From contig JAWLHJ010000003.1 in the NCBI GenBank assembly GCA_041690395.1, forward strand, positions 256,001-320,000: 64,000 nucleotides of DNA, given 5' to 3'. A program made the translations under genes and the position numbers. This document shows, piece by piece, positions 1-64,000 of this stretch (position 1 is the first letter of the stretch; each line of letters begins with the position of its first letter). Source of the DNA: Longimicrobiales bacterium (GTDB taxonomy: Bacteria > Gemmatimonadota > Gemmatimonadetes > Longimicrobiales > Gaopeijiaceae). The notes beneath the pieces were generated by a model that did not search any database, had not been told where the DNA came from, and was given only the letters and a program-made list of their open reading frames with translations.

Positions 1-149
1 TCATGATCTACGCGCTGACGTTCTGCCAGGCTTCAGGCATCGATCCCGCGGCGGCGGTGCGGTTCAAGCTGAAGAGGAACGCGGAGAAGTATCCGGTCGA
101 GCTGGCCAAGGGGAAGGCGGACAAGTACGACCAGCTGGGCGGGGCGTAG
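1..149 (+). CDS. MazG-like nucleotide pyrophosphohydrolase, 3' part (truncated by window)
   Basis: Manual translation ..MIYALTFCQASGIDPAAAVRFKLKRNAEKYPVELAKGKADKYDQL..*; the K-x-x-x-N-x-x-KYP..KG..KY tail is typical of dCTP pyrophosphatase/MazG-like proteins. Confidence 0.75.
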   Translation, partial: MIYALTFCQASGIDPAAAVRFKLKRNAEKYPVELAKGKADKYDQLGGA

Positions 150-203
150 GCCCGCCGAATCCGGCCGAAACACCAATATTGGCCGCATACGCGGCATTCC
201 TAA

Positions 204-277
204 TCGGGGCGCCCGGATTCGAACCGGGGACCCCCTGCTCCCAAAGCAGGTGCGCTACCGGACTGCGCCACGCCCCG
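204..277 (-). tRNA. tRNA-Pro (anticodon UGG), CCA not encoded
   Basis: Reverse complement CGGGGCGTGGCGCAGTCCGGTAGCGCACCTGCTTTGGGAGCAGGGGGTCCCCGGTTCGAATCCGGGCGCCCCGA folds as a cloverleaf; anticodon loop TT-TGG-GA; GTTCGAATC T-loop. Confidence 0.97.
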
Positions 278-412
278 AAACAACTGCCCGACCATCAGTT
301 ACGTGGCACGACAGGAAGTGCGCCTCGCAAGACTGTGCCAAAGATGGCGCAGAAACCCCTTCGGGCAAGGCCGCTTTCACGAGGTTTGAGCTCCATGGCG
401 TGCCGCCCTTCA

Positions 413-1912
413 TCACCCACCATTCCGCCGCCGCCTTACGTAGTCCGACACATGCTCGCCGTAGCGGGCGACGAAGGCCTCCATGTGGTCGCCTCCGCGG
501 ATCACCTTCCGGCACTCCGCCGCGCCGCATGCACACGCGAAGTCGGGCATCTCCTCGACCATGAAGGTCGCGTAGTCCATGGTGACCTCCTCGCCGGGGG
601 CGATCGGGCGGCGGGCCACCAGGTCGAGTCCTTCCAGCCACGCGTTGGGGTCGCACCCGTGGTTGAGAGGCCTCCACTCCCCGGGCTCCTCGCTCCACAT
701 CACCCAGATCTCGTCGGATAGGGGGTAGGCGTAGCGGCGGAACCAGTCGAGGCGGCGGTCGTCCCAGGTCCGCTCCACACGGCTTCGCGACACGAGGGTG
801 TGGGGCCGTTCCTCGAAGCGGAGGACGGTGTCGCCCGCCTCCAGCCGGCGGGTGGCGAAGACGCCGTGGTCCCCGGCGGGACGGGGCCGGACCTCCCAGG
901 GTCGGCTCCGCCGCTCCCGGCGGGCGAGCGCGGCCCGTACCGCGCGGCGGGCAAAGCCGGAGTGGCCGTCCGGGTCCTCCATCAGGATGAGGTCGGCGCT
1001 GGCGGGGGCGTGCACCGGATAGAAGACCCCGCAGTTGGGGTTGATCTCGAGCATCATGCAGCGCCCGTCCGCGTCGATGCGTAAGTCGCATCGGCCGTAT
1101 CCGGCCCCCCTGAGCCCGACGAAGAAGCGGCTCGAAACGTCCCGGAGGCGGCTCGCCAGAGCCTCGTCCCGGACGGGTTCAGCGTGAAGACCCGCGAAAT
1201 CCACCCACTTCAGGTCATAGTGCTTGAACGTCTCGCCCGGGGGGAAGTTGTAGCGGACAGGTGTGTAGCTCTTCGGCGTGGAGGGATCGTCGGGGTCCTC
1301 GGAAACCAGGACGGTCGCCTCTTCGCCTTCGATGAACTCCTCGATGAGGGCGCTCCCGTAGGCGTCGGCCATCTCCCTCACGCGGTCGGCAAGGTCGATG
1401 GCCGATTCGACCCGAGAGGCGGGCGTAAGGCCGGTGCTCGCGTAGCTGCTCGGGTGCTTCACGATGAGAGGGAAACGGAGCATCTCCACGGCCTGCTCCA
1501 CGTCGGCGTCGGAAGTAGCGAACAGGTAGCCGGGGGTGTCGATGTCCCACGCCCGGCAGACCCGCTTCATCTCCTCACGGGAAGGCTCGAAGAAGGTCGA
1601 GTCGGCGCCCGTGAAGGCCTGGTCGAGCTGCTCCAGGGTGCGGACGACCTCGATTCCCGGTCGGCCCTCGTCCCAGGCGCCGTCGCAGAGGTTGAAGAAG
1701 ACGTCGACGCCCCGCCGGCTCAGCTCCGTGACTCTGGCAACGGCGTCCTGCTTCGTCAGGAGCGCCGTCTTCCACTCCGCTTCAGGGACGTAAGGACGCG
1801 GGTCGCACGGCCAGTCGCCCTCCGGGAACGGGTCCTGCTCCAGGTCCTGGTCGGTCAGCAGACAGATCTGGAGCCCCTCGAGGGAGAGCTCCGAAGGAGG
1901 CGGTGGGGTCAC
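413..1912 (-). CDS. D-Ala-D-Ala ligase-like ATP-grasp domain fused to C-terminal SET/post-SET domain
   Basis: ATP-grasp motifs FPLIVK, LIEEFIEGEE, YGRCDLR, LEINPN; SET motifs GVFATR, LNHGCDPN, GEEVTMDY, post-SET CACGAAEC. Confidence 0.85.
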   Translation of the reverse strand: MTPPPPSELSLEGLQICLLTDQDLEQDPFPEGDWPCDPRPYVPEAEWKTALLTKQDAVARVTELSRRGVDVFFNLCDGAWDEGRPGIEVVRTLEQLDQAFTGADSTFFEPSREEMKRVCRAWDIDTPGYLFATSDADVEQAVEMLRFPLIVKHPSSYASTGLTPASRVESAIDLADRVREMADAYGSALIEEFIEGEEATVLVSEDPDDPSTPKSYTPVRYNFPPGETFKHYDLKWVDFAGLHAEPVRDEALASRLRDVSSRFFVGLRGAGYGRCDLRIDADGRCMMLEINPNCGVFYPVHAPASADLILMEDPDGHSGFARRAVRAALARRERRSRPWEVRPRPAGDHGVFATRRLEAGDTVLRFEERPHTLVSRSRVERTWDDRRLDWFRRYAYPLSDEIWVMWSEEPGEWRPLNHGCDPNAWLEGLDLVARRPIAPGEEVTMDYATFMVEEMPDFACACGAAECRKVIRGGDHMEAFVARYGEHVSDYVRRRRNGG

Positions 1913-2508
1913 TGCTACTGGCTCACATCAGCAAGGTTTCGCATGGCTTCCTCCCAGAGTCCGCAAGTCATGCAACCTAGTCAGGTGACATCCATTTTCC
2001 GATCGCCACATCCTGACGGTCGGCTCGAACACGGCCCGGGTCAGTCGTGTGAAAGGGTGTAGGTTAGTCCAACTCGAGGCACCACCGGATGCCGCGCACC
2101 TCCTCTGCCTGTGGGTGATGACGGCGCGTATGCTCTGCTTTGACAACGCCTTCGGGACGGGGCATCGTGGGTCGAGGCCATTGGAGTCGCTCCCGGTGTC
2201 CCCGCGCGCAGATGAGTCGCCATCCTCCGGGTGGCATCACCATAGATACGACGACCGTGTTCTCCCGCCATCGCGAGGAGCCCGTCGATGTCGCATCTCA
2301 CGCGTAGAGCGCCACCCCCGCGGAGCTGATCGCCGATGTCTTCGATCCCGTGGCCAACACGAGCCCCTTCAACCACTCCCACTTCCAGGCGCAGGCGGCA
2401 CCCGTCCGGATCCAGCCCGAGGGGAGCTAACCAAGTTCGCGGCACTCCGAGGCCATGTGCGGCACCGCCCCGGGGCCAATCCATCACCACTGCACCAAGG
2501 AGGTCACG

Positions 2509-2997
2509 ATGCCAGGAATCAACCGGATCCCACTGCTTCCCGTGCTCCTCGTCCTCACGGCGGGCTGCCAAGCGCCACCCGACGCGGGAGGGCCGATCGC
2601 CACCCGGACGACCTCGGAGGTGGAGGCCGACCTGGACGCGATGACGAGCGCCTGGGTCGCGATGGCGAATGCCGACGATGCCGCCGGCGTGGCCGCGCTC
2701 TACCTGGACGACGCCCTCTACGTCGATCCGGCCGGCGAAGTCTACGATGGTCGGGATCAGATCCAGGCCTATCTCGAGGAGACGTTTTCCCAGGCATCCG
2801 GCCTGGAGTCCGAGCGCCTGGGCCACATGAGCGATGGCGACCTGGTGGTCCACCACGGCAGATATTCGACTCAGGTGATGGACGAGGCTTCGACGGAAGG
2901 CGTCGTCACGAACACCGGCCGCTGGGTCATCGTGTCCGAGTATCAGCCGGACGGCTCGCTGAGAATCCGATTGCATCAGAACACGTGGACGAATTGA
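2509..2997 (+). CDS. SnoaL/DUF4440-like (NTF2 fold) lipoprotein
   Basis: AAGGAGG RBS before ATG 2509; lipobox LTAGC; DAAGVAALYLDDA..GRDQI and C-terminal Q-PDGS-RI pattern. Confidence 0.75.
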   Translation: MPGINRIPLLPVLLVLTAGCQAPPDAGGPIATRTTSEVEADLDAMTSAWVAMANADDAAGVAALYLDDALYVDPAGEVYDGRDQIQAYLEETFSQASGLESERLGHMSDGDLVVHHGRYSTQVMDEASTEGVVTNTGRWVIVSEYQPDGSLRIRLHQNTWTN

Positions 2998-3021
2998 TGG
3001 CGGCCTGAGATCCGTTCGAGA

Positions 3022-3891
3022 GTGGACCCGGGATCTCCGTCGTCCGACCACCCAGCGCCGAACGACGGACTCTATCCGCCCATCGAGCCCCATGCCCACG
3101 GCCGCCTGGACGTCGGCGGAGGACACGAGATCTACTGGGAGAGTTCCGGCAACCCGGCGGGCAAGCCGGCCACCTTCCTCCACGGTGGACCGGGAATGCC
3201 CGTGCGGAACTGGGCGAGGCGCCTCTTCGATCCTGCGCGCTACCGCATCATCGTCACGCACCAGCGCAACTGCGGGAAAAGCAGGCCGCACGCCTCGGAG
3301 CCGAGGGTCGACCTCACGGAGAACACGACCCGCCATCTCCTCGAAGACCTCGAGCGTATTCGCCGCCACCTGGCCATCGATCGATGGATGGTGGTGGGGG
3401 CCTCGTGGGGCAGCACCCTCGCCCTGGCGCACGCGCAGGAGCACCCGGAGCGGGTCACGGAGCTCGTCCTGTTCGGTGTCTTCACCGGAGCCCACGCGGA
3501 GTTCGACCGGGTCCTCCGCGGCGGGTTGGCGCGCCAGTACCCGGACCAGTGGCGGCGCCTCAAAGAGGCGGTCCTGGGCGACGCGCAACCGGACGCGGAC
3601 GTAGTGGACGCTGCGCACCGACTACTCTTCGACCCGGACCCCGCCGTTCAGGCGCGGGTGGCGTACGAATGGTGGGCCTGCCTGCTGCGAAACGTTCCCG
3701 CGGTGTTGATCGCAGGGCGCCACGACCCTCAGACCCCGCCCTCGAACGCGGAAGAGCTCGCCGAGCACATGCCACACGCCCGAGTACGTATCGTCGAGGA
3801 CGCGGGGCACGGATCGTCGAGCTCCGCCTACCTCGCCGAGATCGTGCGCGCGACCGACGGGTTCGCGCACGATCCCGGGCGGGACCGCTGA
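3022..3891 (+). CDS. Proline iminopeptidase-like alpha/beta hydrolase, apparently with an internal in-frame deletion
   Basis: LYPPIEP, IYWESSGNPAGKP, LHGGPG, QRNCGKSRP, GASWG nucleophile, GRHD, DAGH. Confidence 0.8.
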   Translation: MDPGSPSSDHPAPNDGLYPPIEPHAHGRLDVGGGHEIYWESSGNPAGKPATFLHGGPGMPVRNWARRLFDPARYRIIVTHQRNCGKSRPHASEPRVDLTENTTRHLLEDLERIRRHLAIDRWMVVGASWGSTLALAHAQEHPERVTELVLFGVFTGAHAEFDRVLRGGLARQYPDQWRRLKEAVLGDAQPDADVVDAAHRLLFDPDPAVQARVAYEWWACLLRNVPAVLIAGRHDPQTPPSNAEELAEHMPHARVRIVEDAGHGSSSSAYLAEIVRATDGFAHDPGRDR

Positions 3892-4081
3892 GGTCTTGGG
3901 CGTAAGCGACCCGAGTAGCTCCTCGAGCACGAGCGATTCCTTCGGCGGGAGGCGTGAGCGTCGACACGCCGGGCGCCAGGATGTCGTCCAACGCACACCT
4001 CCCGCGCATCCCCCCATGGGCGAGGCCGCATCCGGCTTCTTCGACGGACCCGCTGATCAACCTCCCATGGAGAATCGAACC

Positions 4082-4627
4082 ATGAGTCGCTCGACTTTCA
4101 GAATTGCCCCCATAGCCCTGTTCCTCGCATTGATGTCTGCCTGCGACGGCACCCCAACGGAGCCCGTCACGACCCTCGCCCCTGAGGTCGAAGCCCAATT
4201 CGCGAAAGGGGGCACGGACCGCCAGGTGATGGAAACGGTCTTCGACCTTACCGGCGCGCTCGTCTCGTTCTCCTGCGACGATGCTACCCATAGCGAACTC
4301 ATTCGCCTCGATGGGTCGGTCCAGGAACGTTGGGCCATCAACTTCACGCCATCCGGCGTGATGCACGTCAATCTCAATACCAAGGCGATCGGACTCAGCG
4401 GCACGGGCGTGGAGACCGGCGACCACTACCAGGTCGAGGAAGGCGAGCAGGGCGTCTTCCACGAGACGTCCATGCGAAGCGGCGGCTCGATCCGGCGGTT
4501 CATCGGTCTGCGCAACACGCGAACCGGCGACTTTCTCGAAGTCGTCGATCGGTTCCACGTGAGCATGAACGCCAACGGCGAGATCGTCGTCGAGCGGGAC
4601 TCGCGGGAAGTGAGCTGTCAGCTCTGA
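4082..4627 (+). CDS. Hypothetical lipoprotein
   Basis: GGAG RBS; signal peptide ending LMSAC; beta-rich mature region. Confidence 0.65.
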   Translation: MSRSTFRIAPIALFLALMSACDGTPTEPVTTLAPEVEAQFAKGGTDRQVMETVFDLTGALVSFSCDDATHSELIRLDGSVQERWAINFTPSGVMHVNLNTKAIGLSGTGVETGDHYQVEEGEQGVFHETSMRSGGSIRRFIGLRNTRTGDFLEVVDRFHVSMNANGEIVVERDSREVSCQL

Positions 4628-4643
4628 CGACAGCCTGGCTGGG

Positions 4644-4676
4644 GATCCCGCATCACGTCGTATGTGATGCGGGATC
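4644..4676. terminator. Hairpin between convergent genes (likely bidirectional terminator)
   Basis: Perfect 13-bp inverted repeat GATCCCGCATCAC-7nt-GTGATGCGGGATC. Confidence 0.6.
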
Positions 4677-4711
4677 GCTCGCCTGAGCGTGGTACCCGCC
4701 TACCCGGCCCC

Positions 4712-5752
4712 TCACCTCCCCCGCGAGTCTCCCACCGCCCGGAAGTACTCCCGGAGGTTGGACGGCCGATACGAGGGGTCTTCGTCCCATCGTCGAATGG
4801 CCGAGGGGTGCACCGTCTGTGATCGGTCCGGGCGAATGGGGCGCTCGTGGCGGGGCGCCAGCCGGTACACGCCCACTCTGGAATCGTGGGCCTTCCCGGT
4901 CGGCTCACCCTCCAACGGCCGCGCCGCGACGACCCCCGGGTCGAAATGGAGACCCGCCATCTCCGCGTTGTCCATCATCCACTGGAGCGTGATGTCCGAC
5001 AGGCCGTTGTCGACGTATCCGCCCCCGACGTCGCTGTGCACGCCGGGGAACCAGGTCTGGGAGACGAGCTGACGGGGCTTGGGCTTCTCGATCCAGAGCG
5101 TCGGCTCGAACGGCCCGCGGCGCTCGTCGATGGCGAGGGCGTGGAAGGCGTATTCCACGATGCCACTCAGCTCGCAGTCGTGGAAATCCTGGTTCCTCCG
5201 CGTGAGCCAGCGGAGTCCGGTGAGGGGGATGCCGAGGGCCCCCACGGTGTCCCAGACGCCGATGCACCGGATCGGGATCGACTCGGAGCCGCAGCACGAA
5301 TAGCTCGCGCGGAAGCTGGCGGGCTCGTCGTCGTCCGGGTGGGTCCCGGGGTCCTGGTACAGCTTCAGCGCATCGACGTACAGGCCGACATGCTTCCGGT
5401 CGAGAACCCCGCACTTGCGGATCATGCCGCCCAGGCTCCGGGCGGTGTAGGCACCCCGGCTGAACCCGAAGAGGTAGATCTCGTCGCCCGGCTCGTAGTT
5501 GGCGAGGAGGAACCGGTAGGCGTCGAAGATGTTGTCGCTCAACCCCCCGCCGAATGCCCCGCCGGTGAAGCGATCGAGGACGTTGCCGGTGCCGACGCCC
5601 TGATCGTAGAACACGATCTGCGACACCCCGTCCGGGTCACGCTTGGCGACACGGTACGCCAGCTTGACCACGTTCGTCGGGCAGAGTGTCCCGTTCTTCT
5701 GCTGGTCGGCCCGGTTCCAGGTCCCGTCGCAGCAGATGACGAGGCGCTTCAT
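4712..5752 (-). CDS. DUF2235 (Tle1-like alpha/beta hydrolase) domain protein
   Basis: MKRLVICCDGTWN, TNVVKL, YDQGVGT, FGFSRGAYTAR, GVWDTVG, HALAIDERR, WFPGVHSDVGGGY. Confidence 0.92.
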   Translation of the reverse strand: MKRLVICCDGTWNRADQQKNGTLCPTNVVKLAYRVAKRDPDGVSQIVFYDQGVGTGNVLDRFTGGAFGGGLSDNIFDAYRFLLANYEPGDEIYLFGFSRGAYTARSLGGMIRKCGVLDRKHVGLYVDALKLYQDPGTHPDDDEPASFRASYSCCGSESIPIRCIGVWDTVGALGIPLTGLRWLTRRNQDFHDCELSGIVEYAFHALAIDERRGPFEPTLWIEKPKPRQLVSQTWFPGVHSDVGGGYVDNGLSDITLQWMMDNAEMAGLHFDPGVVAARPLEGEPTGKAHDSRVGVYRLAPRHERPIRPDRSQTVHPSAIRRWDEDPSYRPSNLREYFRAVGDSRGR

Positions 5753-5971
5753 GCCACGGTCAGCGTATATTCATCCATACCCGCAACATATCCGACTCAC
5801 GGTCGGTTGGACACGGCGGAAACATCCGCGCCCTGCCGCGAGCCCCCACTCGAGAACCGACGACTGGGGGCGCCCTGGTACCCGGGGCGCTCCGGAGCAT
5901 AGCGCGCGGCTCCTCTCGTCGCGATGTTCGAGCGACGAGCCAATCCAGCGGCCGGCCGGCCAGGAGGAACG

Positions 5972-6379
5972 ATGAGCGGAATGAGCGATCGTCCCAGGCA
6001 GACATCCGGCCTCCGTCACGTGGCCCTGAGAGTCCGAACCTTCGAGGCATGTCTCGCGTTCTACACCGAGCTTCTTGGTATGGACGTCGAGTGGCAGCCG
6101 GACGAGGACAGCGTCTTTCTGACCAGCGGAAACGACAACCTCGCCCTGGTTCGATCGTCGGGCCCGGCCGCGACGGAGGGCCAGCGCCTGGATCACATCG
6201 GCTTCATGATCGAGACGCCGGACGATGTCGATGTGTGGCACGAACGACTGCGCGCTGCCGGCGTGCGGATCGTGAAGCCTCCGAAGTCCCACAGGGATGG
6301 AGCCAGAAGCTTCTTCTGTGAGGATCCGGACGGAACGCCGATCCAGATCATCTTCCATCCGCCGTTGGCCCTCGGGTGA
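5972..6379 (+). CDS. VOC/glyoxalase family protein
   Basis: AGGAGG RBS; LRHVAL, FYTELLGM, LDHIGF, SFFCEDPDG. Confidence 0.88.
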   Translation: MSGMSDRPRQTSGLRHVALRVRTFEACLAFYTELLGMDVEWQPDEDSVFLTSGNDNLALVRSSGPAATEGQRLDHIGFMIETPDDVDVWHERLRAAGVRIVKPPKSHRDGARSFFCEDPDGTPIQIIFHPPLALG

Positions 6380-6407
6380 ACGCGGGGCCGGCGTGCGGCC
6401 GAGCTCC

Positions 6408-7832
6408 CTACGCGGGCACCCGCAGGCCGGGCTCCGCGCACTCCGCCAGGTCGCCCTGCCTCCCACCTGGACTCTCGATCCGCCGGCTGAGGTCACGAAG
6501 CGCGGTCCGCAGGCCCTCCTCCAGCACGGGGTGGTAGAACGGCATCCCGAGGAGCTCGTGGACCGTCAGCTCCCGGTGCATGGCCAGAGCGAGGAGGTGC
6601 GCGAGGTGTTCGGCGTCGGGGACGCACATCTCCGAGCCGGTGAGCCTCCCGGACGCCTTGTCGGCGTAGACCCGGAGGACACCTTCCGCCCGCTCGGCCG
6701 TCCTGGCCCGAGGCTGGCGGCTGAAATCCGCCGCGCCCACGACCGTGCTCTCGGGGTCCAGGTCGGCCCAGGACGATCCTACGCGGGCCACCCCGGGCGA
6801 AGAGAAGACCACGGCGAGGCCGGTCCGGCGGCAGTAGCCGGAGACGTGCTCCGCCGTCGCGTTCCTCCCGGCGATGTGGCCCTCGTCGGCGGCCTCGTGC
6901 AGGATCGCCAGGTATCCGTTCGCGTCGCCCACGAGCCAGACCGGGAGATCTCCGACCTGGAGCGTCGTGGGATCGACGGGGGGCAGGCCTCTGTCGTCCA
7001 ACGGGACTCCGAGCGTATCCAAACCGAGATCGTCGACGTTCGGACGGCGGCCCAGCGCCGCCAGCACGGCGTCCGCGGTGAAGCTCCCGGCCTCGCTCCG
7101 GACCACGATGCGACCGTCCTCGCCCTCGGAGAGCTCCGCCGGCGATCCGAGATACACCGGGAACTCGCGTTCCAGTGCCTCTCCGAGGGCAGAGGTCACC
7201 TCCGGATCCGACAGACCGGCGATGCCCTCGACCGCGTCGAACCCCGCCACGCCCACACCGAGCCGCGAGAGCGCCTGCGCCATCTCCACACCGATGGCGC
7301 CGAGTCCCACGACCGCGACCCGACCCGGGAGGTCGTTCTGCTCGAAGAGGGTATCAGTGGTGAGGATCCGGTCTCCGAACCGCTCCCATGCCCCCGGGAC
7401 CACGGGACGGCTCCCCGGTGCGAGGATGATGCGGCGAGCCTCGATCTCACGGCTTCCGACGACGACGACGCCCGGTCCCTTGAGCCGCGCACGGCCACTG
7501 ATGGCCCGATCGCCCAACTCGCCGGGGACGGCCCGGGGTCCCTCGGTGAAGCCGTCCCGGAGTCGGCGCACACGGGCAAGCGCGGCGGGAATGTCCATGG
7601 TAAGGCCCTCGGCCCCTCCGATGCCGAAGGCCTCGAACGCGCCCCTGCGATGGTAGGCATTGGCGATCTCGATGAGAGCCTTGGACGGCATGCACCCGCG
7701 CGCCGCGCACGTCGTGCCCCAATCCCCCTCATTGACGACCAGGAAGTCGTCCGTGGCCCGGCGCACCTCACGGAGCGCCGACAGCCCGGCCGTGCCCGAT
7801 CCGACGATGACGACTTCCACCTGCTCCGGCAT
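6408..7832 (-). CDS. Dihydrolipoyl dehydrogenase-like pyridine nucleotide-disulfide oxidoreductase
   Basis: GSGTAG FAD motif, GTTCAARGCMPSK redox disulfide, GLGAIGVE, C-terminal YHPVLEE. Confidence 0.88.
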   Translation of the reverse strand: MPEQVEVVIVGSGTAGLSALREVRRATDDFLVVNEGDWGTTCAARGCMPSKALIEIANAYHRRGAFEAFGIGGAEGLTMDIPAALARVRRLRDGFTEGPRAVPGELGDRAISGRARLKGPGVVVVGSREIEARRIILAPGSRPVVPGAWERFGDRILTTDTLFEQNDLPGRVAVVGLGAIGVEMAQALSRLGVGVAGFDAVEGIAGLSDPEVTSALGEALEREFPVYLGSPAELSEGEDGRIVVRSEAGSFTADAVLAALGRRPNVDDLGLDTLGVPLDDRGLPPVDPTTLQVGDLPVWLVGDANGYLAILHEAADEGHIAGRNATAEHVSGYCRRTGLAVVFSSPGVARVGSSWADLDPESTVVGAADFSRQPRARTAERAEGVLRVYADKASGRLTGSEMCVPDAEHLAHLLALAMHRELTVHELLGMPFYHPVLEEGLRTALRDLSRRIESPGGRQGDLAECAEPGLRVPA

Positions 7833-7876
7833 GTTGCGGACCTCCTCTTTCGGGGGCGTCGATGCGGGCCGCCGAC

Positions 7877-8419
7877 TCAGGGCGAATCCGGGTAATGCTC
7901 GAAGATCTTCGCCACGGCCTCGTTGATCCGCTCAGCCATGATCTCCGGATTCACCATGGCCGCGGAGATGTCGAACTGCGCCCACCCGCGCCAGAGGACC
8001 TCGCGGGTCTCGGCGTCGGCGATGTCGACCAGGAGCGTGCCCTGGTCGTACTGCACGACCTGCGTGCCTTCCCCGTACTCGGAGGTGGTGTACCCCGCCT
8101 CCCGGTCGGCCTCATAGACCTCCACGTGGTCGCGCACGGTCGCATGGTGGTGGACCACCAGGCCGGCGCCCGAATCCGCGGGCCTCAGCCCACGCGTATT
8201 CAACTCCCGCTCGATCGCATCGTGGAGCCTGGCCTCGAAGAAGGGATTGTTCTCAAGCCGTGGGTCACCCACGGGGCGGGTGTCCGGCTCATCCCAGGTG
8301 AAGGTGGCGAAGGAGCCGAGATCCACTCCGGGAACGAAGTCCGCCCCGGCTCGGATGCTCGGCGAGCAGGCGCCCGCGAGGGTGATCAGTGCCAGCGCAC
8401 CCATTGCCGTAGTCTTCAT
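7877..8419 (-). CDS. DUF4136 domain lipoprotein
   Basis: Lipobox LAGAC; YDQGTLLVDIADAETREVLWRG; INEAVAKIFEHYP. Confidence 0.85.
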   Translation of the reverse strand: MKTTAMGALALITLAGACSPSIRAGADFVPGVDLGSFATFTWDEPDTRPVGDPRLENNPFFEARLHDAIERELNTRGLRPADSGAGLVVHHHATVRDHVEVYEADREAGYTTSEYGEGTQVVQYDQGTLLVDIADAETREVLWRGWAQFDISAAMVNPEIMAERINEAVAKIFEHYPDSP

Positions 8420-8583
8420 GATTTCGCTGCCTCGGTCTGTATTCGGTTGAACCTGCATCCAAGCTAGGAGGTTGCCGGGCGGTCCGGAGTCGGGAATTTC
8501 CCGTCGTTCACGGTGGGGAGGCTCACGCGTAGATTCCCTGGTGTGCCGTCCCCACAATCCGCAGCCTCCCGCAGGACAGATGG

Positions 8584-9108
8584 ATGCCCAACCAGAGCTC
8601 GATGAGGCGAGGCGCTTGGGCTGCGGTGCTCGTGGGGACCCTCGGATGCGCAGTGCAGTCCGACGGGCCCACCCCACCCGCCGACATGGAGGCATGCCGG
8701 GTGACGAGAGTCGTCGATGGGGACTCCCTCGAGTGCGATCCCGTCGGACGCATTCGCCTTCTCGGCATCGATGCGCCCGAGCTCGCCCAGCAGCCGTTCG
8801 GCGCGACGTCCCTGGAGGCGCTCGAGCGCATGATCCCCGAGGGCAGTCGAGTTTGGCTCGAGGAGGACGTCGAGCCTCGTGACCGGTACGGGCGGGCGCT
8901 TCGGTACGTATGGGCCGGTGACGAGATGGTGAATTGGGCCATGGTCAGGGGCGGCTACGCGGTGCTCCTTACCTACCCTCCGAACGTGCGGCACGTCGAA
9001 TCGCTCCAGGCAGCGCAGGACGCGGCGCGGAGCGATCGGTCTGGGCTGTGGGCCACCGACGGCTTCGAGTGCACGCCCCGGGACTTTCGTAGAGACGCCT
9101 GCCGGTGA
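8584..9108 (+). CDS. Thermonuclease (SNase) family lipoprotein
   Basis: VTRVVDGDS, RIRLLGIDAPE, DRYGRALRYV, GLW; lipobox TLGC; start may be 8602. Confidence 0.9.
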   Translation: MPNQSSMRRGAWAAVLVGTLGCAVQSDGPTPPADMEACRVTRVVDGDSLECDPVGRIRLLGIDAPELAQQPFGATSLEALERMIPEGSRVWLEEDVEPRDRYGRALRYVWAGDEMVNWAMVRGGYAVLLTYPPNVRHVESLQAAQDAARSDRSGLWATDGFECTPRDFRRDACR

Positions 9109-9118
9109 GGAGGGGACG

Positions 9119-9685
9119 ATGAAGGGGTGGGGATACTTGGCCCGGGTCTGGGCGCTCGTCGGGCTCGTGACCGGGTACGCCGTGCTTCCACGCGATGCGC
9201 AGGCGCAGGGTCCCGGCGGGGGCGACCCGGTCCGCGTGATCGTCGCGCCCGGCCTGGTGCTCGCCGGCGGGACCGAGTTGGAATCGGGAATCGGCGGTGA
9301 GGGTCACGTCGCTGTGGAGCGGGGGCGGCACCGGCTCCTCCTGCGCCTCGCCGTGATCGCCGACGTGGCCGGATTTCCGGACGGTTCCGGTGACGGCGAC
9401 GTCAGCGAGATCGGACTCCTCTACGGCCGACGGGACGCGGCGCGGCGCGGACCCGGTCGGTCGATCTCGGCGGGTCTCGCCGCCGTACACTTCCAACGCT
9501 GCCCGGACGAAAGACCGGACTCCTTCTACGATTCCGGGTGCAGCACCGTGGGCGTACCGGTCGTGGCCGAGGCCGGCATCGGCAGCTCCGTGGTGGGGAT
9601 CGCCCTCCAGCTTTTCGTGAACCTCAACACCAAGGCGCCCTTCGCCGGGGTCGGCGTGAGCCTTCCCTTGGGCTGGATGCCATGA
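9119..9685 (+). CDS. Hypothetical exported protein (possible small beta-barrel)
   Basis: GGAGG RBS; AQA signal cleavage; amphipathic strands; C-terminal GVGVSLPLGW. Confidence 0.55.
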   Translation: MKGWGYLARVWALVGLVTGYAVLPRDAQAQGPGGGDPVRVIVAPGLVLAGGTELESGIGGEGHVAVERGRHRLLLRLAVIADVAGFPDGSGDGDVSEIGLLYGRRDAARRGPGRSISAGLAAVHFQRCPDERPDSFYDSGCSTVGVPVVAEAGIGSSVVGIALQLFVNLNTKAPFAGVGVSLPLGWMP

Positions 9686-9816
9686 CCTTTCGAGCCCTTC
9701 TCATGGTCCGCTCTTTGCATAATTGAACTGACGGCAGCCCATAAGTAGCTGGGCACGCGCGTTCGGAACCTGAGCGAAGCGATCACGCGCCATGTGCCGA
9801 GGTAGACTCAGCTGAG

Positions 9817-9856
9817 AGAGTCCGGAGGGCCCGCGGCCCCCGGGCTCTTCTCGTTG
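9817..9856 (+). terminator. Putative intrinsic terminator
   Basis: Imperfect GC stem AGAGTCCGGAGGGC/GCCCCCGGGCTCT followed by TCTCGTT in a convergent intergenic region. Confidence 0.4.
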
Positions 9857-9927
9857 TGGGAGGAGGGGGCTCGACGCATGCACATCTGTGGCGTAACCGA
9901 CTGACAAGCGCCGCGCGAGCGCGACGA

Positions 9928-10290
9928 TCAGAGCAGCTCCCAGAGCGGCGGGAAAGTCGCGAGCACACCGAGCGCCGTGAGCGCGAGCGTGGCGAGGTAC
10001 ACGTTCCTGGCCTCCATTTCGCGGCCACGCCACCGGCGATGAAGCCAGACCCAGGCAGCGAGCCAGACCACGACGGCCAGGGTGCTGCGGCCTGACAGCC
10101 CTCCGACGGGCCCGTAGAAGCTCGGCGCCGCGAAGATGCCGGCCGCGTTCAGAATGACGAACGCGCCCATCGCGAACGAGCCAATGCCCGCGGCCAGAAA
10201 CGCGGCCAGCGAGCCACCGTTGGGGTGCCCCGCATCCGCAGCGTCGGACGCTACCTCGGTACGCGGCATCTCTTCTCCATGCGTTGCCAT
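9928..10290 (-). CDS. Hypothetical membrane protein (3 TM)
   Basis: GAGGAG RBS; PNGGSLAAFLAAGIGSF, GPVGGLSGR, C-terminal TFPP. Confidence 0.7.
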   Translation of the reverse strand: MATHGEEMPRTEVASDAADAGHPNGGSLAAFLAAGIGSFAMGAFVILNAAGIFAAPSFYGPVGGLSGRSTLAVVVWLAAWVWLHRRWRGREMEARNVYLATLALTALGVLATFPPLWELL

Positions 10291-10315
10291 GATGATCTCC
10301 TCGCGCTTGGGGCGG

Positions 10316-10855
10316 TCACTGCACCGGGGCGACCTTGTTCACCAGCACGCCCATGAGGGCGATGAACGACACGAGCCCGAAGACGACGGCGAGAACCGCC
10401 ACCGTCATCCCCCGCATGCCGTGGTCCGCCCAGAGTCTGCGCCGTTCCCGGGTCGCGACGAACGCCACGGAGGTCGCCAGCATCGACGCGATCCAGGGCA
10501 TGTGCTCCTTGCTCTCCATCGCGAACGCGTGCAGCCACGCCGTGCCGGCGTCCGACAACAGGTATGCCCTCGGAAAGTCCATGAGCGCGACGACACCCTC
10601 GGGCGGCGGGGTGCGATACGTGGGAAAGACGATGTAGGTCCCGCCGAGGACCGTCACCCAGAGCGCCGCGGCCACCAGGACGGTGAGGAAGGCGAAAGCC
10701 TGTTGGGGTGTGGCACCCAGGACCCGCGCATCGTCGGCCGCCGCTGAGCGTGTGGCGTAGAGCCAGAACAGGGCGGCGAACAAGCCCATGAGCGCCAGGC
10801 CCCCGGCGGCGATTCCGTGGAACATCGTCGCCAGGCTATCGAAGGAGAAAAGCAT
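10316..10855 (-). CDS. Hypothetical membrane protein (4 TM) with His-containing motif HAFAMESKEH
   Basis: GAGGAGG RBS before ATG 10855; four hydrophobic segments; ends NKVAPVQ. Confidence 0.7.
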   Translation of the reverse strand: MLFSFDSLATMFHGIAAGGLALMGLFAALFWLYATRSAAADDARVLGATPQQAFAFLTVLVAAALWVTVLGGTYIVFPTYRTPPPEGVVALMDFPRAYLLSDAGTAWLHAFAMESKEHMPWIASMLATSVAFVATRERRRLWADHGMRGMTVAVLAVVFGLVSFIALMGVLVNKVAPVQ

Positions 10856-11079
10856 AGGGCCTCCTCGCGCTTCAGGGCTGTGGGGCACACGGTACCGCGC
10901 ACCCGGTCCGGCAACGTACGGGCCGACCGCCCATCCCCGAAAGGGACGGTCCGCGCGCGGTGGCCCGGTGCTGCGAGCGGCTCGCTTGCCGCGAGCGTTA
11001 CCGGTAGAGTACGAGATGGCCACCTCCGTTCGGCGGTGCCTGGTGGCGTCTCGTTGACCCGCAATCGTGGAGTAGGCTC

Positions 11080-11529
11080 ATGTTCGCAGCACGCGTCATC
11101 GCCCCGGCGGTCCTCTGCATCGCGCTCGCCGCCGGCTGTCGGGAGGCTCCCACGTCGCCGGGCACCCTTCCCCTCAAGGAGATCATGGCCGCACTCGAGG
11201 CGGATCTCATCGACGTGGGGCACGGCCTGTGGACGGACGACGCCGCCCTCGTATCCGAAGCGGCCACACGGATCGCGGAGCACCCGACCGTGCCCCCGGC
11301 CCAGATGGTCACGATCCAGTCCGTCCTGGGAGACGAGTTCTCCTCGTTCGCCCAAATGGATCGCCAGGTTCACGACGGAGCCGTCGCGCTCGCCGCAGCG
11401 GCCGAGGCGCGCCAGCCGATTCCCGAGCTCTTCGAGGGTTACATGCGCATCCAGAACGGCTGCCTGGCCTGCCACGTCGCGTTCCGCCCCCGAGTCTCGG
11501 AAGCGTTGGCCGCTGCGGAGGATCCCTGA
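11080..11529 (+). CDS. Class II cytochrome c (cytochrome c-prime-like) lipoprotein
   Basis: Single C-terminal CLACH heme motif after a helical body; lipobox LAAGC. Confidence 0.8.
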   Translation: MFAARVIAPAVLCIALAAGCREAPTSPGTLPLKEIMAALEADLIDVGHGLWTDDAALVSEAATRIAEHPTVPPAQMVTIQSVLGDEFSSFAQMDRQVHDGAVALAAAAEARQPIPELFEGYMRIQNGCLACHVAFRPRVSEALAAAEDP

Positions 11530-11658
11530 CCGCGGTCTCCAGGAACGACAGCCGGCGGGAATGAGCGGCTTCCCAGCGGGTGTCGGCGAAACAACCACGC
11601 CCATGTGGTCGTAGGTGGGCCCGAGTAGCTCGCTCCCTCCGACAGAGGTCACCCACGC

Positions 11659-14103
11659 GTGGACGTCCTCATGAGAGACCTCCGCTCCGGCGCCCGGTCC
11701 CTGGCGCGGCAACCCGGATCGGCCATCATCTCCGTGCTCATCCTCGCCCTGGGCATCGGGCTCTCCACCTTCATGTTCTCGCTGGTGTACGGGGCCCTGC
11801 TTCGCGGGCTCGATGTCCCGGAGCCCGACCGGGTCGCGGTGCTGGCGCGGATCGATACGCGGGGCGGTGACGAGGATGCGGACCCCATGTCGGGCCAGGA
11901 CTTCCTGGACTTCCGCGAGCGATCGGCCTCGTACGAGGGGCTGCTGGGGTACTTCAGCGGCACCGTGAACCTCGCGGACGAGGCGGCTCCCCAGCGTTAC
12001 CAGGGCGCCTGGGTAACCGCGAACGCGTTCGACGTGCTCGAGGTGGAGCCGGCGCTCGGACGCACGTTCGTGGCGGGCGAGGACGAGCCGGGCCTGCCTC
12101 CGACCGTCGTGTTGGGCCATCACGTGTGGCAGGACCGGTATGGCAGCGATCCGGGCGTCATCGGCAGGTCGGTCCGGGTGAACGGCCGTCAGGGCACGAT
12201 CGTGGGCGTGATGCCGGAGGGCTTCAAGTGGCCCTCGAATCACGACCTGTGGATCACCGTGGATGACGACCCGAGGGCGGTCGCGCGTGGTGAGGGACCG
12301 TCCTATTGGGTGATGGGCCGATTGGCCGAAGGCGTCACCTGGGACCAGGCCAATCTCGAAGCGGCGCGCATCGCCGAGCAGCTCCTGGCCGAGTATCCGG
12401 AGGAGAGCGAAGGACTCTCGGCCCGGCTCATCACCGTGACCCAGCAACAGAACGGCGGCGAGATCACCCTGGTCTTCCTCGCGATGATGGTCGCCGTGAT
12501 CTGCGTCCTGCTGGTCGCGTGCGCGAACGTCGCCAACCTCCTCCTCGCTCGAGCGGCCACCCGCATGAGGGAGGCCGGCGTTCGGGTCGCCCTCGGGGCC
12601 GGGCGCGTCCGGGTGATGATGCCCTTCCTGGCCGAGGCGCTTCTGCTGGCCGGCGCGGGGGCCGTGTTGGGCACGCTCCTGGCCCACCTGGGCGTCGGGT
12701 GGTTCGACCGGGTCACCGACCCTGCCCTCACCGGCCGCCCGTATTTCGTGACGTTCGAAGTCGATCTCCCGGTGCTGCTGTTCGCCGTGGGCGTTACGGC
12801 GCTCACGGCCCTGATGGCGGGCGCCGCTCCTGCATTCCAGGTCTCACGCGCTGACGTGAACGAGATCCTGAAGGACGAGGGTCGGGGGTCGTCGAGCCTC
12901 CGCGCCGGACGCCTCGGCAAGATCCTGGTCACGGTGGAGGTGGCGTTCTCGGTGGCCCTCCTGGTCGGTGCCGGCCTCATGACCCGGAGCATGGTGCAGC
13001 TCGGCGCGTTCGAGCTTCCGTTCGAGGAGGAGGCCTACATCACTGCCCGGGTCGGCCTCTTCGAAGCCGACTACCCTGAGCGCGACGATCGCCAGGAGTT
13101 CTGGAGAGAGGTGGAGGATCGCGCCCGGGTGGCCCCGGGCGTCGCCGACGTCGCGCTCGCCAGCGGTGTTCCGGGCGCAGGCTCCGGCGGAGCCCGCATC
13201 GCGCTCGAGGGCGTCATCTATGTCGAGCCCGAGGATCAGCCCCTGGCGCACATAGACCGTGTCACGCCCGGGTATTTCCCGCTGCTGGACGCCGAGATCC
13301 TGGAGGGGACCGCGTTCAGTGACCAGCATGACATGGACGTGGATCCCGTGGCGGTGGTGAACCGATCGTTCGCAGAGCGGCACTGGCCGGACGCCAGCGC
13401 CCTGGGGCGGCGGTTCCGCGCCGGCGTGGCTGACACACTCCCGTGGACCACGGTCATCGGGGTGGTCGAAGACCTACAGATGCAGGGCTTCAGCCCTCCG
13501 GGTGCCCCCTCGGCGGTACCGGACGGCTTCTATGTTCCCGTGGCGCAGGCAGACCCCTCGTTCATGACCATCGTGGCCCGGGCCCTCCCCGGCACGGCGC
13601 CCGCGACGCTTGGTCCGGCGCTCCGGGAGGTGGTGCGGTCCGTGGATATCGACCTGCCGCTCTACGACGTGCGCACCGTGGCAGAGGCGGTGGACCGCAC
13701 GTCCTGGTTCTACCGGGTGTTCGGATCGGTGTTCGTCATCTTCGGCGCCGTCGCGCTCTTCATGGCCTCCGTTGGTCTGTACGGCGTCCTCGCCTTCTCG
13801 GTGAGCCGCCGCACCCAGGAGATGGGCATCCGGATGGCCCTGGGTGCGGGGCGCGCGCAGGTGATGCGCCTCGTGCTGCGTCAGGGGCTGACCCAGATCG
13901 GGATCGGCCTCGTCGTCGGACTGGCGATGGCGTTCGGCCTCTCGAGCCTCCTGGGCTTTCTGATGTTCGGGGTCGACCCGCGCGATCCGTTCGTGTTCGG
14001 GGGCGTCGTGCTGCTCACCGTTTCGGTGGGGATCGCGGCGAGCCTCCTCCCGGCTCGTCGGGCCACGGGCGTGCATCCCTCGGTGGCGCTGCGGTCCGAA
14101 TGA
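11659..14103 (+). CDS. ADOP-type duplicated ABC permease (MacB/FtsX family)
   Basis: [35 protein letters not shown] repeated twice, SRRTQEMGIRMALGA, C-terminal P-VALRSE. Confidence 0.93.
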   Translation: MDVLMRDLRSGARSLARQPGSAIISVLILALGIGLSTFMFSLVYGALLRGLDVPEPDRVAVLARIDTRGGDEDADPMSGQDFLDFRERSASYEGLLGYFSGTVNLADEAAPQRYQGAWVTANAFDVLEVEPALGRTFVAGEDEPGLPPTVVLGHHVWQDRYGSDPGVIGRSVRVNGRQGTIVGVMPEGFKWPSNHDLWITVDDDPRAVARGEGPSYWVMGRLAEGVTWDQANLEAARIAEQLLAEYPEESEGLSARLITVTQQQNGGEITLVFLAMMVAVICVLLVACANVANLLLARAATRMREAGVRVALGAGRVRVMMPFLAEALLLAGAGAVLGTLLAHLGVGWFDRVTDPALTGRPYFVTFEVDLPVLLFAVGVTALTALMAGAAPAFQVSRADVNEILKDEGRGSSSLRAGRLGKILVTVEVAFSVALLVGAGLMTRSMVQLGAFELPFEEEAYITARVGLFEADYPERDDRQEFWREVEDRARVAPGVADVALASGVPGAGSGGARIALEGVIYVEPEDQPLAHIDRVTPGYFPLLDAEILEGTAFSDQHDMDVDPVAVVNRSFAERHWPDASALGRRFRAGVADTLPWTTVIGVVEDLQMQGFSPPGAPSAVPDGFYVPVAQADPSFMTIVARALPGTAPATLGPALREVVRSVDIDLPLYDVRTVAEAVDRTSWFYRVFGSVFVIFGAVALFMASVGLYGVLAFSVSRRTQEMGIRMALGAGRAQVMRLVLRQGLTQIGIGLVVGLAMAFGLSSLLGFLMFGVDPRDPFVFGGVVLLTVSVGIAASLLPARRATGVHPSVALRSE

Positions 14104-14857
14104 CGCTGACGACCGCGGCCCCCACCGTGAGCACGATGAGGCGCACCACGACCTGCCGCCCGTTCGGCCCCACCACCACGGAGGCGACGTTCTCCAGAGC
14201 ATGGAGCAGCAGCGCTGACAGGATGCTCCGTCCGGTGTTCACGTAGATCCAGGCGAACAGCACGGCAAGCGGAATGCGTGTGATCATGTCCGACCAGAAG
14301 TCCCTGGACCATAGGCCAGCATCACTCTGGATCGTGCCTTCGATGAAGTAGAACGGCAGATGCCAGATGGTCCACGCGATCCCGACGAGAAGACCCGCCG
14401 TGAGAGCGGTCCTCCGGGCCAGAAGGCCGTCCAGGGCAAACCCTCGCCAGCCCAACTCCTCGGCAAACGCGGCGCCAACGGCAACGAAGAGGATCCCTCC
14501 TGTGAAGCCGACCTGACCGCCGGTCACCGGGGCCAGCCCCGTCGGTACCAGGGTGGCGGTGAGACTCGGTATGAAGGCCACTGCTACGATGGCCAGGTGC
14601 CAGGCCGGTGAGATGCGTCGGACGTCGCGAACTCGGTGCCAGAATGCGGCCGGGGATTCGCCGCCCCGACCGGTGTGCACGAGCAGGATGGCCATAAACG
14701 ACGGGCCGAACCCGCCGACGACGTAGAACAGCACGGTCGGAAACGCCGTCCACGGCCGGCCCGAGGCGATCGCGAGGCCCCAGAAGAACCAGCTCCAGGC
14801 GAACGTGAGTGCGAAGAACAGCCTCACCGGCTTGGCGGTGGCCTGGAGCAAGGCCAT
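14015..14857 (-). CDS. CPBP (Abi/CAAX) family intramembrane protease 1
   Basis: FFALTFAWSW, EELGWRGF, WTIWHLP, NTGRSILSALLLHALEN. Confidence 0.9.
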   Translation of the reverse strand: MALLQATAKPVRLFFALTFAWSWFFWGLAIASGRPWTAFPTVLFYVVGGFGPSFMAILLVHTGRGGESPAAFWHRVRDVRRISPAWHLAIVAVAFIPSLTATLVPTGLAPVTGGQVGFTGGILFVAVGAAFAEELGWRGFALDGLLARRTALTAGLLVGIAWTIWHLPFYFIEGTIQSDAGLWSRDFWSDMITRIPLAVLFAWIYVNTGRSILSALLLHALENVASVVVGPNGRQVVVRLIVLTVGAAVVSVIRTAAPPRDARPWPDEPGGGSPRSPPKR

Positions 14858-14859
14858 CG

Positions 14860-17800
14860 TCACCCCCCACCCTCGGGCACGAGCCAGGACACGCCGAACC
14901 CGATGCGCCAACCCCGGGAAAGCGCGGCGTTCTCGATCTGGGTACCGCGAGCGTCCTCCACCTCCAGGCGTCGCCGGAGGGACACTCCAACCGACGCCGA
15001 GACCCGGAGCCGCCGCCCGATGTCGTAGCGGATCACCGGGCCGACGTCGGCCAAGGAGTAGCGGACGAGGCCGCCCTCCAGCGTCCCCTCCCGTCCGAGG
15101 CCATAGACGTTGCCGTCGACCATGGCCTGCAATCCCGTGGCGATACGGTCGCTCGGTGTCCAGAAGACCTCGCCGTGAGCCGGAGCGAGGATATCCGCAT
15201 ATACCCGCTCCCCTCGCCACTGCAGGGCGAGCAAGGGCACCAGGCGCACTTCCCCGAAGGCGTTGGTGACGCTGACGCCGCCACCCCACGTCGGGCCGGA
15301 GGCCGCTTCGCGGGTCAGGAGCGCGGCGCCCTGAAGGGTGACATGATCGGAGCTCACGCCCCGGAAATCGCTGGCCATACCGGGGGCCAACACGAGCGAG
15401 AGGCGAGTCCGCTCGGAAAGCGTGAGGAGCGAGATGACCTCGAGATCGAGATCGTAGAGCGCCTCGACCCAGACGGGCTCGGCGGGATCGAGGGGCCGAG
15501 GCGCGACGCCGACGCGACTTCCGGAGATCCTGGGGACCACGAGCAGGCGCTCACCCTGGCACAGGAGAGGGACCAACACTGAGCCGCGAGCCATGGTGAC
15601 CCGGGCCTCCGTGGCCGGACCGGACAACGTGCGAGTGACGTCGGACGTGGGCAGCCAACTACCCTCGAGGTGGATCAGCGCCTCCTGTGCCCCGAGCCCT
15701 TGGGCACCTCCGGAGAGGATGAGGGCGACCAGCCCGGCCCCCACCACTCGCGACCTGGAACCGGGCATCAGCGCCCATGCGAGCAGTCCGACAGCGAAGA
15801 CGCCCACCGCCACCCCGAGCCACGCGGTGGTCGCCGGAAGGATGGAGAACAGGAAGAGGTAGTCCTGGACGGAAGCCCAGGCGACGGCCGCCAGCAGCCC
15901 CAGGCCGATGAGGACGGCAACGGCGCGGATCGCGAGCCCGGTCCGCGAGCCATTCCCGGCCGCCACACCCGTCCGGCGGCGCAGAACGGCGCGGGCGACG
16001 AGGATGGCCGCGGCGAAGAGGCAAGCGCCGATGATCAGCCAGGCCAGCGGAGCCGCCCACACGATGCGCGCCATCCGGACCGGCTCCACGCCGAGGCTCT
16101 CGGACCAGGCACGCAGGACGTGGCCGAACAGCGGCCAGGCCCGCTGACTGTTGGCCAGCAGCACGATGGCGTCTCCGGTCTCCGGCACGAGATGGACGTG
16201 GGTCATCCAACCGAACCCCTGCCCTCCGTGCCACACCGCCCGGCGGCCGTCGGAGAGGGTCTCGGTGAAATGCCCGAGGCCGTACCCCTCGGCGACGAAC
16301 CCGTAGAGTCCGCCCGGTCGAACCACGGACGTATGCAGGCGCGCGATGCTGGAGTCGTCGAGACGCTCGCGCACCCGGTTGCGTGTCGGCGCCATACTCG
16401 CCTCGGCGAACCGCCCCACGTCCTCGATGGTCGCGAACAGACCGCCGGATCCACGACCGGGGTAGACGTACGGCGCAACGGGACGGCCGCGCAGCGTATA
16501 GGCCGTGGGCACCCGGTCCCTGAGCGCCGGATTCCAGTCGAAGCTCGCCTCGACCATGCCGAGGGGATCCAGGACGTTCCGGTCCATCCAGCGTCCGAAG
16601 TCCTCACCGGTGACGTCCTGAACGAGCAGCTCGAGGAGGTTGTAGCCGGTGTCGGAATAGGAGAAGGCGTCACCGGGCGGGCCGACCATCGTCAGCTCGG
16701 CCTCCAGGCTCTCGGAGAGTGTCGGCACCGGCCCGTCGGGAGCATACCGCGCGTTGTAGTCACCGAGCCCCAGGCCCGCCGTGTGACTCAGAAGCTGACG
16801 CGGCGTGACCGACCCCGCATCCGGCGGAAGCGCCCGGTCGCGCAACTGCGCCTGGACCGGGGCGTCCGGATCGAGCAGGCCGGACTCGACCAGCTTCACG
16901 ACACCCCACGCCGTCACAGGCTTCGAGATGGACTCGACCCGGAACACGGCATCGGACGTCATGGGTCGCCCGGATGCCACGTCGGCCCACCCGAAAGACG
17001 CGAGCCACCGGACGTTTCCACCTCGGATGACCAGGACGTTCAAGCCGGGAACGTCGTGGGCCTCCATCCGGCCGGTGATCATGCTGGACAGCGCGGAGGC
17101 GGGAGCAGTGTCTCGGGTGGACATGAGTCTCGCCGCCTCGGCCACGGCCTCCTCCAACATGGTCCGACCCGATGTGCTCGTGACCGCCCCCGCCACCAGT
17201 ACGTCGGCCTCCGGACAGTAACGGACGAGTATCCCCCAGAACCCCCCATGGCCGTAGCACGCCATATCCGCATACTCGACCCGGGCCATCCCCATGCCGT
17301 ATCCGTGCGCCATGACCGCGAGGCTTTCCGGGGTCACATCCACCATCGCGTCCAACGTGGCCCGGTCCCGGAACACTCGTCCGTCGAAGAGCGCGCGGAA
17401 AAACGTGCTGACGTCTCCGAGGGTGGCGACGAGTCCACCGCCCCCGAAAAGGTCGAAGGAGGGATCGAAGCCGTAGGTATCGAGCGTGCCCAGATGCTGA
17501 TGCGCCCGCGGGGGAGCCCTCCGAGGCTCCGGCTCGACGGACTCCATCCACGTGGCGGTCAGGCCCAGGGCATCGAAAGCGAGAAGGCGGCGCAAGGCCG
17601 CGCCCAACGGCGATCCGGTCACCTGCTCGATGACCTCGCCCAGGAGGATGTACCCGGTGTCGCTGTAGTGGAACCGCTCCCCAGGGCCCCCGACGGGATC
17701 CCCGATCTCCATCGCAAGACGGAGCTGCTCCTCGCGGCTCCAGCGATGCCGCGGCTCGGCGAGAATCCGCTGGACGAAGACGTCCTCCGTGGCGTAGTCG

Positions 17801-18327
17801 AAGAGGCCCCCGGTGTGCCGGAGCAGCATGGACAGCGTGATGGCGGCGGGGTCGTACCCATCCGCCTCCAACGTAAGGACCGTGGACGGGAGCAGGTGCT
17901 CAACAATGGGATCTCCCAGGTCGACGACGCCGTCCTCCGCGAGCCGGAGCACCGCGGCGGCTACGTAGGTCTTGGTGAGGCTCGCGAGCCTGAGGGCGTG
18001 GCCGGAACGAAGCTCCGATCCCGACGCGGGGTCCGCGACGCCCACGGCCCCTTCCCACATGAAGCGTCTCGCTGCCCCCTCCACCCGGAGCAGCGCGCCC
18101 GGCACATCCGGGGTAGCCCCGAACGCCGAATCGAGGAGAGCCGCGAGCGGGTCGTCGGGCTGGACCGGCACAGCACGGTCGGGTGGGCCCGGGCCGCAGG
18201 CCACCGACCCGAGGCTCACCGCTAGTACCAGGAACGCTCGCGCCGAACGCCGGTTGCTGCGCCGGTACGAGGGGCCGTATGCTCGTGGCGCCGCGCCATC
18301 GCATGCCATCGCTCGAACCCCGCTCAT
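14860..18327 (-). CDS. Multidomain fusion: lipoprotein serine hydrolase (beta-lactamase family) x2 + TM helices + C-terminal outer-membrane beta-barrel-like domain
   Basis: Two SxxK sets (ASLTK/YSD/HGG and ESISK/YSD/HGG), LLRHTGG and LLSHTAG; three hydrophobic helices; MPGSRSRVVGAGLVALILSGGAQGLGAQE; beta-strand region ending IGFGVSW; start uncertain (18327 or 18387). Confidence 0.8.
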   Translation of the reverse strand: MSGVRAMACDGAAPRAYGPSYRRSNRRSARAFLVLAVSLGSVACGPGPPDRAVPVQPDDPLAALLDSAFGATPDVPGALLRVEGAARRFMWEGAVGVADPASGSELRSGHALRLASLTKTYVAAAVLRLAEDGVVDLGDPIVEHLLPSTVLTLEADGYDPAAITLSMLLRHTGGLFDYATEDVFVQRILAEPRHRWSREEQLRLAMEIGDPVGGPGERFHYSDTGYILLGEVIEQVTGSPLGAALRRLLAFDALGLTATWMESVEPEPRRAPPRAHQHLGTLDTYGFDPSFDLFGGGGLVATLGDVSTFFRALFDGRVFRDRATLDAMVDVTPESLAVMAHGYGMGMARVEYADMACYGHGGFWGILVRYCPEADVLVAGAVTSTSGRTMLEEAVAEAARLMSTRDTAPASALSSMITGRMEAHDVPGLNVLVIRGGNVRWLASFGWADVASGRPMTSDAVFRVESISKPVTAWGVVKLVESGLLDPDAPVQAQLRDRALPPDAGSVTPRQLLSHTAGLGLGDYNARYAPDGPVPTLSESLEAELTMVGPPGDAFSYSDTGYNLLELLVQDVTGEDFGRWMDRNVLDPLGMVEASFDWNPALRDRVPTAYTLRGRPVAPYVYPGRGSGGLFATIEDVGRFAEASMAPTRNRVRERLDDSSIARLHTSVVRPGGLYGFVAEGYGLGHFTETLSDGRRAVWHGGQGFGWMTHVHLVPETGDAIVLLANSQRAWPLFGHVLRAWSESLGVEPVRMARIVWAAPLAWLIIGACLFAAAILVARAVLRRRTGVAAGNGSRTGLAIRAVAVLIGLGLLAAVAWASVQDYLFLFSILPATTAWLGVAVGVFAVGLLAWALMPGSRSRVVGAGLVALILSGGAQGLGAQEALIHLEGSWLPTSDVTRTLSGPATEARVTMARGSVLVPLLCQGERLLVVPRISGSRVGVAPRPLDPAEPVWVEALYDLDLEVISLLTLSERTRLSLVLAPGMASDFRGVSSDHVTLQGAALLTREAASGPTWGGGVSVTNAFGEVRLVPLLALQWRGERVYADILAPAHGEVFWTPSDRIATGLQAMVDGNVYGLGREGTLEGGLVRYSLADVGPVIRYDIGRRLRVSASVGVSLRRRLEVEDARGTQIENAALSRGWRIGFGVSWLVPEGGG

Positions 18328-18363
18328 TCGACCACCATCCTCGCGCAGGCAAAGGTCACGCTC

Positions 18364-19218
18364 ATGGAACCGTCGCCCGGAGCCCACGCCGCGGGGGATC
18401 TGAGCACCCGGTCACTCGTGCCCTTCTTCGCGATCTCGTTCGGGCTGTCGTGGGGCGTCCTTGGCCTGCTGCTCGTGTTTCCGGACGCGTTGGAGGCCGC
18501 CTTCGGTCCGCTGGGTCTCACGAATCCCCTCTTCATCCTTGCGGTGTACGCCCCCGGCATCGCCGGCGTGGGACTCGTGGCTGCTCGGGGCGGTGGGGCC
18601 GCGGTGCGGCGGTATCTGGGACGGCTCCTATTGTGGCGCATGTCCTGGGCGTGGTGGGTGCTGCTCGCCGTGGGGATGCCGGCGGTCTTCTTCGCAGGCG
18701 CCGCTCTCAAGGGCCCCATCGTGCTCCCGTCCTTCGCGTCGGGGGGAGCGCTCATGGGCGCGATGGCGGCGGCGCTTCTCATTGGCCCCATGGAGGAGCT
18801 CGGCTGGCGGGGCGTTGCGCTTCCCCTGCTCCAGCGGACCATGGCTCCCGTATGGGCCGGGCTGGCCCTCGGGGTCGTCTGGGCCCTCTGGCACGTGCCC
18901 GCCTTCGCCCTCAGCGGCACACCCCAGAGCTCGTGGTCGCTCCCTGTGTTCTTCATTGGTGTGGTCTCCCTCTCGATGATCCTGACACCAATGTTCAACG
19001 TGTCCGGCGGAAGCACCCTCGTCGCCGCCTTGTTCCACTTCCAGGCCAATGGGCCGTTGTGGCCCGATGCGCAGCCCTGGGACACGCCGTTGTTCCTCCT
19101 CCTCGCCATCGCCGTGGTCTGGGTGAGACGCGAAACGATGTTCCGTCGGGAGGGCGCCACGACCCGGGTCATCCCCCGAACCGAGCCCCTTGTCATCGCC
19201 GTGGCCTCGAAGCGATAG
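18364..19218 (+). CDS. CPBP family intramembrane protease 2
   Basis: FFAISFGLSW, EELGWRGVALP, WALWHVP, FNVSGGSTLVAALFHFQAN. Confidence 0.92.
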   Translation: MEPSPGAHAAGDLSTRSLVPFFAISFGLSWGVLGLLLVFPDALEAAFGPLGLTNPLFILAVYAPGIAGVGLVAARGGGAAVRRYLGRLLLWRMSWAWWVLLAVGMPAVFFAGAALKGPIVLPSFASGGALMGAMAAALLIGPMEELGWRGVALPLLQRTMAPVWAGLALGVVWALWHVPAFALSGTPQSSWSLPVFFIGVVSLSMILTPMFNVSGGSTLVAALFHFQANGPLWPDAQPWDTPLFLLLAIAVVWVRRETMFRREGATTRVIPRTEPLVIAVASKR

Positions 19219-20017
19219 CGGCGACCACGCCCCAAAGTGTGAGCGTGAAGAGGCCATACCAGACGAAGTGCTCGGCAGGCGCCAACGTGGGCACCAAGAT
19301 CGCCTGAGAACCCGTGAAGCTCGCGTGCATCAATTGGGAGACCAGCAGGCTTTCGTCCGCTTGCTGATAGACCCGGACCATGAGCACGCGGAATGCCGTC
19401 AGCGCCGCGACCCAGAGCGCGATTCTGAGGAGCCATAGGCTGCCGAACTGCACGGAGGCACCCCAGTAGTCCGCCAAGCCGTGCCAAACACCCCAGATGG
19501 CGCCCAGGAGGAGCCCCGCCGTGAAGGTCGAGTGGCGGCGGAGCAGTCTCGGCAGAGCGAAACCCGTCCATCCGATCTCCTCCAGGAGCCCGGCGCCAAG
19601 GCCGAACACGACTCCGAAGGCCAAGATCGGCCAGAGATCATCGGTGGCGATCATGGCTGGCACGAACGCAGACGATGCGAGCGAGAGACCTCCGAGGATC
19701 ACCACGATCAGAACGGGAGTCGTCAGTAGGGCGACGGCGTACCATCGGGCAGGCACTCGCCATCTGCGCTGCCGATCCCACAGATCGCGGAGTCCCTCTC
19801 TTCCGCCGGCAACCGCGGTCATGAGCACCCCGGCCAACGCCGGGCCGGTGAGCATGGCCCCGAAGACGGGAAGAAGCTGCCATTGGGCTGGCGTCTCACC
19901 TTCGAGCAACGCTCGGGGTCCGACCACGAGGAGAACGGCACCCCACGCCACAAGAAACACGAAAGCGAAGTAGATTGCCGTCGTGCTGGCCTTCGACCGC
20001 TCCACCAGTGCGTTCAC
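19193..20017 (-). CDS. CPBP family intramembrane protease 3
   Basis: EEIGWTGFALP, WGVWH, SLLVSQLMHASF; GTG start at 20017 after GGAGG. Confidence 0.9.
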   Translation of the reverse strand: MNALVERSKASTTAIYFAFVFLVAWGAVLLVVGPRALLEGETPAQWQLLPVFGAMLTGPALAGVLMTAVAGGREGLRDLWDRQRRWRVPARWYAVALLTTPVLIVVILGGLSLASSAFVPAMIATDDLWPILAFGVVFGLGAGLLEEIGWTGFALPRLLRRHSTFTAGLLLGAIWGVWHGLADYWGASVQFGSLWLLRIALWVAALTAFRVLMVRVYQQADESLLVSQLMHASFTGSQAILVPTLAPAEHFVWYGLFTLTLWGVVAAIASRPRR

Positions 20018-20133
20018 GGGATCCTCCGCCTTGCCCCTCACTGACGTAATCTGGCCGGGAGCGGACGATCCACGCCGTCGGGGACGGTCCGCCCGCACAC
20101 GTAGGGAATTCCCCCATCCGAATCGGAGTACGC

Positions 20134-21003
20134 ATGGGACGCCTTCTCCAACGCCACCCCGTCCTCGCGTTCATCGTCGGAGCCTATGGCTTTTCCTGGG
20201 TCCTCTGGGTTCCGCTGGCCGTGAGCGGTGCGGGTCGCAGCCTCGCGACGACCGGCCTGATCGTCCTCGGAGGGTTCGGCCCCTTGGTGGCTGCCGTGAC
20301 CCTCGAGGCTCTGCGGGGTGGAGCGCCCGGCCTCCGGGCGTGGGCTCGCGCGCGGTTCCGCCTGCGCTGCAAAGCCGCCTGGTATGCGTGGGCGCTCCTT
20401 CTCCCACCGCTCATGGCGGCAGCCACGCTGGGCGTCGGCCAGCTGCTCGGGACGGTGGCGCTGGCTCCGGAGCGCCCGCCGCTGTACGGCTATCCCATCC
20501 TGCTCGCGTTCGTGTTCTTCCTGGGTGGGGGCCAGGAGGAGCCGGGCTGGCGCGGCTACGCGCTGCCACACCTACAGCTCCGCTTCGGCCCCGTGACCGG
20601 GAGCATCCTGTTGGGCCTGATGTGGGCCGGGTGGCACCTGCCTCTCTTCTTCTCCCCCGCATCCTCCCAGGTCGGGCTCCCACCCCTCTGGTACGTGGCC
20701 CACACCGTCGCCATCACGTTCACGTTCACCTGGCTCTTCAACAGCAGCGCGGGAAGCGTCGTCCCGGTGATGCTCCTCCACGCGGGCCTGAACGCGGTGG
20801 CTTCGTGGATCCCTCTGCAGACGGGAAGTGGCGCGACGAGCGCTCTTGGTATCCTGCTCGCTCTCGAGATCCTGCTGGCCGTGGTTTTGCTGGCCGTCTA
20901 CGGCCCCCGCCTTTCCCGCCAGCCTATGGTCCAGCCGACAGGGTTTCGCGCGCCTTCGGAGGTGACGCTCGAAGGCCCCTCCCGAGGAGAGAACCATGAG
21001 TGA
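20134..21003 (+). CDS. CPBP family intramembrane protease 4
   Basis: GGGQEEPGWRGYALP, WAGWHLP, FNSSAGSVVPVMLLHAGLN. Confidence 0.92.
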   Translation: MGRLLQRHPVLAFIVGAYGFSWVLWVPLAVSGAGRSLATTGLIVLGGFGPLVAAVTLEALRGGAPGLRAWARARFRLRCKAAWYAWALLLPPLMAAATLGVGQLLGTVALAPERPPLYGYPILLAFVFFLGGGQEEPGWRGYALPHLQLRFGPVTGSILLGLMWAGWHLPLFFSPASSQVGLPPLWYVAHTVAITFTFTWLFNSSAGSVVPVMLLHAGLNAVASWIPLQTGSGATSALGILLALEILLAVVLLAVYGPRLSRQPMVQPTGFRAPSEVTLEGPSRGENHE

Positions 21004-22015
21004 CGAACCCGACGTGTGGGCACCCGACCTCGCCGAGGGGGCGGGCCTGACCACCGACACGGAGGTACTACGGTTCCTGGTCGATTTCGCCGTACTCGCC
21101 CCCTCCGGACACAACACCCAGCCGTGGCTGTTCCGGGTCGGGGAGGACGCGCTGGAGGTCTACGCGGATCGGACGCGCGGGCTCCCCGTGGTGGACCCGG
21201 CGGACCGGGAGCTCGTGATCAGCTGCGGGTGCGCGCTGTTCAACGCGAGGGTCGCCGCCCAGGCTTTGGGACGGAGGGCGGAAGTGACCTTGCTGCCCGA
21301 CCCCCGGGACCCGGACCTGTTGGCCCGGCTGGCCCTGGGCGCTCGGGTCGATCCAGGTGGGTCGATCGGCGCGCTCTGCGAAAGCATTCCCCGTCGCAGG
21401 ACGAACCGTGCCCAGTTCGAGGACAAGCCCATCGCGGAAGGCATCATCGACAATCTGCGGCGTGCCGCGGAAGGCGAGGGCGCGTGGCTGGCTGTGCTCG
21501 ACGGACAGGCGAAGGAAGAAGCCGCTGACCTCGTGGCCGAGGGCGATCGGGTCCAGATGGCCGACGCGAGCTTCCGGCGCGAGCTCGCTGCATGGATCCA
21601 TTCGAACCGGTCGAGGACCCGGGACGGCATACCCGGGCGCGCCTTCGGATTCGGGGACCTCCTCTCGCTGGCCGGCCCCTTCGTGATCCGGACCTTCGAT
21701 ACCGGCAAGGGCCAGGCGGCCAAGGATCGGGAGTTGGCACTGGGTTCGCCGCTCCTGCTGGTCCTGGGTACCGAGGGCGACGACGAGAGCTCGTGGATGC
21801 ATGCGGGCCAGGCCCTCGAGCGAGTCCTCCTCGAGGCCACGAGCCACGGCATCGATGCGTCGTACCTCAACCAACCCATCGAAGTAGAAGAGCTTCGCCC
21901 GAAGATCGAGTCGGTGGCGGGACGCGACGGTCACCCCCAACTGCTCGTCCGCATGGGATACGGGCCCAAGAGAGAGCCGACCCCGAGGCGCGGAGCCTCG
22001 GACGTCTTGCTCTAG
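20996..22015 (+). CDS. Acg-family FMN-binding nitroreductase
   Basis: LAPSGHNTQPW, DPADRELVISCG-ALFN, RRRTNR, AGQALERVLL, NQPIE, PQLLVRMGYG..TPRR. Confidence 0.92.
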   Translation: MSDEPDVWAPDLAEGAGLTTDTEVLRFLVDFAVLAPSGHNTQPWLFRVGEDALEVYADRTRGLPVVDPADRELVISCGCALFNARVAAQALGRRAEVTLLPDPRDPDLLARLALGARVDPGGSIGALCESIPRRRTNRAQFEDKPIAEGIIDNLRRAAEGEGAWLAVLDGQAKEEAADLVAEGDRVQMADASFRRELAAWIHSNRSRTRDGIPGRAFGFGDLLSLAGPFVIRTFDTGKGQAAKDRELALGSPLLLVLGTEGDDESSWMHAGQALERVLLEATSHGIDASYLNQPIEVEELRPKIESVAGRDGHPQLLVRMGYGPKREPTPRRGASDVLL

Positions 22016-23037
22016 GGACGATCCCCTGCCGGTTGCCGGCCATCGGCGAGGTCGACCCGCCGGTTGAGCACGTCCTCCAACAGGATCCGACGCGCTCGCC
22101 AGGGTTCCTCGAAGAGCGGGCTGTGGGCCGATTCCGAGAAGGTGTAGAAGCCCTTCATGGGCGCCCGGATGCGATCGAAGTACTCCTTGGCGAGACTGTA
22201 ATTCGCCGTGTAATCGTGGAGTCCCGTGAAGAAGTACACGGGCAGATCGAGCTCGGCGAACGTGGTGGTCAGGTCCGTGTTCATGAACTCGTCCCAGAGC
22301 AGCCTCCTGGAGTAGGACTTGCCTCTCCAGATGCGGATCTTCTCGCCCAGGCTGTAGGCCCGGCAACGCCACACGGGAAGGAACACGCCAGTGATCACCG
22401 AATCCATCTCGCGCGTGGTGCCGACTCCGAGCCTGTGCATGGCTGCGTCGCGCAGGTGCTCATAGGCCTCGGATAGCCCGTCGGCCATGCTGACGGGTGC
22501 CGCCTCGAGCTTGCGGACCATTCTGGCATCGCCATGGGTCCGGTACTGCTCGAGCATGTATCGGTGCGCCGCCACCTCCGACCGGAGCTGGTGCGAGACC
22601 TGCGCCATCCCGATATAGGCGTGGAAGAACTCGGGCGCCCGGGACGCCACCTGGATCCCGAGAAAGCTGCCCCAGGAATGACCGAGCAGGTAGATCTTGT
22701 CCACCCCGAAGCGCCGCCGCAGATGGTTCGTCACCGCGATGACGTCCGAGATCATCTGCCTGACCGTCATGCTCTCCCGGGGAATGTCGGCGTTGTATGA
22801 GATGCCCGCGCCGCGCTGCTCCCACCAGACGACGGTGAAGTCCGGCTCCAGGCCCGTGGGATGCGTGGAGTTCAGGAAGAACTCCGGCATGCCCGGGCCG
22901 CCATGGAGAAACAACAGCACGGGGTTGGAGGGATCCGTCCTCTGGATGAACATCCCTTGCTCGACGCTGTTGATCTCGACGAAGACCTTTTCCGAGATGG
23001 TGCCGGCGACCGGACGACCCGCATCACGGCGAAGCAT
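22012..23037 (-). CDS. Alpha/beta hydrolase (proline iminopeptidase-like)
   Basis: ISEKVFVEINSVEQGMFI, FLHGGPG, WEQRGAG, GHSWG, GLHD, SAHSPLFEEP; start uncertain. Confidence 0.88.
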   Translation of the reverse strand: MLRRDAGRPVAGTISEKVFVEINSVEQGMFIQRTDPSNPVLLFLHGGPGMPEFFLNSTHPTGLEPDFTVVWWEQRGAGISYNADIPRESMTVRQMISDVIAVTNHLRRRFGVDKIYLLGHSWGSFLGIQVASRAPEFFHAYIGMAQVSHQLRSEVAAHRYMLEQYRTHGDARMVRKLEAAPVSMADGLSEAYEHLRDAAMHRLGVGTTREMDSVITGVFLPVWRCRAYSLGEKIRIWRGKSYSRRLLWDEFMNTDLTTTFAELDLPVYFFTGLHDYTANYSLAKEYFDRIRAPMKGFYTFSESAHSPLFEEPWRARRILLEDVLNRRVDLADGRQPAGDRP

Positions 23038-23083
23038 CAGGAGCGGCCCAGAGTTCGAGCCGCGTCCTGATGCAGACCCTGCG

Positions 23084-23671
23084 TCAGAAGCTCCAGGCCA
23101 GCCCGATGTCGACGGCCACGTATTCGAGCTCGACATCCGTCGTGACCGGTCCGATCTCCACGTCTCGCGAGAAGAGGCTGTAGCGGACGCCCGGTGTCAG
23201 GCTCAAGCGCTCACCCAGCGCGAGGGCCACACCCGCCGCACCCTCGAACCCGAGTCCGTGCCCGGAGTCCGCCACGACATCACCCTCGTTGTCCTCGAGC
23301 TCGAGGTGGACCACGGTCCCACCGACGCGCAGCCATCCGGACAGCGGACCGTCCTCGGAGAACGGCTGTTCGAATCGAAGCCCGAAGACGTAGCCGGTCT
23401 CCTCGAAGTCGATATCAGCTCCCGCGAACGACGTCTCGGGGTTGAAATGGGTCCATCCCCATCCCGCGTACGCACCGACCTGCGGGGTGAATCGGTAGCT
23501 GAACGTGCCGTCCAGAGTCACGCCCGTCCCGAGATCTTCCGTCCCGATGTCCTGGGTGGGGAACGCCGCCCCACCGCGCACCTCGACGCCCCAACGGCGG
23601 TCCTGGGCTTCCGCGGGTGAGGTGGCGACCATCAACGCCAATCCGGTGATCAGTAATGTCGAAGTCTTCAT
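23084..23671 (-). CDS. Outer membrane beta-barrel protein (8-stranded, OmpA/opacity-like)
   Basis: GGAG RBS; signal AEA-QD; alternating strands; terminal GLAWSF. Confidence 0.85.
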   Translation of the reverse strand: MKTSTLLITGLALMVATSPAEAQDRRWGVEVRGGAAFPTQDIGTEDLGTGVTLDGTFSYRFTPQVGAYAGWGWTHFNPETSFAGADIDFEETGYVFGLRFEQPFSEDGPLSGWLRVGGTVVHLELEDNEGDVVADSGHGLGFEGAAGVALALGERLSLTPGVRYSLFSRDVEIGPVTTDVELEYVAVDIGLAWSF

Positions 23672-23930
23672 GTCTATCTCCACTGAAACGTGAATCCACG
23701 CTCTGTAGCCGTCCCACGAGGGATCGGCCGGCCTACGCATCAAATCTCACGGAGCGAGTGGATCCTCTGTCGGGAGAACCCTTAAGCGTGGGTGGGGAAG
23801 GACCCACGCCTCGGACGGGCCAGGGCGCTGACGGGGGAGGCTCTGCCGTCGGACCACTACATTCCGCTGAACCATCGAGCCGGTTCTGCGACCGGCCCGA
23901 CATGAATCGTCACGATCGCGAGGGCCGGAC

Positions 23931-24635
23931 ATGGAGGAACGACCGACGGATCCGGAGCCGAAGGGGCACCCGCTGCGACGGTCGTGGCGTCGTCTAGTGG
24001 CGCTCGGACTCCTCGTCTGCGTCGCGGTTCTCTTCGTATCCTCGGACCCACTCTTCGGCTGGCTCAACGGCATCGTTCTCAGTCTCGAGCCGTGGATGCT
24101 CCGCCACCGGATCGCCGGCGCCGTGGTCTTCGCCGCACTCGCCTCGATCTCGGCATTCCTGGCGTTCTTCTCGAGCACGATCCTGGTGCCGATCGCGGTT
24201 CACGCCTGGGGAGCCCCGCACACGGTGGCCCTGCTCTGGGCAGGGTGGATCGTAGGCGGCTCGGTGGCCTACGGCGCCGGACGCTGGCTGGGTCGCCCAA
24301 TGGCACGCTCGGTGGCGGGTCCCGAGCGTCTGGCGTACTACGAATCGCGCCTCGGTCAGCGTGCGCCTTTCACGCTGATTCTCCTTCTGCACCTCACGCT
24401 CCAGTCCGAGATCCCCGGCCTCGTTCTGGGCATGCTCCGATACCGGTTCGAACGCTTCATACTCGCACTCGGGCTGGCCGAGATTCCGTACGCCCTGGGC
24501 GTGGTCTATGCGAGTCAGTTCTTCCTCGAACGGCGAACCGGCCCTCTGCTGGTCGCCGCTGCCGCTGCCGTCGCCGCGGCCGCGTGGGCGGCTCATGCCC
24601 TTCACCGGAGGCTCGAGACCGGCGGCACACGCTAG
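23931..24635 (+). CDS. VTT/DedA (TVP38) family membrane protein
   Basis: GGSVAYGAGRWLGR, LVLGMLRYRFERFILA pattern. Confidence 0.75.
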   Translation: MEERPTDPEPKGHPLRRSWRRLVALGLLVCVAVLFVSSDPLFGWLNGIVLSLEPWMLRHRIAGAVVFAALASISAFLAFFSSTILVPIAVHAWGAPHTVALLWAGWIVGGSVAYGAGRWLGRPMARSVAGPERLAYYESRLGQRAPFTLILLLHLTLQSEIPGLVLGMLRYRFERFILALGLAEIPYALGVVYASQFFLERRTGPLLVAAAAAVAAAAWAAHALHRRLETGGTR

Positions 24636-25144
24636 GCGGAGGGCCTCGGATCAGTCGAGATCCGCTCGTCGGCCGGCCCGTCGTTCATCAGGTGCATCCG
24701 AACGCCGGGCCAGAAGGTGGCCCCGAGAATCAGCATGCCTACGATGCCGTAGATGAGCTGGAGTGGCGGCTGGGCGTGATAGCCGATCACCGCGATCTCC
24801 ACGGCGAGCCAGACCAGGAGCGCGGCACCCACGAGCAACGAGCCGGTCCATGACCACGGTTTCCGGGCCCAGACGCCGTAGGCCACCGCCAGAGGGACCA
24901 CGCCGAGCAGGCTCAGAAGGACGAGTCCCGGGATGCCGTAGTCGTCGAAGGGCGAGCCCACCAGCCACTCCGCGGGGAGGCCCAGCCCCGCCCCGCTCGG
25001 GTCGAACACGAGGCCCAACCCTCCGCCCACACCGCTCATCCCCTGGAACGCGAGAGCCGAGATCAGGAGCTGGACCGGTCTCGGTCGCGCTCCGTCCTTC
25101 TCTTCCGGCCCGACTCCGCCGGAAGACCGTGCGTCATCACTCAT
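24632..25144 (-). CDS. Hypothetical membrane protein
   Basis: GGAGG RBS; GGGLGLVFDPSG..LVGSPFDDYGIPGLVL; 4 TM. Confidence 0.7.
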   Translation of the reverse strand: MSDDARSSGGVGPEEKDGARPRPVQLLISALAFQGMSGVGGGLGLVFDPSGAGLGLPAEWLVGSPFDDYGIPGLVLLSLLGVVPLAVAYGVWARKPWSWTGSLLVGAALLVWLAVEIAVIGYHAQPPLQLIYGIVGMLILGATFWPGVRMHLMNDGPADERISTDPRPSA

Positions 25145-25255
25145 CGGGCGTCCCTCCTGGTCGCTGTACTCCCAACCAAGCTCGTAAGAGCGATCGTTCC
25201 GGTCTGTGGGGCGACCGCCCCGACATGACGTGGGAGCATCCTCCACATCGCGCCG

Positions 25256-26410
25256 TCACCAGCCGATGAGCAGCTCCCGCAGAATACGCCCCACCTCGTC
25301 GTTGTCGCGGATACCGGCGAGCCGCTCGGCTCCCGGCCCGGCCGCGAAAAGCGGCACCATGGCATGCGTATGGCTGCCCGTGGTGTAGCGCAGCTCACGG
25401 TCCGGAGACGACGCCTCGCCGGTGATCGACAGCCCGCCGGTCTCGTGGTCGGCGGTCACGACGACGAGCGTTCCGGGAACCCGGTCCGCGAAGTCCAACG
25501 CCACGGCGACCGCGCGATCGAGCTCGATGATCTCCGCTTCGATCGAGGCGAGCGGGTCCCGGTCGTGCTGATAGGAGTCGGTCCCCTCGGACTCGACGAG
25601 CAGAAAGAACCCCTCGTCGTTCCGGGAGAGACGGTCGAGCGCCACCCGCGTCATCGTCGGGAGGTCCGGCGTCCGGGAGCCGGCGCGGGGCATCTCGTCG
25701 TCGGCGAATAGCCCGATCAACCGGCCTTCACCCGAGGCGATCGCTGCGAGCGCCTCCGCATCGGCGGGACAGTCGGCATGGGCGCACGCCGCGGCCAGGA
25801 GGTCTCCGGCCCCGGTCGGCTCCGAGCCGTCGAAATGCTCGCGCCCACCTCCGAGCACGACATCCACTCCGGAGGCCAGCAGCTGGGGCGCGAGCGATCG
25901 GTGGATGTACCGGCTCGGACTGTGGGCCACGAACGAAGCGGGCGTCGCGTCCGTCACCGCGGTCGTCGTGACGAGCCCCGTCGACTTCCCCGCTTCTTCC
26001 GCATGCTCCAGGATCGTCGGCACGGGCGCGCAGTCCGCGGGATCCCGATCCGAGAGGTCCGGATCCTCTTCCAGGAGCGCGCGGCACTCGGGCGCGACCG
26101 CGATCGCCCGGTTGAACGTCCGTACCCCGGTCGCCAGCGCAGTGGCGCCCGCCGCGCTGTCGGTCAGGCCACCGTCCGAGTTCCGGGTGTCCGTGAGCCC
26201 GACGACCGGCATACGCGCTACCGCCAGAGCATCGCCGAGCGCGAGGCGTGCCACGGTCCACGTACCCACACCACCGCCGTCCGCGACGATCAAGATCAGG
26301 TTGCGGGCCATGGGTGCGCCGCCCCTGTCCTGCCCCATCAGGGGACTCCCCATGACGAGGATCCAGGCAAGGACGAGCGCCAGGGTGGTGGTTCGCGGAT
26401 CGCGCTTCAT
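25256..26410 (-). CDS. Alkaline phosphatase (PhoA family)
   Basis: NLILIVADG, TDSAAGATALATG, DATPASF, GFFLLVE, VTADHETGG, HT; signal peptide. Confidence 0.92.
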   Translation of the reverse strand: MKRDPRTTTLALVLAWILVMGSPLMGQDRGGAPMARNLILIVADGGGVGTWTVARLALGDALAVARMPVVGLTDTRNSDGGLTDSAAGATALATGVRTFNRAIAVAPECRALLEEDPDLSDRDPADCAPVPTILEHAEEAGKSTGLVTTTAVTDATPASFVAHSPSRYIHRSLAPQLLASGVDVVLGGGREHFDGSEPTGAGDLLAAACAHADCPADAEALAAIASGEGRLIGLFADDEMPRAGSRTPDLPTMTRVALDRLSRNDEGFFLLVESEGTDSYQHDRDPLASIEAEIIELDRAVAVALDFADRVPGTLVVVTADHETGGLSITGEASSPDRELRYTTGSHTHAMVPLFAAGPGAERLAGIRDNDEVGRILRELLIGW

Positions 26411-26506
26411 GGGTGACCCCCTACGTGTTCGTCGATTGGGCACCCGGAACGTCGAGAGCCCTCCAGACGATACCGTGGCGAGCCGGTAACGGTTCGTGGT
26501 CGGCTT

Positions 26507-27592
26507 TCACCGCGCTTCCTTCCGCTTCAGGATCCCGAGCGGATCGGCCGGATCCACGCCCGGCATGAAGAGCTTCCGGCGATCGACGTCGGTGAGCTGG
26601 TAGACGAGCCCCAACCAGTTGTTCACGATCGCTTTCGCGGTGTCGCCCCACGTGTTGTCGAGGAGCGGCATGACGTCCCGCTCCAGCGTCTCGGACACGG
26701 GCACGCCGGCCGCGCGGGCCCTGGTCGCGCTTTCGACGTAGGCCCGCGCCGCGGCCTTCGCCTCGTCGTTCAGGTAGTGGTCGGGAAACGGCGGGGGCTC
26801 GGAGAGCTCGCCGTCCAGGTAGCGACGGACCTCCCGCTTGTACTCCTTGAGCAGGCTGTGGACGTCGTACTCCGGGTGCCCCTGGAAGAAGATGAGGCGG
26901 AACTGGTCCGGGCTCGCCGCCACGTGCACGCCCGCCTCGTCGCTCTCCACCAGCACGGCCAAACCGGCCGCTTCGAACTGCTCGCGCGAGATGTCGTTGT
27001 GCCGGGAGTGCGGGACGTCGAAGCGCGTGTTGATCTCACGGAGGAGCGGATGATCACGGGTGTGCACCCGGTGGCTGTAGACCCCCCAACGCTTCCGGGG
27101 CAGCGGCTGACGCTCGATACCGTAGAGATGGCGCACCAGCGCGTGGGTGGCGAGGCACGAACACAGGACCGACGTGACGTTCTCCCGCGCCCAGTCCACG
27201 ACCTCGACGAGCGGCGACCAGAAGGGCTCGCGGGCCACCTCCGGGTTGGCGACGTTCGCCCCGGTGATGATCAGCGCGTCGAGCCCAGCCTCCTTGAGAT
27301 CCTCGAAGCGGCTGTAGTAGCGGTCGATGTACTCGAGCGCCTGCTCGCCGCGGTCGAGGCCCGGCAGGGAGAACGGGTAGACGTAGAACTGCGCGATCCG
27401 GTTGCACGCGCCGACGAGCCGGATGAACTGGCGCTCGGTGGCCTGGAGCGCGGCGTCGGGCATCATGTTCAGGAACCCGATATGGAGCTCGCGGATGTCC
27501 TGGTGCTCGGCCCGGTCGAGGCTGAGGAGCTCGTGCCCCTGGGCGCTCAGGGCCGAGAAGGTCGGGAGGCCGGAATGTGCGACGAGTGGCAT
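26507..27592 (-). CDS. metA: Homoserine O-acyltransferase, MetA family
   Basis: DIRELHIGFLNMMPDAAL-ATE-Q, IITGA, CSCLATHA nucleophile, PHSR, QGHPEYD, LLKEY. Confidence 0.92.
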   Translation of the reverse strand: MPLVAHSGLPTFSALSAQGHELLSLDRAEHQDIRELHIGFLNMMPDAALQATERQFIRLVGACNRIAQFYVYPFSLPGLDRGEQALEYIDRYYSRFEDLKEAGLDALIITGANVANPEVAREPFWSPLVEVVDWARENVTSVLCSCLATHALVRHLYGIERQPLPRKRWGVYSHRVHTRDHPLLREINTRFDVPHSRHNDISREQFEAAGLAVLVESDEAGVHVAASPDQFRLIFFQGHPEYDVHSLLKEYKREVRRYLDGELSEPPPFPDHYLNDEAKAAARAYVESATRARAAGVPVSETLERDVMPLLDNTWGDTAKAIVNNWLGLVYQLTDVDRRKLFMPGVDPADPLGILKRKEAR

Positions 27593-27595
27593 GTG

Positions 27596-28774
27596 TCAGC
27601 TCGACCGCTCGAGCGCCTGCAGGACGTCGGCGGCGATGTCGTCGAAGTCTTCGAGCCCGACCGAGATGCGGATCAGGCCGGGGGTGATGCCCACGGCCAG
27701 GCGCTCCCCTTCGGTGAGCTTGGCGTGGGTGGTTGAAGCCGGATGCGTCACGATCGTGCGGGTGTCCCCGAGGTTGGCGGTGAGCGAGCACATGCGGATC
27801 GCGTCCAGGAAACGACGCCCCTGCTCCAGGCCTCCCGCGACCGTGAAGGTCAGGATCCCCCCACCCGCTTTCATCTGACGCCGAGCGATCTCGTGCTGCG
27901 GATGCGAGGGGAGAAACGGGTACCGGACCTCGCGCACGCCCGTCACTCCGTCCAGCGCTTCTGCCAACGCGAGCGCGTTGTCGGAGTGGCGCTCCATGCG
28001 AAGGGCGAGCGTCTCCAGGCTCTTCGAGAGGACCCAGGCGTTGAAGGGCGACAGCGCCGGCCCGGTGGAGCGACAGAACGCGAAGATCTCGTCCACGAGG
28101 TCCTTGCGACCGACGACCGCTCCGCCCAGCACCCGACCCTGCCCATCGATGAACTTCGTGGCGGAATGGACCGAGAGGTGGGCCCCCAGGTCGAGAGGGC
28201 GCTGCAGAACCGGCGTGGCGAAGCAGTTGTCCACCACCAAGACGAGGTCGTGGCGGGCAGCGAGCTCGGCCAGGAGGTCTAGATCGAGGATCTCGAGCGC
28301 GGGGTTCGTCGGCGTCTCCACGAAGATCATGCGCGTTGCGTCGGTCACGGCCGCCTCCCAGCTCTCCTGGTCGCCCGAGGCGTCGACGTACGTGTGCCCG
28401 ATGCCGAAGCGCGGGAGAAGCTTCGTGAGCACCGTGTGGGTCGAGCCGAACACGGAGCGGCACGCCACGATGTGGTCGCCCGCCGACAGCAGCGCGGCGA
28501 ACGTCGCGAACACCGCGGACATCCCGGAGGCCACCGCATGGCCGGCCTCGCCGCCCTCCATGATCCGCAGCTTCTCCGCGAGCTCCGCCACGTTCGGGTT
28601 CGTGAACCGGCTGTAGATGTTGTGCTCGAGCTCGTCGGCGAACGTCGCCCGCATCTCCTCGGCACTCTCGAACGTGAAGCTGGACGTCAGGTAGAGCGGA
28701 ACGGAGTGCTCGGCCTGGGGGGACGGCGGAACCTGCGTCCGGACGGCCGCTGTCTGAGGCTTGGGATCTTTCAT
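27596..28774 (-). CDS. metZ: O-succinylhomoserine sulfhydrylase
   Basis: EHSVPLYLTSSF, YSRFTNP, ASGMSA, HSATKFIDGQGRVLGG, TANLGDTRT, IRISVGLED. Confidence 0.92.
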   Translation of the reverse strand: MKDPKPQTAAVRTQVPPSPQAEHSVPLYLTSSFTFESAEEMRATFADELEHNIYSRFTNPNVAELAEKLRIMEGGEAGHAVASGMSAVFATFAALLSAGDHIVACRSVFGSTHTVLTKLLPRFGIGHTYVDASGDQESWEAAVTDATRMIFVETPTNPALEILDLDLLAELAARHDLVLVVDNCFATPVLQRPLDLGAHLSVHSATKFIDGQGRVLGGAVVGRKDLVDEIFAFCRSTGPALSPFNAWVLSKSLETLALRMERHSDNALALAEALDGVTGVREVRYPFLPSHPQHEIARRQMKAGGGILTFTVAGGLEQGRRFLDAIRMCSLTANLGDTRTIVTHPASTTHAKLTEGERLAVGITPGLIRISVGLEDFDDIAADVLQALERSS

Positions 28775-28886
28775 GTCTCGACTGTCGAGCGAGTGGTTTC
28801 CATCGACGAGACCCGGAAGATACCCTCGAGGTCCTTCGGGCCCGAAGGCGCTTCACCGGGACCGCCCTGACGTTATCTTCGCCCCC

Positions 28887-30641
28887 ATGTCACAGACCCC
28901 TTCGGCCACGGCGAGCCAGGCCTTCTCGGCCCTCGGCCTGGGCCCCGATCTCGTGGAAGCCCTCGCGTCCCTCGGATACGAGGAGCCGACACCGATCCAG
29001 GCGTCGGCCATCCCCCATGTCCTCGAAGGCAAGGACCTCCTCGGACTGGCGGCGACCGGTACCGGGAAGACGGCGGCGTTCGCGCTTCCCCTCCTGCAGC
29101 TCCTCCCGCCGAGAGGGCGCACCCCTTCGGCCCTGGTGCTCGTGCCGACCCGTGAGCTCGCGGTTCAGGTGGCGCAGGCGATCCACCGCTACGGAAAGGC
29201 GATGGGCGTCGAGGTGCTCCCCATCTACGGCGGCCAGTCGTTCCAGCAGCAGCTGAAGGTGCTGAAGCGCGGTGTGGACGTGGTCGTGGCCACGCCGGGC
29301 CGGGCGCTCGATCACGTGCGGCGTGGCACGCTACGCCTCGGCGCGGTCGAGATGCTCGTCCTCGACGAGGCCGACGAGATGCTCGACATGGGGTTCGCCG
29401 AAGATCTCGACGAGATCCTCGCGGCCACGCCGGAGGGGCGTCAGACCCTGCTCTTCTCGGCGACCCTCGGACCCCGCATCGCGGCGGTCGCGGCCAAGCA
29501 TCTACAAGATCCCATCGAGGTGCGCATCGCGCCGGACACGGCGGATGCCGGCGACGTACCCCTGGTCCGGCAGACGGCCTACCTCGTGCGCCGGCCCCAC
29601 AAGCTCGCCGCGCTGGGCCGTGTGCTCGATCTCGAGAGCCCCGAGGCCGCGCTCGTGTTCTGCCGCACGCGCAACGACGTCGACGAGCTCGTGGAAGCGC
29701 TGAACGGCCGCGGATACCGTGCCGAGGCGATGCACGGTGGCATGTCGCAGGAGGAGCGGGACCGGGTGATGAAGAAGCTGCGCGGCGGCGCGGTGGACCT
29801 CCTGGTCGCGACCGACGTCGCGGCCCGCGGGCTCGACATCGCGCACCTGACCCATGTCGTGAACTACGACGTGCCGTCGGCGCCCACGGGGTACGTTCAC
29901 CGCATCGGCCGGGTGGGCCGGGCCGGACGGGAGGGGGTGGCCATCACGCTCGCCGACCCGCGAGAGCACGGGCAGCTCCGCAACATCGAGCGGCTCACCA
30001 AGCAGAAGATCTCCGTGGAGTCGCTGCCGACGGTGGCCGACCTGCGAGCCCGTCGCCTCGAGCTGACGCGGGCCTCGTTGCGCGAAGCCATCCTCGAAGA
30101 GGACCTGCACCGGTTCCGGGGCGTCGTGGAAGCCCTCTCGGACGAGTTCGACCTCGTGGACATCGCCCTCGGCGCGGTGAAGATGGCGCACGAGGCCACC
30201 TCGACCGGACCGGAAGACGACGAGGAGGATATTCCGTCCGCCCACCCTACCCCGGACCGTGGTGCCGGCAAGGGCCGGGCGAGCGGCAAGGGTGGCCCCA
30301 AGGCGAAGGGCAAAGGGAAGGCCGCGGGCCAGTCGAAAGCCGCGGGCCGAGGCAAGGCCGCGTCGGGTCCCGGCACCGAGGGCCGGCCCCACCGACACGT
30401 GGACGGCACCACGCTCTTCATCGGCGCGGGTCGGGCGGACGGAGTCCGGCCGAAGGACCTGGTCGGAGCCATAACCGGCGAGGCCGGCGTATCCGGACGC
30501 CAGATCGGGTCGATCCAGATCGGGGACAAGTTCAGCCTGGTGGAAGTGGCCGACGACGTTGCCGACGAGATCCTGCGGGCGCTGCAAACCGCCTTCATCA
30601 AGGGCAAGAAGGTCAAGGTCCGCCGCGAGGAAAGACGATAG
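28887..30641 (+). CDS. deaD: DEAD-box RNA helicase (DeaD/CsdA type, DbpA RNA-binding C-terminus)
   Basis: PTPIQ, ATGTGKT, PTRELA, TPGR, DEAD, SAT, ARGLD, HRIGRVGRAG; C-terminal GVRPKDLVGAI. Confidence 0.9.
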   Translation: MSQTPSATASQAFSALGLGPDLVEALASLGYEEPTPIQASAIPHVLEGKDLLGLAATGTGKTAAFALPLLQLLPPRGRTPSALVLVPTRELAVQVAQAIHRYGKAMGVEVLPIYGGQSFQQQLKVLKRGVDVVVATPGRALDHVRRGTLRLGAVEMLVLDEADEMLDMGFAEDLDEILAATPEGRQTLLFSATLGPRIAAVAAKHLQDPIEVRIAPDTADAGDVPLVRQTAYLVRRPHKLAALGRVLDLESPEAALVFCRTRNDVDELVEALNGRGYRAEAMHGGMSQEERDRVMKKLRGGAVDLLVATDVAARGLDIAHLTHVVNYDVPSAPTGYVHRIGRVGRAGREGVAITLADPREHGQLRNIERLTKQKISVESLPTVADLRARRLELTRASLREAILEEDLHRFRGVVEALSDEFDLVDIALGAVKMAHEATSTGPEDDEEDIPSAHPTPDRGAGKGRASGKGGPKAKGKGKAAGQSKAAGRGKAASGPGTEGRPHRHVDGTTLFIGAGRADGVRPKDLVGAITGEAGVSGRQIGSIQIGDKFSLVEVADDVADEILRALQTAFIKGKKVKVRREERR

Positions 30642-30808
30642 GACCACCCCGCCTGCGTCCCCTCTGCGTAGTCCGCCCATCCGGCTACGTGGCCCCGCGA
30701 CCCCCGCTACGACGTCATACGTAGCACGCGCCTCCACCCCGTGAAGCATCGTGAGCACGAGCCGAACGATGCTCCTACGATCCGGGGTTGTTCCCAAGGA
30801 GGCTTCCC

Positions 30809-33607
30809 ATGTCAGCCAGCTTTTCGACCATCCGTCGGCGCCTGCTCGCGCCGGCCGCCGTCTGCCTCGCGGTCTCGGCGGCCCTCTGGCCGCGCGCGGT
30901 GGCCGGCCAGGCATCGAGCGTGACCGGGCTCGTGAGCGGTCGCGTCACGGACGAGACGGGCGCACCCGCGGCGCACCTCGAGGTGACCGCCTGGAGTGGT
31001 GGCCGCGCCGTCGCCCGCACGGCATCGAACGGTCAGGGGCGGTACTCGCTCACGGTCCCCGCCGGAGAGATCCGGGTCTCGATCGACGGACAGATGGGCT
31101 GGACCTCCGTCGAGAGCGACGCTCTCCAAGTGGGCAACGGAGACACGGTCGTGGTCGACCTGACCGTCGCTCGGAGGATCTACGACACGGAAGCCATCGT
31201 GGTCACGGCCTCGGGTCCCGGCGGACAGCCAACCCTGGACGGCGTTCCGGGGATGGTCGGGATCGTCGACGCCCAGGAGATGCGCCGGCGGCCTACGGTC
31301 AATCCGGTCGACCAGATCCAGGGCCAGCCCGGCGTCGACATCGCGCCGACTGGGGTCGGAGGCCGCATCTTCGCCTTCCGTGGCAACAACAACATCTTCA
31401 CGGGCGCCGTGCGTTACCTCGTCGACTACCGGCCGGCGAGCCTCCCGTCGCTGCGAGCGAACTTCACCCACTTCGTTCCGACGGCCTCGGCGGATATGGA
31501 GCGCATGGAGCTCATCCTCGGCCCCTCGTCCGCGCTCTACGGACCCAACGCGGCCAACGGGGTCCTGAATACGCTCACGCGCTCGCCACTCGACCTCCCG
31601 GAGACCTCGGTCTCCGTCTCCGGGGGTACGCAGTCGGTCTTCGAGTCCGAAGCGCGTACCTCACAACGCCTCGGCGAGCGCTTCGGCTTCAAGCTGTCGG
31701 GACGGTGGTTCCAGGCACGGGAGTTCCCCTACCTGGATCCGGTCGAAGACGATGTCCGGTCGTTGATCGACGACCAGCCCGAGACGTTCCGCGCACAGCT
31801 GAGAGACATAGGGGTACCCGACGCCGACATCGCCACGCGTGAGACCCGGGCCGGCATCCGCAACCGCGACGTCGAGCGATGGAGTGTCGACGCGCGGGCC
31901 GACTGGACGCCGAGCCAGGGCGACACGCTGTTCTTCCAGGCGGGGCGGACGTCCACGACCGGTATCGAGCTGACTCCTTTGGGCGCGGCCCAGGCCGGGG
32001 GGTGGCACTACGACTACCTGCAGGCGCGACTCCAGAGCGGCGCGCTCTTCGCCCAGGCGTTCCTGAACCGCAGCGAGGCCGGCGACACGTACCTGCTCCG
32101 TGACGGCGCGCCCCTGTTCGATCAGTCTCGTCTGTTCGGCGCCCAGGCTCGCCATGCGTTCACATTCGCCGATGGGCGCCAGGAGATCACCTACGGAGGC
32201 GACTGGGTCCGGACCGACCCGCGCACCGGCGGCACGATCCACGGCCAGTTCGAGGACGACGATGTCATCACCGAGTACGGGGGTTACGTGCAGTCCCGTA
32301 CGCGCATCGGCGGGGGCCTCCAGCTCATCGGGACGATCAGGCTCGACGAGTCCAACGTGATCGAGGACCCCGTCGTGTCACCGCGCGTCGGGATCGTGTT
32401 CGAGCCCCGGGACGGGCACCACTTCAGCGCCTCCTGGAGCCGAGGCTTCTCGACCCCGACGCCCACCAACTACTTCCTCGACCTGTCGGCCGGATCGGCG
32501 CCCGGTCCGTTGAGCGCCTTGGGGTACCGCGTCCGGGCACGCGGAACGGGCCGCGAGGGGATCCGCTTCTCGGACGGCCAGGGCGGCTTCCAGGGGATGC
32601 GCTCGCCGCGTACGCCACCGGAGTCGGGCGGACCGTCGCAGCTCGTACCGGCTACGTCGACCGTGATGTGGCAGTGCGCGGTGGGCCTGATGCGCCAGCA
32701 GGGCGTGCTCGACGATCCGACGTTCGCCTACCTCCGGTCGCTGGATCCGGGCGACCAGGTCGGCGTGAACGCCTTCGATCCGGTGACCGAGACGCTATCG
32801 CCGCTCACCCCTGGGTCGGTGGAGGACGTGGCGCCCCTCGGTGAGAACACGACCAGCACGTTCGAGCTCGGCTACCGCGGGCTCATCGCGGACCGGCTCT
32901 TCCTTCAGGCCGGGGTGTGGCGCACCCGCCGCCAGAACTTCACGTCGCCCCTGCTGCTGCGGACGCCGCTCCTCACGCTGGACGGAGAGGACCTCGCGGC
33001 GTTCCTCGCCTCGAACGGGATCGCCCCCGAACAGGCTGGTGCGATCGCAGCCGCCGTCGCGCCGATTCCGCTGGGTGTGTTGTCTTCGGAAGACATCGCC
33101 GCGCAGGGAGCCGAGCTCATCGCCACGTACGAGAACTTCGGCACGCTGACGTACTGGGGCTACGACATCGGGGGCCGGGCGGAGCTGAGCCGGCAACTCA
33201 CGCTATCGGGTTCGCTTTCCTGGATCAGCGACGACCACTTCGACGTCGAGGAACGCCTCGTGCCGCTGAACGCGCCCGCCCTCAAGGGGACACTCTCGCT
33301 GGCGGTCTCGAACCTGTCGGTCCCGGTGACCGGCGACGTGCGGGTGCGCCACCACAGTGGCTTTCCGGTTTCGTCCGGTGACTACGTGGGAACCGCATGC
33401 CTCGGCGTCACGGGCTCGCTGGTCGAGGACTGCGTCGACGCCGCGACGCTCCTGGACCTATCGCTGGGTCTCGACGACCTCATGGGATCGGGCCTGGCGC
33501 TCCGCGTGAGCGCGACGAACTTGCTCGGCACCGCGTACCGACCGTTCGTCGGTGTCCCGACCATCGGTCGGCAGCTCCTCACGCAGCTGGAGTACCGGCT
33601 GCGCTGA
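30809..33607 (+). CDS. TonB-dependent outer membrane receptor
   Basis: AAGGAGG RBS; signal peptide; carboxypeptidase-like N-domain; IVVTAS; ERMELILGPSSALYGPNAANGVLN plug; NLL..; terminal LEYRLR. Confidence 0.93.
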   Translation: MSASFSTIRRRLLAPAAVCLAVSAALWPRAVAGQASSVTGLVSGRVTDETGAPAAHLEVTAWSGGRAVARTASNGQGRYSLTVPAGEIRVSIDGQMGWTSVESDALQVGNGDTVVVDLTVARRIYDTEAIVVTASGPGGQPTLDGVPGMVGIVDAQEMRRRPTVNPVDQIQGQPGVDIAPTGVGGRIFAFRGNNNIFTGAVRYLVDYRPASLPSLRANFTHFVPTASADMERMELILGPSSALYGPNAANGVLNTLTRSPLDLPETSVSVSGGTQSVFESEARTSQRLGERFGFKLSGRWFQAREFPYLDPVEDDVRSLIDDQPETFRAQLRDIGVPDADIATRETRAGIRNRDVERWSVDARADWTPSQGDTLFFQAGRTSTTGIELTPLGAAQAGGWHYDYLQARLQSGALFAQAFLNRSEAGDTYLLRDGAPLFDQSRLFGAQARHAFTFADGRQEITYGGDWVRTDPRTGGTIHGQFEDDDVITEYGGYVQSRTRIGGGLQLIGTIRLDESNVIEDPVVSPRVGIVFEPRDGHHFSASWSRGFSTPTPTNYFLDLSAGSAPGPLSALGYRVRARGTGREGIRFSDGQGGFQGMRSPRTPPESGGPSQLVPATSTVMWQCAVGLMRQQGVLDDPTFAYLRSLDPGDQVGVNAFDPVTETLSPLTPGSVEDVAPLGENTTSTFELGYRGLIADRLFLQAGVWRTRRQNFTSPLLLRTPLLTLDGEDLAAFLASNGIAPEQAGAIAAAVAPIPLGVLSSEDIAAQGAELIATYENFGTLTYWGYDIGGRAELSRQLTLSGSLSWISDDHFDVEERLVPLNAPALKGTLSLAVSNLSVPVTGDVRVRHHSGFPVSSGDYVGTACLGVTGSLVEDCVDAATLLDLSLGLDDLMGSGLALRVSATNLLGTAYRPFVGVPTIGRQLLTQLEYRLR

Positions 33608-33628
33608 AGGGCCGGACCCACCTCTGAC

Positions 33629-33657
33629 GAGGGGGGTGCCTTGCGAGCCCCCCCCTC
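33629..33657. terminator. GC hairpin between convergent genes
   Basis: GAGGGGGG..CCCCCCCTC inverted repeat between the TonB receptor and fhs stops. Confidence 0.45.
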
Positions 33658-33660
33658 CCC

Positions 33661-35328
33661 TCAGGCCAGCCCCACGATCGTCCCGTCCTCCTCCACCCGC
33701 ATCCCCAGCGAAGCCGGCTTCAGCGGCAGCCCCGGCATGGTCATCATGTCGCCGGTCTTCACGACCACGAATCCGGCCCCGGCCGACGGCTGAGCCTCGC
33801 GGACGGTGATGCGGAAGCCGGTGGGCGCCCCGAGGCGGCTCGGATCATCGCTGAACGAGTATTGCGTCTTGGCCATGCAGACGGGCGCGGTGCCCATGCC
33901 GAGGCCTTCGCACTCGTCGATCTGGCGTTGGGCCGCCGGGAGGATATCCACTCCGTCGGCCCGGTAGATCTCGCGCGCGATGGTCTCGATCTTCTCGGTG
34001 AGCGGCATCTCGTCCGGATAGAGGGGACGGAAGCACGACTTCTCCTCCTCCAATACGTCCCAGACGGCGTCGGCGAGATCCAGGCAGCCGGTCCCGGTCT
34101 GGGTGTACGGATCGGCGACCACGGCCTTCGCCCCGAGCTCGGCGCACGCGTCGATCACGGTCTGGAGCTCCGCCTCGGTATCCAGCGGGAACCGGTTCAC
34201 GGCGACCACCGGCTCGAGGCCGAACTTCCGGACGTTCTCGATGTGGCGCAGAACGTTCGAGAGCCCGCACTTCAACGCCTCCGTGTTCTCGGTACCCAAC
34301 TGGTCGCGGGGCACGCCACCGTTGAACTTGGCCGCCCGCACCGTAGCCGCGATGACGACCGCGTCGGGGGACAGCCCGCCGAACCGGCACTTGATGTTCA
34401 GGAACTTCTCGGCGCCCAGATCTGCGCCGAAGCCCGCCTCGGTGATCGCGACGTCGCCGAACGACAGGGCGGCCCGCGTGGCCAGCAGCGAATTGCACCC
34501 GTGGGCAATGTTCGCGAACGGCCCGCCATGGATGAACGTCGGCGTCCCACCCAGGGTCTGGACGAGGTTCGGCGCAACGGCGTCCTTCAGCAGGAGCGTC
34601 ATGGCGCCCTGGGCGTCGAGCTGGCTGGCCCGCACCGGCTGCCCGTCCACGTCGTACGCCACCACGATCTCCCCGAGGCGGCGCTCGAGGTCTTCGAGCC
34701 CGTCGGCCAGGCAGAACACCGCCATGACCTCCGACGCGGCGGTGATGTCGAAGCCGTCCTGCCGCGGCAGACCGCCGGTGCGACCCCCGAGGCCGATGAC
34801 GATCGAGCGGAGCGCCCGGTCATTCATATCGACTGCCCGCTTCCAGACGACGCGCCGCGGATCGATGCGCAGCGAGTTGGGGCGGAAGAGGTGGTTGTCC
34901 AGCAAAGCCGCGAGCAGCGCGTTCGCCGAGCTGATGGCGTGGAAGTCGCCGGTGAAGTGGAGGTTGATGTCCTCCATGGGAATCACCTGCGAGTACCCAC
35001 CGCCCGCGGCCCCACCTTTCATCCCGAACACCGGCCCGAGGCTCGGCTCCCGGAGACAGAGGACGGGGTTCCGCTTCCGGATGCTCATGGCGTCGGCCAG
35101 CCCGACGGAGATCGTCGACTTCCCTTCCCCGGCCGGCGTGGGGTTCACGCCGGTGACCAGAACCAGCTTCCCGGGGGCGCCCTCGTGCTTTCGGATGACC
35201 GACAGCGGGACCTTGGCCTTGGTCCTTCCGTACGGCTCGATCTCGGATTCGGCGAGGCCCAGCTTCGCGGCGATTTCGGCGATGGGGCGTGCGGCGGCGG
35301 CCTGAGCGATCTGGATGTCGGTCAGCAT
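33661..35328 (-). CDS. fhs: Formate--tetrahydrofolate ligase
   Basis: MLTDIQIAQ, NPTPAGEGKST, KGGAAGGGYSQ, INLHFTGDFHAI, HGGPFANIAHGCNS, TEAGFGADLGAEKF, MTMPGLP. Confidence 0.97.
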   Translation of the reverse strand: MLTDIQIAQAAAARPIAEIAAKLGLAESEIEPYGRTKAKVPLSVIRKHEGAPGKLVLVTGVNPTPAGEGKSTISVGLADAMSIRKRNPVLCLREPSLGPVFGMKGGAAGGGYSQVIPMEDINLHFTGDFHAISSANALLAALLDNHLFRPNSLRIDPRRVVWKRAVDMNDRALRSIVIGLGGRTGGLPRQDGFDITAASEVMAVFCLADGLEDLERRLGEIVVAYDVDGQPVRASQLDAQGAMTLLLKDAVAPNLVQTLGGTPTFIHGGPFANIAHGCNSLLATRAALSFGDVAITEAGFGADLGAEKFLNIKCRFGGLSPDAVVIAATVRAAKFNGGVPRDQLGTENTEALKCGLSNVLRHIENVRKFGLEPVVAVNRFPLDTEAELQTVIDACAELGAKAVVADPYTQTGTGCLDLADAVWDVLEEEKSCFRPLYPDEMPLTEKIETIAREIYRADGVDILPAAQRQIDECEGLGMGTAPVCMAKTQYSFSDDPSRLGAPTGFRITVREAQPSAGAGFVVVKTGDMMTMPGLPLKPASLGMRVEEDGTIVGLA

Positions 35329-35473
35329 GGAGCTCGGAGCGTAGGTGGGGGGAGGAGCGCGGCGGGCTCGGCTTCGGCAGCCTCCAGGGTCGGGGGGCGG
35401 CAGGTTGGGCGCAAGTCGTGGGCCGTCGCTATCTTCACGGCCCCCGCATCGACACCGTCCCACCACGCCCGTC

Positions 35474-37366
<1,893 letters not shown>

Positions 37367-37546
37367 CCCCACTGGACCCACTGGGCCCGCCGGTCCAGGC
37401 GCCGCGACACCAGGGGGGCGACACAGGGGGGGGGCGCGCGACTTCCCCGGCGGAAGCACCCCGTTCGCATCATTCTCTGGATCCCCCGGGAGGGACCTGT
37501 AGCCGGAAGTCTGGAGCTCCATCCGCTGCCGTTTGCGCTCGACCGA

Positions 37547-37731
37547 GCGTGGCAGAAACATGCCCAAGCGGACGACCTCGATCGGCGATTGGCATGTTGA
37601 CCACCCTATATGGCAGAAAGGTCACAAGGCCGCCGCCGAGATTCCGGCCCATGGCATGTTGACCGCCCTATGCGGCAGAAACATCACGCGCGGTCGGCGC
37701 ACCTGCCCGCCGTGTCACGTTTCTGCCACGC
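37547..37731. repeat. Three ~61-62 bp degenerate palindromic units (REP/BIME-like)
   Basis: GGCAGAAA at 37551, 37612, 37674; TGGCATGTTGACCRCCCTATRYGGCAGAAA at 37590 and 37652; outer arms GCGTGGCAGAAAC / GTTTCTGCCACGC. Confidence 0.7.
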
Positions 37732-38025
37732 GCCGAGCAGGCAGCCCGCTCTCCCATCGGTGCGTCAGTCCTGGACGTCCGCCCGGTGTGCGTGAGATTC
37801 GATTCCTGCTTGCTGCCACATATCGACTCCTCTGAAACCTCGGTTGATTCACTGCCGGACGGACTGATCCGGACCGCGCGGACGCAGAGCGCCCACACCG
37901 GGAGTCTCCCGGGAAGGAGTCGCCGTGAGCATCACACGGCTTTGTCGGTGTGGCGGGTCACCCCTTTGGGGGATACCGCTCGGGCCACGCCGGCACGGGG
38001 GTGTCGCACGGCGGATCCAGGTGAC

Positions 38026-39753
38026 TCACCCCCCTGCCGCGTGCCCGTCCTTGCGCGGGTCGGACCCGGCGGCGTACCCGCGCTCGAGCTTCATGATGGC
38101 CTGGGCACCTCCGTAGCTCAGACGCCCGGCATCGCCCACCTCGTGACCCATGGCGGCGAGCTCGGCGCGCACCTCGTCCGTGATCGGAGGCTCGAGCGTG
38201 ATCCGCAGCCCCCCGGAGTGCTGGATGCGCGCTGCATCGATGGCGCCCTGCAGGTCCATGTCGAACTCCAGCAGGTTGAGCATCACCTGCACGTGGCCCT
38301 GCGGCTGGAATCCACCGCCCATGACGCCGTAGCTGAGCCAGGGCTCCTCTCCCGCTTCGGTCTCGCGGGTGACGAACGCGGGGATGATGGTGTGGAAGGG
38401 CCTCTTGCCGGCGGCGATCGTGTTCGGGTGTCCCTCCTCCAGCGTGAATCCCGCCCCGCGGTTGTGGAGCATGATCCCGGTCCCGGGGACGACGACGCCC
38501 GAGCCGAAGTAGCCGTAGATGCTGTTGATGAGCGACACCATGTTGCCCTCGGAGTCCGCGACACTGAGGTAGATCGTCTCGCTGTCGGTCAGGAAGCTGC
38601 CGGGGTCCACCCGCTCCGCAGGCCGTTCCAGGTCGATGAGCGCGGCGCGCTCGGCCAGGTACTCCTCGGAGAGAAGCTCCTCCGGGGACACGAGCATGTG
38701 GTCCGGATCCGAGATGTGTTCGGACAAGTCGGCGTACGCCAGCTTCTTCACCTCGGTCATGAGGTGGATGTACTCGGCCGAGTTGTGCTCCATGGCGCCC
38801 ACGTCGAAGCCGTCGAGCATCCGGAGCATCTGGAGCGCCGCGATCCCCTGGTTCGGGGGCGGAAGCTGGTACATGCGGTAGCCGCGGAAGGGCACCGAGA
38901 TCGGATCCACCCACTCGACCTCGTGCGCGGAGAGGTCCTCGAGCGTCACGAAGCCACCGAGCTCCTGGAGGCCTTCGACGATCCGGGCGCCGAGCGCACC
39001 ACCGTAGAACGCGCCTATTCCCTGGCTGGCGACAGTCCGCAAGGAAGACGCCAGATCCGGATTCCGGTGCCACTCACCCGCCTCCGGCGGTCTCTCGCCG
39101 TCGAAGAGATAGACGGCGGTCGCCCCTTCGTTGCGCTGGAGCTTCTCGACCTGTCGCGACCAGTCCTCGGCGATGATGGGCGTGACCGGGAAGCCCCCCT
39201 CGGCGAGACGGATCGCGGGCTGCAGCGCTTCGGCGAGCGTAAGCGTGCCGTGCCGCTCGAGGAGCGCGGCCCATCCCGCGAGCGACCCCGGAACCGTGAC
39301 GGCTTCGGCCCCGCTGCCCGGCATCCGCTCGTGACCGCGGGCGACGAGCGTGTCGCGGGACGCGAGCGACCCGGCCCGCCCGATGGAGCGCATGCCGATG
39401 AGCCTGCCCTCGTCGGCGTCCCATGACAACGTGAAGACGTCGCCCCCGATACCGGTCATGTGGGGCTCCACGACGTTCAGGACCATGGCCGCGACCACCG
39501 CCGCGTCGTAGGCGTTGCCGCCCTCCTCCAACACGCGGAGCGCGGCGGACGTGGCGAGCGGCTGGCTGGTCGCCACCGCGTGGTTCGGCGCGTAGACCGT
39601 GGAGCGCCTGGCCAGGGTGGTGGGGCGAGGGCCTTCCTCTCCGCTGGATGCCTGGCTCTCGGACGACGGCGCCTGACAGCCGAGGAGGAGGCCGCTGGCG
39701 AGGAGCGCGGTCGCGGCAGCGGAGAGAAGCGTGGAGCTGAAGCGTCGGGACAT
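38026..39753 (-). CDS. ggt: Gamma-glutamyltransferase (lipoprotein)
   Basis: GGNAYDAAV, VVEPHMTGIGGD, SE-TIYL autocleavage Thr, KRPFHTIIP, GVMGGGFQPQGH, GSDPRKDG. Confidence 0.95.
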   Translation of the reverse strand: MSRRFSSTLLSAAATALLASGLLLGCQAPSSESQASSGEEGPRPTTLARRSTVYAPNHAVATSQPLATSAALRVLEEGGNAYDAAVVAAMVLNVVEPHMTGIGGDVFTLSWDADEGRLIGMRSIGRAGSLASRDTLVARGHERMPGSGAEAVTVPGSLAGWAALLERHGTLTLAEALQPAIRLAEGGFPVTPIIAEDWSRQVEKLQRNEGATAVYLFDGERPPEAGEWHRNPDLASSLRTVASQGIGAFYGGALGARIVEGLQELGGFVTLEDLSAHEVEWVDPISVPFRGYRMYQLPPPNQGIAALQMLRMLDGFDVGAMEHNSAEYIHLMTEVKKLAYADLSEHISDPDHMLVSPEELLSEEYLAERAALIDLERPAERVDPGSFLTDSETIYLSVADSEGNMVSLINSIYGYFGSGVVVPGTGIMLHNRGAGFTLEEGHPNTIAAGKRPFHTIIPAFVTRETEAGEEPWLSYGVMGGGFQPQGHVQVMLNLLEFDMDLQGAIDAARIQHSGGLRITLEPPITDEVRAELAAMGHEVGDAGRLSYGGAQAIMKLERGYAAGSDPRKDGHAAGG

Positions 39754-39968
39754 GGAGACCTCTGGCGGCATCGGGTCGGGACCTGGTGGGTCCGCTCGAG
39801 CCCGGAGAATGCGCCCGCGACCGCCGTTCACGCAATCCGGGATCCCGGTCGGAGGATGCGAGCAGCGCCACCCGACCCATGTCCGGACGCGCGACACACC
39901 GTATACTCTTGCCGATCCCGCGACCCAGACGCGCGAGCCACACACCCCGGACCCGGACGGCAGCCTCC

Positions 39969-41048
39969 GTGCGTACCCAGAGCCTCACCCCGATCGCCCT
40001 TCTCGTCGCCATGCTCGTTGCCGTGGCTCCACTCAGCAACGTCGCGGCCCAGAGCACGGCGCCCTACAAGCTCGGCATGTTCCGCGACGCCGGCCGGGCG
40101 TTCGTCGGCATCGTGGTGGACGAGCAGGTCGTCATCGACCTGGGCCGGGCCGAGCCGGACGCGCCGGAGACGCTGAAGGCCCTGATCGGCCGGTGGGACT
40201 CGGGGTGGGCGGAACGGATCGGGAGACTGGCTGCCGCATCCCGACAGGATCCGCCGGCGTACGCGTTCCCATTGAGCCACGTCACCACCCTCCCACCGCT
40301 CGACGACCCCGAAGTGCTCCTGATGGCCGCGCGCAACTACGTGGAGCATGCCGAGGAGATGGCCGCGGTGGGGCGCGCCTCCGGCACCACGAGCGTCATC
40401 GACGAGAGCGTGCGGGTCGGGCTGCCGGGCATCTGGCAGCGGGACCAGGCGGACGACCGGCCGAACCCGTACCTCTTTCCGAAGCTCAAGACGGCGATCT
40501 CGGCCACCGGCGACCCGATCGTGCTGCCGCCCGGCCGCCCGATGATCGACTTCGAGTGCGAGTTGGTCGCGGTGATCGGACGAACGACGCGCCGGGTCGC
40601 GGTCGATGAGGCGCTGGACCACGTCTTCGGATACATGGCCATGGTCGACGTTTCCGACCGGCAGGAACGGGACGACGGCCGCTACGGCTCGGACTGGTTC
40701 ATGGGCAAGAGCCACGACTCGTTCGGGCCGAGCGGGCCGTTCGTGGTGCCGGCGGAGTTCGTCGGCGACCCCCAGGATCTCGCCATCGAGTACCGCCTGA
40801 ACGGCAACGTCATGCAGGACGCGAGCACGGCCCTGATGGTGCATACGGTGCGCGACCTCGTCTCGTTCGCGTCGCACATTGTGACGCTCGTGCCCGGTGA
40901 CATGGTCGGGACCGGCACGCCCGGCGGGGTCGGCGAGGGACGGACGCCCCCCGTCTACCTGAAGGCGGGCGACCAGAGCATGTGCACCATCGAGCGGATC
41001 GGGACGATTCGGAACCCGGTGGTGGCTGCGCCGGCGGGGTCGTTCTGA
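39969..41048 (+). CDS. Fumarylacetoacetate hydrolase family protein with signal peptide
   Basis: RNYVEHAEEM, FPK, DFECEL, DVSDR, GKSHDSFGPSGP, TLVPGD-GTGTPGGVG. Confidence 0.9.
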   Translation: MRTQSLTPIALLVAMLVAVAPLSNVAAQSTAPYKLGMFRDAGRAFVGIVVDEQVVIDLGRAEPDAPETLKALIGRWDSGWAERIGRLAAASRQDPPAYAFPLSHVTTLPPLDDPEVLLMAARNYVEHAEEMAAVGRASGTTSVIDESVRVGLPGIWQRDQADDRPNPYLFPKLKTAISATGDPIVLPPGRPMIDFECELVAVIGRTTRRVAVDEALDHVFGYMAMVDVSDRQERDDGRYGSDWFMGKSHDSFGPSGPFVVPAEFVGDPQDLAIEYRLNGNVMQDASTALMVHTVRDLVSFASHIVTLVPGDMVGTGTPGGVGEGRTPPVYLKAGDQSMCTIERIGTIRNPVVAAPAGSF

Positions 41049-41062
41049 GCGTGCGGGCTGGC

Positions 41063-41635
41063 ATGCCGCCGTCCGAGAGGCGGCGGGCCCGAGCTTGGGT
41101 CCGCCTCGCCCTCCTTCTGCTCGTCGCGGCCTCATGGGGCTGCTCGGGAGAAGTCCCGGAGCGACCTGCCGAAGCCCCCGAGGTGGATACGACCGTCTCG
41201 GAAGCCGCCGCTCCTCCCGAGCCGCTGGCGGACGCATCTCCGGACACAGGGGCCCCCGTCTTCGACGAGCCGGTGATCGTCTTCGCGACCGCGGGTGCCG
41301 ATGAGCTGGAATCCGTACGGTCGGACATGGGAGACGAGGACTTCTACGCGATGGCGGACGACCTGATGTGGTACAGGGCGATGGCGGAGGATGTCCTCGC
41401 TGGCCAGGACATCCGGGTGGCGCGCGTCGAGGGCCGTTCCGGGCTCCGCTTTCTCGTCGAGGGTGAGGCGCGCCTCCACGCATTCCGGGACGAGCCGACA
41501 TTGGACCTCATCGTGCTCTATCGGCCCGGTGCCGAGCCGGTGGCCGTACCCCCGATCGAGCTCTCCGTGGATCCGGAGTTGGTCGCGCGGTACTTCGCCG
41601 ACTCCGTCGGCCCGGACCCGGCGCCTGGACGCTGA
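41063..41635 (+). CDS. Hypothetical lipoprotein
   Basis: Lipobox SWGC; acidic mature region with EDFYAMADDLMWY. Confidence 0.6.
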   Translation: MPPSERRRARAWVRLALLLLVAASWGCSGEVPERPAEAPEVDTTVSEAAAPPEPLADASPDTGAPVFDEPVIVFATAGADELESVRSDMGDEDFYAMADDLMWYRAMAEDVLAGQDIRVARVEGRSGLRFLVEGEARLHAFRDEPTLDLIVLYRPGAEPVAVPPIELSVDPELVARYFADSVGPDPAPGR

Positions 41636-41787
41636 GGGACGAGCGAGGTCCGCGTGGCGCGGACGACCGTGCGGCCCCCGACGTCTGTGCGGCGATCGGT
41701 GCGCGTCGAGTTGGCGCGACACCCGGGTCCGGCCTATCCTCCGGGCGCCTCGCAGCGCCTGTTCCCCGACGAGTCCGGAGTCTCCGC

Positions 41788-42828
41788 TTGCAGTGCCGTC
41801 CGCTAGCCCACGCCCTGACGCTCTCCCTGGCGATCGCCGCCTGCGGCCCGGGCGCCGCGCCCGCCGATTCGGACAGCGCGCCCGCCGAGCGCCCCGGCGA
41901 GCCACTCCGCCCCTCGATGACGGCGCACGACGTCCTCCCCTGGGCCTTCACCCTGAACGACCCACCGGTCGAGGGGGCTCCGTCGCCCGATCCGGACGAG
42001 GTCGTGACGGTCCCGGGCTCGGACCTCACGGTCCGGCGCGCCGACATCAGCATCGACAACGGCCCGCCGGATTGGCACCCGGACGGCCACCCGCCGATGC
42101 CCGACGTCGTGGCGAGCGGCGGCGGCGAGGGAGTGTTGGCCTGCGCGTACTGCCATCTTCCCAACGGCCAGGGCAAGCCGGAGAACGCCGGCCTGGCGGG
42201 CCAGCCCTTCGACTACCTGGTGCAGCAGATGGAGGACTACCGGAACGGCCTCCGCCGAACTGGTGATCCGCGCATGGGCCCGCCCACGCTCATGATGGGC
42301 ATCGGGGCCGCCGCCACCGACGAGCAGGCCCGGGTCGCGGCCGAGTACTTTTCGTCGATCGATTTCAAACCGTGGATCCGGGTGATCGAGACCGACTCCG
42401 TGCCCGTCACGCGCATCGGGGGATGGCTGCACGAGGTGGTGGAGGACGCCGGCATGGAGCCGATCGGCACGCGGGTGGTCGAGACCCCCGAGGACCTCGC
42501 GCGGACCAAGCTGCGCGACGACGCGTCGGGCTTCGTCGCCTACGTGCCGCGCGGGGCGATCGCGCGGGGGGAGCGCCTGGTCCGGACCGGAGGCGCCGAT
42601 GGGCGGACGGTCGCGTGCACCACCTGTCACGGTGACGACCTGCGCGGCCTGGGTCCGATCCCCGCCCTGGCGGGGCGCTCCCCGAGCTACATGGCCCGCC
42701 AGCTCTACGACCTGAGGGTCGGGAACCGCGACGGCGCGTGGTCCGATCTCATGGACGCGGCGGTGGAGAACCTCACGGTGGAGGACGTCGTCGACATCGT
42801 CGCTTATACGGCGAGCCTCACCCCCTAG
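41788..42828 (+). CDS. Diheme c4-type cytochrome c (lipoprotein)
   Basis: CAYCH and CTTCH; LAGQ..YL..Q and LAGRSPSYMARQL; lipobox IAAC; TTG start. Confidence 0.9.
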   Translation: MQCRPLAHALTLSLAIAACGPGAAPADSDSAPAERPGEPLRPSMTAHDVLPWAFTLNDPPVEGAPSPDPDEVVTVPGSDLTVRRADISIDNGPPDWHPDGHPPMPDVVASGGGEGVLACAYCHLPNGQGKPENAGLAGQPFDYLVQQMEDYRNGLRRTGDPRMGPPTLMMGIGAAATDEQARVAAEYFSSIDFKPWIRVIETDSVPVTRIGGWLHEVVEDAGMEPIGTRVVETPEDLARTKLRDDASGFVAYVPRGAIARGERLVRTGGADGRTVACTTCHGDDLRGLGPIPALAGRSPSYMARQLYDLRVGNRDGAWSDLMDAAVENLTVEDVVDIVAYTASLTP

Positions 42829-43337
42829 GGTGGCGCGGCCTCCCACACGTACAGGACGTGAGGGAGGCCCGCGTGCGTCAGCTTACGCTCGTAACCGAGA
42901 CCGACCTTCTCGAGCACCCGCTGTGACGCCCGGTTCGTGGTGAGCGTGATACCGACGACACGAGACAGCCCCACGGTCTCACGCGCGAGCCGGACGCCCG
43001 CCTCGGCGATCTCGGTCGCGAAGCCCCCGCCCCACCGCTCACGAACGACGGCGTAACCCACCTCGACCTCCAGCGCGCCCTCGACCTCCAGGTACCGGAT
43101 CCCGCCGCGTCCCACGAACGCGCCCGTCTCGAGGTCATGCGCCATCCACCAGCCGAAGCCATGCCGTCGCCAGTGGTCCTCCTGCGCCATGGCATAGCCC
43201 ATGGTCTCCTTCTCCGAGCGCAGGCCACCCAGAGTGGCCATGACCTCGGGATCGCCATCGAGCTCACGGAACTCCACCCAGTCCTCGGCACGGATCGGAC
43301 GAAGGGAGAGGCGGTCGGTCGTGAGGCCCTCGGTCAT
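42825..43337 (-). CDS. GNAT N-acetyltransferase (RimJ/RimL-like)
   Basis: TDRLSLRP, EVEVGY..WGGGFATE, NRASQRVLEKVG. Confidence 0.9.
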   Translation of the reverse strand: MTEGLTTDRLSLRPIRAEDWVEFRELDGDPEVMATLGGLRSEKETMGYAMAQEDHWRRHGFGWWMAHDLETGAFVGRGGIRYLEVEGALEVEVGYAVVRERWGGGFATEIAEAGVRLARETVGLSRVVGITLTTNRASQRVLEKVGLGYERKLTHAGLPHVLYVWEAAPP

Positions 43338-43777
43338 GCCCCGAACACGACGCTGCCCGTGTAGCTGACCATCCACTGCACACCGAAGCGATCCCGGCAG
43401 CTTCCGTACTTCTCCGCCCATTCCGTCCGGCTCAACGCCATCTCGACGGTCCCCGCCTCCGAGAGGCCCTCGAAAACCCGCTCGGCGTCGTCCGGGCTGT
43501 CGAGCTCCAGGTGGATGTAGCTGTTCGTGCCGACGACGAACCCCTCTCGCCACGCCCCGATCACGTCGGTCCCCATGAGGGTCGTTCCGTTCCCGAGGGC
43601 GAGCCCGATGTTGGCGATGAGATCCAGCTCCGCGTCGGGAACGTCCATCGGGTCTTCGGGGAAGTCGCGATACCGGAACGGCCCGATGAGCTCCCCTCCC
43701 AGCACGGAGCGGTAGAAGTCGAACGCCTCTTCCGTGTTGCCGGGAAAGTTGAGGTACGGATTGACGGCCTTGATCAT
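43334..43777 (-). CDS. VOC family protein (PhnB-like)
   Basis: NPYLNFPGNTEEAFDFY, DRFGVQWM; GAGGAG RBS. Confidence 0.9.
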   Translation of the reverse strand: MIKAVNPYLNFPGNTEEAFDFYRSVLGGELIGPFRYRDFPEDPMDVPDAELDLIANIGLALGNGTTLMGTDVIGAWREGFVVGTNSYIHLELDSPDDAERVFEGLSEAGTVEMALSRTEWAEKYGSCRDRFGVQWMVSYTGSVVFGA

Positions 43778-43965
43778 GGTGAGCTCCTCTGATTGTGGGC
43801 GCGCGGCCCTTGCGACGGGTTCTCCCGGTAGTCGTTCGACCGTGCCGCAATTCGACGATACCTCCGAGGCATCGATTCCGCCCACTTCCGCTGTCGAAAT
43901 CACCCGCTCTCACTCGACCATGGGATGAATCCGACCAACCCCAGCGAGGAGCCGACCCGTAACCC

Positions 43966-44466
43966 ATGCCCCATATCAACCTGACCCCGTGCCTCTGGTT
44001 CTCCGACGAGGCTGAAGAAGCCGCCGACGCCTACACGGCCATCTTCCCCAACTCCCGCATCGTGCGCGTGACCCGGTACGGCCGCGAGGGTCACGACCTG
44101 CACGGGCGCCCGGAAGGCTCCGTGATGACGGTCGACTTCGAGCTCGACGGCCATCCTCTGACCGCGCTGAACGGCGGACCCCATTTCACGTTCAACGAGG
44201 CGATCTCGCTACAGATCTTCTGTGATACCCAGGACGAGATCGACCGATATTGGGACGCCCTCGCGCAGGACGGCGATCCGCTGGCTCGGCAGTGCGGGTG
44301 GCTCAAGGACCGCTTCGGCGTGTCCTGGCAGGTGATTCCCAGGGGTCTGGATGCCCTCATCGCCGACCCGGACTCCCCCGCCTGCCAGAGGGCGATGTAT
44401 GCCCTTCTCCGCATGGAGAAGATCGACCTCGGAGCGATCCGGGCGGCGCACGCGGGAACGGCCTGA
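43966..44466 (+). CDS. VOC family protein (PhnB / 3-demethylubiquinone-9 methyltransferase-like)
   Basis: TPCLWF, ALNGGPHFTFNEAISLQ, CGWLKDRFGVSWQ. Confidence 0.92.
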   Translation: MPHINLTPCLWFSDEAEEAADAYTAIFPNSRIVRVTRYGREGHDLHGRPEGSVMTVDFELDGHPLTALNGGPHFTFNEAISLQIFCDTQDEIDRYWDALAQDGDPLARQCGWLKDRFGVSWQVIPRGLDALIADPDSPACQRAMYALLRMEKIDLGAIRAAHAGTA

Positions 44467-44550
44467 AGGCGATCCGCGAAGGCTGTCGCGAAGCGCGCCC
44501 GGGCCTTAGTCTCCCGGACCGGAAAATCATCCCGTGCTTCAGGAGATCGC

Positions 44551-45468
44551 ATGAAGAGGAAGGTCATGGTTCTGGCGACGCTCGCGTTCGCCGCCGCAGG
44601 GTGCTCGAGCGACGCCCAGGACGCCCAGCCCGAAGGACCGAGCGCCCAGGAGATCGCCGCGTCGGCCGCCGAGCGACAGGCCGAGCTCGACGCCGTCGAA
44701 CGGCCCATCGCGGCGCTGAACAGCCTGTGGCTGGAGGAGCTGACCTGGATCGAGATCCGGGACGCCGTGCGCGAGGGCAACACGACGGCGCTCATCCTCA
44801 CCGGTGGCGTCGAGTCGAACGGACCGTACCTCGCCTCCGGCAAGCACAACTACTCGAACCGGCTCATGGGCGAGTCCGTCGCCGAGGCGCTCGGAAATGC
44901 CTTGATCGCGCCGCTCGTCACCATCGAGCCCGGTCGCCCGAGCGGCCCGGTCACCGTCGGAAACACCGGCCCCATGGTCTCGCAGGACACCTACGTACGC
45001 TGGCTCGTCGACCTCGGGGACAGCCTCCGGGGGATGGGCTTCACCGAGATCTACTACATGGGGGACAGCGGCGGGAACCAGCGCGGACAGCAGGCGGCCG
45101 CGGATACCCTGAACGCCCGCTATGGGGGATCGCCGGCTGTGTTCCATCACGTGGCGGAGTTCTACAACCACGAGGAGGTCCGTCGCTGGATCCAGGAGGA
45201 TCTCGGCATCCCGGAGGAGATCGAGTACTCCGCGAGCCGCGGGTCCGACGGCATCCACGACGAGCTGTCGATCTCGGCGGTCATGTCCGTGCTCGATCCG
45301 ACGACGATCCGCTATGAGCAGCGGGTCGCCGAGGGGCTGGCGTCGATCAACGGCATCAGCCTCGAACCGCTGTCCGGGACGCAGGACCTGGGAAGACGGG
45401 TCATCGAGTACCGCACCGGTATCACCGTCGACGCCATCGAGGCGTTCCGCGCCGATCGAGGGCGCTGA
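44551..45468 (+). CDS. Creatininase family protein (lipoprotein)
   Basis: LEELTWIEIRD, TGGVESNGPYL..GKHN, GDSGGNQ, DGIHD; lipobox AAGC. Confidence 0.85.
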   Translation: MKRKVMVLATLAFAAAGCSSDAQDAQPEGPSAQEIAASAAERQAELDAVERPIAALNSLWLEELTWIEIRDAVREGNTTALILTGGVESNGPYLASGKHNYSNRLMGESVAEALGNALIAPLVTIEPGRPSGPVTVGNTGPMVSQDTYVRWLVDLGDSLRGMGFTEIYYMGDSGGNQRGQQAAADTLNARYGGSPAVFHHVAEFYNHEEVRRWIQEDLGIPEEIEYSASRGSDGIHDELSISAVMSVLDPTTIRYEQRVAEGLASINGISLEPLSGTQDLGRRVIEYRTGITVDAIEAFRADRGR

Positions 45469-45538
45469 GTTCCACGGGAGGCCCGTCGGCCCGGATCGGC
45501 CCGACGGGCGACCCCACCCCCACCCATTCAATCGACCC

Positions 45539-46000
45539 ATGTCCCAGGTAGAAATCCAGGTCGCCAGAGACTTTCCAGGCACCGCCGAGGTGGCCTACGG
45601 AATCCTCGCCGACTATCACGAGGGGCACCCCTCGATCCTCCCGACCCGGTACTTCACGCACCTCACGGTCGAGCGTGGCGGCCACGGTGCGGGAACGGTC
45701 ATCCGATTCGGGTTGAAGCTCGCCGGCCGGGTGCAGGAAGCCCGGGCGACCGTGTCGGAACCCGAGCCGGGACGCGTGCTCGTGGAGCGCGTGGAGGACT
45801 CGAGAGGCACCGAGACGACGTTCACCGTCGAGCCGCTTCCCGACCGGCACGTACGCGTCACCATCCGGACCGTGTGGACGGCTCGTGGGCTCTCGGGAGC
45901 CTTCGAGCGCTGGCTCGCCCCGCGACTCCTACGCCCGATCTACCGAGAGGAGCTCGAAAACCTGGAAGGTGTGGTGCGGGAGCGCCTCAGTACGCCATAG
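45539..46000 (+). CDS. SRPBCC (polyketide cyclase/dehydrase-like) protein
   Basis: LADY..GHPSILP, GGHGAGT, EPEPGRVLVE, IYREEL. Confidence 0.85.
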   Translation: MSQVEIQVARDFPGTAEVAYGILADYHEGHPSILPTRYFTHLTVERGGHGAGTVIRFGLKLAGRVQEARATVSEPEPGRVLVERVEDSRGTETTFTVEPLPDRHVRVTIRTVWTARGLSGAFERWLAPRLLRPIYREELENLEGVVRERLSTP

Positions 46001-47000
46001 CGTAGATGATGAGGTTCAGGAAGAGCCGGGACGCGAACGTCGAATAGGACAGCGGATAGCTCGGAGACTCCGCCCACTCGAGCGCGTCGCCGAGGTCGGT
46101 GTTCCAGTTGATGGCGACGATGAGCCGGCCGTTCCGGTCGAAGATGCCACGAAGATGCGCCTCATAGCCGTCGCGCTCCCACGTTCGAGCGCCGGGGATG
46201 CCGCGGGCGACCGCCTGGCCGTTGCCGACGTTCGGAACCTGGACGATGTCCTCGTCGATCTCGTAGTAGGAACGGAAGACGGCGTGGTCGCGCGGTACGT
46301 CGACGATGGAATGTTCGGGGAGCACGCGGCTCAGCTGGTACTCGACGTTGCGCCACTCGGCGGTCCCCCAGAAGTCGTCGAGCATCAGAAAGCCACCGGC
46401 GAGCAGATAGTCGCGCAGTCCCCGGACCTCGGCGTCCGTGAGGTCTGCGTACCCCCACTCCAGGCTGTAGAGGAACGGGTAGCGACGGAGGTCCGGATCG
46501 GCGAGTGAGATCGGGCGCTCCCACTCGCAGGCGTCCAGGTTGGACAAGCGTGTGGCGACACGGGCCATGACACGGTCGGCGTTCGGATAGTCGATCGACC
46601 ATCCGGGGCCGCGGTCTCCGAGACGGTCCCCGCCCCCACCGAAATAACCCCCTCCCCGGTAGCCGGTGTACATGGCCCGGGCGAAGTAGAACTGATAGGG
46701 TCGGGCCGGCTCGCCCGGCGGCGGCTTGAAGTAGCCTTCGGGCATGACCTCCATCTCGGAGAGGCGCCTGGGGCCCGGCCCGCACGTCCATGCCGTCGAC
46801 GACGGCGGGAGGAGCGGCGGGGTCGCGCGCGCCGCATGGAGCGACGGAGGGGTGGCCGATGCGCGGAACGCCGAGCCCGCGACCACCGGAGTGCGGCTCT
46901 CTGCGACGCCCGGCGCCGTCCGCCAGGCCCCCGCGATCCCGCCCGCGGTCGCGAGCACGGCGGCCAGGCCGGCCCCCACCCACAGCACACGCCCCTTCAT
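45987..47000 (-). CDS. DUF4159 domain protein
   Basis: W-IDYP-AD, YPFLY, LRDYLLAGGFLMLDDFWG, NTDLGDALEW, NLIIYAM. Confidence 0.88.
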   Translation of the reverse strand: MKGRVLWVGAGLAAVLATAGGIAGAWRTAPGVAESRTPVVAGSAFRASATPPSLHAARATPPLLPPSSTAWTCGPGPRRLSEMEVMPEGYFKPPPGEPARPYQFYFARAMYTGYRGGGYFGGGGDRLGDRGPGWSIDYPNADRVMARVATRLSNLDACEWERPISLADPDLRRYPFLYSLEWGYADLTDAEVRGLRDYLLAGGFLMLDDFWGTAEWRNVEYQLSRVLPEHSIVDVPRDHAVFRSYYEIDEDIVQVPNVGNGQAVARGIPGARTWERDGYEAHLRGIFDRNGRLIVAINWNTDLGDALEWAESPSYPLSYSTFASRLFLNLIIYAMAY

Positions 47001-47190
47001 CGGGGACGACTCCTGGCGGGCGTGACGCTTTCCGGCATGTCCACCACTCCTTGGGGGCAACGTTCAAGTCCCTACACCCTTCGCCACTCCGGGGTCGCAC
47101 GATCCGTGCCCTTCCAAGGACCGGGTGCGGCACCCTCCGCCCCACGCGGAGTATCATGCGCACGTCGACCACTACCCGAGAGCCCCCCGG

Positions 47191-47673
47191 ATGCCGGCAC
47201 CTCCGTACCTGACATCCCGTCTCGACCGACGGCCCGCGACATCGGCCGCGGCACGATACCGCCCTCGGCGCCCCGCCCGCGCCGCTGCGCGGGTGACCCT
47301 GGCCGCCCTGGCGCTCGCCTCCGCCGCCTGCGCCAGAGGCGTGGAAACGCCCGACTTCAGGGGAACGCGCACCACTCAGGCGGCGCCCATCCAGGTAGAC
47401 GTCCACAACCTCAACTACGCTGACATCACCGTCCATGCAAGCCGTGACGGCGCGTGGCGAAGGATCGGGCAGGTCACCGGTAATACCGAGCAGACCCTGC
47501 AGGTGCCAGCGGACATCGGCTCACCGGCCGGATATCTCCGGTTGCGCGTACACGCGATCGGGTCGCCCGACGCGAGCGACTTCGTCACGGACGGCATCAT
47601 GGCGGGCGGCGGGGACATCGTCGAACTGCGTGTGGCCCCGGTGCTCCGCATGTCGAGCTGGTCGGTCCGATAG
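47191..47673 (+). CDS. Hypothetical lipoprotein
   Basis: Lipobox SAAC; VHNLNYADITVH..RRIGQVTG; start uncertain. Confidence 0.6.
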   Translation: MPAPPYLTSRLDRRPATSAAARYRPRRPARAAARVTLAALALASAACARGVETPDFRGTRTTQAAPIQVDVHNLNYADITVHASRDGAWRRIGQVTGNTEQTLQVPADIGSPAGYLRLRVHAIGSPDASDFVTDGIMAGGGDIVELRVAPVLRMSSWSVR

Positions 47674-47678
47674 CCTGA

Positions 47679-48632
47679 ATGACGGATTCGCTCGTTCCGC
47701 TGATCCCGATTCTGCTCGGGCTCGCAGTCCTTTGGGTCGGAGCCGGGCTGGTGCTTCATGGCGCCACCCGCATGGGAAGCCGCTCGCCACGCTGGGAGAT
47801 GCTCGCCGGACTGGCCATGGCCGCGATGGCGCCGGTCCTACCCGAGATCGGCATCTCGCTCGCGGTCGCCGCGTCGGAGGCGTCGGCGGAAGCGGTGTCC
47901 GGGCTGGTGGTCGGGACCGTGCTCGGGAGCGTCCTCGCGCGCGCGACGTTCGTACTCGGATGCGGAGGCCTGATCGGCGTGTCTCGGCCGCAACCGCCCG
48001 ACGCCGCGACCCGCCCGCCCCTGGTGCTCGGGGCCGTCGCTCTGGTCGCCATCCTCTCCATCGACGGATTCCTGGGCCCGATCGACGGAGGCGTATTGGT
48101 CTCGCTCGGCCTCGTGAGCCTCGTCCGCCGCACCCGGACCCGGGCCGCCGTGAGGACCGGCCCGGCCGCCCGTCACGGACTGCTCCCCGACCCGTTCGTG
48201 ATCGTGTCCGGGTTGGCCGTGGCCGGTTTCGCGGCGTGGCTGCTCGCGCCGCGCGCGCTCACGCTGTCCGGGACGTGGGGCATCGACCCGATGCTGGTCG
48301 GCCTGCTCGTGCTCGGGGTCGGCGCGAGCCTCCCCGAGCTCGTCCTGGCCGTGAACGCAGCCACGAGGGGAGAGCGCGAGCTGTCGGCCTCCTCGGTGCT
48401 GGCCAACGGAACGCTGGGCCTCCTCCTCCCGCTCGGCCTGGGGGCGCTCATTCGTCCGCTGGGTGTCGACCGGCTGGCCCTCCTCCTCGATCTGCCGGCC
48501 CTCGGGATCGTGATCCTCTGCCTGTGGACGTGGGACCGTCGGGGCGTACGGGTCGCGGGAGCACGCGCGGCTACGCTCCTCGCGGCCTTCCTCATCTACG
48601 TGGTCGCTCGAATGGCGTCGAGCTGGCTCTGA
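47679..48632 (+). CDS. CaCA-family (Na/Ca exchanger, YrbG-like) membrane protein, divergent
   Basis: Two-fold repeat: VLPEIGIS / GASLPELV; DGFLGPIDGGVL; about 10 TM. Confidence 0.7.
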   Translation: MTDSLVPLIPILLGLAVLWVGAGLVLHGATRMGSRSPRWEMLAGLAMAAMAPVLPEIGISLAVAASEASAEAVSGLVVGTVLGSVLARATFVLGCGGLIGVSRPQPPDAATRPPLVLGAVALVAILSIDGFLGPIDGGVLVSLGLVSLVRRTRTRAAVRTGPAARHGLLPDPFVIVSGLAVAGFAAWLLAPRALTLSGTWGIDPMLVGLLVLGVGASLPELVLAVNAATRGERELSASSVLANGTLGLLLPLGLGALIRPLGVDRLALLLDLPALGIVILCLWTWDRRGVRVAGARAATLLAAFLIYVVARMASSWL

Positions 48633-48654
48633 CGAGCCGTCCGGCGAGACCGTC

Positions 48655-48972
48655 CTACAGCGCGTCCGGATCCGCGAGCCGCCGCAGATACTCGAACGGA
48701 TAGATCCCCGTGCTGTGGCCGTCGCTCCACATGAACTGGAGCGCGTACCGCCCCACGTAGTGGATCTCGGTCGGATACACGCCGGGGTCGATCATCTCGG
48801 GCACGAGCATACGCTCCCCGGTCATCTCGTCCACGCATCCGGCACAGGGGCAGCGCAGCCGCAGGTCTCGCGGAGCATGCTCCGTGACGAAGCCGTCTTT
48901 CCAACGGATACGGAGGCGGGCGCCGTCCTCGGTGGGCGCGATGTCCTCGGGAACGAACCGGTGGTCAGCCAC
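48655..48972 (-). CDS. DUF971 (GBBH-like N-terminal) domain protein
   Basis: LRIRWKDG, LRLRCPCAGC, VGRYALQFMWSDGHSTGIYPFEYLR. Confidence 0.9.
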   Translation of the reverse strand: MADHRFVPEDIAPTEDGARLRIRWKDGFVTEHAPRDLRLRCPCAGCVDEMTGERMLVPEMIDPGVYPTEIHYVGRYALQFMWSDGHSTGIYPFEYLRRLADPDAL

Positions 48973-49627
48973 GGGCGTCGTCCGCTCGCCGCCGAAGCGC
49001 GGCCGCAAGGGCCCGGAAGGCCTCACCCCGGTGGCTACGCGCGTCCTTCTCCTCGGGCGACAGCTCCGCGAAGGTCCGTCCGAGCTCGGGGACGAGCACG
49101 TGCGGATCGTATCCGAACCCGCCATCCCCCCGCGGCTCGTCCACGATGGTGCCGTCGGCCGCTCCTCGCGTGACGAGGCCGGCATCACCGGTCTGCCCGT
49201 CGAGCATCACCGCCACGCACACGTAGCGCGCGGTTCGCCGGTCGGCGTCCACGCCGCGCAGTCGTTCGACGAGGTAGACGTTGTTCGCCGCGTCCTGCCC
49301 CCCGTGTCCCTCGGCGAGCTCCGGCGGCGCGAACCGCTTGCTCCGAACCCCGGGTGCACCGTCGAGGGCGTCGACCACGATGCCCGAGTCGTCGGCCACG
49401 GTGGGTATGCCCGTCTTCCGAAAGAAGTAGGCGGCCTTGGACCGCGCGTTCTCCTCGAAGGTATCGAACGGCTCCAGTCCGTCTTCCTCGGGCGCCTCGG
49501 CGATGCCGGCGTCGTCGAGCGACAGCACCTCGAGACCCGGGACGTCGGCGAGGATCCGGCGGATCTCCCGCATCTTGCCCGCGCTCCTGGTGGCGACCAG
49601 GAGCTTCCCCGGCCCGGAGATCGTCAC
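48965..49627 (-). CDS. rdgB: Non-canonical purine NTP pyrophosphatase (RdgB/HAM1)
   Basis: [50 protein letters not shown]. Confidence 0.95.
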
Positions 49628-50340
49628 GGACGGAGGGCGCGCGCCTGGGCCGCGAGCAACGCCTCGATGCCCGAGGTCGCGAGATCGAGCAGGGCGTCCA
49701 GCTCGTCGCGTCGGAACGGGTCGCCCTCGGCTGTTCCCTGGACCTCCACGAGACCGCCGCTCTCCGTGCCGACCACGTTCATGTCGACCTGCGCCCGGAC
49801 GTCTTCGCGGTAATCGAGGTCCAGGCGGGGCATGCCGTCCACGATGCCGACGCTTACCGCCGCGACCCGCTCGCTCACGGGATTCCGCTCGACCAGACCT
49901 TCGTCGAGCATCCACCGGCCGGCGAGGATGAGGGCCACGCAGGCCCCGGTGATCGAGGCCGTCCGGGTCCCGCCGTCGGCCTGGAGCACGTCGCAGTCGA
50001 CGGTGACCGTGTGCTGACCGAGGGCCTGCATGTCGGTGACGGAGCGGAGCGAGCGGCCGATCAGCCGCTGGATCTCCTGGGTACGTCCCTTGGGACCGTT
50101 TCGCTCTCGTCCGGACCGCGTGTGGGTCGCGCGGGGCAGCATCGCGTACTCGCCCGTAACCCACCCGGCGCCGCTCCTGAGCCGCCAGTCGGGAACGCCT
50201 TCGACCACGGAGGCCGTGCAGAGAACCCGGGTGTCACCGGTCGAGATGGTGCACGAGCCCTCGGCATACGGAGCCACGCCCGTCTCGATCGTGATCGGTC
50301 GCGGCTCGTCGAGCCTCCTTCCATCGGGGCGGTCAGCCAT
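49624..50340 (-). CDS. rph: Ribonuclease PH
   Basis: [56 protein letters not shown]. Confidence 0.97.
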
Positions 50341-50821
50341 CCCCAGTCTCCCTGATTCGTCGCAGCAGTGCCGTCGTGGAGTAGCCCTCCACGAACGGTA
50401 TGATCTCCACGCGCCCCCCCGCCCCTTCGACCGCTTCGCGGCCGACGACCTGATCGACGGTGTAGTCCCCGCCCTTCACCAGGACGTCCGGCAGGAGCGC
50501 CTCGATGAGCGCGGCGGGTGTATCCTCGTCGAACAGGGACACGGCGTCCACCGACTCGAGCGAGGCGAGCACGAGCGCCCGCGCTTCTTCTCCCACGAGG
50601 GGACGGTCCGCGGCCTTGTCGAGCCGACGTACCGACGCGTCGGTGTTCACACCGACCACGAGGGCGTCTCCGAGCGCGCGCGCCCGGGCCAGGTAGGTCA
50701 CGTGCCCGGGGTGCAGGAGATCGAAGCACCCGTTCGTGAAGACCAGTCGCCCGGTGCGCGGGCGGCCGAACCTGGCCAGGAGCACGTCTCTCGACAGCAC
50801 CTTGTCCGCAGGGCGTCTCAC
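50333..50821 (-). CDS. rfaE2: D-glycero-beta-D-manno-heptose 1-phosphate adenylyltransferase
   Basis: [41 protein letters not shown]. Confidence 0.93.
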
Positions 50822-50831
50822 GCCGGCGTCC

Positions 50832-51644
50832 TCATGCGGAGGCCGCGGCCGCGAGCAGGTCGCGCCCGCCGCGCTCGATCAGCTGCTCGGCGATACGACG
50901 CCCCGCGGTCGCCGGATCGTCGAGCCGCCCGGAGAAGTCGGCACGGACGAGCCGTCGGTCCGCACGGGCGGGCAGCAGCGCACGCATCCGGAGCAGCGGG
51001 CCGTGGGGCCGGGCCATCACACCGACCGGCGCATCCGGGCCCACGTCGAGCACTTGGAGGACGACCTGCTCGGCCTCGAGCGCCGCACGGGCGGCCGGCT
51101 CGTCCAGCTCGGCGAGAATCTCCGTCAGGGCGTTCTGGTCGGCGTCGGCCTGGAGCACGACGCTTCCCCGCCCCACCGCGGTCGCCCAGGAGGTCGGCTC
51201 GAAGATCTCGCGGATCACGTCGCCGAGCCCGACCGCACGCGCCACGCCCACCGGCGCGATCCATGCATGGACATCCCCCCGCTCGAGCAGATCGGCGGCC
51301 TCGCGTGCGTCTTCGACACGTACCTCGCGCAACTCCACGCGATGCACGCCGAGCATCTCCGCGCGGAGGCCACCAGCCAGCGCTACCCGGGCACCGGCCG
51401 GGAGCTCGGACAGGCTCGGCTTTCCCTCGGGGCCGGTCACGAGCGCGTCGCGCGGCTCGGCCAGACCGATGACCGCCGCGGAGCGCGCCGGCATCTCCGT
51501 GAGCCCCTCGGCCGAAGTCAGGTGCAACTCGGCATCGTGGTCGGCGTCCACGACCGTCACGGAGAAACCCAGGGCGGCAAGCCGGTCCGCGAGACGCGCG
51601 GCCTGACCTCGGAGCGGATCCGCAACCGCCAATCGCAAGCTCAC
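50832..51644 (-). CDS. HemC (hydroxymethylbilane synthase)-like protein lacking catalytic residues
   Basis: Collinear HemC blocks [50 protein letters not shown]; catalytic motifs altered. Confidence 0.7.
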
Positions 51645-51659
51645 GCGCGCCGCTCCCGG

Positions 51660-53339
51660 TCAGAGATAGACGATCAGGCTCGCCGCGAGAATGATCGCCA
51701 CCCACAGCACCATGCTCCCGACGGGCCAGGAACGCGCGAGCGGCCCGACCGGCCCATGCGTACGGGCCAGGCCCGCGATGAGCGCGCGCACTCGCCCGAG
51801 ACCGGCCGTGGCCAGATGCTCCCGGGCCGCAGTGGTCCGCACCGCGAACTCACGTCCGACGGCGGTCCCGAAGCGCCGGTAGAACCAGTCCCAGTCCAGC
51901 GAAATGGTGAGCGTCCGCTTCATCAGGGGCAACATCACGAAGAACGCGAGGCCCGCGAAGAGCAGAAGCTGGAACTGGCTTACCAGGTGGCTCGCGGTGT
52001 ATGGCTCGTACTCCACCGGATACGGCAGAATCGCGTAGAGCGGCCCCGGCAGCACGCCGAGCCCGATGCAGAACGCGCTGAACAGCCACATGGGCCAGAC
52101 CATGTTCTTCGGCGGATCCGACGGGCGGAGCCCGGAGTCCTTCTGGAAGAACACGAACCACGGGAACTTGATGCCCGCGTGGAGGAAGACGCCCGCGGAC
52201 GCCGCCGTAAGCACGAACCAGGCGATCGCGATGTGCTCGTGGGCCGCCGCGTCGTTGATCATCGACTTCGAGATGAAGCCCGAAGTGAACGGGAACGACG
52301 AGATGGCGAGGGCGCCGATGATCCCGGCCGTCGCGGTCTGCGGCATGGTCCGGAAGAGACCGCCGAGGTCCGTACACTTCCGCTTGCCCGTCATGTACAG
52401 CACGCTGCCGGCCGACATGAGTAGGAGCGCCTTGTAGATGATGTGGCTGAAGGCGTGCGCGGTCGCGCCGTTCAGCGCCTCCTCCGTCCCGATCCCGATG
52501 CCGGTCACCATGAACCCGACCTGGTTCACGATCGAGTACGCCAGGATACGCCGCATGTCGTTCTCGAGCAGCGCGTAGACGATCCCGTACACGGCCATGT
52601 AGAGACCGACGTAGATGAGGACCTGCGTACCCGGGAACGCCATCATGAGCGTGAAGACGGCGGTCTTCGTCGTGAACGCCGACAGGAAGACCATGCCGCT
52701 CGGGCTCGCCTCCGGATACGCGTCCGCGATCCAGGCCGAGAGCGGCGGCGCGCCGGCGTTGATCAGGAAGCCGATCAGGATCATCACGTTCGCGAAGCTG
52801 TCGAGCTGCATCGGCTCGAACGCCACCGATCCGGTCTGCGCGATGTGCGCGACCACGCCGAACATGAGAACGACGCCGCCGAACACGTGCACGAGCAGAT
52901 AGCGCATGCTCGCCGCGTACGCCTCCGACTGGTCCGACGCCCACAGGACCAGCGTCGATCCGATCGCCATCAGCTCCCAGAACACGAACATCGTGATCAG
53001 GTCGCCCGCGAACGTCACGCCCACCGCGCTGCCCGCGTAGGCGAAGGCCGCGGCGAGCTCGAGGACCCGCGCCTGGCGGATGGCGAACACCCCGCCCGCG
53101 AACGCCATGATGGCGAAGACGGTGGCGAACACCCGCCCGGTCGCCGTCCAATGGACGGGCATGAGGTCGTAGTCGAGGAACGGCACGGTGACCGTGTGCC
53201 CCTCGGGGACCATCCAGACGGCGGCGAGGGTCAGGAGCGGCAGCCCCATCACCACCAGGTTGCGCAGGCCGCCCCGGGTCGCCGGAATCAGGAACGCTCC
53301 GGCGATGAGCAACAGGCCGGGAGGGAACGACACGGTCAT
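51660..53339 (-). CDS. mrpD: Mrp/Mnh Na+/H+ antiporter subunit D (large paralogue)
   Basis: FVFWELMA, WIADAYPEASPSG-VFLSAFTTK, ENDMRRILAYSIVNQVG, GFISK. Confidence 0.9.
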   Translation of the reverse strand: MTVSFPPGLLLIAGAFLIPATRGGLRNLVVMGLPLLTLAAVWMVPEGHTVTVPFLDYDLMPVHWTATGRVFATVFAIMAFAGGVFAIRQARVLELAAAFAYAGSAVGVTFAGDLITMFVFWELMAIGSTLVLWASDQSEAYAASMRYLLVHVFGGVVLMFGVVAHIAQTGSVAFEPMQLDSFANVMILIGFLINAGAPPLSAWIADAYPEASPSGMVFLSAFTTKTAVFTLMMAFPGTQVLIYVGLYMAVYGIVYALLENDMRRILAYSIVNQVGFMVTGIGIGTEEALNGATAHAFSHIIYKALLLMSAGSVLYMTGKRKCTDLGGLFRTMPQTATAGIIGALAISSFPFTSGFISKSMINDAAAHEHIAIAWFVLTAASAGVFLHAGIKFPWFVFFQKDSGLRPSDPPKNMVWPMWLFSAFCIGLGVLPGPLYAILPYPVEYEPYTASHLVSQFQLLLFAGLAFFVMLPLMKRTLTISLDWDWFYRRFGTAVGREFAVRTTAAREHLATAGLGRVRALIAGLARTHGPVGPLARSWPVGSMVLWVAIILAASLIVYL

Positions 53340-53680
53340 CGGTCGCCTCCGGTCCGGCCGTCGGTGTCCGGGAAGCCGTTGGCCGCCCCGTCGTAGTACA
53401 CGTCCTTCCGCTTCAGGAAGATGCCCAGGAGCTTCGCGCCGACGACCATCGCCACGCACGTGACGAAGCCGTACCAGGCATAGAAGCCGAACGTGGCGTC
53501 GATACCGAAGTACTCGTAGTGGTCGACGAACAGGTCACCGGCGACGATCAGCGCCAGGACCACGGACGACCCGATCCACAGCTTGCGGATCGTTTCGGGC
53601 TTCACGAGCCAGTGCTCGGGCTCGTCGGGCGCCTTGCGCGGCGGATTTCCGGGCTCGGTCATGCGGCGTGCTTCACTCAT
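53336..53680 (-). CDS. Small membrane protein embedded in the Mrp operon
   Basis: HWLVKPETIRKLW, FGFYAWYGFVTCV, LKRKDVYYD; overlaps both neighbours by 4 nt. Confidence 0.75.
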   Translation of the reverse strand: MSEARRMTEPGNPPRKAPDEPEHWLVKPETIRKLWIGSSVVLALIVAGDLFVDHYEYFGIDATFGFYAWYGFVTCVAMVVGAKLLGIFLKRKDVYYDGAANGFPDTDGRTGGDR

Positions 53681-55191
53681 GGAGCGCCTCCGACGAGGGC
53701 CTTGGCCAGCGCGAGCGGCACTCCGGGGAAGAAGAAGAGGAGAACGGTCAGCCCAGCGGTGATGGTGAGCGCCACGACGATCGGCCAGGGCGCCTCACCA
53801 TGGTCGTGCGCGCCGTGATCGTCACCGCCTCCGCCGACGTACGCCGGAGCCTGGGCCTCCTCCGCCTGGAAGAAGGCCATGTAGATGATCGGCACGAAGT
53901 ACGCGGCGTTCAGCAGCGTCGACGCGATCAGGATCGCGAGCACGACCATGTGCTGGGACTCGAAGGCCCCCATCATCATGTACCACTTGCTGATGAAGCC
54001 CCCAGCGGGCGGCAGTCCGATCATGGACAACGCGCCCACCGCGAAGGCGCCCATGGTCCAGGGCATCCGGCGGCCGATGCCCCTGAGCTGGCTGATCTCG
54101 GTCTTGTGCGCGGCCGTGTAGATGGAGCCCGCCGCGAAGAACAGGGTGATCTTGCCGAATGCGTGCGCCACGATGTGGAGCGCCGCACCCGCGGCGGCCA
54201 TCGGCACGAACATGGCTGCCGCCAGCACCACGTAGCTCAACTGGCTGACCGTGGAGTACGCGAGCATGCGCTTCAGGTTACCCCGCGCCATCAGGATCCG
54301 GAGCGCCACGATGGAGCCCGCGAGGACCGTGAACCCCGAGGCGTAAACCAGCCACCCGGTTCCGGCCTCAGCCGCCAGGAAGTCGAGGCCGAAGACGTAG
54401 ACGACGACCTTCACGACGCTGAACACACCGGCCTTCACGACGGCCACGGCGTGGAGGAGCGCCGAAACCGGCGTCGGCGCGACCATCGCGGCCGGGAGCC
54501 AGCGATGGACCGGCATGACCGCCGCCTTACCGATGCCGAACATGAAGAGCGCGAGCAGGACGCCCACCAGCGGACCCTCGACGTGCCCTGCGAGAATGCC
54601 ACCCTGCTGGAAGTCCACCGACCCGGTGAGCACGTACGTCCAGATGATGCCCAGGAGGAGCAGTCCGACCGACGTCGTGATCAGGATGCCGAGATACACC
54701 CGGCCCGCCTTCATGGCGTCCTCGGTGCCCTTGTGGGTCACGAGCGGGTACGTCGAGACGGTGAGGATCTCGTAGAAGACGAAGAGCGTGACCAGGTTGC
54801 CGGAGAAGGCGATGCCGATGGCGCTCGCGATCGCCACCGCGAAGCAGACGTAGAAGCGGGTCTGCTTCTTCTCGTGGTTCCCCCGCATGTACCCGATGGA
54901 GTACAGCGAGTTGACCGGCCACAGGAGCGCCGCCACGCCGGCGAAGATCATGCCCAGCGGCTCGACTTCGAGGATGAGGCTGATCCCCGGAACCATCTCG
55001 ACCAGCGTGACCTGGGGACGGCCGCCCGCGAGAACTTCGGGCAGGATCGACCCGACGATGACGAGAAGGATGCCCGCGGTGACCAGCGTGACCGTCTCGC
55101 GGAGATTCGGGCTCGCGCCGGTGAGGGCGATTCCGAACGCCCCGACTGTCGGGACGACGAGCGCGAGCACCATCAGCATCTCGGTGCTCAC
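53677..55191 (-). CDS. mrpD: Mrp/Mnh antiporter subunit D/A-like
   Basis: FVFYEILT, PVHRWLPAAMVAPTPVSALLHAVAVVKAG, LKRMLAYSTVSQL, HAFGKITLFF. Confidence 0.9.
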   Translation of the reverse strand: MSTEMLMVLALVVPTVGAFGIALTGASPNLRETVTLVTAGILLVIVGSILPEVLAGGRPQVTLVEMVPGISLILEVEPLGMIFAGVAALLWPVNSLYSIGYMRGNHEKKQTRFYVCFAVAIASAIGIAFSGNLVTLFVFYEILTVSTYPLVTHKGTEDAMKAGRVYLGILITTSVGLLLLGIIWTYVLTGSVDFQQGGILAGHVEGPLVGVLLALFMFGIGKAAVMPVHRWLPAAMVAPTPVSALLHAVAVVKAGVFSVVKVVVYVFGLDFLAAEAGTGWLVYASGFTVLAGSIVALRILMARGNLKRMLAYSTVSQLSYVVLAAAMFVPMAAAGAALHIVAHAFGKITLFFAAGSIYTAAHKTEISQLRGIGRRMPWTMGAFAVGALSMIGLPPAGGFISKWYMMMGAFESQHMVVLAILIASTLLNAAYFVPIIYMAFFQAEEAQAPAYVGGGGDDHGAHDHGEAPWPIVVALTITAGLTVLLFFFPGVPLALAKALVGGAP

Positions 55192-56666
55192 GGCGTGCCT
55201 CCGAGCAGCATGCGCGCGGCCTGGCCCGCGACCCCGGACGTGAAGGTCGCGTCGATGCCGAAGTAGAAGTTGGCCACGATCAACGCCCAGGTCGGGAGGA
55301 GCAGGCCGAGCGGAGCTTCCTGAACCGTATCGTCATCACCGGCGAAGTCCTTGAAGTACGCGGCCTCCACGACCTTCCAGATATAGACGACCGCCATCAG
55401 CGACGTGATGAGCACCAGCACCGCGACCGGCCACCAGCCGAGCTCGAGCGCGCCCGAGATCAGGTACCACTTGCTGATGAACCCGACCGTGGCGGGAACG
55501 CCGATGAGGCTCAGGCCGGCCAGCACGAATGAGGCCATGGTCCACGGCATCTTACGGCCGAGTCCCTGCATGGCCTCGATGTGGACGGACCCGATGCGGT
55601 AGAAGACGGCGCCGAGCGCCATGAAGAGCGCGCCCTTCATGAGGGCGTGGTTGAACATGTGCACGATGGCCGCCGTGAGGCCTGTCACCGAGGCCATGCT
55701 CACGCCGAGGATCATGTACCCGATCTGCGCGACCGACGAATAGGCCAGCATGCGCTTCACGTTGACCTGGAAGATCGCGACCAGCGACATGCTGAAGATC
55801 GCGACCAGCGCGAGCGGCATGAACACCAGGTCCACCTGCATCCGGTCGAACGCGAAGGCCGCGCCGAACACGGTGAAGAAGAACCGGAGCATCATGTAGA
55901 CCGCGACCTTGGTCGCGGTCGCCGCGATGAACGCCGTGACGGCCGAAGGCGCGTACGTGTATGCGTTCGGCAGCCACAGATGGAGCGGGAAGAGCGCCAG
56001 CTTCAGGCTGAACCCGACGGCCAGGAACGCGAAGGCGACCGGAATCGTACGCTGGTCCATGACCGCGGGTAGCCGCTCGGCCAGGTCGACCATGTTCAGC
56101 GTGCCGGTCATCGCGTACATGAGCCCGATGCCGATCACGATGAAGGTCGCGCCGACCGACCCCATGATGAGGTACTGGTACGAGGACACAAGGGCCCGCC
56201 GGTCCTGCCCCATCGCGATGAGCGCGTAGGCGGAGAGCGACGAGATCTCGAGGAAGACGAAGACGTTGAACACGTCGCCGGTCACCGAGATGCCGAGGAG
56301 CCCGGTCAGGCTCAGGATCCACGCGGCGTAGAAGAGCGGAATGCGGTCGCTCTCGACCTCGCGCTCGACGCTCTGTCTCGCATAGAGCACCGCGACCGCG
56401 CCGATGGCCGCGACGATGAACGCCACGAAAGCGCTCACCGCGTCGATGCGGTACTCGATACCGATCGGTGGAGCCCAGGACCCCATCTCGTAGCGCAGGA
56501 CCCGGCCGCCCTGCACCTGCGCGAGCAGCCCACCGGCAGCGTAGAGCGCCCAGAAAGAAGCCGCCACCGCGACCAGCCACGAGAGCGTGGGCCGGTTCAG
56601 GAGCGCGGCCAGCGGAGCCGCGATGAGCGGGACCGCGACGAGAAGTACCGGAAGGTGCTCGATCAC
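55188..56666 (-). CDS. mrpD: Mrp/Mnh antiporter subunit D
   Basis: WAPPIGIE, GDVFNVFVFLEISS, LFPLHLWLPNAY, KRMLAYSSVAQIGY, GFISKW. Confidence 0.93.
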   Translation of the reverse strand: MIEHLPVLLVAVPLIAAPLAALLNRPTLSWLVAVAASFWALYAAGGLLAQVQGGRVLRYEMGSWAPPIGIEYRIDAVSAFVAFIVAAIGAVAVLYARQSVEREVESDRIPLFYAAWILSLTGLLGISVTGDVFNVFVFLEISSLSAYALIAMGQDRRALVSSYQYLIMGSVGATFIVIGIGLMYAMTGTLNMVDLAERLPAVMDQRTIPVAFAFLAVGFSLKLALFPLHLWLPNAYTYAPSAVTAFIAATATKVAVYMMLRFFFTVFGAAFAFDRMQVDLVFMPLALVAIFSMSLVAIFQVNVKRMLAYSSVAQIGYMILGVSMASVTGLTAAIVHMFNHALMKGALFMALGAVFYRIGSVHIEAMQGLGRKMPWTMASFVLAGLSLIGVPATVGFISKWYLISGALELGWWPVAVLVLITSLMAVVYIWKVVEAAYFKDFAGDDDTVQEAPLGLLLPTWALIVANFYFGIDATFTSGVAGQAARMLLGGTP

Positions 56667-57016
56667 TGGCTCTCGTCCTCGATCTCGGCTTCTTCGATGG
56701 TTCCGTAGGCCTCTTTGATCCTCACCGTGAGCGCGAGGCCGACCGCGGTCGTGGCGACGCCGACGACGATGGCGGTCAGGATGAGGACGTGCGGTATCGG
56801 ATTGGAGTAGACCACCCCTTCCGCCCCCGAGATCAGGTACGGGGGGGTCCCGCCGGTGATCTTGCCCAGGCTGATGTAGAGGATGAAGACCGACGCCTGG
56901 AAGATGTTCAGGCCGATCAGCTTCTTCACCAGGTTCCCGCGGGCGATCAGGATGTAGAAACCGGTCATCATCAGGAAGACGACCGCCCAGTAGTTGAAGA
57001 GCCCCAACGCTTCCAT
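56663..57016 (-). CDS. mrpC: Mrp antiporter subunit C
   Basis: NLVKKLIGLNI, NPIPHVLILTAIVVG. Confidence 0.93.
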   Translation of the reverse strand: MEALGLFNYWAVVFLMMTGFYILIARGNLVKKLIGLNIFQASVFILYISLGKITGGTPPYLISGAEGVVYSNPIPHVLILTAIVVGVATTAVGLALTVRIKEAYGTIEEAEIEDESQ

Positions 57017-57017
57017 A

Positions 57018-57437
57018 TCAGCTCTTCCTCCGGCCGGCGAACGCGTAGAACAGGCCCACCATGACCCCGAAGACCGTGGTGATCACCCCTGCTTCGATCA
57101 TCAGGATGCCGTAGTGCTGCCCGGACGCCGGGTCGGGTCCGAGCACGTTGTAGCCCAGGAAGTTTTCGCCGAGGGCCAGCGCCAGGAATCCCGTCCCCGC
57201 GAAGATCATGACCCCCAGCGCGCCGCACACGTACGGGACGGAGGGGGGCAGGACGCGCAGAACGTTGGCGAGGCCGTATACGAGGGCGTAGAGGATGAAC
57301 GCCGAAGCCAGGATCACCCCGGCCTGGAAGCCGCCGCCGGGGCCGTAGTCGCCGTGGAACTGGACGTAGAAGGCGAAGACCATGATGAACGGAGTCAGGA
57401 TCTTCGAGCCGATCCTGAGGATCACGCGATCATCCAT
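57018..57437 (-). CDS. mrpB: Mrp antiporter subunit B
   Basis: HGDYGPGGGFQAGV. Confidence 0.92.
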   Translation of the reverse strand: MDDRVILRIGSKILTPFIMVFAFYVQFHGDYGPGGGFQAGVILASAFILYALVYGLANVLRVLPPSVPYVCGALGVMIFAGTGFLALALGENFLGYNVLGPDPASGQHYGILMIEAGVITTVFGVMVGLFYAFAGRRKS

Positions 57438-58062
57438 GGTCGGCCTCCTTCTTCTTCCTCGCCGGGCTGGCGCCGCCGGCTCGCCGGATCGCGTCACGGC
57501 CCAGGGAGCCGGGCCGCATGTCCACCGACCGGTGACCGTTCTGCCCGCCTCGCGCCAGCAGCAGGAGCACGCCGACGAGCGCGGTGAAGACCACGGCCGC
57601 CTCACCCATGGTGTCGAATCCGCGGTACGAGCCGAGCACCACGGTCACGATGTTCGGGATGTGCGTGTCGTCATAGGACTCTTCCAGGTAGTACGGCGCG
57701 ACGTGCTGATGAACGGGATTGTCGGCCGCGCCGAACGTCGGCATGTCCAGCGACCCGTAGATCAGGATCCCACCGACCACGAGCGTGACGAAGAGAGGCA
57801 GGATGGGCCGATGCTTCGGCTTCGCCTCCTCGCTTCCGACGAGGGCGAGCGTCCCCAGCATGAGGATCGTGGAGACCCCGGCGCCGACGGCGGCCTCCGT
57901 GAAGGCCACGTCCATTGCGTCCATGGTCACGAACAGGCCCGCGGAAAGCAGGCTGTAGATGCCCATGAGCATGGTGGCGGCGAACAGGTTCCGGATACGA
58001 ACCACCGCGATGGCGGTCACGCCGAGGAGCACCAGCAGCACGATATCGACGACGGTGATCAC
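57430..58062 (-). CDS. Mrp subunit (DUF4040 / MrpA C-terminal-like)
   Basis: DVAFTEAAVGAG, PNIVTVVLGSYRGFDTMGE; GTG start 58062. Confidence 0.88.
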   Translation of the reverse strand: MITVVDIVLLVLLGVTAIAVVRIRNLFAATMLMGIYSLLSAGLFVTMDAMDVAFTEAAVGAGVSTILMLGTLALVGSEEAKPKHRPILPLFVTLVVGGILIYGSLDMPTFGAADNPVHQHVAPYYLEESYDDTHIPNIVTVVLGSYRGFDTMGEAAVVFTALVGVLLLLARGGQNGHRSVDMRPGSLGRDAIRRAGGASPARKKKEADHG

Positions 58063-58382
58063 GAGGCGGCCTCCCCCTGCTCGTCGGGTGCCGAGCGACT
58101 CATCCCGAGAATCGCGGCCCGGGCGAGCGCGTGGCTCGCTATGGGGCTGGTGAAGAGCAGGAACGCGTAGATGAAGAGGAGCCGGACAAGTACCATCCAG
58201 TCGGTGGTCTGGAGCGCCATGCCGAGCAAGAGGAAGCCCGCCCCCATGGTGTCCGTCATGCCGGCCGGATGGAGTCGGGCGAGGATGTCGGGCATCCTCA
58301 GGATGCCGACGGTCCCGACGATCATGAAGAACAGCCCCGAGACGATGAAGACCCAGCTCAGGATATCGAGGATCGGCTCCAT
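58059..58382 (-). CDS. mrpG: Mrp antiporter subunit G
   Basis: GILRMPDILARLH..DT-G, TSPIASHALARA. Confidence 0.93.
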   Translation of the reverse strand: MEPILDILSWVFIVSGLFFMIVGTVGILRMPDILARLHPAGMTDTMGAGFLLLGMALQTTDWMVLVRLLFIYAFLLFTSPIASHALARAAILGMSRSAPDEQGEAAS

Positions 58383-58669
58383 CAGGCCTCCCCTCCCCCG
58401 AGCGGCTCGCGCCCACGCCCGAGATCCCGGAACTCGAAGAACTTCAGCACGGTGATGGTCCCGATGAAGTTGATGAGCGCGTAGACGAGCGCGAGATCGA
58501 GGAATTCGGGGCGGCCGTTCAGGTATCCGAGCACCGCGATCAGCAGCACGGTCTTGGTGCCGAAGATGTTCACGGCGAGCACACGGTCGTATACGGAGGG
58601 CCCGACGAGCGCGCGCACGAGCGCCAAGCTCATGCTGACGAGGACTCCGGCGGTGGCGACGAAGAACAT
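58382..58669 (-). CDS. mrpF: Mrp antiporter subunit F
   Basis: RALVGPSVYDRVLA, DLALVYALINFIGT. Confidence 0.93.
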   Translation of the reverse strand: MFFVATAGVLVSMSLALVRALVGPSVYDRVLAVNIFGTKTVLLIAVLGYLNGRPEFLDLALVYALINFIGTITVLKFFEFRDLGRGREPLGGGEA

Positions 58670-59142
58670 CAGGAACCCTCCACCCAGTGGACGCGGCGGA
58701 TCATCGGGTCGGCTTCGTCGGTGTCGAAACCGTCACCTTCGAGCACGTGCACCTCGATCGTGTCGCCGTCGATCGCGGTCGTGACGGTGCCCGGCGTCAG
58801 CGTCACCGAGTTCCCGTAGATGACCTTGGCGAGGTCGGTGCGGTAGCGGATCGGGTAGCGGCCGAGCTTCGGCGAGATGGGCAGCCGCGGATCGAGGACG
58901 ATGCGGGCCATGCGCACGTTCGACTTGAAAACCTCCCAGAGGAGCCACGGGAGGTAGACGAGGAAGCGGAAGCCGATGTGGAGCGGGAGGCCTTCCTCGT
59001 CGACCACGTCCATGCGGCGCGCGACGTACACCACGAGGAGGCACGAAGCCGCTCCCAGGCTCAGGAGCAGAGGTGTATAGTGCCCCGAAAGGAGGAGCCA
59101 GAAACCGTACAGTATCGCGCCCAGTCCGAATAGTCGGAGCAA
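58669..59142 (-). CDS. mrpE: Mrp antiporter subunit E
   Basis: FWLLLSGHY, NSVTLTPGTVT; TTG start 59142 after GGGAG. Confidence 0.9.
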   Translation of the reverse strand: MLRLFGLGAILYGFWLLLSGHYTPLLLSLGAASCLLVVYVARRMDVVDEEGLPLHIGFRFLVYLPWLLWEVFKSNVRMARIVLDPRLPISPKLGRYPIRYRTDLAKVIYGNSVTLTPGTVTTAIDGDTIEVHVLEGDGFDTDEADPMIRRVHWVEGS

Positions 59143-59215
59143 GCTTGACTCCCTGATGAATGTTCCAGGCTGACGGGCGTGCGCGCCCCGCATAGGCGAA
59201 AAATCAGCGCGGAAT

Positions 59216-59761
59216 CTACCAGTTGGACTGCGCCCCGTCCACAATGGCCTGGACCAACAGCTCGATGGCGGCTCTCCGCCCCTCTTCCTCGGGGGCGCCT
59301 TCCGCGAAAAGCCCTTGCGCCGTCTCGCTGTTCGATTCCCAAAGGATCACGTTCTCGACCCGGTCGACGATCTGGACGCTGATCGAGATCCGCACCTCGC
59401 GCTGGAGCACCTCGGCAGGCTGACCACCCGCACCTGCCCTGTAGTTCGGTGCTTGGACGTCGTAGCGGGTGACGGATCCGCGCACCACCGCGTCGGCCGA
59501 CTCCAGACCCGCCTGGCGGACGCCGAGCGCGGACGGGAGACTCCTCACGAGCTCGTCGTAGAGCTCGCTCGCGACCTCGAATCGCTCGGACTCGTTGTCG
59601 AACGGCTCGATCGCGATGGTGCGGACGTGTGGCGGAGGGAAGGAGCCCGCTTGGAAGGAGTAGTTGCACCCCGCGGCCGCGATCACCGCCGCCAGCACCG
59701 TGCAGGCGGTGAGCGGCACTCGGCGGCGGGGGCGCAGGGTCGGCGTCAGGTCGGAGATCAT
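59216..59761 (-). CDS. lptE: LPS assembly lipoprotein LptE family
   Basis: Lipobox AAGC-NYSF, P-HVRTIAIEPFDN, ADAVVRG-VTRY, terminal W. Confidence 0.8.
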   Translation of the reverse strand: MISDLTPTLRPRRRVPLTACTVLAAVIAAAGCNYSFQAGSFPPPHVRTIAIEPFDNESERFEVASELYDELVRSLPSALGVRQAGLESADAVVRGSVTRYDVQAPNYRAGAGGQPAEVLQREVRISISVQIVDRVENVILWESNSETAQGLFAEGAPEEEGRRAAIELLVQAIVDGAQSNW

Positions 59762-60465
59762 CAGCGGGTGGGAATCCAGATGTCGTCGGGGAAGGACGAT
59801 ACGGTCTCCATGGATTCCCGCACCAGCTGAAGCTCGCGGAAGTCCGTCCGGTGCCGGTACGTCGCCTCGGTAGGGAAGCGCTCTCCGGCGGCGATGACAA
59901 GTTCGACTTCCTCGACCACGCGGCCGCCGCTCAGCACTTCCACGCGCACCAGGACGTCGTCGAGGGCCTGATAGTGGAGCTCCGTCCCGTCCGGGTAGCG
60001 GTACCGGAGCCGCACGCTACCGTCCTCCAAACGGTCGCCGCCCGTGAAGGTCGCGTCGGGACCGGGGTGGACCACGCCGAGGGCGGCCCACAGCAAGTCG
60101 GGTGGAGGAAGCACGTCGTCGGAGGCTCCGGCGGGAAGCCGGATCTCCGAGTCGACCAGAGCCGCGCGCAGGGCCGTCTCGCCGTTGTCGAGGAACAGGT
60201 CCAGGCGCGCGCGGGCCGGCGGCGCGACCCGGGCGGCGCCCCGCCCCCGCGCCCGTACCCCACGGTCGTTGGCTCGCCAGCCGAAGACGACCTGGACGGC
60301 GGTGTCCAGGCGTGTCTCGGCCCGGAGGGCGTCGGCCATGCCGGCCGCGTCGGGCACGGGTGCGACCACGGCGGGGCGGCCGGGGGCGCAGCCGGTCAGG
60401 AGCGCCGCCAGGAGCATGGCTCCCGAGGCGTTGCGGACGGAGGCTGAAGCGCTGGGTAGGTTCAT
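59761..60465 (-). CDS. Hypothetical lipoprotein (possible LolA/LolB-like fold)
   Basis: Lipobox LTGC; GRGAARVAPPARARLDLF; beta-rich; TGATG-coupled to lptE. Confidence 0.65.
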   Translation of the reverse strand: MNLPSASASVRNASGAMLLAALLTGCAPGRPAVVAPVPDAAGMADALRAETRLDTAVQVVFGWRANDRGVRARGRGAARVAPPARARLDLFLDNGETALRAALVDSEIRLPAGASDDVLPPPDLLWAALGVVHPGPDATFTGGDRLEDGSVRLRYRYPDGTELHYQALDDVLVRVEVLSGGRVVEEVELVIAAGERFPTEATYRHRTDFRELQLVRESMETVSSFPDDIWIPTR

Positions 60466-60555
60466 ACGACGCAAAGTAAGCAAATCACGGACCGTGAGGG
60501 GCGTCGCCACGCGCGGCCCTTCCAAACGGCGCCCGTTCTTGCCTACCTTCGCAGC

Positions 60556-61305
60556 GTGACTGCCTCCCAACCCGTCTACCTCGCCTCCGACGTCCATTAC
60601 GGCGCGATCTCCCGCGACCGGGAGCGGGCTTTCCTGGCCTGGCTCGAGCATGCGGCCGCCGAAGCCTCGCGCATCGTGGTCAACGGAGACCTCTTCGACT
60701 TCTGGTTCGAATACCGGACCGGGCCGACGCGCGGATACGACGAGCTGCTGGACCTCCTCCGGAGGATCGTGGCTTCCGGCGTACCGATCACGCTGATGGG
60801 CGGCAACCACGACTGCTGGGGCGGGCGCTACCTCACCGAGGACGTCGGCGTCGAGTTCCTGAACGGTCCCGTCGTGCGCGACTACGCGGGACACAGGACC
60901 TTTCTCGCCCACGGGGACGGACTCGGGCGCGGGGACTGGGGCTACCGGCTCGTGAAGCCGATCCTGCGGAGCAGGCTCACGTCGTTCGCCTTCGGCCTGC
61001 TACCCCCGGCCGTCGGGGACCGCATCGCGGGACGGGCGTCCAGGACCGAAGGCCGGTGGTCGGAGCCGAACGCGCGACAGCTCGACAGGGCTCGGGCGCT
61101 GGAGGAGTGGGCCGTCGCGAAGCTCACCGCCGAGCCCGACCTGGATCTGGTGGTTCTTGGACATGCGCACGTCCCGTCGGCTCTGGAGGTGGCCCCGGGG
61201 CGGTGGTACGTCAATGCCGGCGACTGGGTCTTCCGGCGGACGTACGTCGTGCTCGAGCGCGGGTCTCCACCCGCCCTCGAGGAGTGGGAGGAGATCTCCG
61301 CATGA
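60556..61305 (+). CDS. lpxH: UDP-2,3-diacylglucosamine diphosphatase (LpxH-like metallophosphoesterase)
   Basis: SDVH, GDLFDFWFEY, GNHD, AHGDG, GHAH, NAGDW. Confidence 0.85.
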   Translation: MTASQPVYLASDVHYGAISRDRERAFLAWLEHAAAEASRIVVNGDLFDFWFEYRTGPTRGYDELLDLLRRIVASGVPITLMGGNHDCWGGRYLTEDVGVEFLNGPVVRDYAGHRTFLAHGDGLGRGDWGYRLVKPILRSRLTSFAFGLLPPAVGDRIAGRASRTEGRWSEPNARQLDRARALEEWAVAKLTAEPDLDLVVLGHAHVPSALEVAPGRWYVNAGDWVFRRTYVVLERGSPPALEEWEEISA

Positions 61306-61901
61306 GGGTCCTGGTCGCCCTGGTCATCTCGGTGCTCGTCTCGGTGGTGGACGTCACGGCCCAGAACGTGCCCACGCCGCCGCCGGACGCGCCGACCCCC
61401 GACCTCGTGCTCGGGCGTCCGGCGCTCGATCCCCCGAGCCCCGGAGGCGCGTTTCTCCGCTCGCTCGCGTTGCCCGGGTGGGGCCATGCCGCGATCGGAT
61501 CCTACGGGCGGGGCGCGTTCTACGTGGCGGCCGAAGCGGGTACGTGGTACGCGTTGATCCGTACGCGGATGCGCTTGAACGAGGCGCGTGATCGGGCGTC
61601 GCTGAGGGAGCGCAACCTGCGAGCCGGGCTGGAGCGCGAGGGCCTCACGGACCCGATCGAGATCGAGCAGCGGCTCGACGCCGATGCTCGGCTCCAAGAC
61701 GTGCGGGGCCTGGTCGAGTCGCGTGAGTCCCAGCAAGAGGATTGGGTGGCGCTCGGCATCTTCCTGATGCTGCTGAGCGGCGCTGACGCTTACGTGTCGG
61801 CGCATCTCGCGAACTTCCCCGAACCGATCGACGTCGGCGTGGTGCCGGGCACGGCCGGCGGTGTGGAGCTCGCGGTCCGGGTACCCGTCGGGGGTCGGTA
61901 G
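61302..61901 (+). CDS. Hypothetical membrane protein (DUF5683-like)
   Basis: SPGGAFLRSLALPGWGH, ADAYVSAHL; ATGA overlap with lpxH. Confidence 0.7.
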   Translation: MRVLVALVISVLVSVVDVTAQNVPTPPPDAPTPDLVLGRPALDPPSPGGAFLRSLALPGWGHAAIGSYGRGAFYVAAEAGTWYALIRTRMRLNEARDRASLRERNLRAGLEREGLTDPIEIEQRLDADARLQDVRGLVESRESQQEDWVALGIFLMLLSGADAYVSAHLANFPEPIDVGVVPGTAGGVELAVRVPVGGR

Positions 61902-61944
61902 GAAACCGTTACCCCTCGCCCGCTCCGCCCATCGTCGGGCGAGC

Positions 61945-62041
61945 TGGCGGGAACGTGTGGGAATCGAACCCACCCACCCGGGTTTTAGCCGGGCTGCACG
62001 GTTTTGAAGACCGCCGGAGACACCAGTCCCCTTCCGCTCCC
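61945..62041 (-). tRNA. selC: tRNA-Sec (anticodon UCA)
   Basis: GGGAGCGG-AA-GGGGAC TGGT GTCTCC (6-bp D stem), loop CT-TCA-AA, long variable arm, GTGGG TTCGATT CCCAC, G discriminator + CCA; 97 nt. Confidence 0.95.
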
Positions 62042-62167
62042 CTACAGCTGCATCGTATCCGCCGTCGCGGCCCGCCGTAGCAGGACCGCATCGTCGCGCG
62101 CCCGGACTCTAGGAAGGTCCGCTCGGACCGCCAACCCCCGGCCGTCCGAGCGATGGCTCGGCGACGG

Positions 62168-62557
62168 TCAGCTCCTCACCCGCGCGACGCACTCGATCTC
62201 GACACCGGACGCCTTCGGGAGCGCTGCCGCCTGCACCGCCGCGCGGGCGGGACGGTGGTCACCGAAGTGCTTGGCGTAGACTTCGTTCATCTCCTGGAAG
62301 TCACCCATGTCGGCCAGGAAGACGGTGGTCTTCACGACGCGGTCCATCCCCGAGCCCGCGGCCTCGAGCACGGCACGCATGTTCCGGAGGACCAGATCGG
62401 TCTGGTCCGCGATCGACCCCCTCTCCATCTCCCCCGTCGACGGATCGAGCGGGATCTGCCCCGAGCAGAACACGAAGTCGCCGGTGACGATGGCCTGTGA
62501 ATAGGGTCCGATCGCGGCGGGGGCGTCGTCGGTCTGGATGCGTGCGAGGTCGCTCAT
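62168..62557 (-). CDS. ridA: RidA/YjgF family deaminase
   Basis: APAAIGPYSQA, SGQIPLDP, VVKTTVFL, MNEVY, PARAAV..LPK..VEIE. Confidence 0.93.
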   Translation of the reverse strand: MSDLARIQTDDAPAAIGPYSQAIVTGDFVFCSGQIPLDPSTGEMERGSIADQTDLVLRNMRAVLEAAGSGMDRVVKTTVFLADMGDFQEMNEVYAKHFGDHRPARAAVQAAALPKASGVEIECVARVRS

Positions 62558-63567
62558 GGATGGGTCTCCTTCAGGTTGGATTCGTGGAAGCGGCGCACGT
62601 GGTCGCTGAGCTCGTCGGGCGACACGGTCGCCACGCCGGGCTTGCCGACTTCGATGGCGGCGGCGTGGTTGGCGAGCAGAGCCGCCTCCTCGACGGTTCC
62701 TCCTGCGGCCAGGACGACCGCCACGACGGCGGTCACGGTGTCGCCCGCGCCCGAGACATCGTATACGCCGCGGGCCGCCGTGGGCACCCTGACCAGATCT
62801 CCCTCCCCGGTCTGCAGCGCCATGCCCCGTTCCCCCAGTGTCAGGAGGAGGTGCCTTGCCCCCAGGCGCGTCCGGGTCGCCTCCATCCAGCCCTGGTCGC
62901 CGGGGTGGATGAACGCGCCGAGCGCGTCCTCGAGCTCCTTCGCGTTCGGCTTGAACACGGTCGCGCCACCGTATGCGAAGAAGTTCCGGCGCTTCGGATC
63001 GACGACCGACGGAATGCCATGGCGCTCTGCCACGGCCAGGACGCTCGAGATGACCGAGGGAACGAGGACGCCCTTGTTGTAGTCCTCCATGACCACCACG
63101 TCCGAGCCTGCCCCGAGCTCCTCGACCGTGCGGGCGAGCGTCTGGGCGAGCTCGCCCTCGGCGTCGGCGTCGACCTCGTGGTCGAAGCGAACGACCTGCT
63201 GCCGCCGCGCCAGGATCCGCGTCTTCACCGTCGTGGGGCGCTCGTCGGAGAGCACCATCCCCTCGGTTCTGACGCCGAGCTTCTCGAGCTCGCCGCGCAT
63301 CGCCTCGCCGGACGCGTCGCGGCCCGCGAGCCCGACCACGCGGCAGGTCGCGCCGAGCGCGGCGACGTTGGCCGCCACGTTCCCGGCGCCACCGACCGCG
63401 GAGGCCTCCTCCTCGACGCGCACGACCGGAACCGGAGCCTCGGGCGACACCCGGTCGACGACGCCGGAGATGTAGCGGTCGAGCATGAGATCTCCGACCA
63501 CCAGGACCCGGACGTCCGCGATGGCCTGGAGCAGCTCGTGGACGCGCTGCTCCGTCAGCCGGTCCAC
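62554..63567 (-). CDS. rfaE1: D-glycero-beta-D-manno-heptose-7-phosphate kinase
   Basis: VGDLMLDRY..RVSPEAPVPVV, GGAGNVA, DYNKG, DVSGAGDTV. Confidence 0.93.
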   Translation of the reverse strand: MDRLTEQRVHELLQAIADVRVLVVGDLMLDRYISGVVDRVSPEAPVPVVRVEEEASAVGGAGNVAANVAALGATCRVVGLAGRDASGEAMRGELEKLGVRTEGMVLSDERPTTVKTRILARRQQVVRFDHEVDADAEGELAQTLARTVEELGAGSDVVVMEDYNKGVLVPSVISSVLAVAERHGIPSVVDPKRRNFFAYGGATVFKPNAKELEDALGAFIHPGDQGWMEATRTRLGARHLLLTLGERGMALQTGEGDLVRVPTAARGVYDVSGAGDTVTAVVAVVLAAGGTVEEAALLANHAAAIEVGKPGVATVSPDELSDHVRRFHESNLKETHP

Positions 63568-64000
63568 GCGTCGCGCCCCCGTGCCTCCAGCGCCACCCAT
63601 CGGTGATCGTCACCGTCTCGAGCCAGGAGCCGGTCCTGGAGGTTCACCGACACGCAGACGTGGTTCGGCACGATCCGGACGCGCTCGGCGATGGACGGGG
63701 TCCAGTCCGACCGGGACAGGTCGAGAACACCGTGCTCCTCGGACAGTCCCTTCACCAGCACCTCTGGATGGTCGAGCACGAAGCCGTACCCCGCGTCGCC
63801 GCCGCGCTCCTCCTTCGAGAGGGCCTTCGAGCCCGCGTCGACGACCGCGCTGCCGGGCACCGCGGTGCTGACCACCGTGGCGAGCACCGTATACGCGACG
63901 GTGTCCGGCGTCGCGATCCCGATCGCGAGTCCCTCGCGGTCGTAGAAGATGCACGACCCGGAACGGATCTCGGTGAGACCGGCGATCTCGTGGCTCCTGC
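63555..64000 (-). CDS. DSD1/D-threonine aldolase-like PLP enzyme (alanine racemase fold), 3' part
   Basis: TEIRSGSCIFYD, VVDAGSKALS, LSEEHG, IVPNHVC; truncated by window. Confidence 0.88.
   Translation of the reverse strand, partial: RSHEIAGLTEIRSGSCIFYDREGLAIGIATPDTVAYTVLATVVSTAVPGSAVVDAGSKALSKEERGGDAGYGFVLDHPEVLVKGLSEEHGVLDLSRSDWTPSIAERVRIVPNHVCVSVNLQDRLLARDGDDHRWVALEARGRDAWTG

Follow-up and report, generated by a model that had tools for sequence, protein, structure and literature searches.

A predicted polyprotein joining a ClbP-like membrane-anchored serine hydrolase to a DUF6268 beta-barrel through an internal signal peptide

How can a single bacterial gene encode both a membrane-anchored enzyme and an outer-membrane barrel? 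Inner- and outer-membrane proteins are normally encoded by separate genes, because their targeting differs. In a 64,000-nucleotide stretch of Longimicrobiales DNA (the window), one ORF appears to carry both, separated by a signal-peptide-like segment. The ORF runs through 1155 codons in a single frame with no stops, as the first-pass annotation had reported, and GC at third positions along this frame is 0.76–0.92 in 23/23 blocks of 50 codons, both junctions covered. The lipobox, two SxxK hydrolases and three TM helices that had been read from the sequence were all located through their motifs, Pfam matches and hydrophobic segments. The ORF listing offers an upstream GTG at 18387 as an alternative start; the recorded protein form is 1155 aa, which favours ATG 18327, and the ribosome site of this ATG is very strong (−12.0 kcal/mol). 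Whether the frame is an artefact was judged from independent assemblies, and homologues in them keep the same frame. Specifically, P0003 is 1155 aa long and 86% identical across aa 700–1155, and the DNA of L002, L019 and L024 crosses the junction without a stop. The 1155-codon frame is real.

Table 1 Positions in the window of the ORF, its predicted parts and the downstream gene.
Feature	Position	Strand	Details
Whole ORF, 1155 aa	14860..18327	−	lipoprotein signal, hydrolase 1, hydrolase 2, three TM helices, internal signal peptide, barrel
N-terminal lipoprotein signal	18196..18327	−	lipobox GSVA/C44 at 18196–18210 (aa 40–44), seen in sequence
Hydrolase 1, S12/PF00144	17125..18198	−	S116-L-T-K119, Y221-S-D, H360-G-G
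Hydrolase 2, S12/PF00144, without own signal	16078..17124	−	S466-I-S-K469, Y557-S-D, H700-G-G
TM1, predicted out-to-in	15970..16077	−	followed by basic loop RRRTG…SRTG
TM2, predicted in-to-out	15871..15945	−	
TM2–TM3 loop QDYLFLFSILP, predicted periplasmic	15829..15870	−	conserved, short helix
TM3, predicted out-to-in	15769..15828	−	stand-alone relatives stop a few residues beyond
Internal signal-peptide-like segment, aa 854–880	15688..15768	−	basic n-region, h-region, predicted cut LGA/Q881, alternative GGA/Q876
DUF6268 domain, 275 aa, predicted 14-stranded outer-membrane beta-barrel	14863..15687	−	
CAAX (Rce1-like) protease gene, downstream	14015..14857	−	begins 2 nt past the ORF stop

The downstream CAAX protease gene has a strong ribosome site of its own (−12.5 kcal/mol) and is likely co-transcribed with the ORF. 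Scanning the window revealed no relevant repeats or cassette sites around the locus, and a promoter/terminator scan of 13500–19500 gave no signal beyond shuffles.

Pfam places PF00144 (Beta-lactamase) in two stretches of the ORF (345.7 bits), and both domains possess the SxxK, catalytic Tyr and motif 3 of S12/PF00144 enzymes (SLTK/YSD/HGG and SISK/YSD/HGG). In hydrolase 2, the S, K, Y and HGG are invariant across 111 alignment rows. Class C beta-lactamases of the AmpC type have YxN as motif 2 and KTG as motif 3, according to a published description (PMC10936184), whereas YSD and HGG occupy these places in both domains. The nearest solved relatives of the two hydrolases include D-peptidases, esterases and amidases, those of hydrolase 1 being the Streptomyces/Bacillus-type D-peptidases 3wwx and 4y7p. 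The S12 family also includes esterases and amidases; the two domains are likely peptidases. The N-terminal signal ends in Cys at the same position in P0003, P0004, P0005 and P0011. Hydrolase 2 does lack a signal of its own, with no hydrophobic stretch after M402. A ribosome site of moderate strength (−7.2 kcal/mol) precedes a candidate internal start for it at 17124; this start was rejected, since P0003, P0004 and P0005 lack the Met and no signal lies behind it.

Hydrolase 2 is followed by three strongly hydrophobic segments (aa 752–857) and by a fourth, weaker one (aa 861–879). The model of hydrolase 2 with its TM region (mean pLDDT 92.4) shows a linker helix and, towards the C-terminus, three long helices. 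Arg is abundant in both putative cytoplasmic loops but not in the TM2–TM3 loop. In stand-alone hydrolase–3TM relatives, the chain stops 34–48 aa past the YLF motif, mostly in a basic tail. Because these relatives end in a basic tail just after TM3, the fourth helix should run in-to-out, the orientation first proposed for it and one that fits the Arg-rich loops.

The fourth segment, proposed to resemble a signal peptide from ATG 15768 onward, indeed has n-, h- and c-regions behind a TM helix predicted to return to the cytoplasm, with an Ala/Gly-Gln cut motif at either of two sites five residues apart. The cut motif was assessed with a hand-made rule, the cut sites being picked by eye with the barrel alignment as a guide. 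All 13 fused proteins have Ala/Gly at −1 and Gln at +1, a count that overstates independence because the nine lineages are related. At least one Lys/Arg lies ahead of the h-region in 13/13, and Pro occurs at −4 to −7 in 9/13. In the window protein (Leu) and in P0007 (Met), the −3 residue is less typical. Outside the cut motif, the linkers of nine lineage representatives are only 17% identical and contain 37% Ala/Gly and 0.4% Gln.

The C-terminal domain matches DUF6268 (PF19783) at 53.8–57.6 bits against a cut-off of 22.8, and DUF6268 is found in 21–96% of the members of the nearest Atlas clusters. Structure prediction agrees with the initial description of this domain as barrel-like: the model is a closed antiparallel barrel of 14 long strands, an even number as in outer-membrane barrels (pLDDT 94.3, pTM 0.89). 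Its best matches in a fold search are all outer-membrane proteins, including CymA (Z 14.5, rmsd 4.0, 226 aligned), OmpG (Z 14.3, rmsd 4.0, 203 aligned) and FadL (Z 13.1, rmsd 5.0, 249 aligned); by sequence, the barrel profile found only 4rl8 in the PDB (E 0.13). Counting against such a barrel, most of the fused domains extend several residues beyond the last aromatic residue instead of ending on it, as do several stand-alone family members. Against L024 and L019, dN/dS is 0.23 and 0.42 for the barrel and 0.22 and 0.30 for hydrolase 2, ratios that are rough because dS is near saturation (1.0–2.5) and that indicate purifying selection on the barrel. Strand 1 of the model starts at residue 3 after Q881. 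Since the barrel starts three residues after the signal-like helix, there is no room to cross the periplasm, and the conflict that had been pointed out between an inner-membrane anchor and an outer-membrane barrel in one mature chain stands, with no periplasm-spanning spacer to relieve it.

We consider it probable that signal peptidase I cuts the single chain into an inner-membrane-anchored ClbP-like serine hydrolase and a predicted 14-stranded outer-membrane barrel. The lipoprotein signal would export both hydrolase domains to the periplasm, where Cys44 would be lipidated, and TM1–TM3 would insert in the order out-in, in-out, out-in. The basic stretch past TM3 would remain cytoplasmic and, together with the next hydrophobic helix, restart Sec export. 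Signal peptidase I would then cleave at LGA/Q881 or GGA/Q876, passing the released barrel to the BAM machinery and leaving the spent signal on the hydrolase as a fourth helix.

Several other explanations have to be weighed against such processing. That an assembly error or a recent stop-codon loss fused three genes in this genome alone is very hard to credit: the exact 1155-aa protein does form a single-member cluster, but four data sources contain homologues with the same joins, namely P0003, P0005, the ten-member P0004 and, as two-part forms, P0007–P0010, and these already largely refute it. The functional barrel could also arise from an in-frame internal start at ATG 15768 and carry a normal signal peptide at its N-terminus, in which case the barrel of the long chain would be incidental or degraded. 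This start, suggested in the first-pass annotation, is located exactly where a signal peptide would be expected to begin; P0007 has MPTRRRRW at the equivalent place, L024 has a GTG before KSRTSR, and the stand-alone barrels P0130–P0132 share a clade with fused barrels. However, its ribosome site is weak (−2.4 kcal/mol, compared with −12.0 for the ORF start and −12.5 for the next gene), and although sites as weak as this precede a quarter of this genome's likely true starts, 65% of 3000 internal ATGs score equally well or better. The chance of an ATG or GTG within 15 codons is 58%, a Met precedes the basic stretch in only 5/13 fused proteins, and G088 has no ATG, GTG or TTG from the end of TM3 to the basic residues. 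The long product would persist in any case, cut motif included, and we regard the internal start as unlikely.

Somewhat less likely still is a chain that escapes cutting or is processed by some other protease; its fourth helix would then anchor it permanently, and the beta domain would be an appendage, tethered in the periplasm or non-functional. Repeated loss or shortening of the barrel within the clade would suit such a chain, as would the pLDDT of the fourth helix (about 55 and below, with few alignment rows covering it). Against it, the predicted structure of the domain is a complete transmembrane barrel, matched best by outer-membrane proteins without exception, the domain's conservation relative to L024 is as strong as that of the hydrolase, and the Ala/Gly-Gln motif is kept amid a divergent linker. 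Of the earlier proposal of a processed polyprotein or an internal start, coupling the two activities, the processing part is favoured by conservation, topology and the barrel model, with cleavage itself inferred, whereas the internal start and the coupling are not.

PF00144 and PF19783 are joined in one chain in 10/11 long matches (635–2022 aa, 41–89% identity, query counted), so the architecture sought is found beyond this protein. The P0004 cluster has ten separately deposited members (JGI, ENA, Logan), each of 1190 aa. The fusion is rare, occurring in 2/401 genomes of the class searched, and sequence comparison indicates conservation of the gene within a small set of uncultured bacteria. 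Trees were made with FastTree and a quick IQ-TREE run, leaving P0006 (nearly identical to P0007 apart from an internal gap) and P0053 (motif unmatched) out of the hydrolase tree. In that tree, 14/14 long-tailed rows lie inside one 18-row clade (support 95), and the barrel tree reproduces most of its subgroups. Because stand-alone hydrolases (P0011, P0013, P0016 and P0047) nest in the fused clade and the barrel is short or missing in P0017, P0094 and P0097, the fusion appears to have been lost often. The agreement of the two trees points to probably one fusion event and several losses. Most likely once, a hydrolase–3TM gene would have run into a DUF6268 gene whose signal was retained, and we propose that the fusion persisted because cleavage gives back two ordinary proteins.

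Only a single DUF6268-like barrel was found in this genome (G000), and a barrel search in 60 close relatives found none (0/60). At ten loci of stand-alone barrels, seven with short flanks, neither a shared gene family nor an S12 hydrolase was found beside the barrel. A genome-wide screen for similar fusions returned the focal ORF and two others among 3558 ORFs: a cytochrome b–c fusion and a clearly false match. A candidate TatC–LptD fusion in G000 was discarded, as TatC sits in a 295-codon frame and is hence unfused here. Elsewhere, P0002 is a CAAX-hydrolase-barrel chain and P0263 a VanZ-barrel chain.

The likeliest predicted role is the hydrolysis, in the envelope, of small and perhaps acylated peptides, amides or esters, with the barrel acting as a small-solute channel. 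Functional coupling of this channel to tandem peptidases, as originally claimed, fits the homologues poorly: hydrolase 1 is found in some fused forms only, the partners also occur alone, and the barrel was apparently lost or shortened several times within the fused clade. We put forward only tentatively, and with some doubt, a virus-style, self-sorting polyprotein, in which signal peptidases II (at the lipobox) and I (at the internal signal, behind three TMs) would yield, from a single ribosome pass, a doubly anchored tandem hydrolase in the inner membrane and a 14-stranded channel in the outer membrane one-to-one, the channel would feed substrate to the enzymes, and internal signals would be general plug-in joints for envelope genes, as P0002 and P0263 hint. 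A literature search, largely of papers outside subscription and of main texts, turned up no account of this fusion, nor of any polyprotein serving both the inner and the outer membrane. If cleavage occurs as we predict, Sec can first insert a polytopic protein and then pass a barrel on to the outer-membrane pathway, signal peptidase I cleaves deep within such chains, and annotation tools that check for signals only at the N-terminus overlook outer-membrane proteins at the ends of membrane enzymes. DUF6268 also gains a predicted fold, a 14-stranded barrel resembling CymA, OmpG and FadL, and the locus points to an unstudied ClbP-like hydrolase family beyond NRPS clusters.

The Bradyrhizobium japonicum FbcH cytochrome b–c1 precursor, studied by Thöny-Meyer and colleagues, reportedly has an internal signal and releases its second protein by cleavage. 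An FbcH b–c1 fusion is mentioned in a published text (PMC4986455). As in FbcH, one bacterial gene here comprises a polytopic inner-membrane part, an internal signal and an exported protein, with cleavage predicted in our case. In FbcH, both products join a single inner-membrane complex as subunits, whereas the second product here is a predicted outer-membrane barrel and the partners belong to no known complex.

ClbP-type prodrug-activating peptidases have strictly conserved N331 and W466. They combine an S12 domain in the periplasm with three TM helices behind it, TM2 and TM3 being connected by a conserved linker, and have Ser/Thr at position 188, the Asn position of YxN (PMC9889268). The hydrolase 2 module shares the periplasmic S12 domain, three TMs and conserved linker; aa 10–416 of the module match ClbP by sequence (E 4e-17), and Foldseek aligned 469–482 columns with full-length ClbP at an rmsd of 8.8–9.6 over the full length. 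Unlike ClbP, it has Asp559 (Y557-S-D) at the position of ClbP 188, and the extra hydrolase, signal and barrel are present. No NRPS/PKS families were found in the 51/62 window ORFs scanned, the other 11 being mostly short.

Classical autotransporters such as EstA likewise combine an N-terminal hydrolase and a C-terminal beta-barrel in one chain. Their barrels have 12 strands and come without inner-membrane helices. Unlike in these type Va proteins, 14 strands are predicted here, and three TM helices and a signal-like helix separate enzyme and barrel; autotransporters also rank lower in the barrel fold search (Z 9.4–10.3). In Pseudomonas aeruginosa, the outer-membrane barrel MipA is genetically paired with the beta-lactamase-fold lipoprotein MipB in polymyxin sensing (PMC10936184). 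The likeness lies in this combination of barrel and lipoprotein; MipA–MipB differ in being two genes, with a 12-stranded MipA/OmpV barrel and a MipB without SxxK or a three-helix anchor, whereas here the barrel belongs to DUF6268, 14 strands are predicted and each SxxK motif is intact. DUF6268 is named in an unrelated context in one paper (PMC11573778). Its stand-alone relatives are mostly about 270–340 aa long, and in 76/123 a small-x-Ala/Gly-Gln motif occurs within residues 13–60; unlike in these, the domain and its signal here form the C-terminus of a membrane enzyme.

We examined the single reading frame in which the first-pass annotation had placed two hydrolases, a membrane anchor, an internal signal peptide and a barrel. 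The frame runs for 1155 codons without a stop, third-position GC is high along its entire length, and each of the motifs named in that annotation is present in its sequence. Pfam assigns a DUF6268 domain and two Beta-lactamase stretches to it. The source genome, G000, comprises 4.33 Mb in 7 contigs (completeness score 98%), with the window on contig C3.

Coordinates of the gene under study and of other features in the window, the source genome and related loci
Sequence	Position	Strand	Feature
Window	416-1912	−	SET domain joined to D-Ala-D-Ala ligase C-terminal domain
Window	4715-5752	−	Catalytic domain of a Tle1-like phospholipase (297.8 bits)
Window	14015-21003		Four Rce1-like CAAX protease genes flanking the gene under study, orientation alternating
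Window	14860–18327	−	Gene under study
Window	19196–20098		Gene resembling the CAAX part of P0002, by eye
Window	36553-36660		Array of 9-nt tandem repeats within ABC transporter gene
Window	37583-37687		Intergenic pair of 43-nt copies, 81% identity, spacing 62 nt; possible regulator sites
Window	51663-59761	−	Operon for Mrp/Mbh-type multisubunit antiporter
G000, contig C1	169338-171200	−	Cytochrome b-like protein and two-CxxCH c-type cytochrome domain in one chain, by eye; AYA/Q directly past last TM helix; FbcH-like layout
L002	6560-6670		Fused barrel stops after ~90 residues and codon bias falls; continuation past the break not found in any frame; suggests rearrangement or mis-assembly
L020 (G431)	just past 6225	−	Two small ORFs after a two-hydrolase gene that stops after TM3; by eye, resemble an antitoxin/PIN-domain pair

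The same architecture recurs in several layouts. When residues 700–1155 were scored against 7995 candidate proteins of 635–2022 aa, 11 matched, 10 of which (query counted) hold both the hydrolase and the DUF6268 family. In the alignment, the barrel accompanies two hydrolases in P0001, P0003, P0004 and P0005 (1155–1190 aa) and a single hydrolase in P0006–P0010 (684–812 aa); P0002 is CAAX-led, and P0011 has two hydrolases but lacks the barrel. All 10 members of the P0004 cluster, from three sources, are 1190 aa long, with identical junction segments among the nine compared, and the junction is open in the DNA of related loci L002 and L024 and of genome G088. The hydrolase–barrel fusion is no artefact. 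It is also rare: hydrolase 2 with its three TM helices was strongly matched in 5 of the 401 class genomes searched, and is fused in G000 and G088; in G431, G523 and G551 the gene ends after TM3, with no barrel downstream within the DNA examined.

P0002 (1062 aa, a single record) opens with a CAAX protease, after which come a lipoprotein-type signal containing GSVAC, hydrolase 2 with three TMs, an internal signal and the barrel; it is possibly a three-part polyprotein or a deletion product.

Structure prediction supports the claim of a C-terminal barrel. The AlphaFold2 model (124 sequences; pLDDT 94.3) has 14 long strands, the first beginning at residue 3 past Q881, and by fold it is closest to CymA (Z 14.5, rmsd 4.0, 226 aligned), OmpG (Z 14.3, rmsd 4.0, 203 aligned), Omp33 (Z 14.0, rmsd 3.0, 180 aligned) and FadL (Z 13.1, rmsd 5.0, 249 aligned), a common fold that is no proof of function; outer-membrane proteins are among the Foldseek matches as well. 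The barrel, the sole match to its family profile in G000, is under purifying selection (dN/dS 0.23 against locus L024, where hydrolase 2 has 0.22, and 0.42 against locus L019, with dS near saturation). Because few residues separate the fourth helix from strand 1, we infer that a single chain could not occupy both membranes, and that a working barrel would have to be released or separately made.

The linkers of 13 fused proteins each contain at least one Lys/Arg and a hydrophobic core of 11 residues, whose mean hydropathy ranges from 1.7 to 3.05. With cut sites chosen by eye on the barrel alignment, in proteins that are related and so not independent, position −1 is Ala or Gly and +1 is Gln in 13 of 13, and Pro lies at −4 to −7 in nine. 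Outside the cut motif, the linker is only 17% identical among nine lineage representatives. A similar motif stands near the N-terminus of 76 of 123 stand-alone barrels, suggesting that the internal signal probably came with the barrel. The barrel might instead be made from an internal start at ATG 15768, as the first-pass annotation also proposed. The ribosome site there (−2.4 kcal/mol) is equalled or bettered by 65% of internal ATGs and compares with −12.0 at 18327, although one quarter of likely true starts have sites as weak. Only 5 of the 13 fused proteins have a Met ahead of the basic stretch, and in G088 the stretch from TM3 to the basic residues contains no start codon, so that an internal start is not favoured. 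The fusion is real and conserved, and the chain is probably processed.

Both halves also occur as separate proteins. Using the hydrolase-2 C-terminus and TM region as query, we obtained 192 matches, of which the best 120 measure for the most part 420–530 aa and include many assigned by name to Rhodobacteraceae. Stand-alone hydrolase–TM proteins terminate 34–48 residues past a conserved YLF motif, mostly as a basic tail; given an N-terminal signal, three helices and this tail, the positive-inside rule would place their C-terminus in the cytoplasm. A TM1–barrel query gave 396 matches, the best 150 being for the most part stand-alone barrels, about 270–340 aa long. Other hydrolases surround the ORF locus and related loci hold hydrolases too, but no such partner was found at the stand-alone barrel loci examined, and the proposed coupling of channel to enzymes is thus unsupported.

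In a FastTree hydrolase–TM tree of 127 rows, all 14 long-tailed rows, including P0094, which ends abruptly within the signal, group in a single clade of 18 rows (support 95) together with four stand-alone rows; the fused or stand-alone state requires 5 changes, versus a shuffled mean of 13.5. Most of its subgroups recur in the barrel tree, where three stand-alone barrels join the same clade. A single fusion followed by several losses would be the simplest reading. P0263 (a single record on a 2.1-kb contig), which joins a VanZ membrane domain, a signal-like segment with an ASA end and a distant DUF6268 barrel lying outside the fused clade, is possibly an independent fusion of the same design.

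The closest solved relatives of hydrolase 1 are the S12 D-peptidases 3wwx and 4y7p, and those of hydrolase 2 are 2qmi and esterase IS11; AmpC identity was rejected on motifs. The hydrolase-2–TM model (pLDDT 92.4), with a linker helix and three long helices, aligns over full-length ClbP, but at an rmsd of 8.8–9.6, and a ClbP-type prodrug peptidase was rejected on residue 188 and gene context. PMC9889268 describes the ClbP TM2–TM3 linker as touching the acyl chain of the substrate; because the corresponding loop is strongly conserved among hydrolase-2–TM relatives, the comparison offers a hint that the substrate may be acylated or membrane-bound.

Neither a hydrolase–barrel fusion nor any inner/outer-membrane polyprotein is reported in the literature searched. 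The nearest precedent of internal signal processing in one precursor is FbcH of Bradyrhizobium, whose cytochrome b–c1 precursor is reportedly processed. An engineered signal peptide cleavage cassette, listed among the references of PMC2120157, is reportedly functional in vivo. The MipA–MipB system of Pseudomonas aeruginosa likewise pairs a barrel with a lipoprotein of beta-lactamase fold, yet encodes them as two genes.
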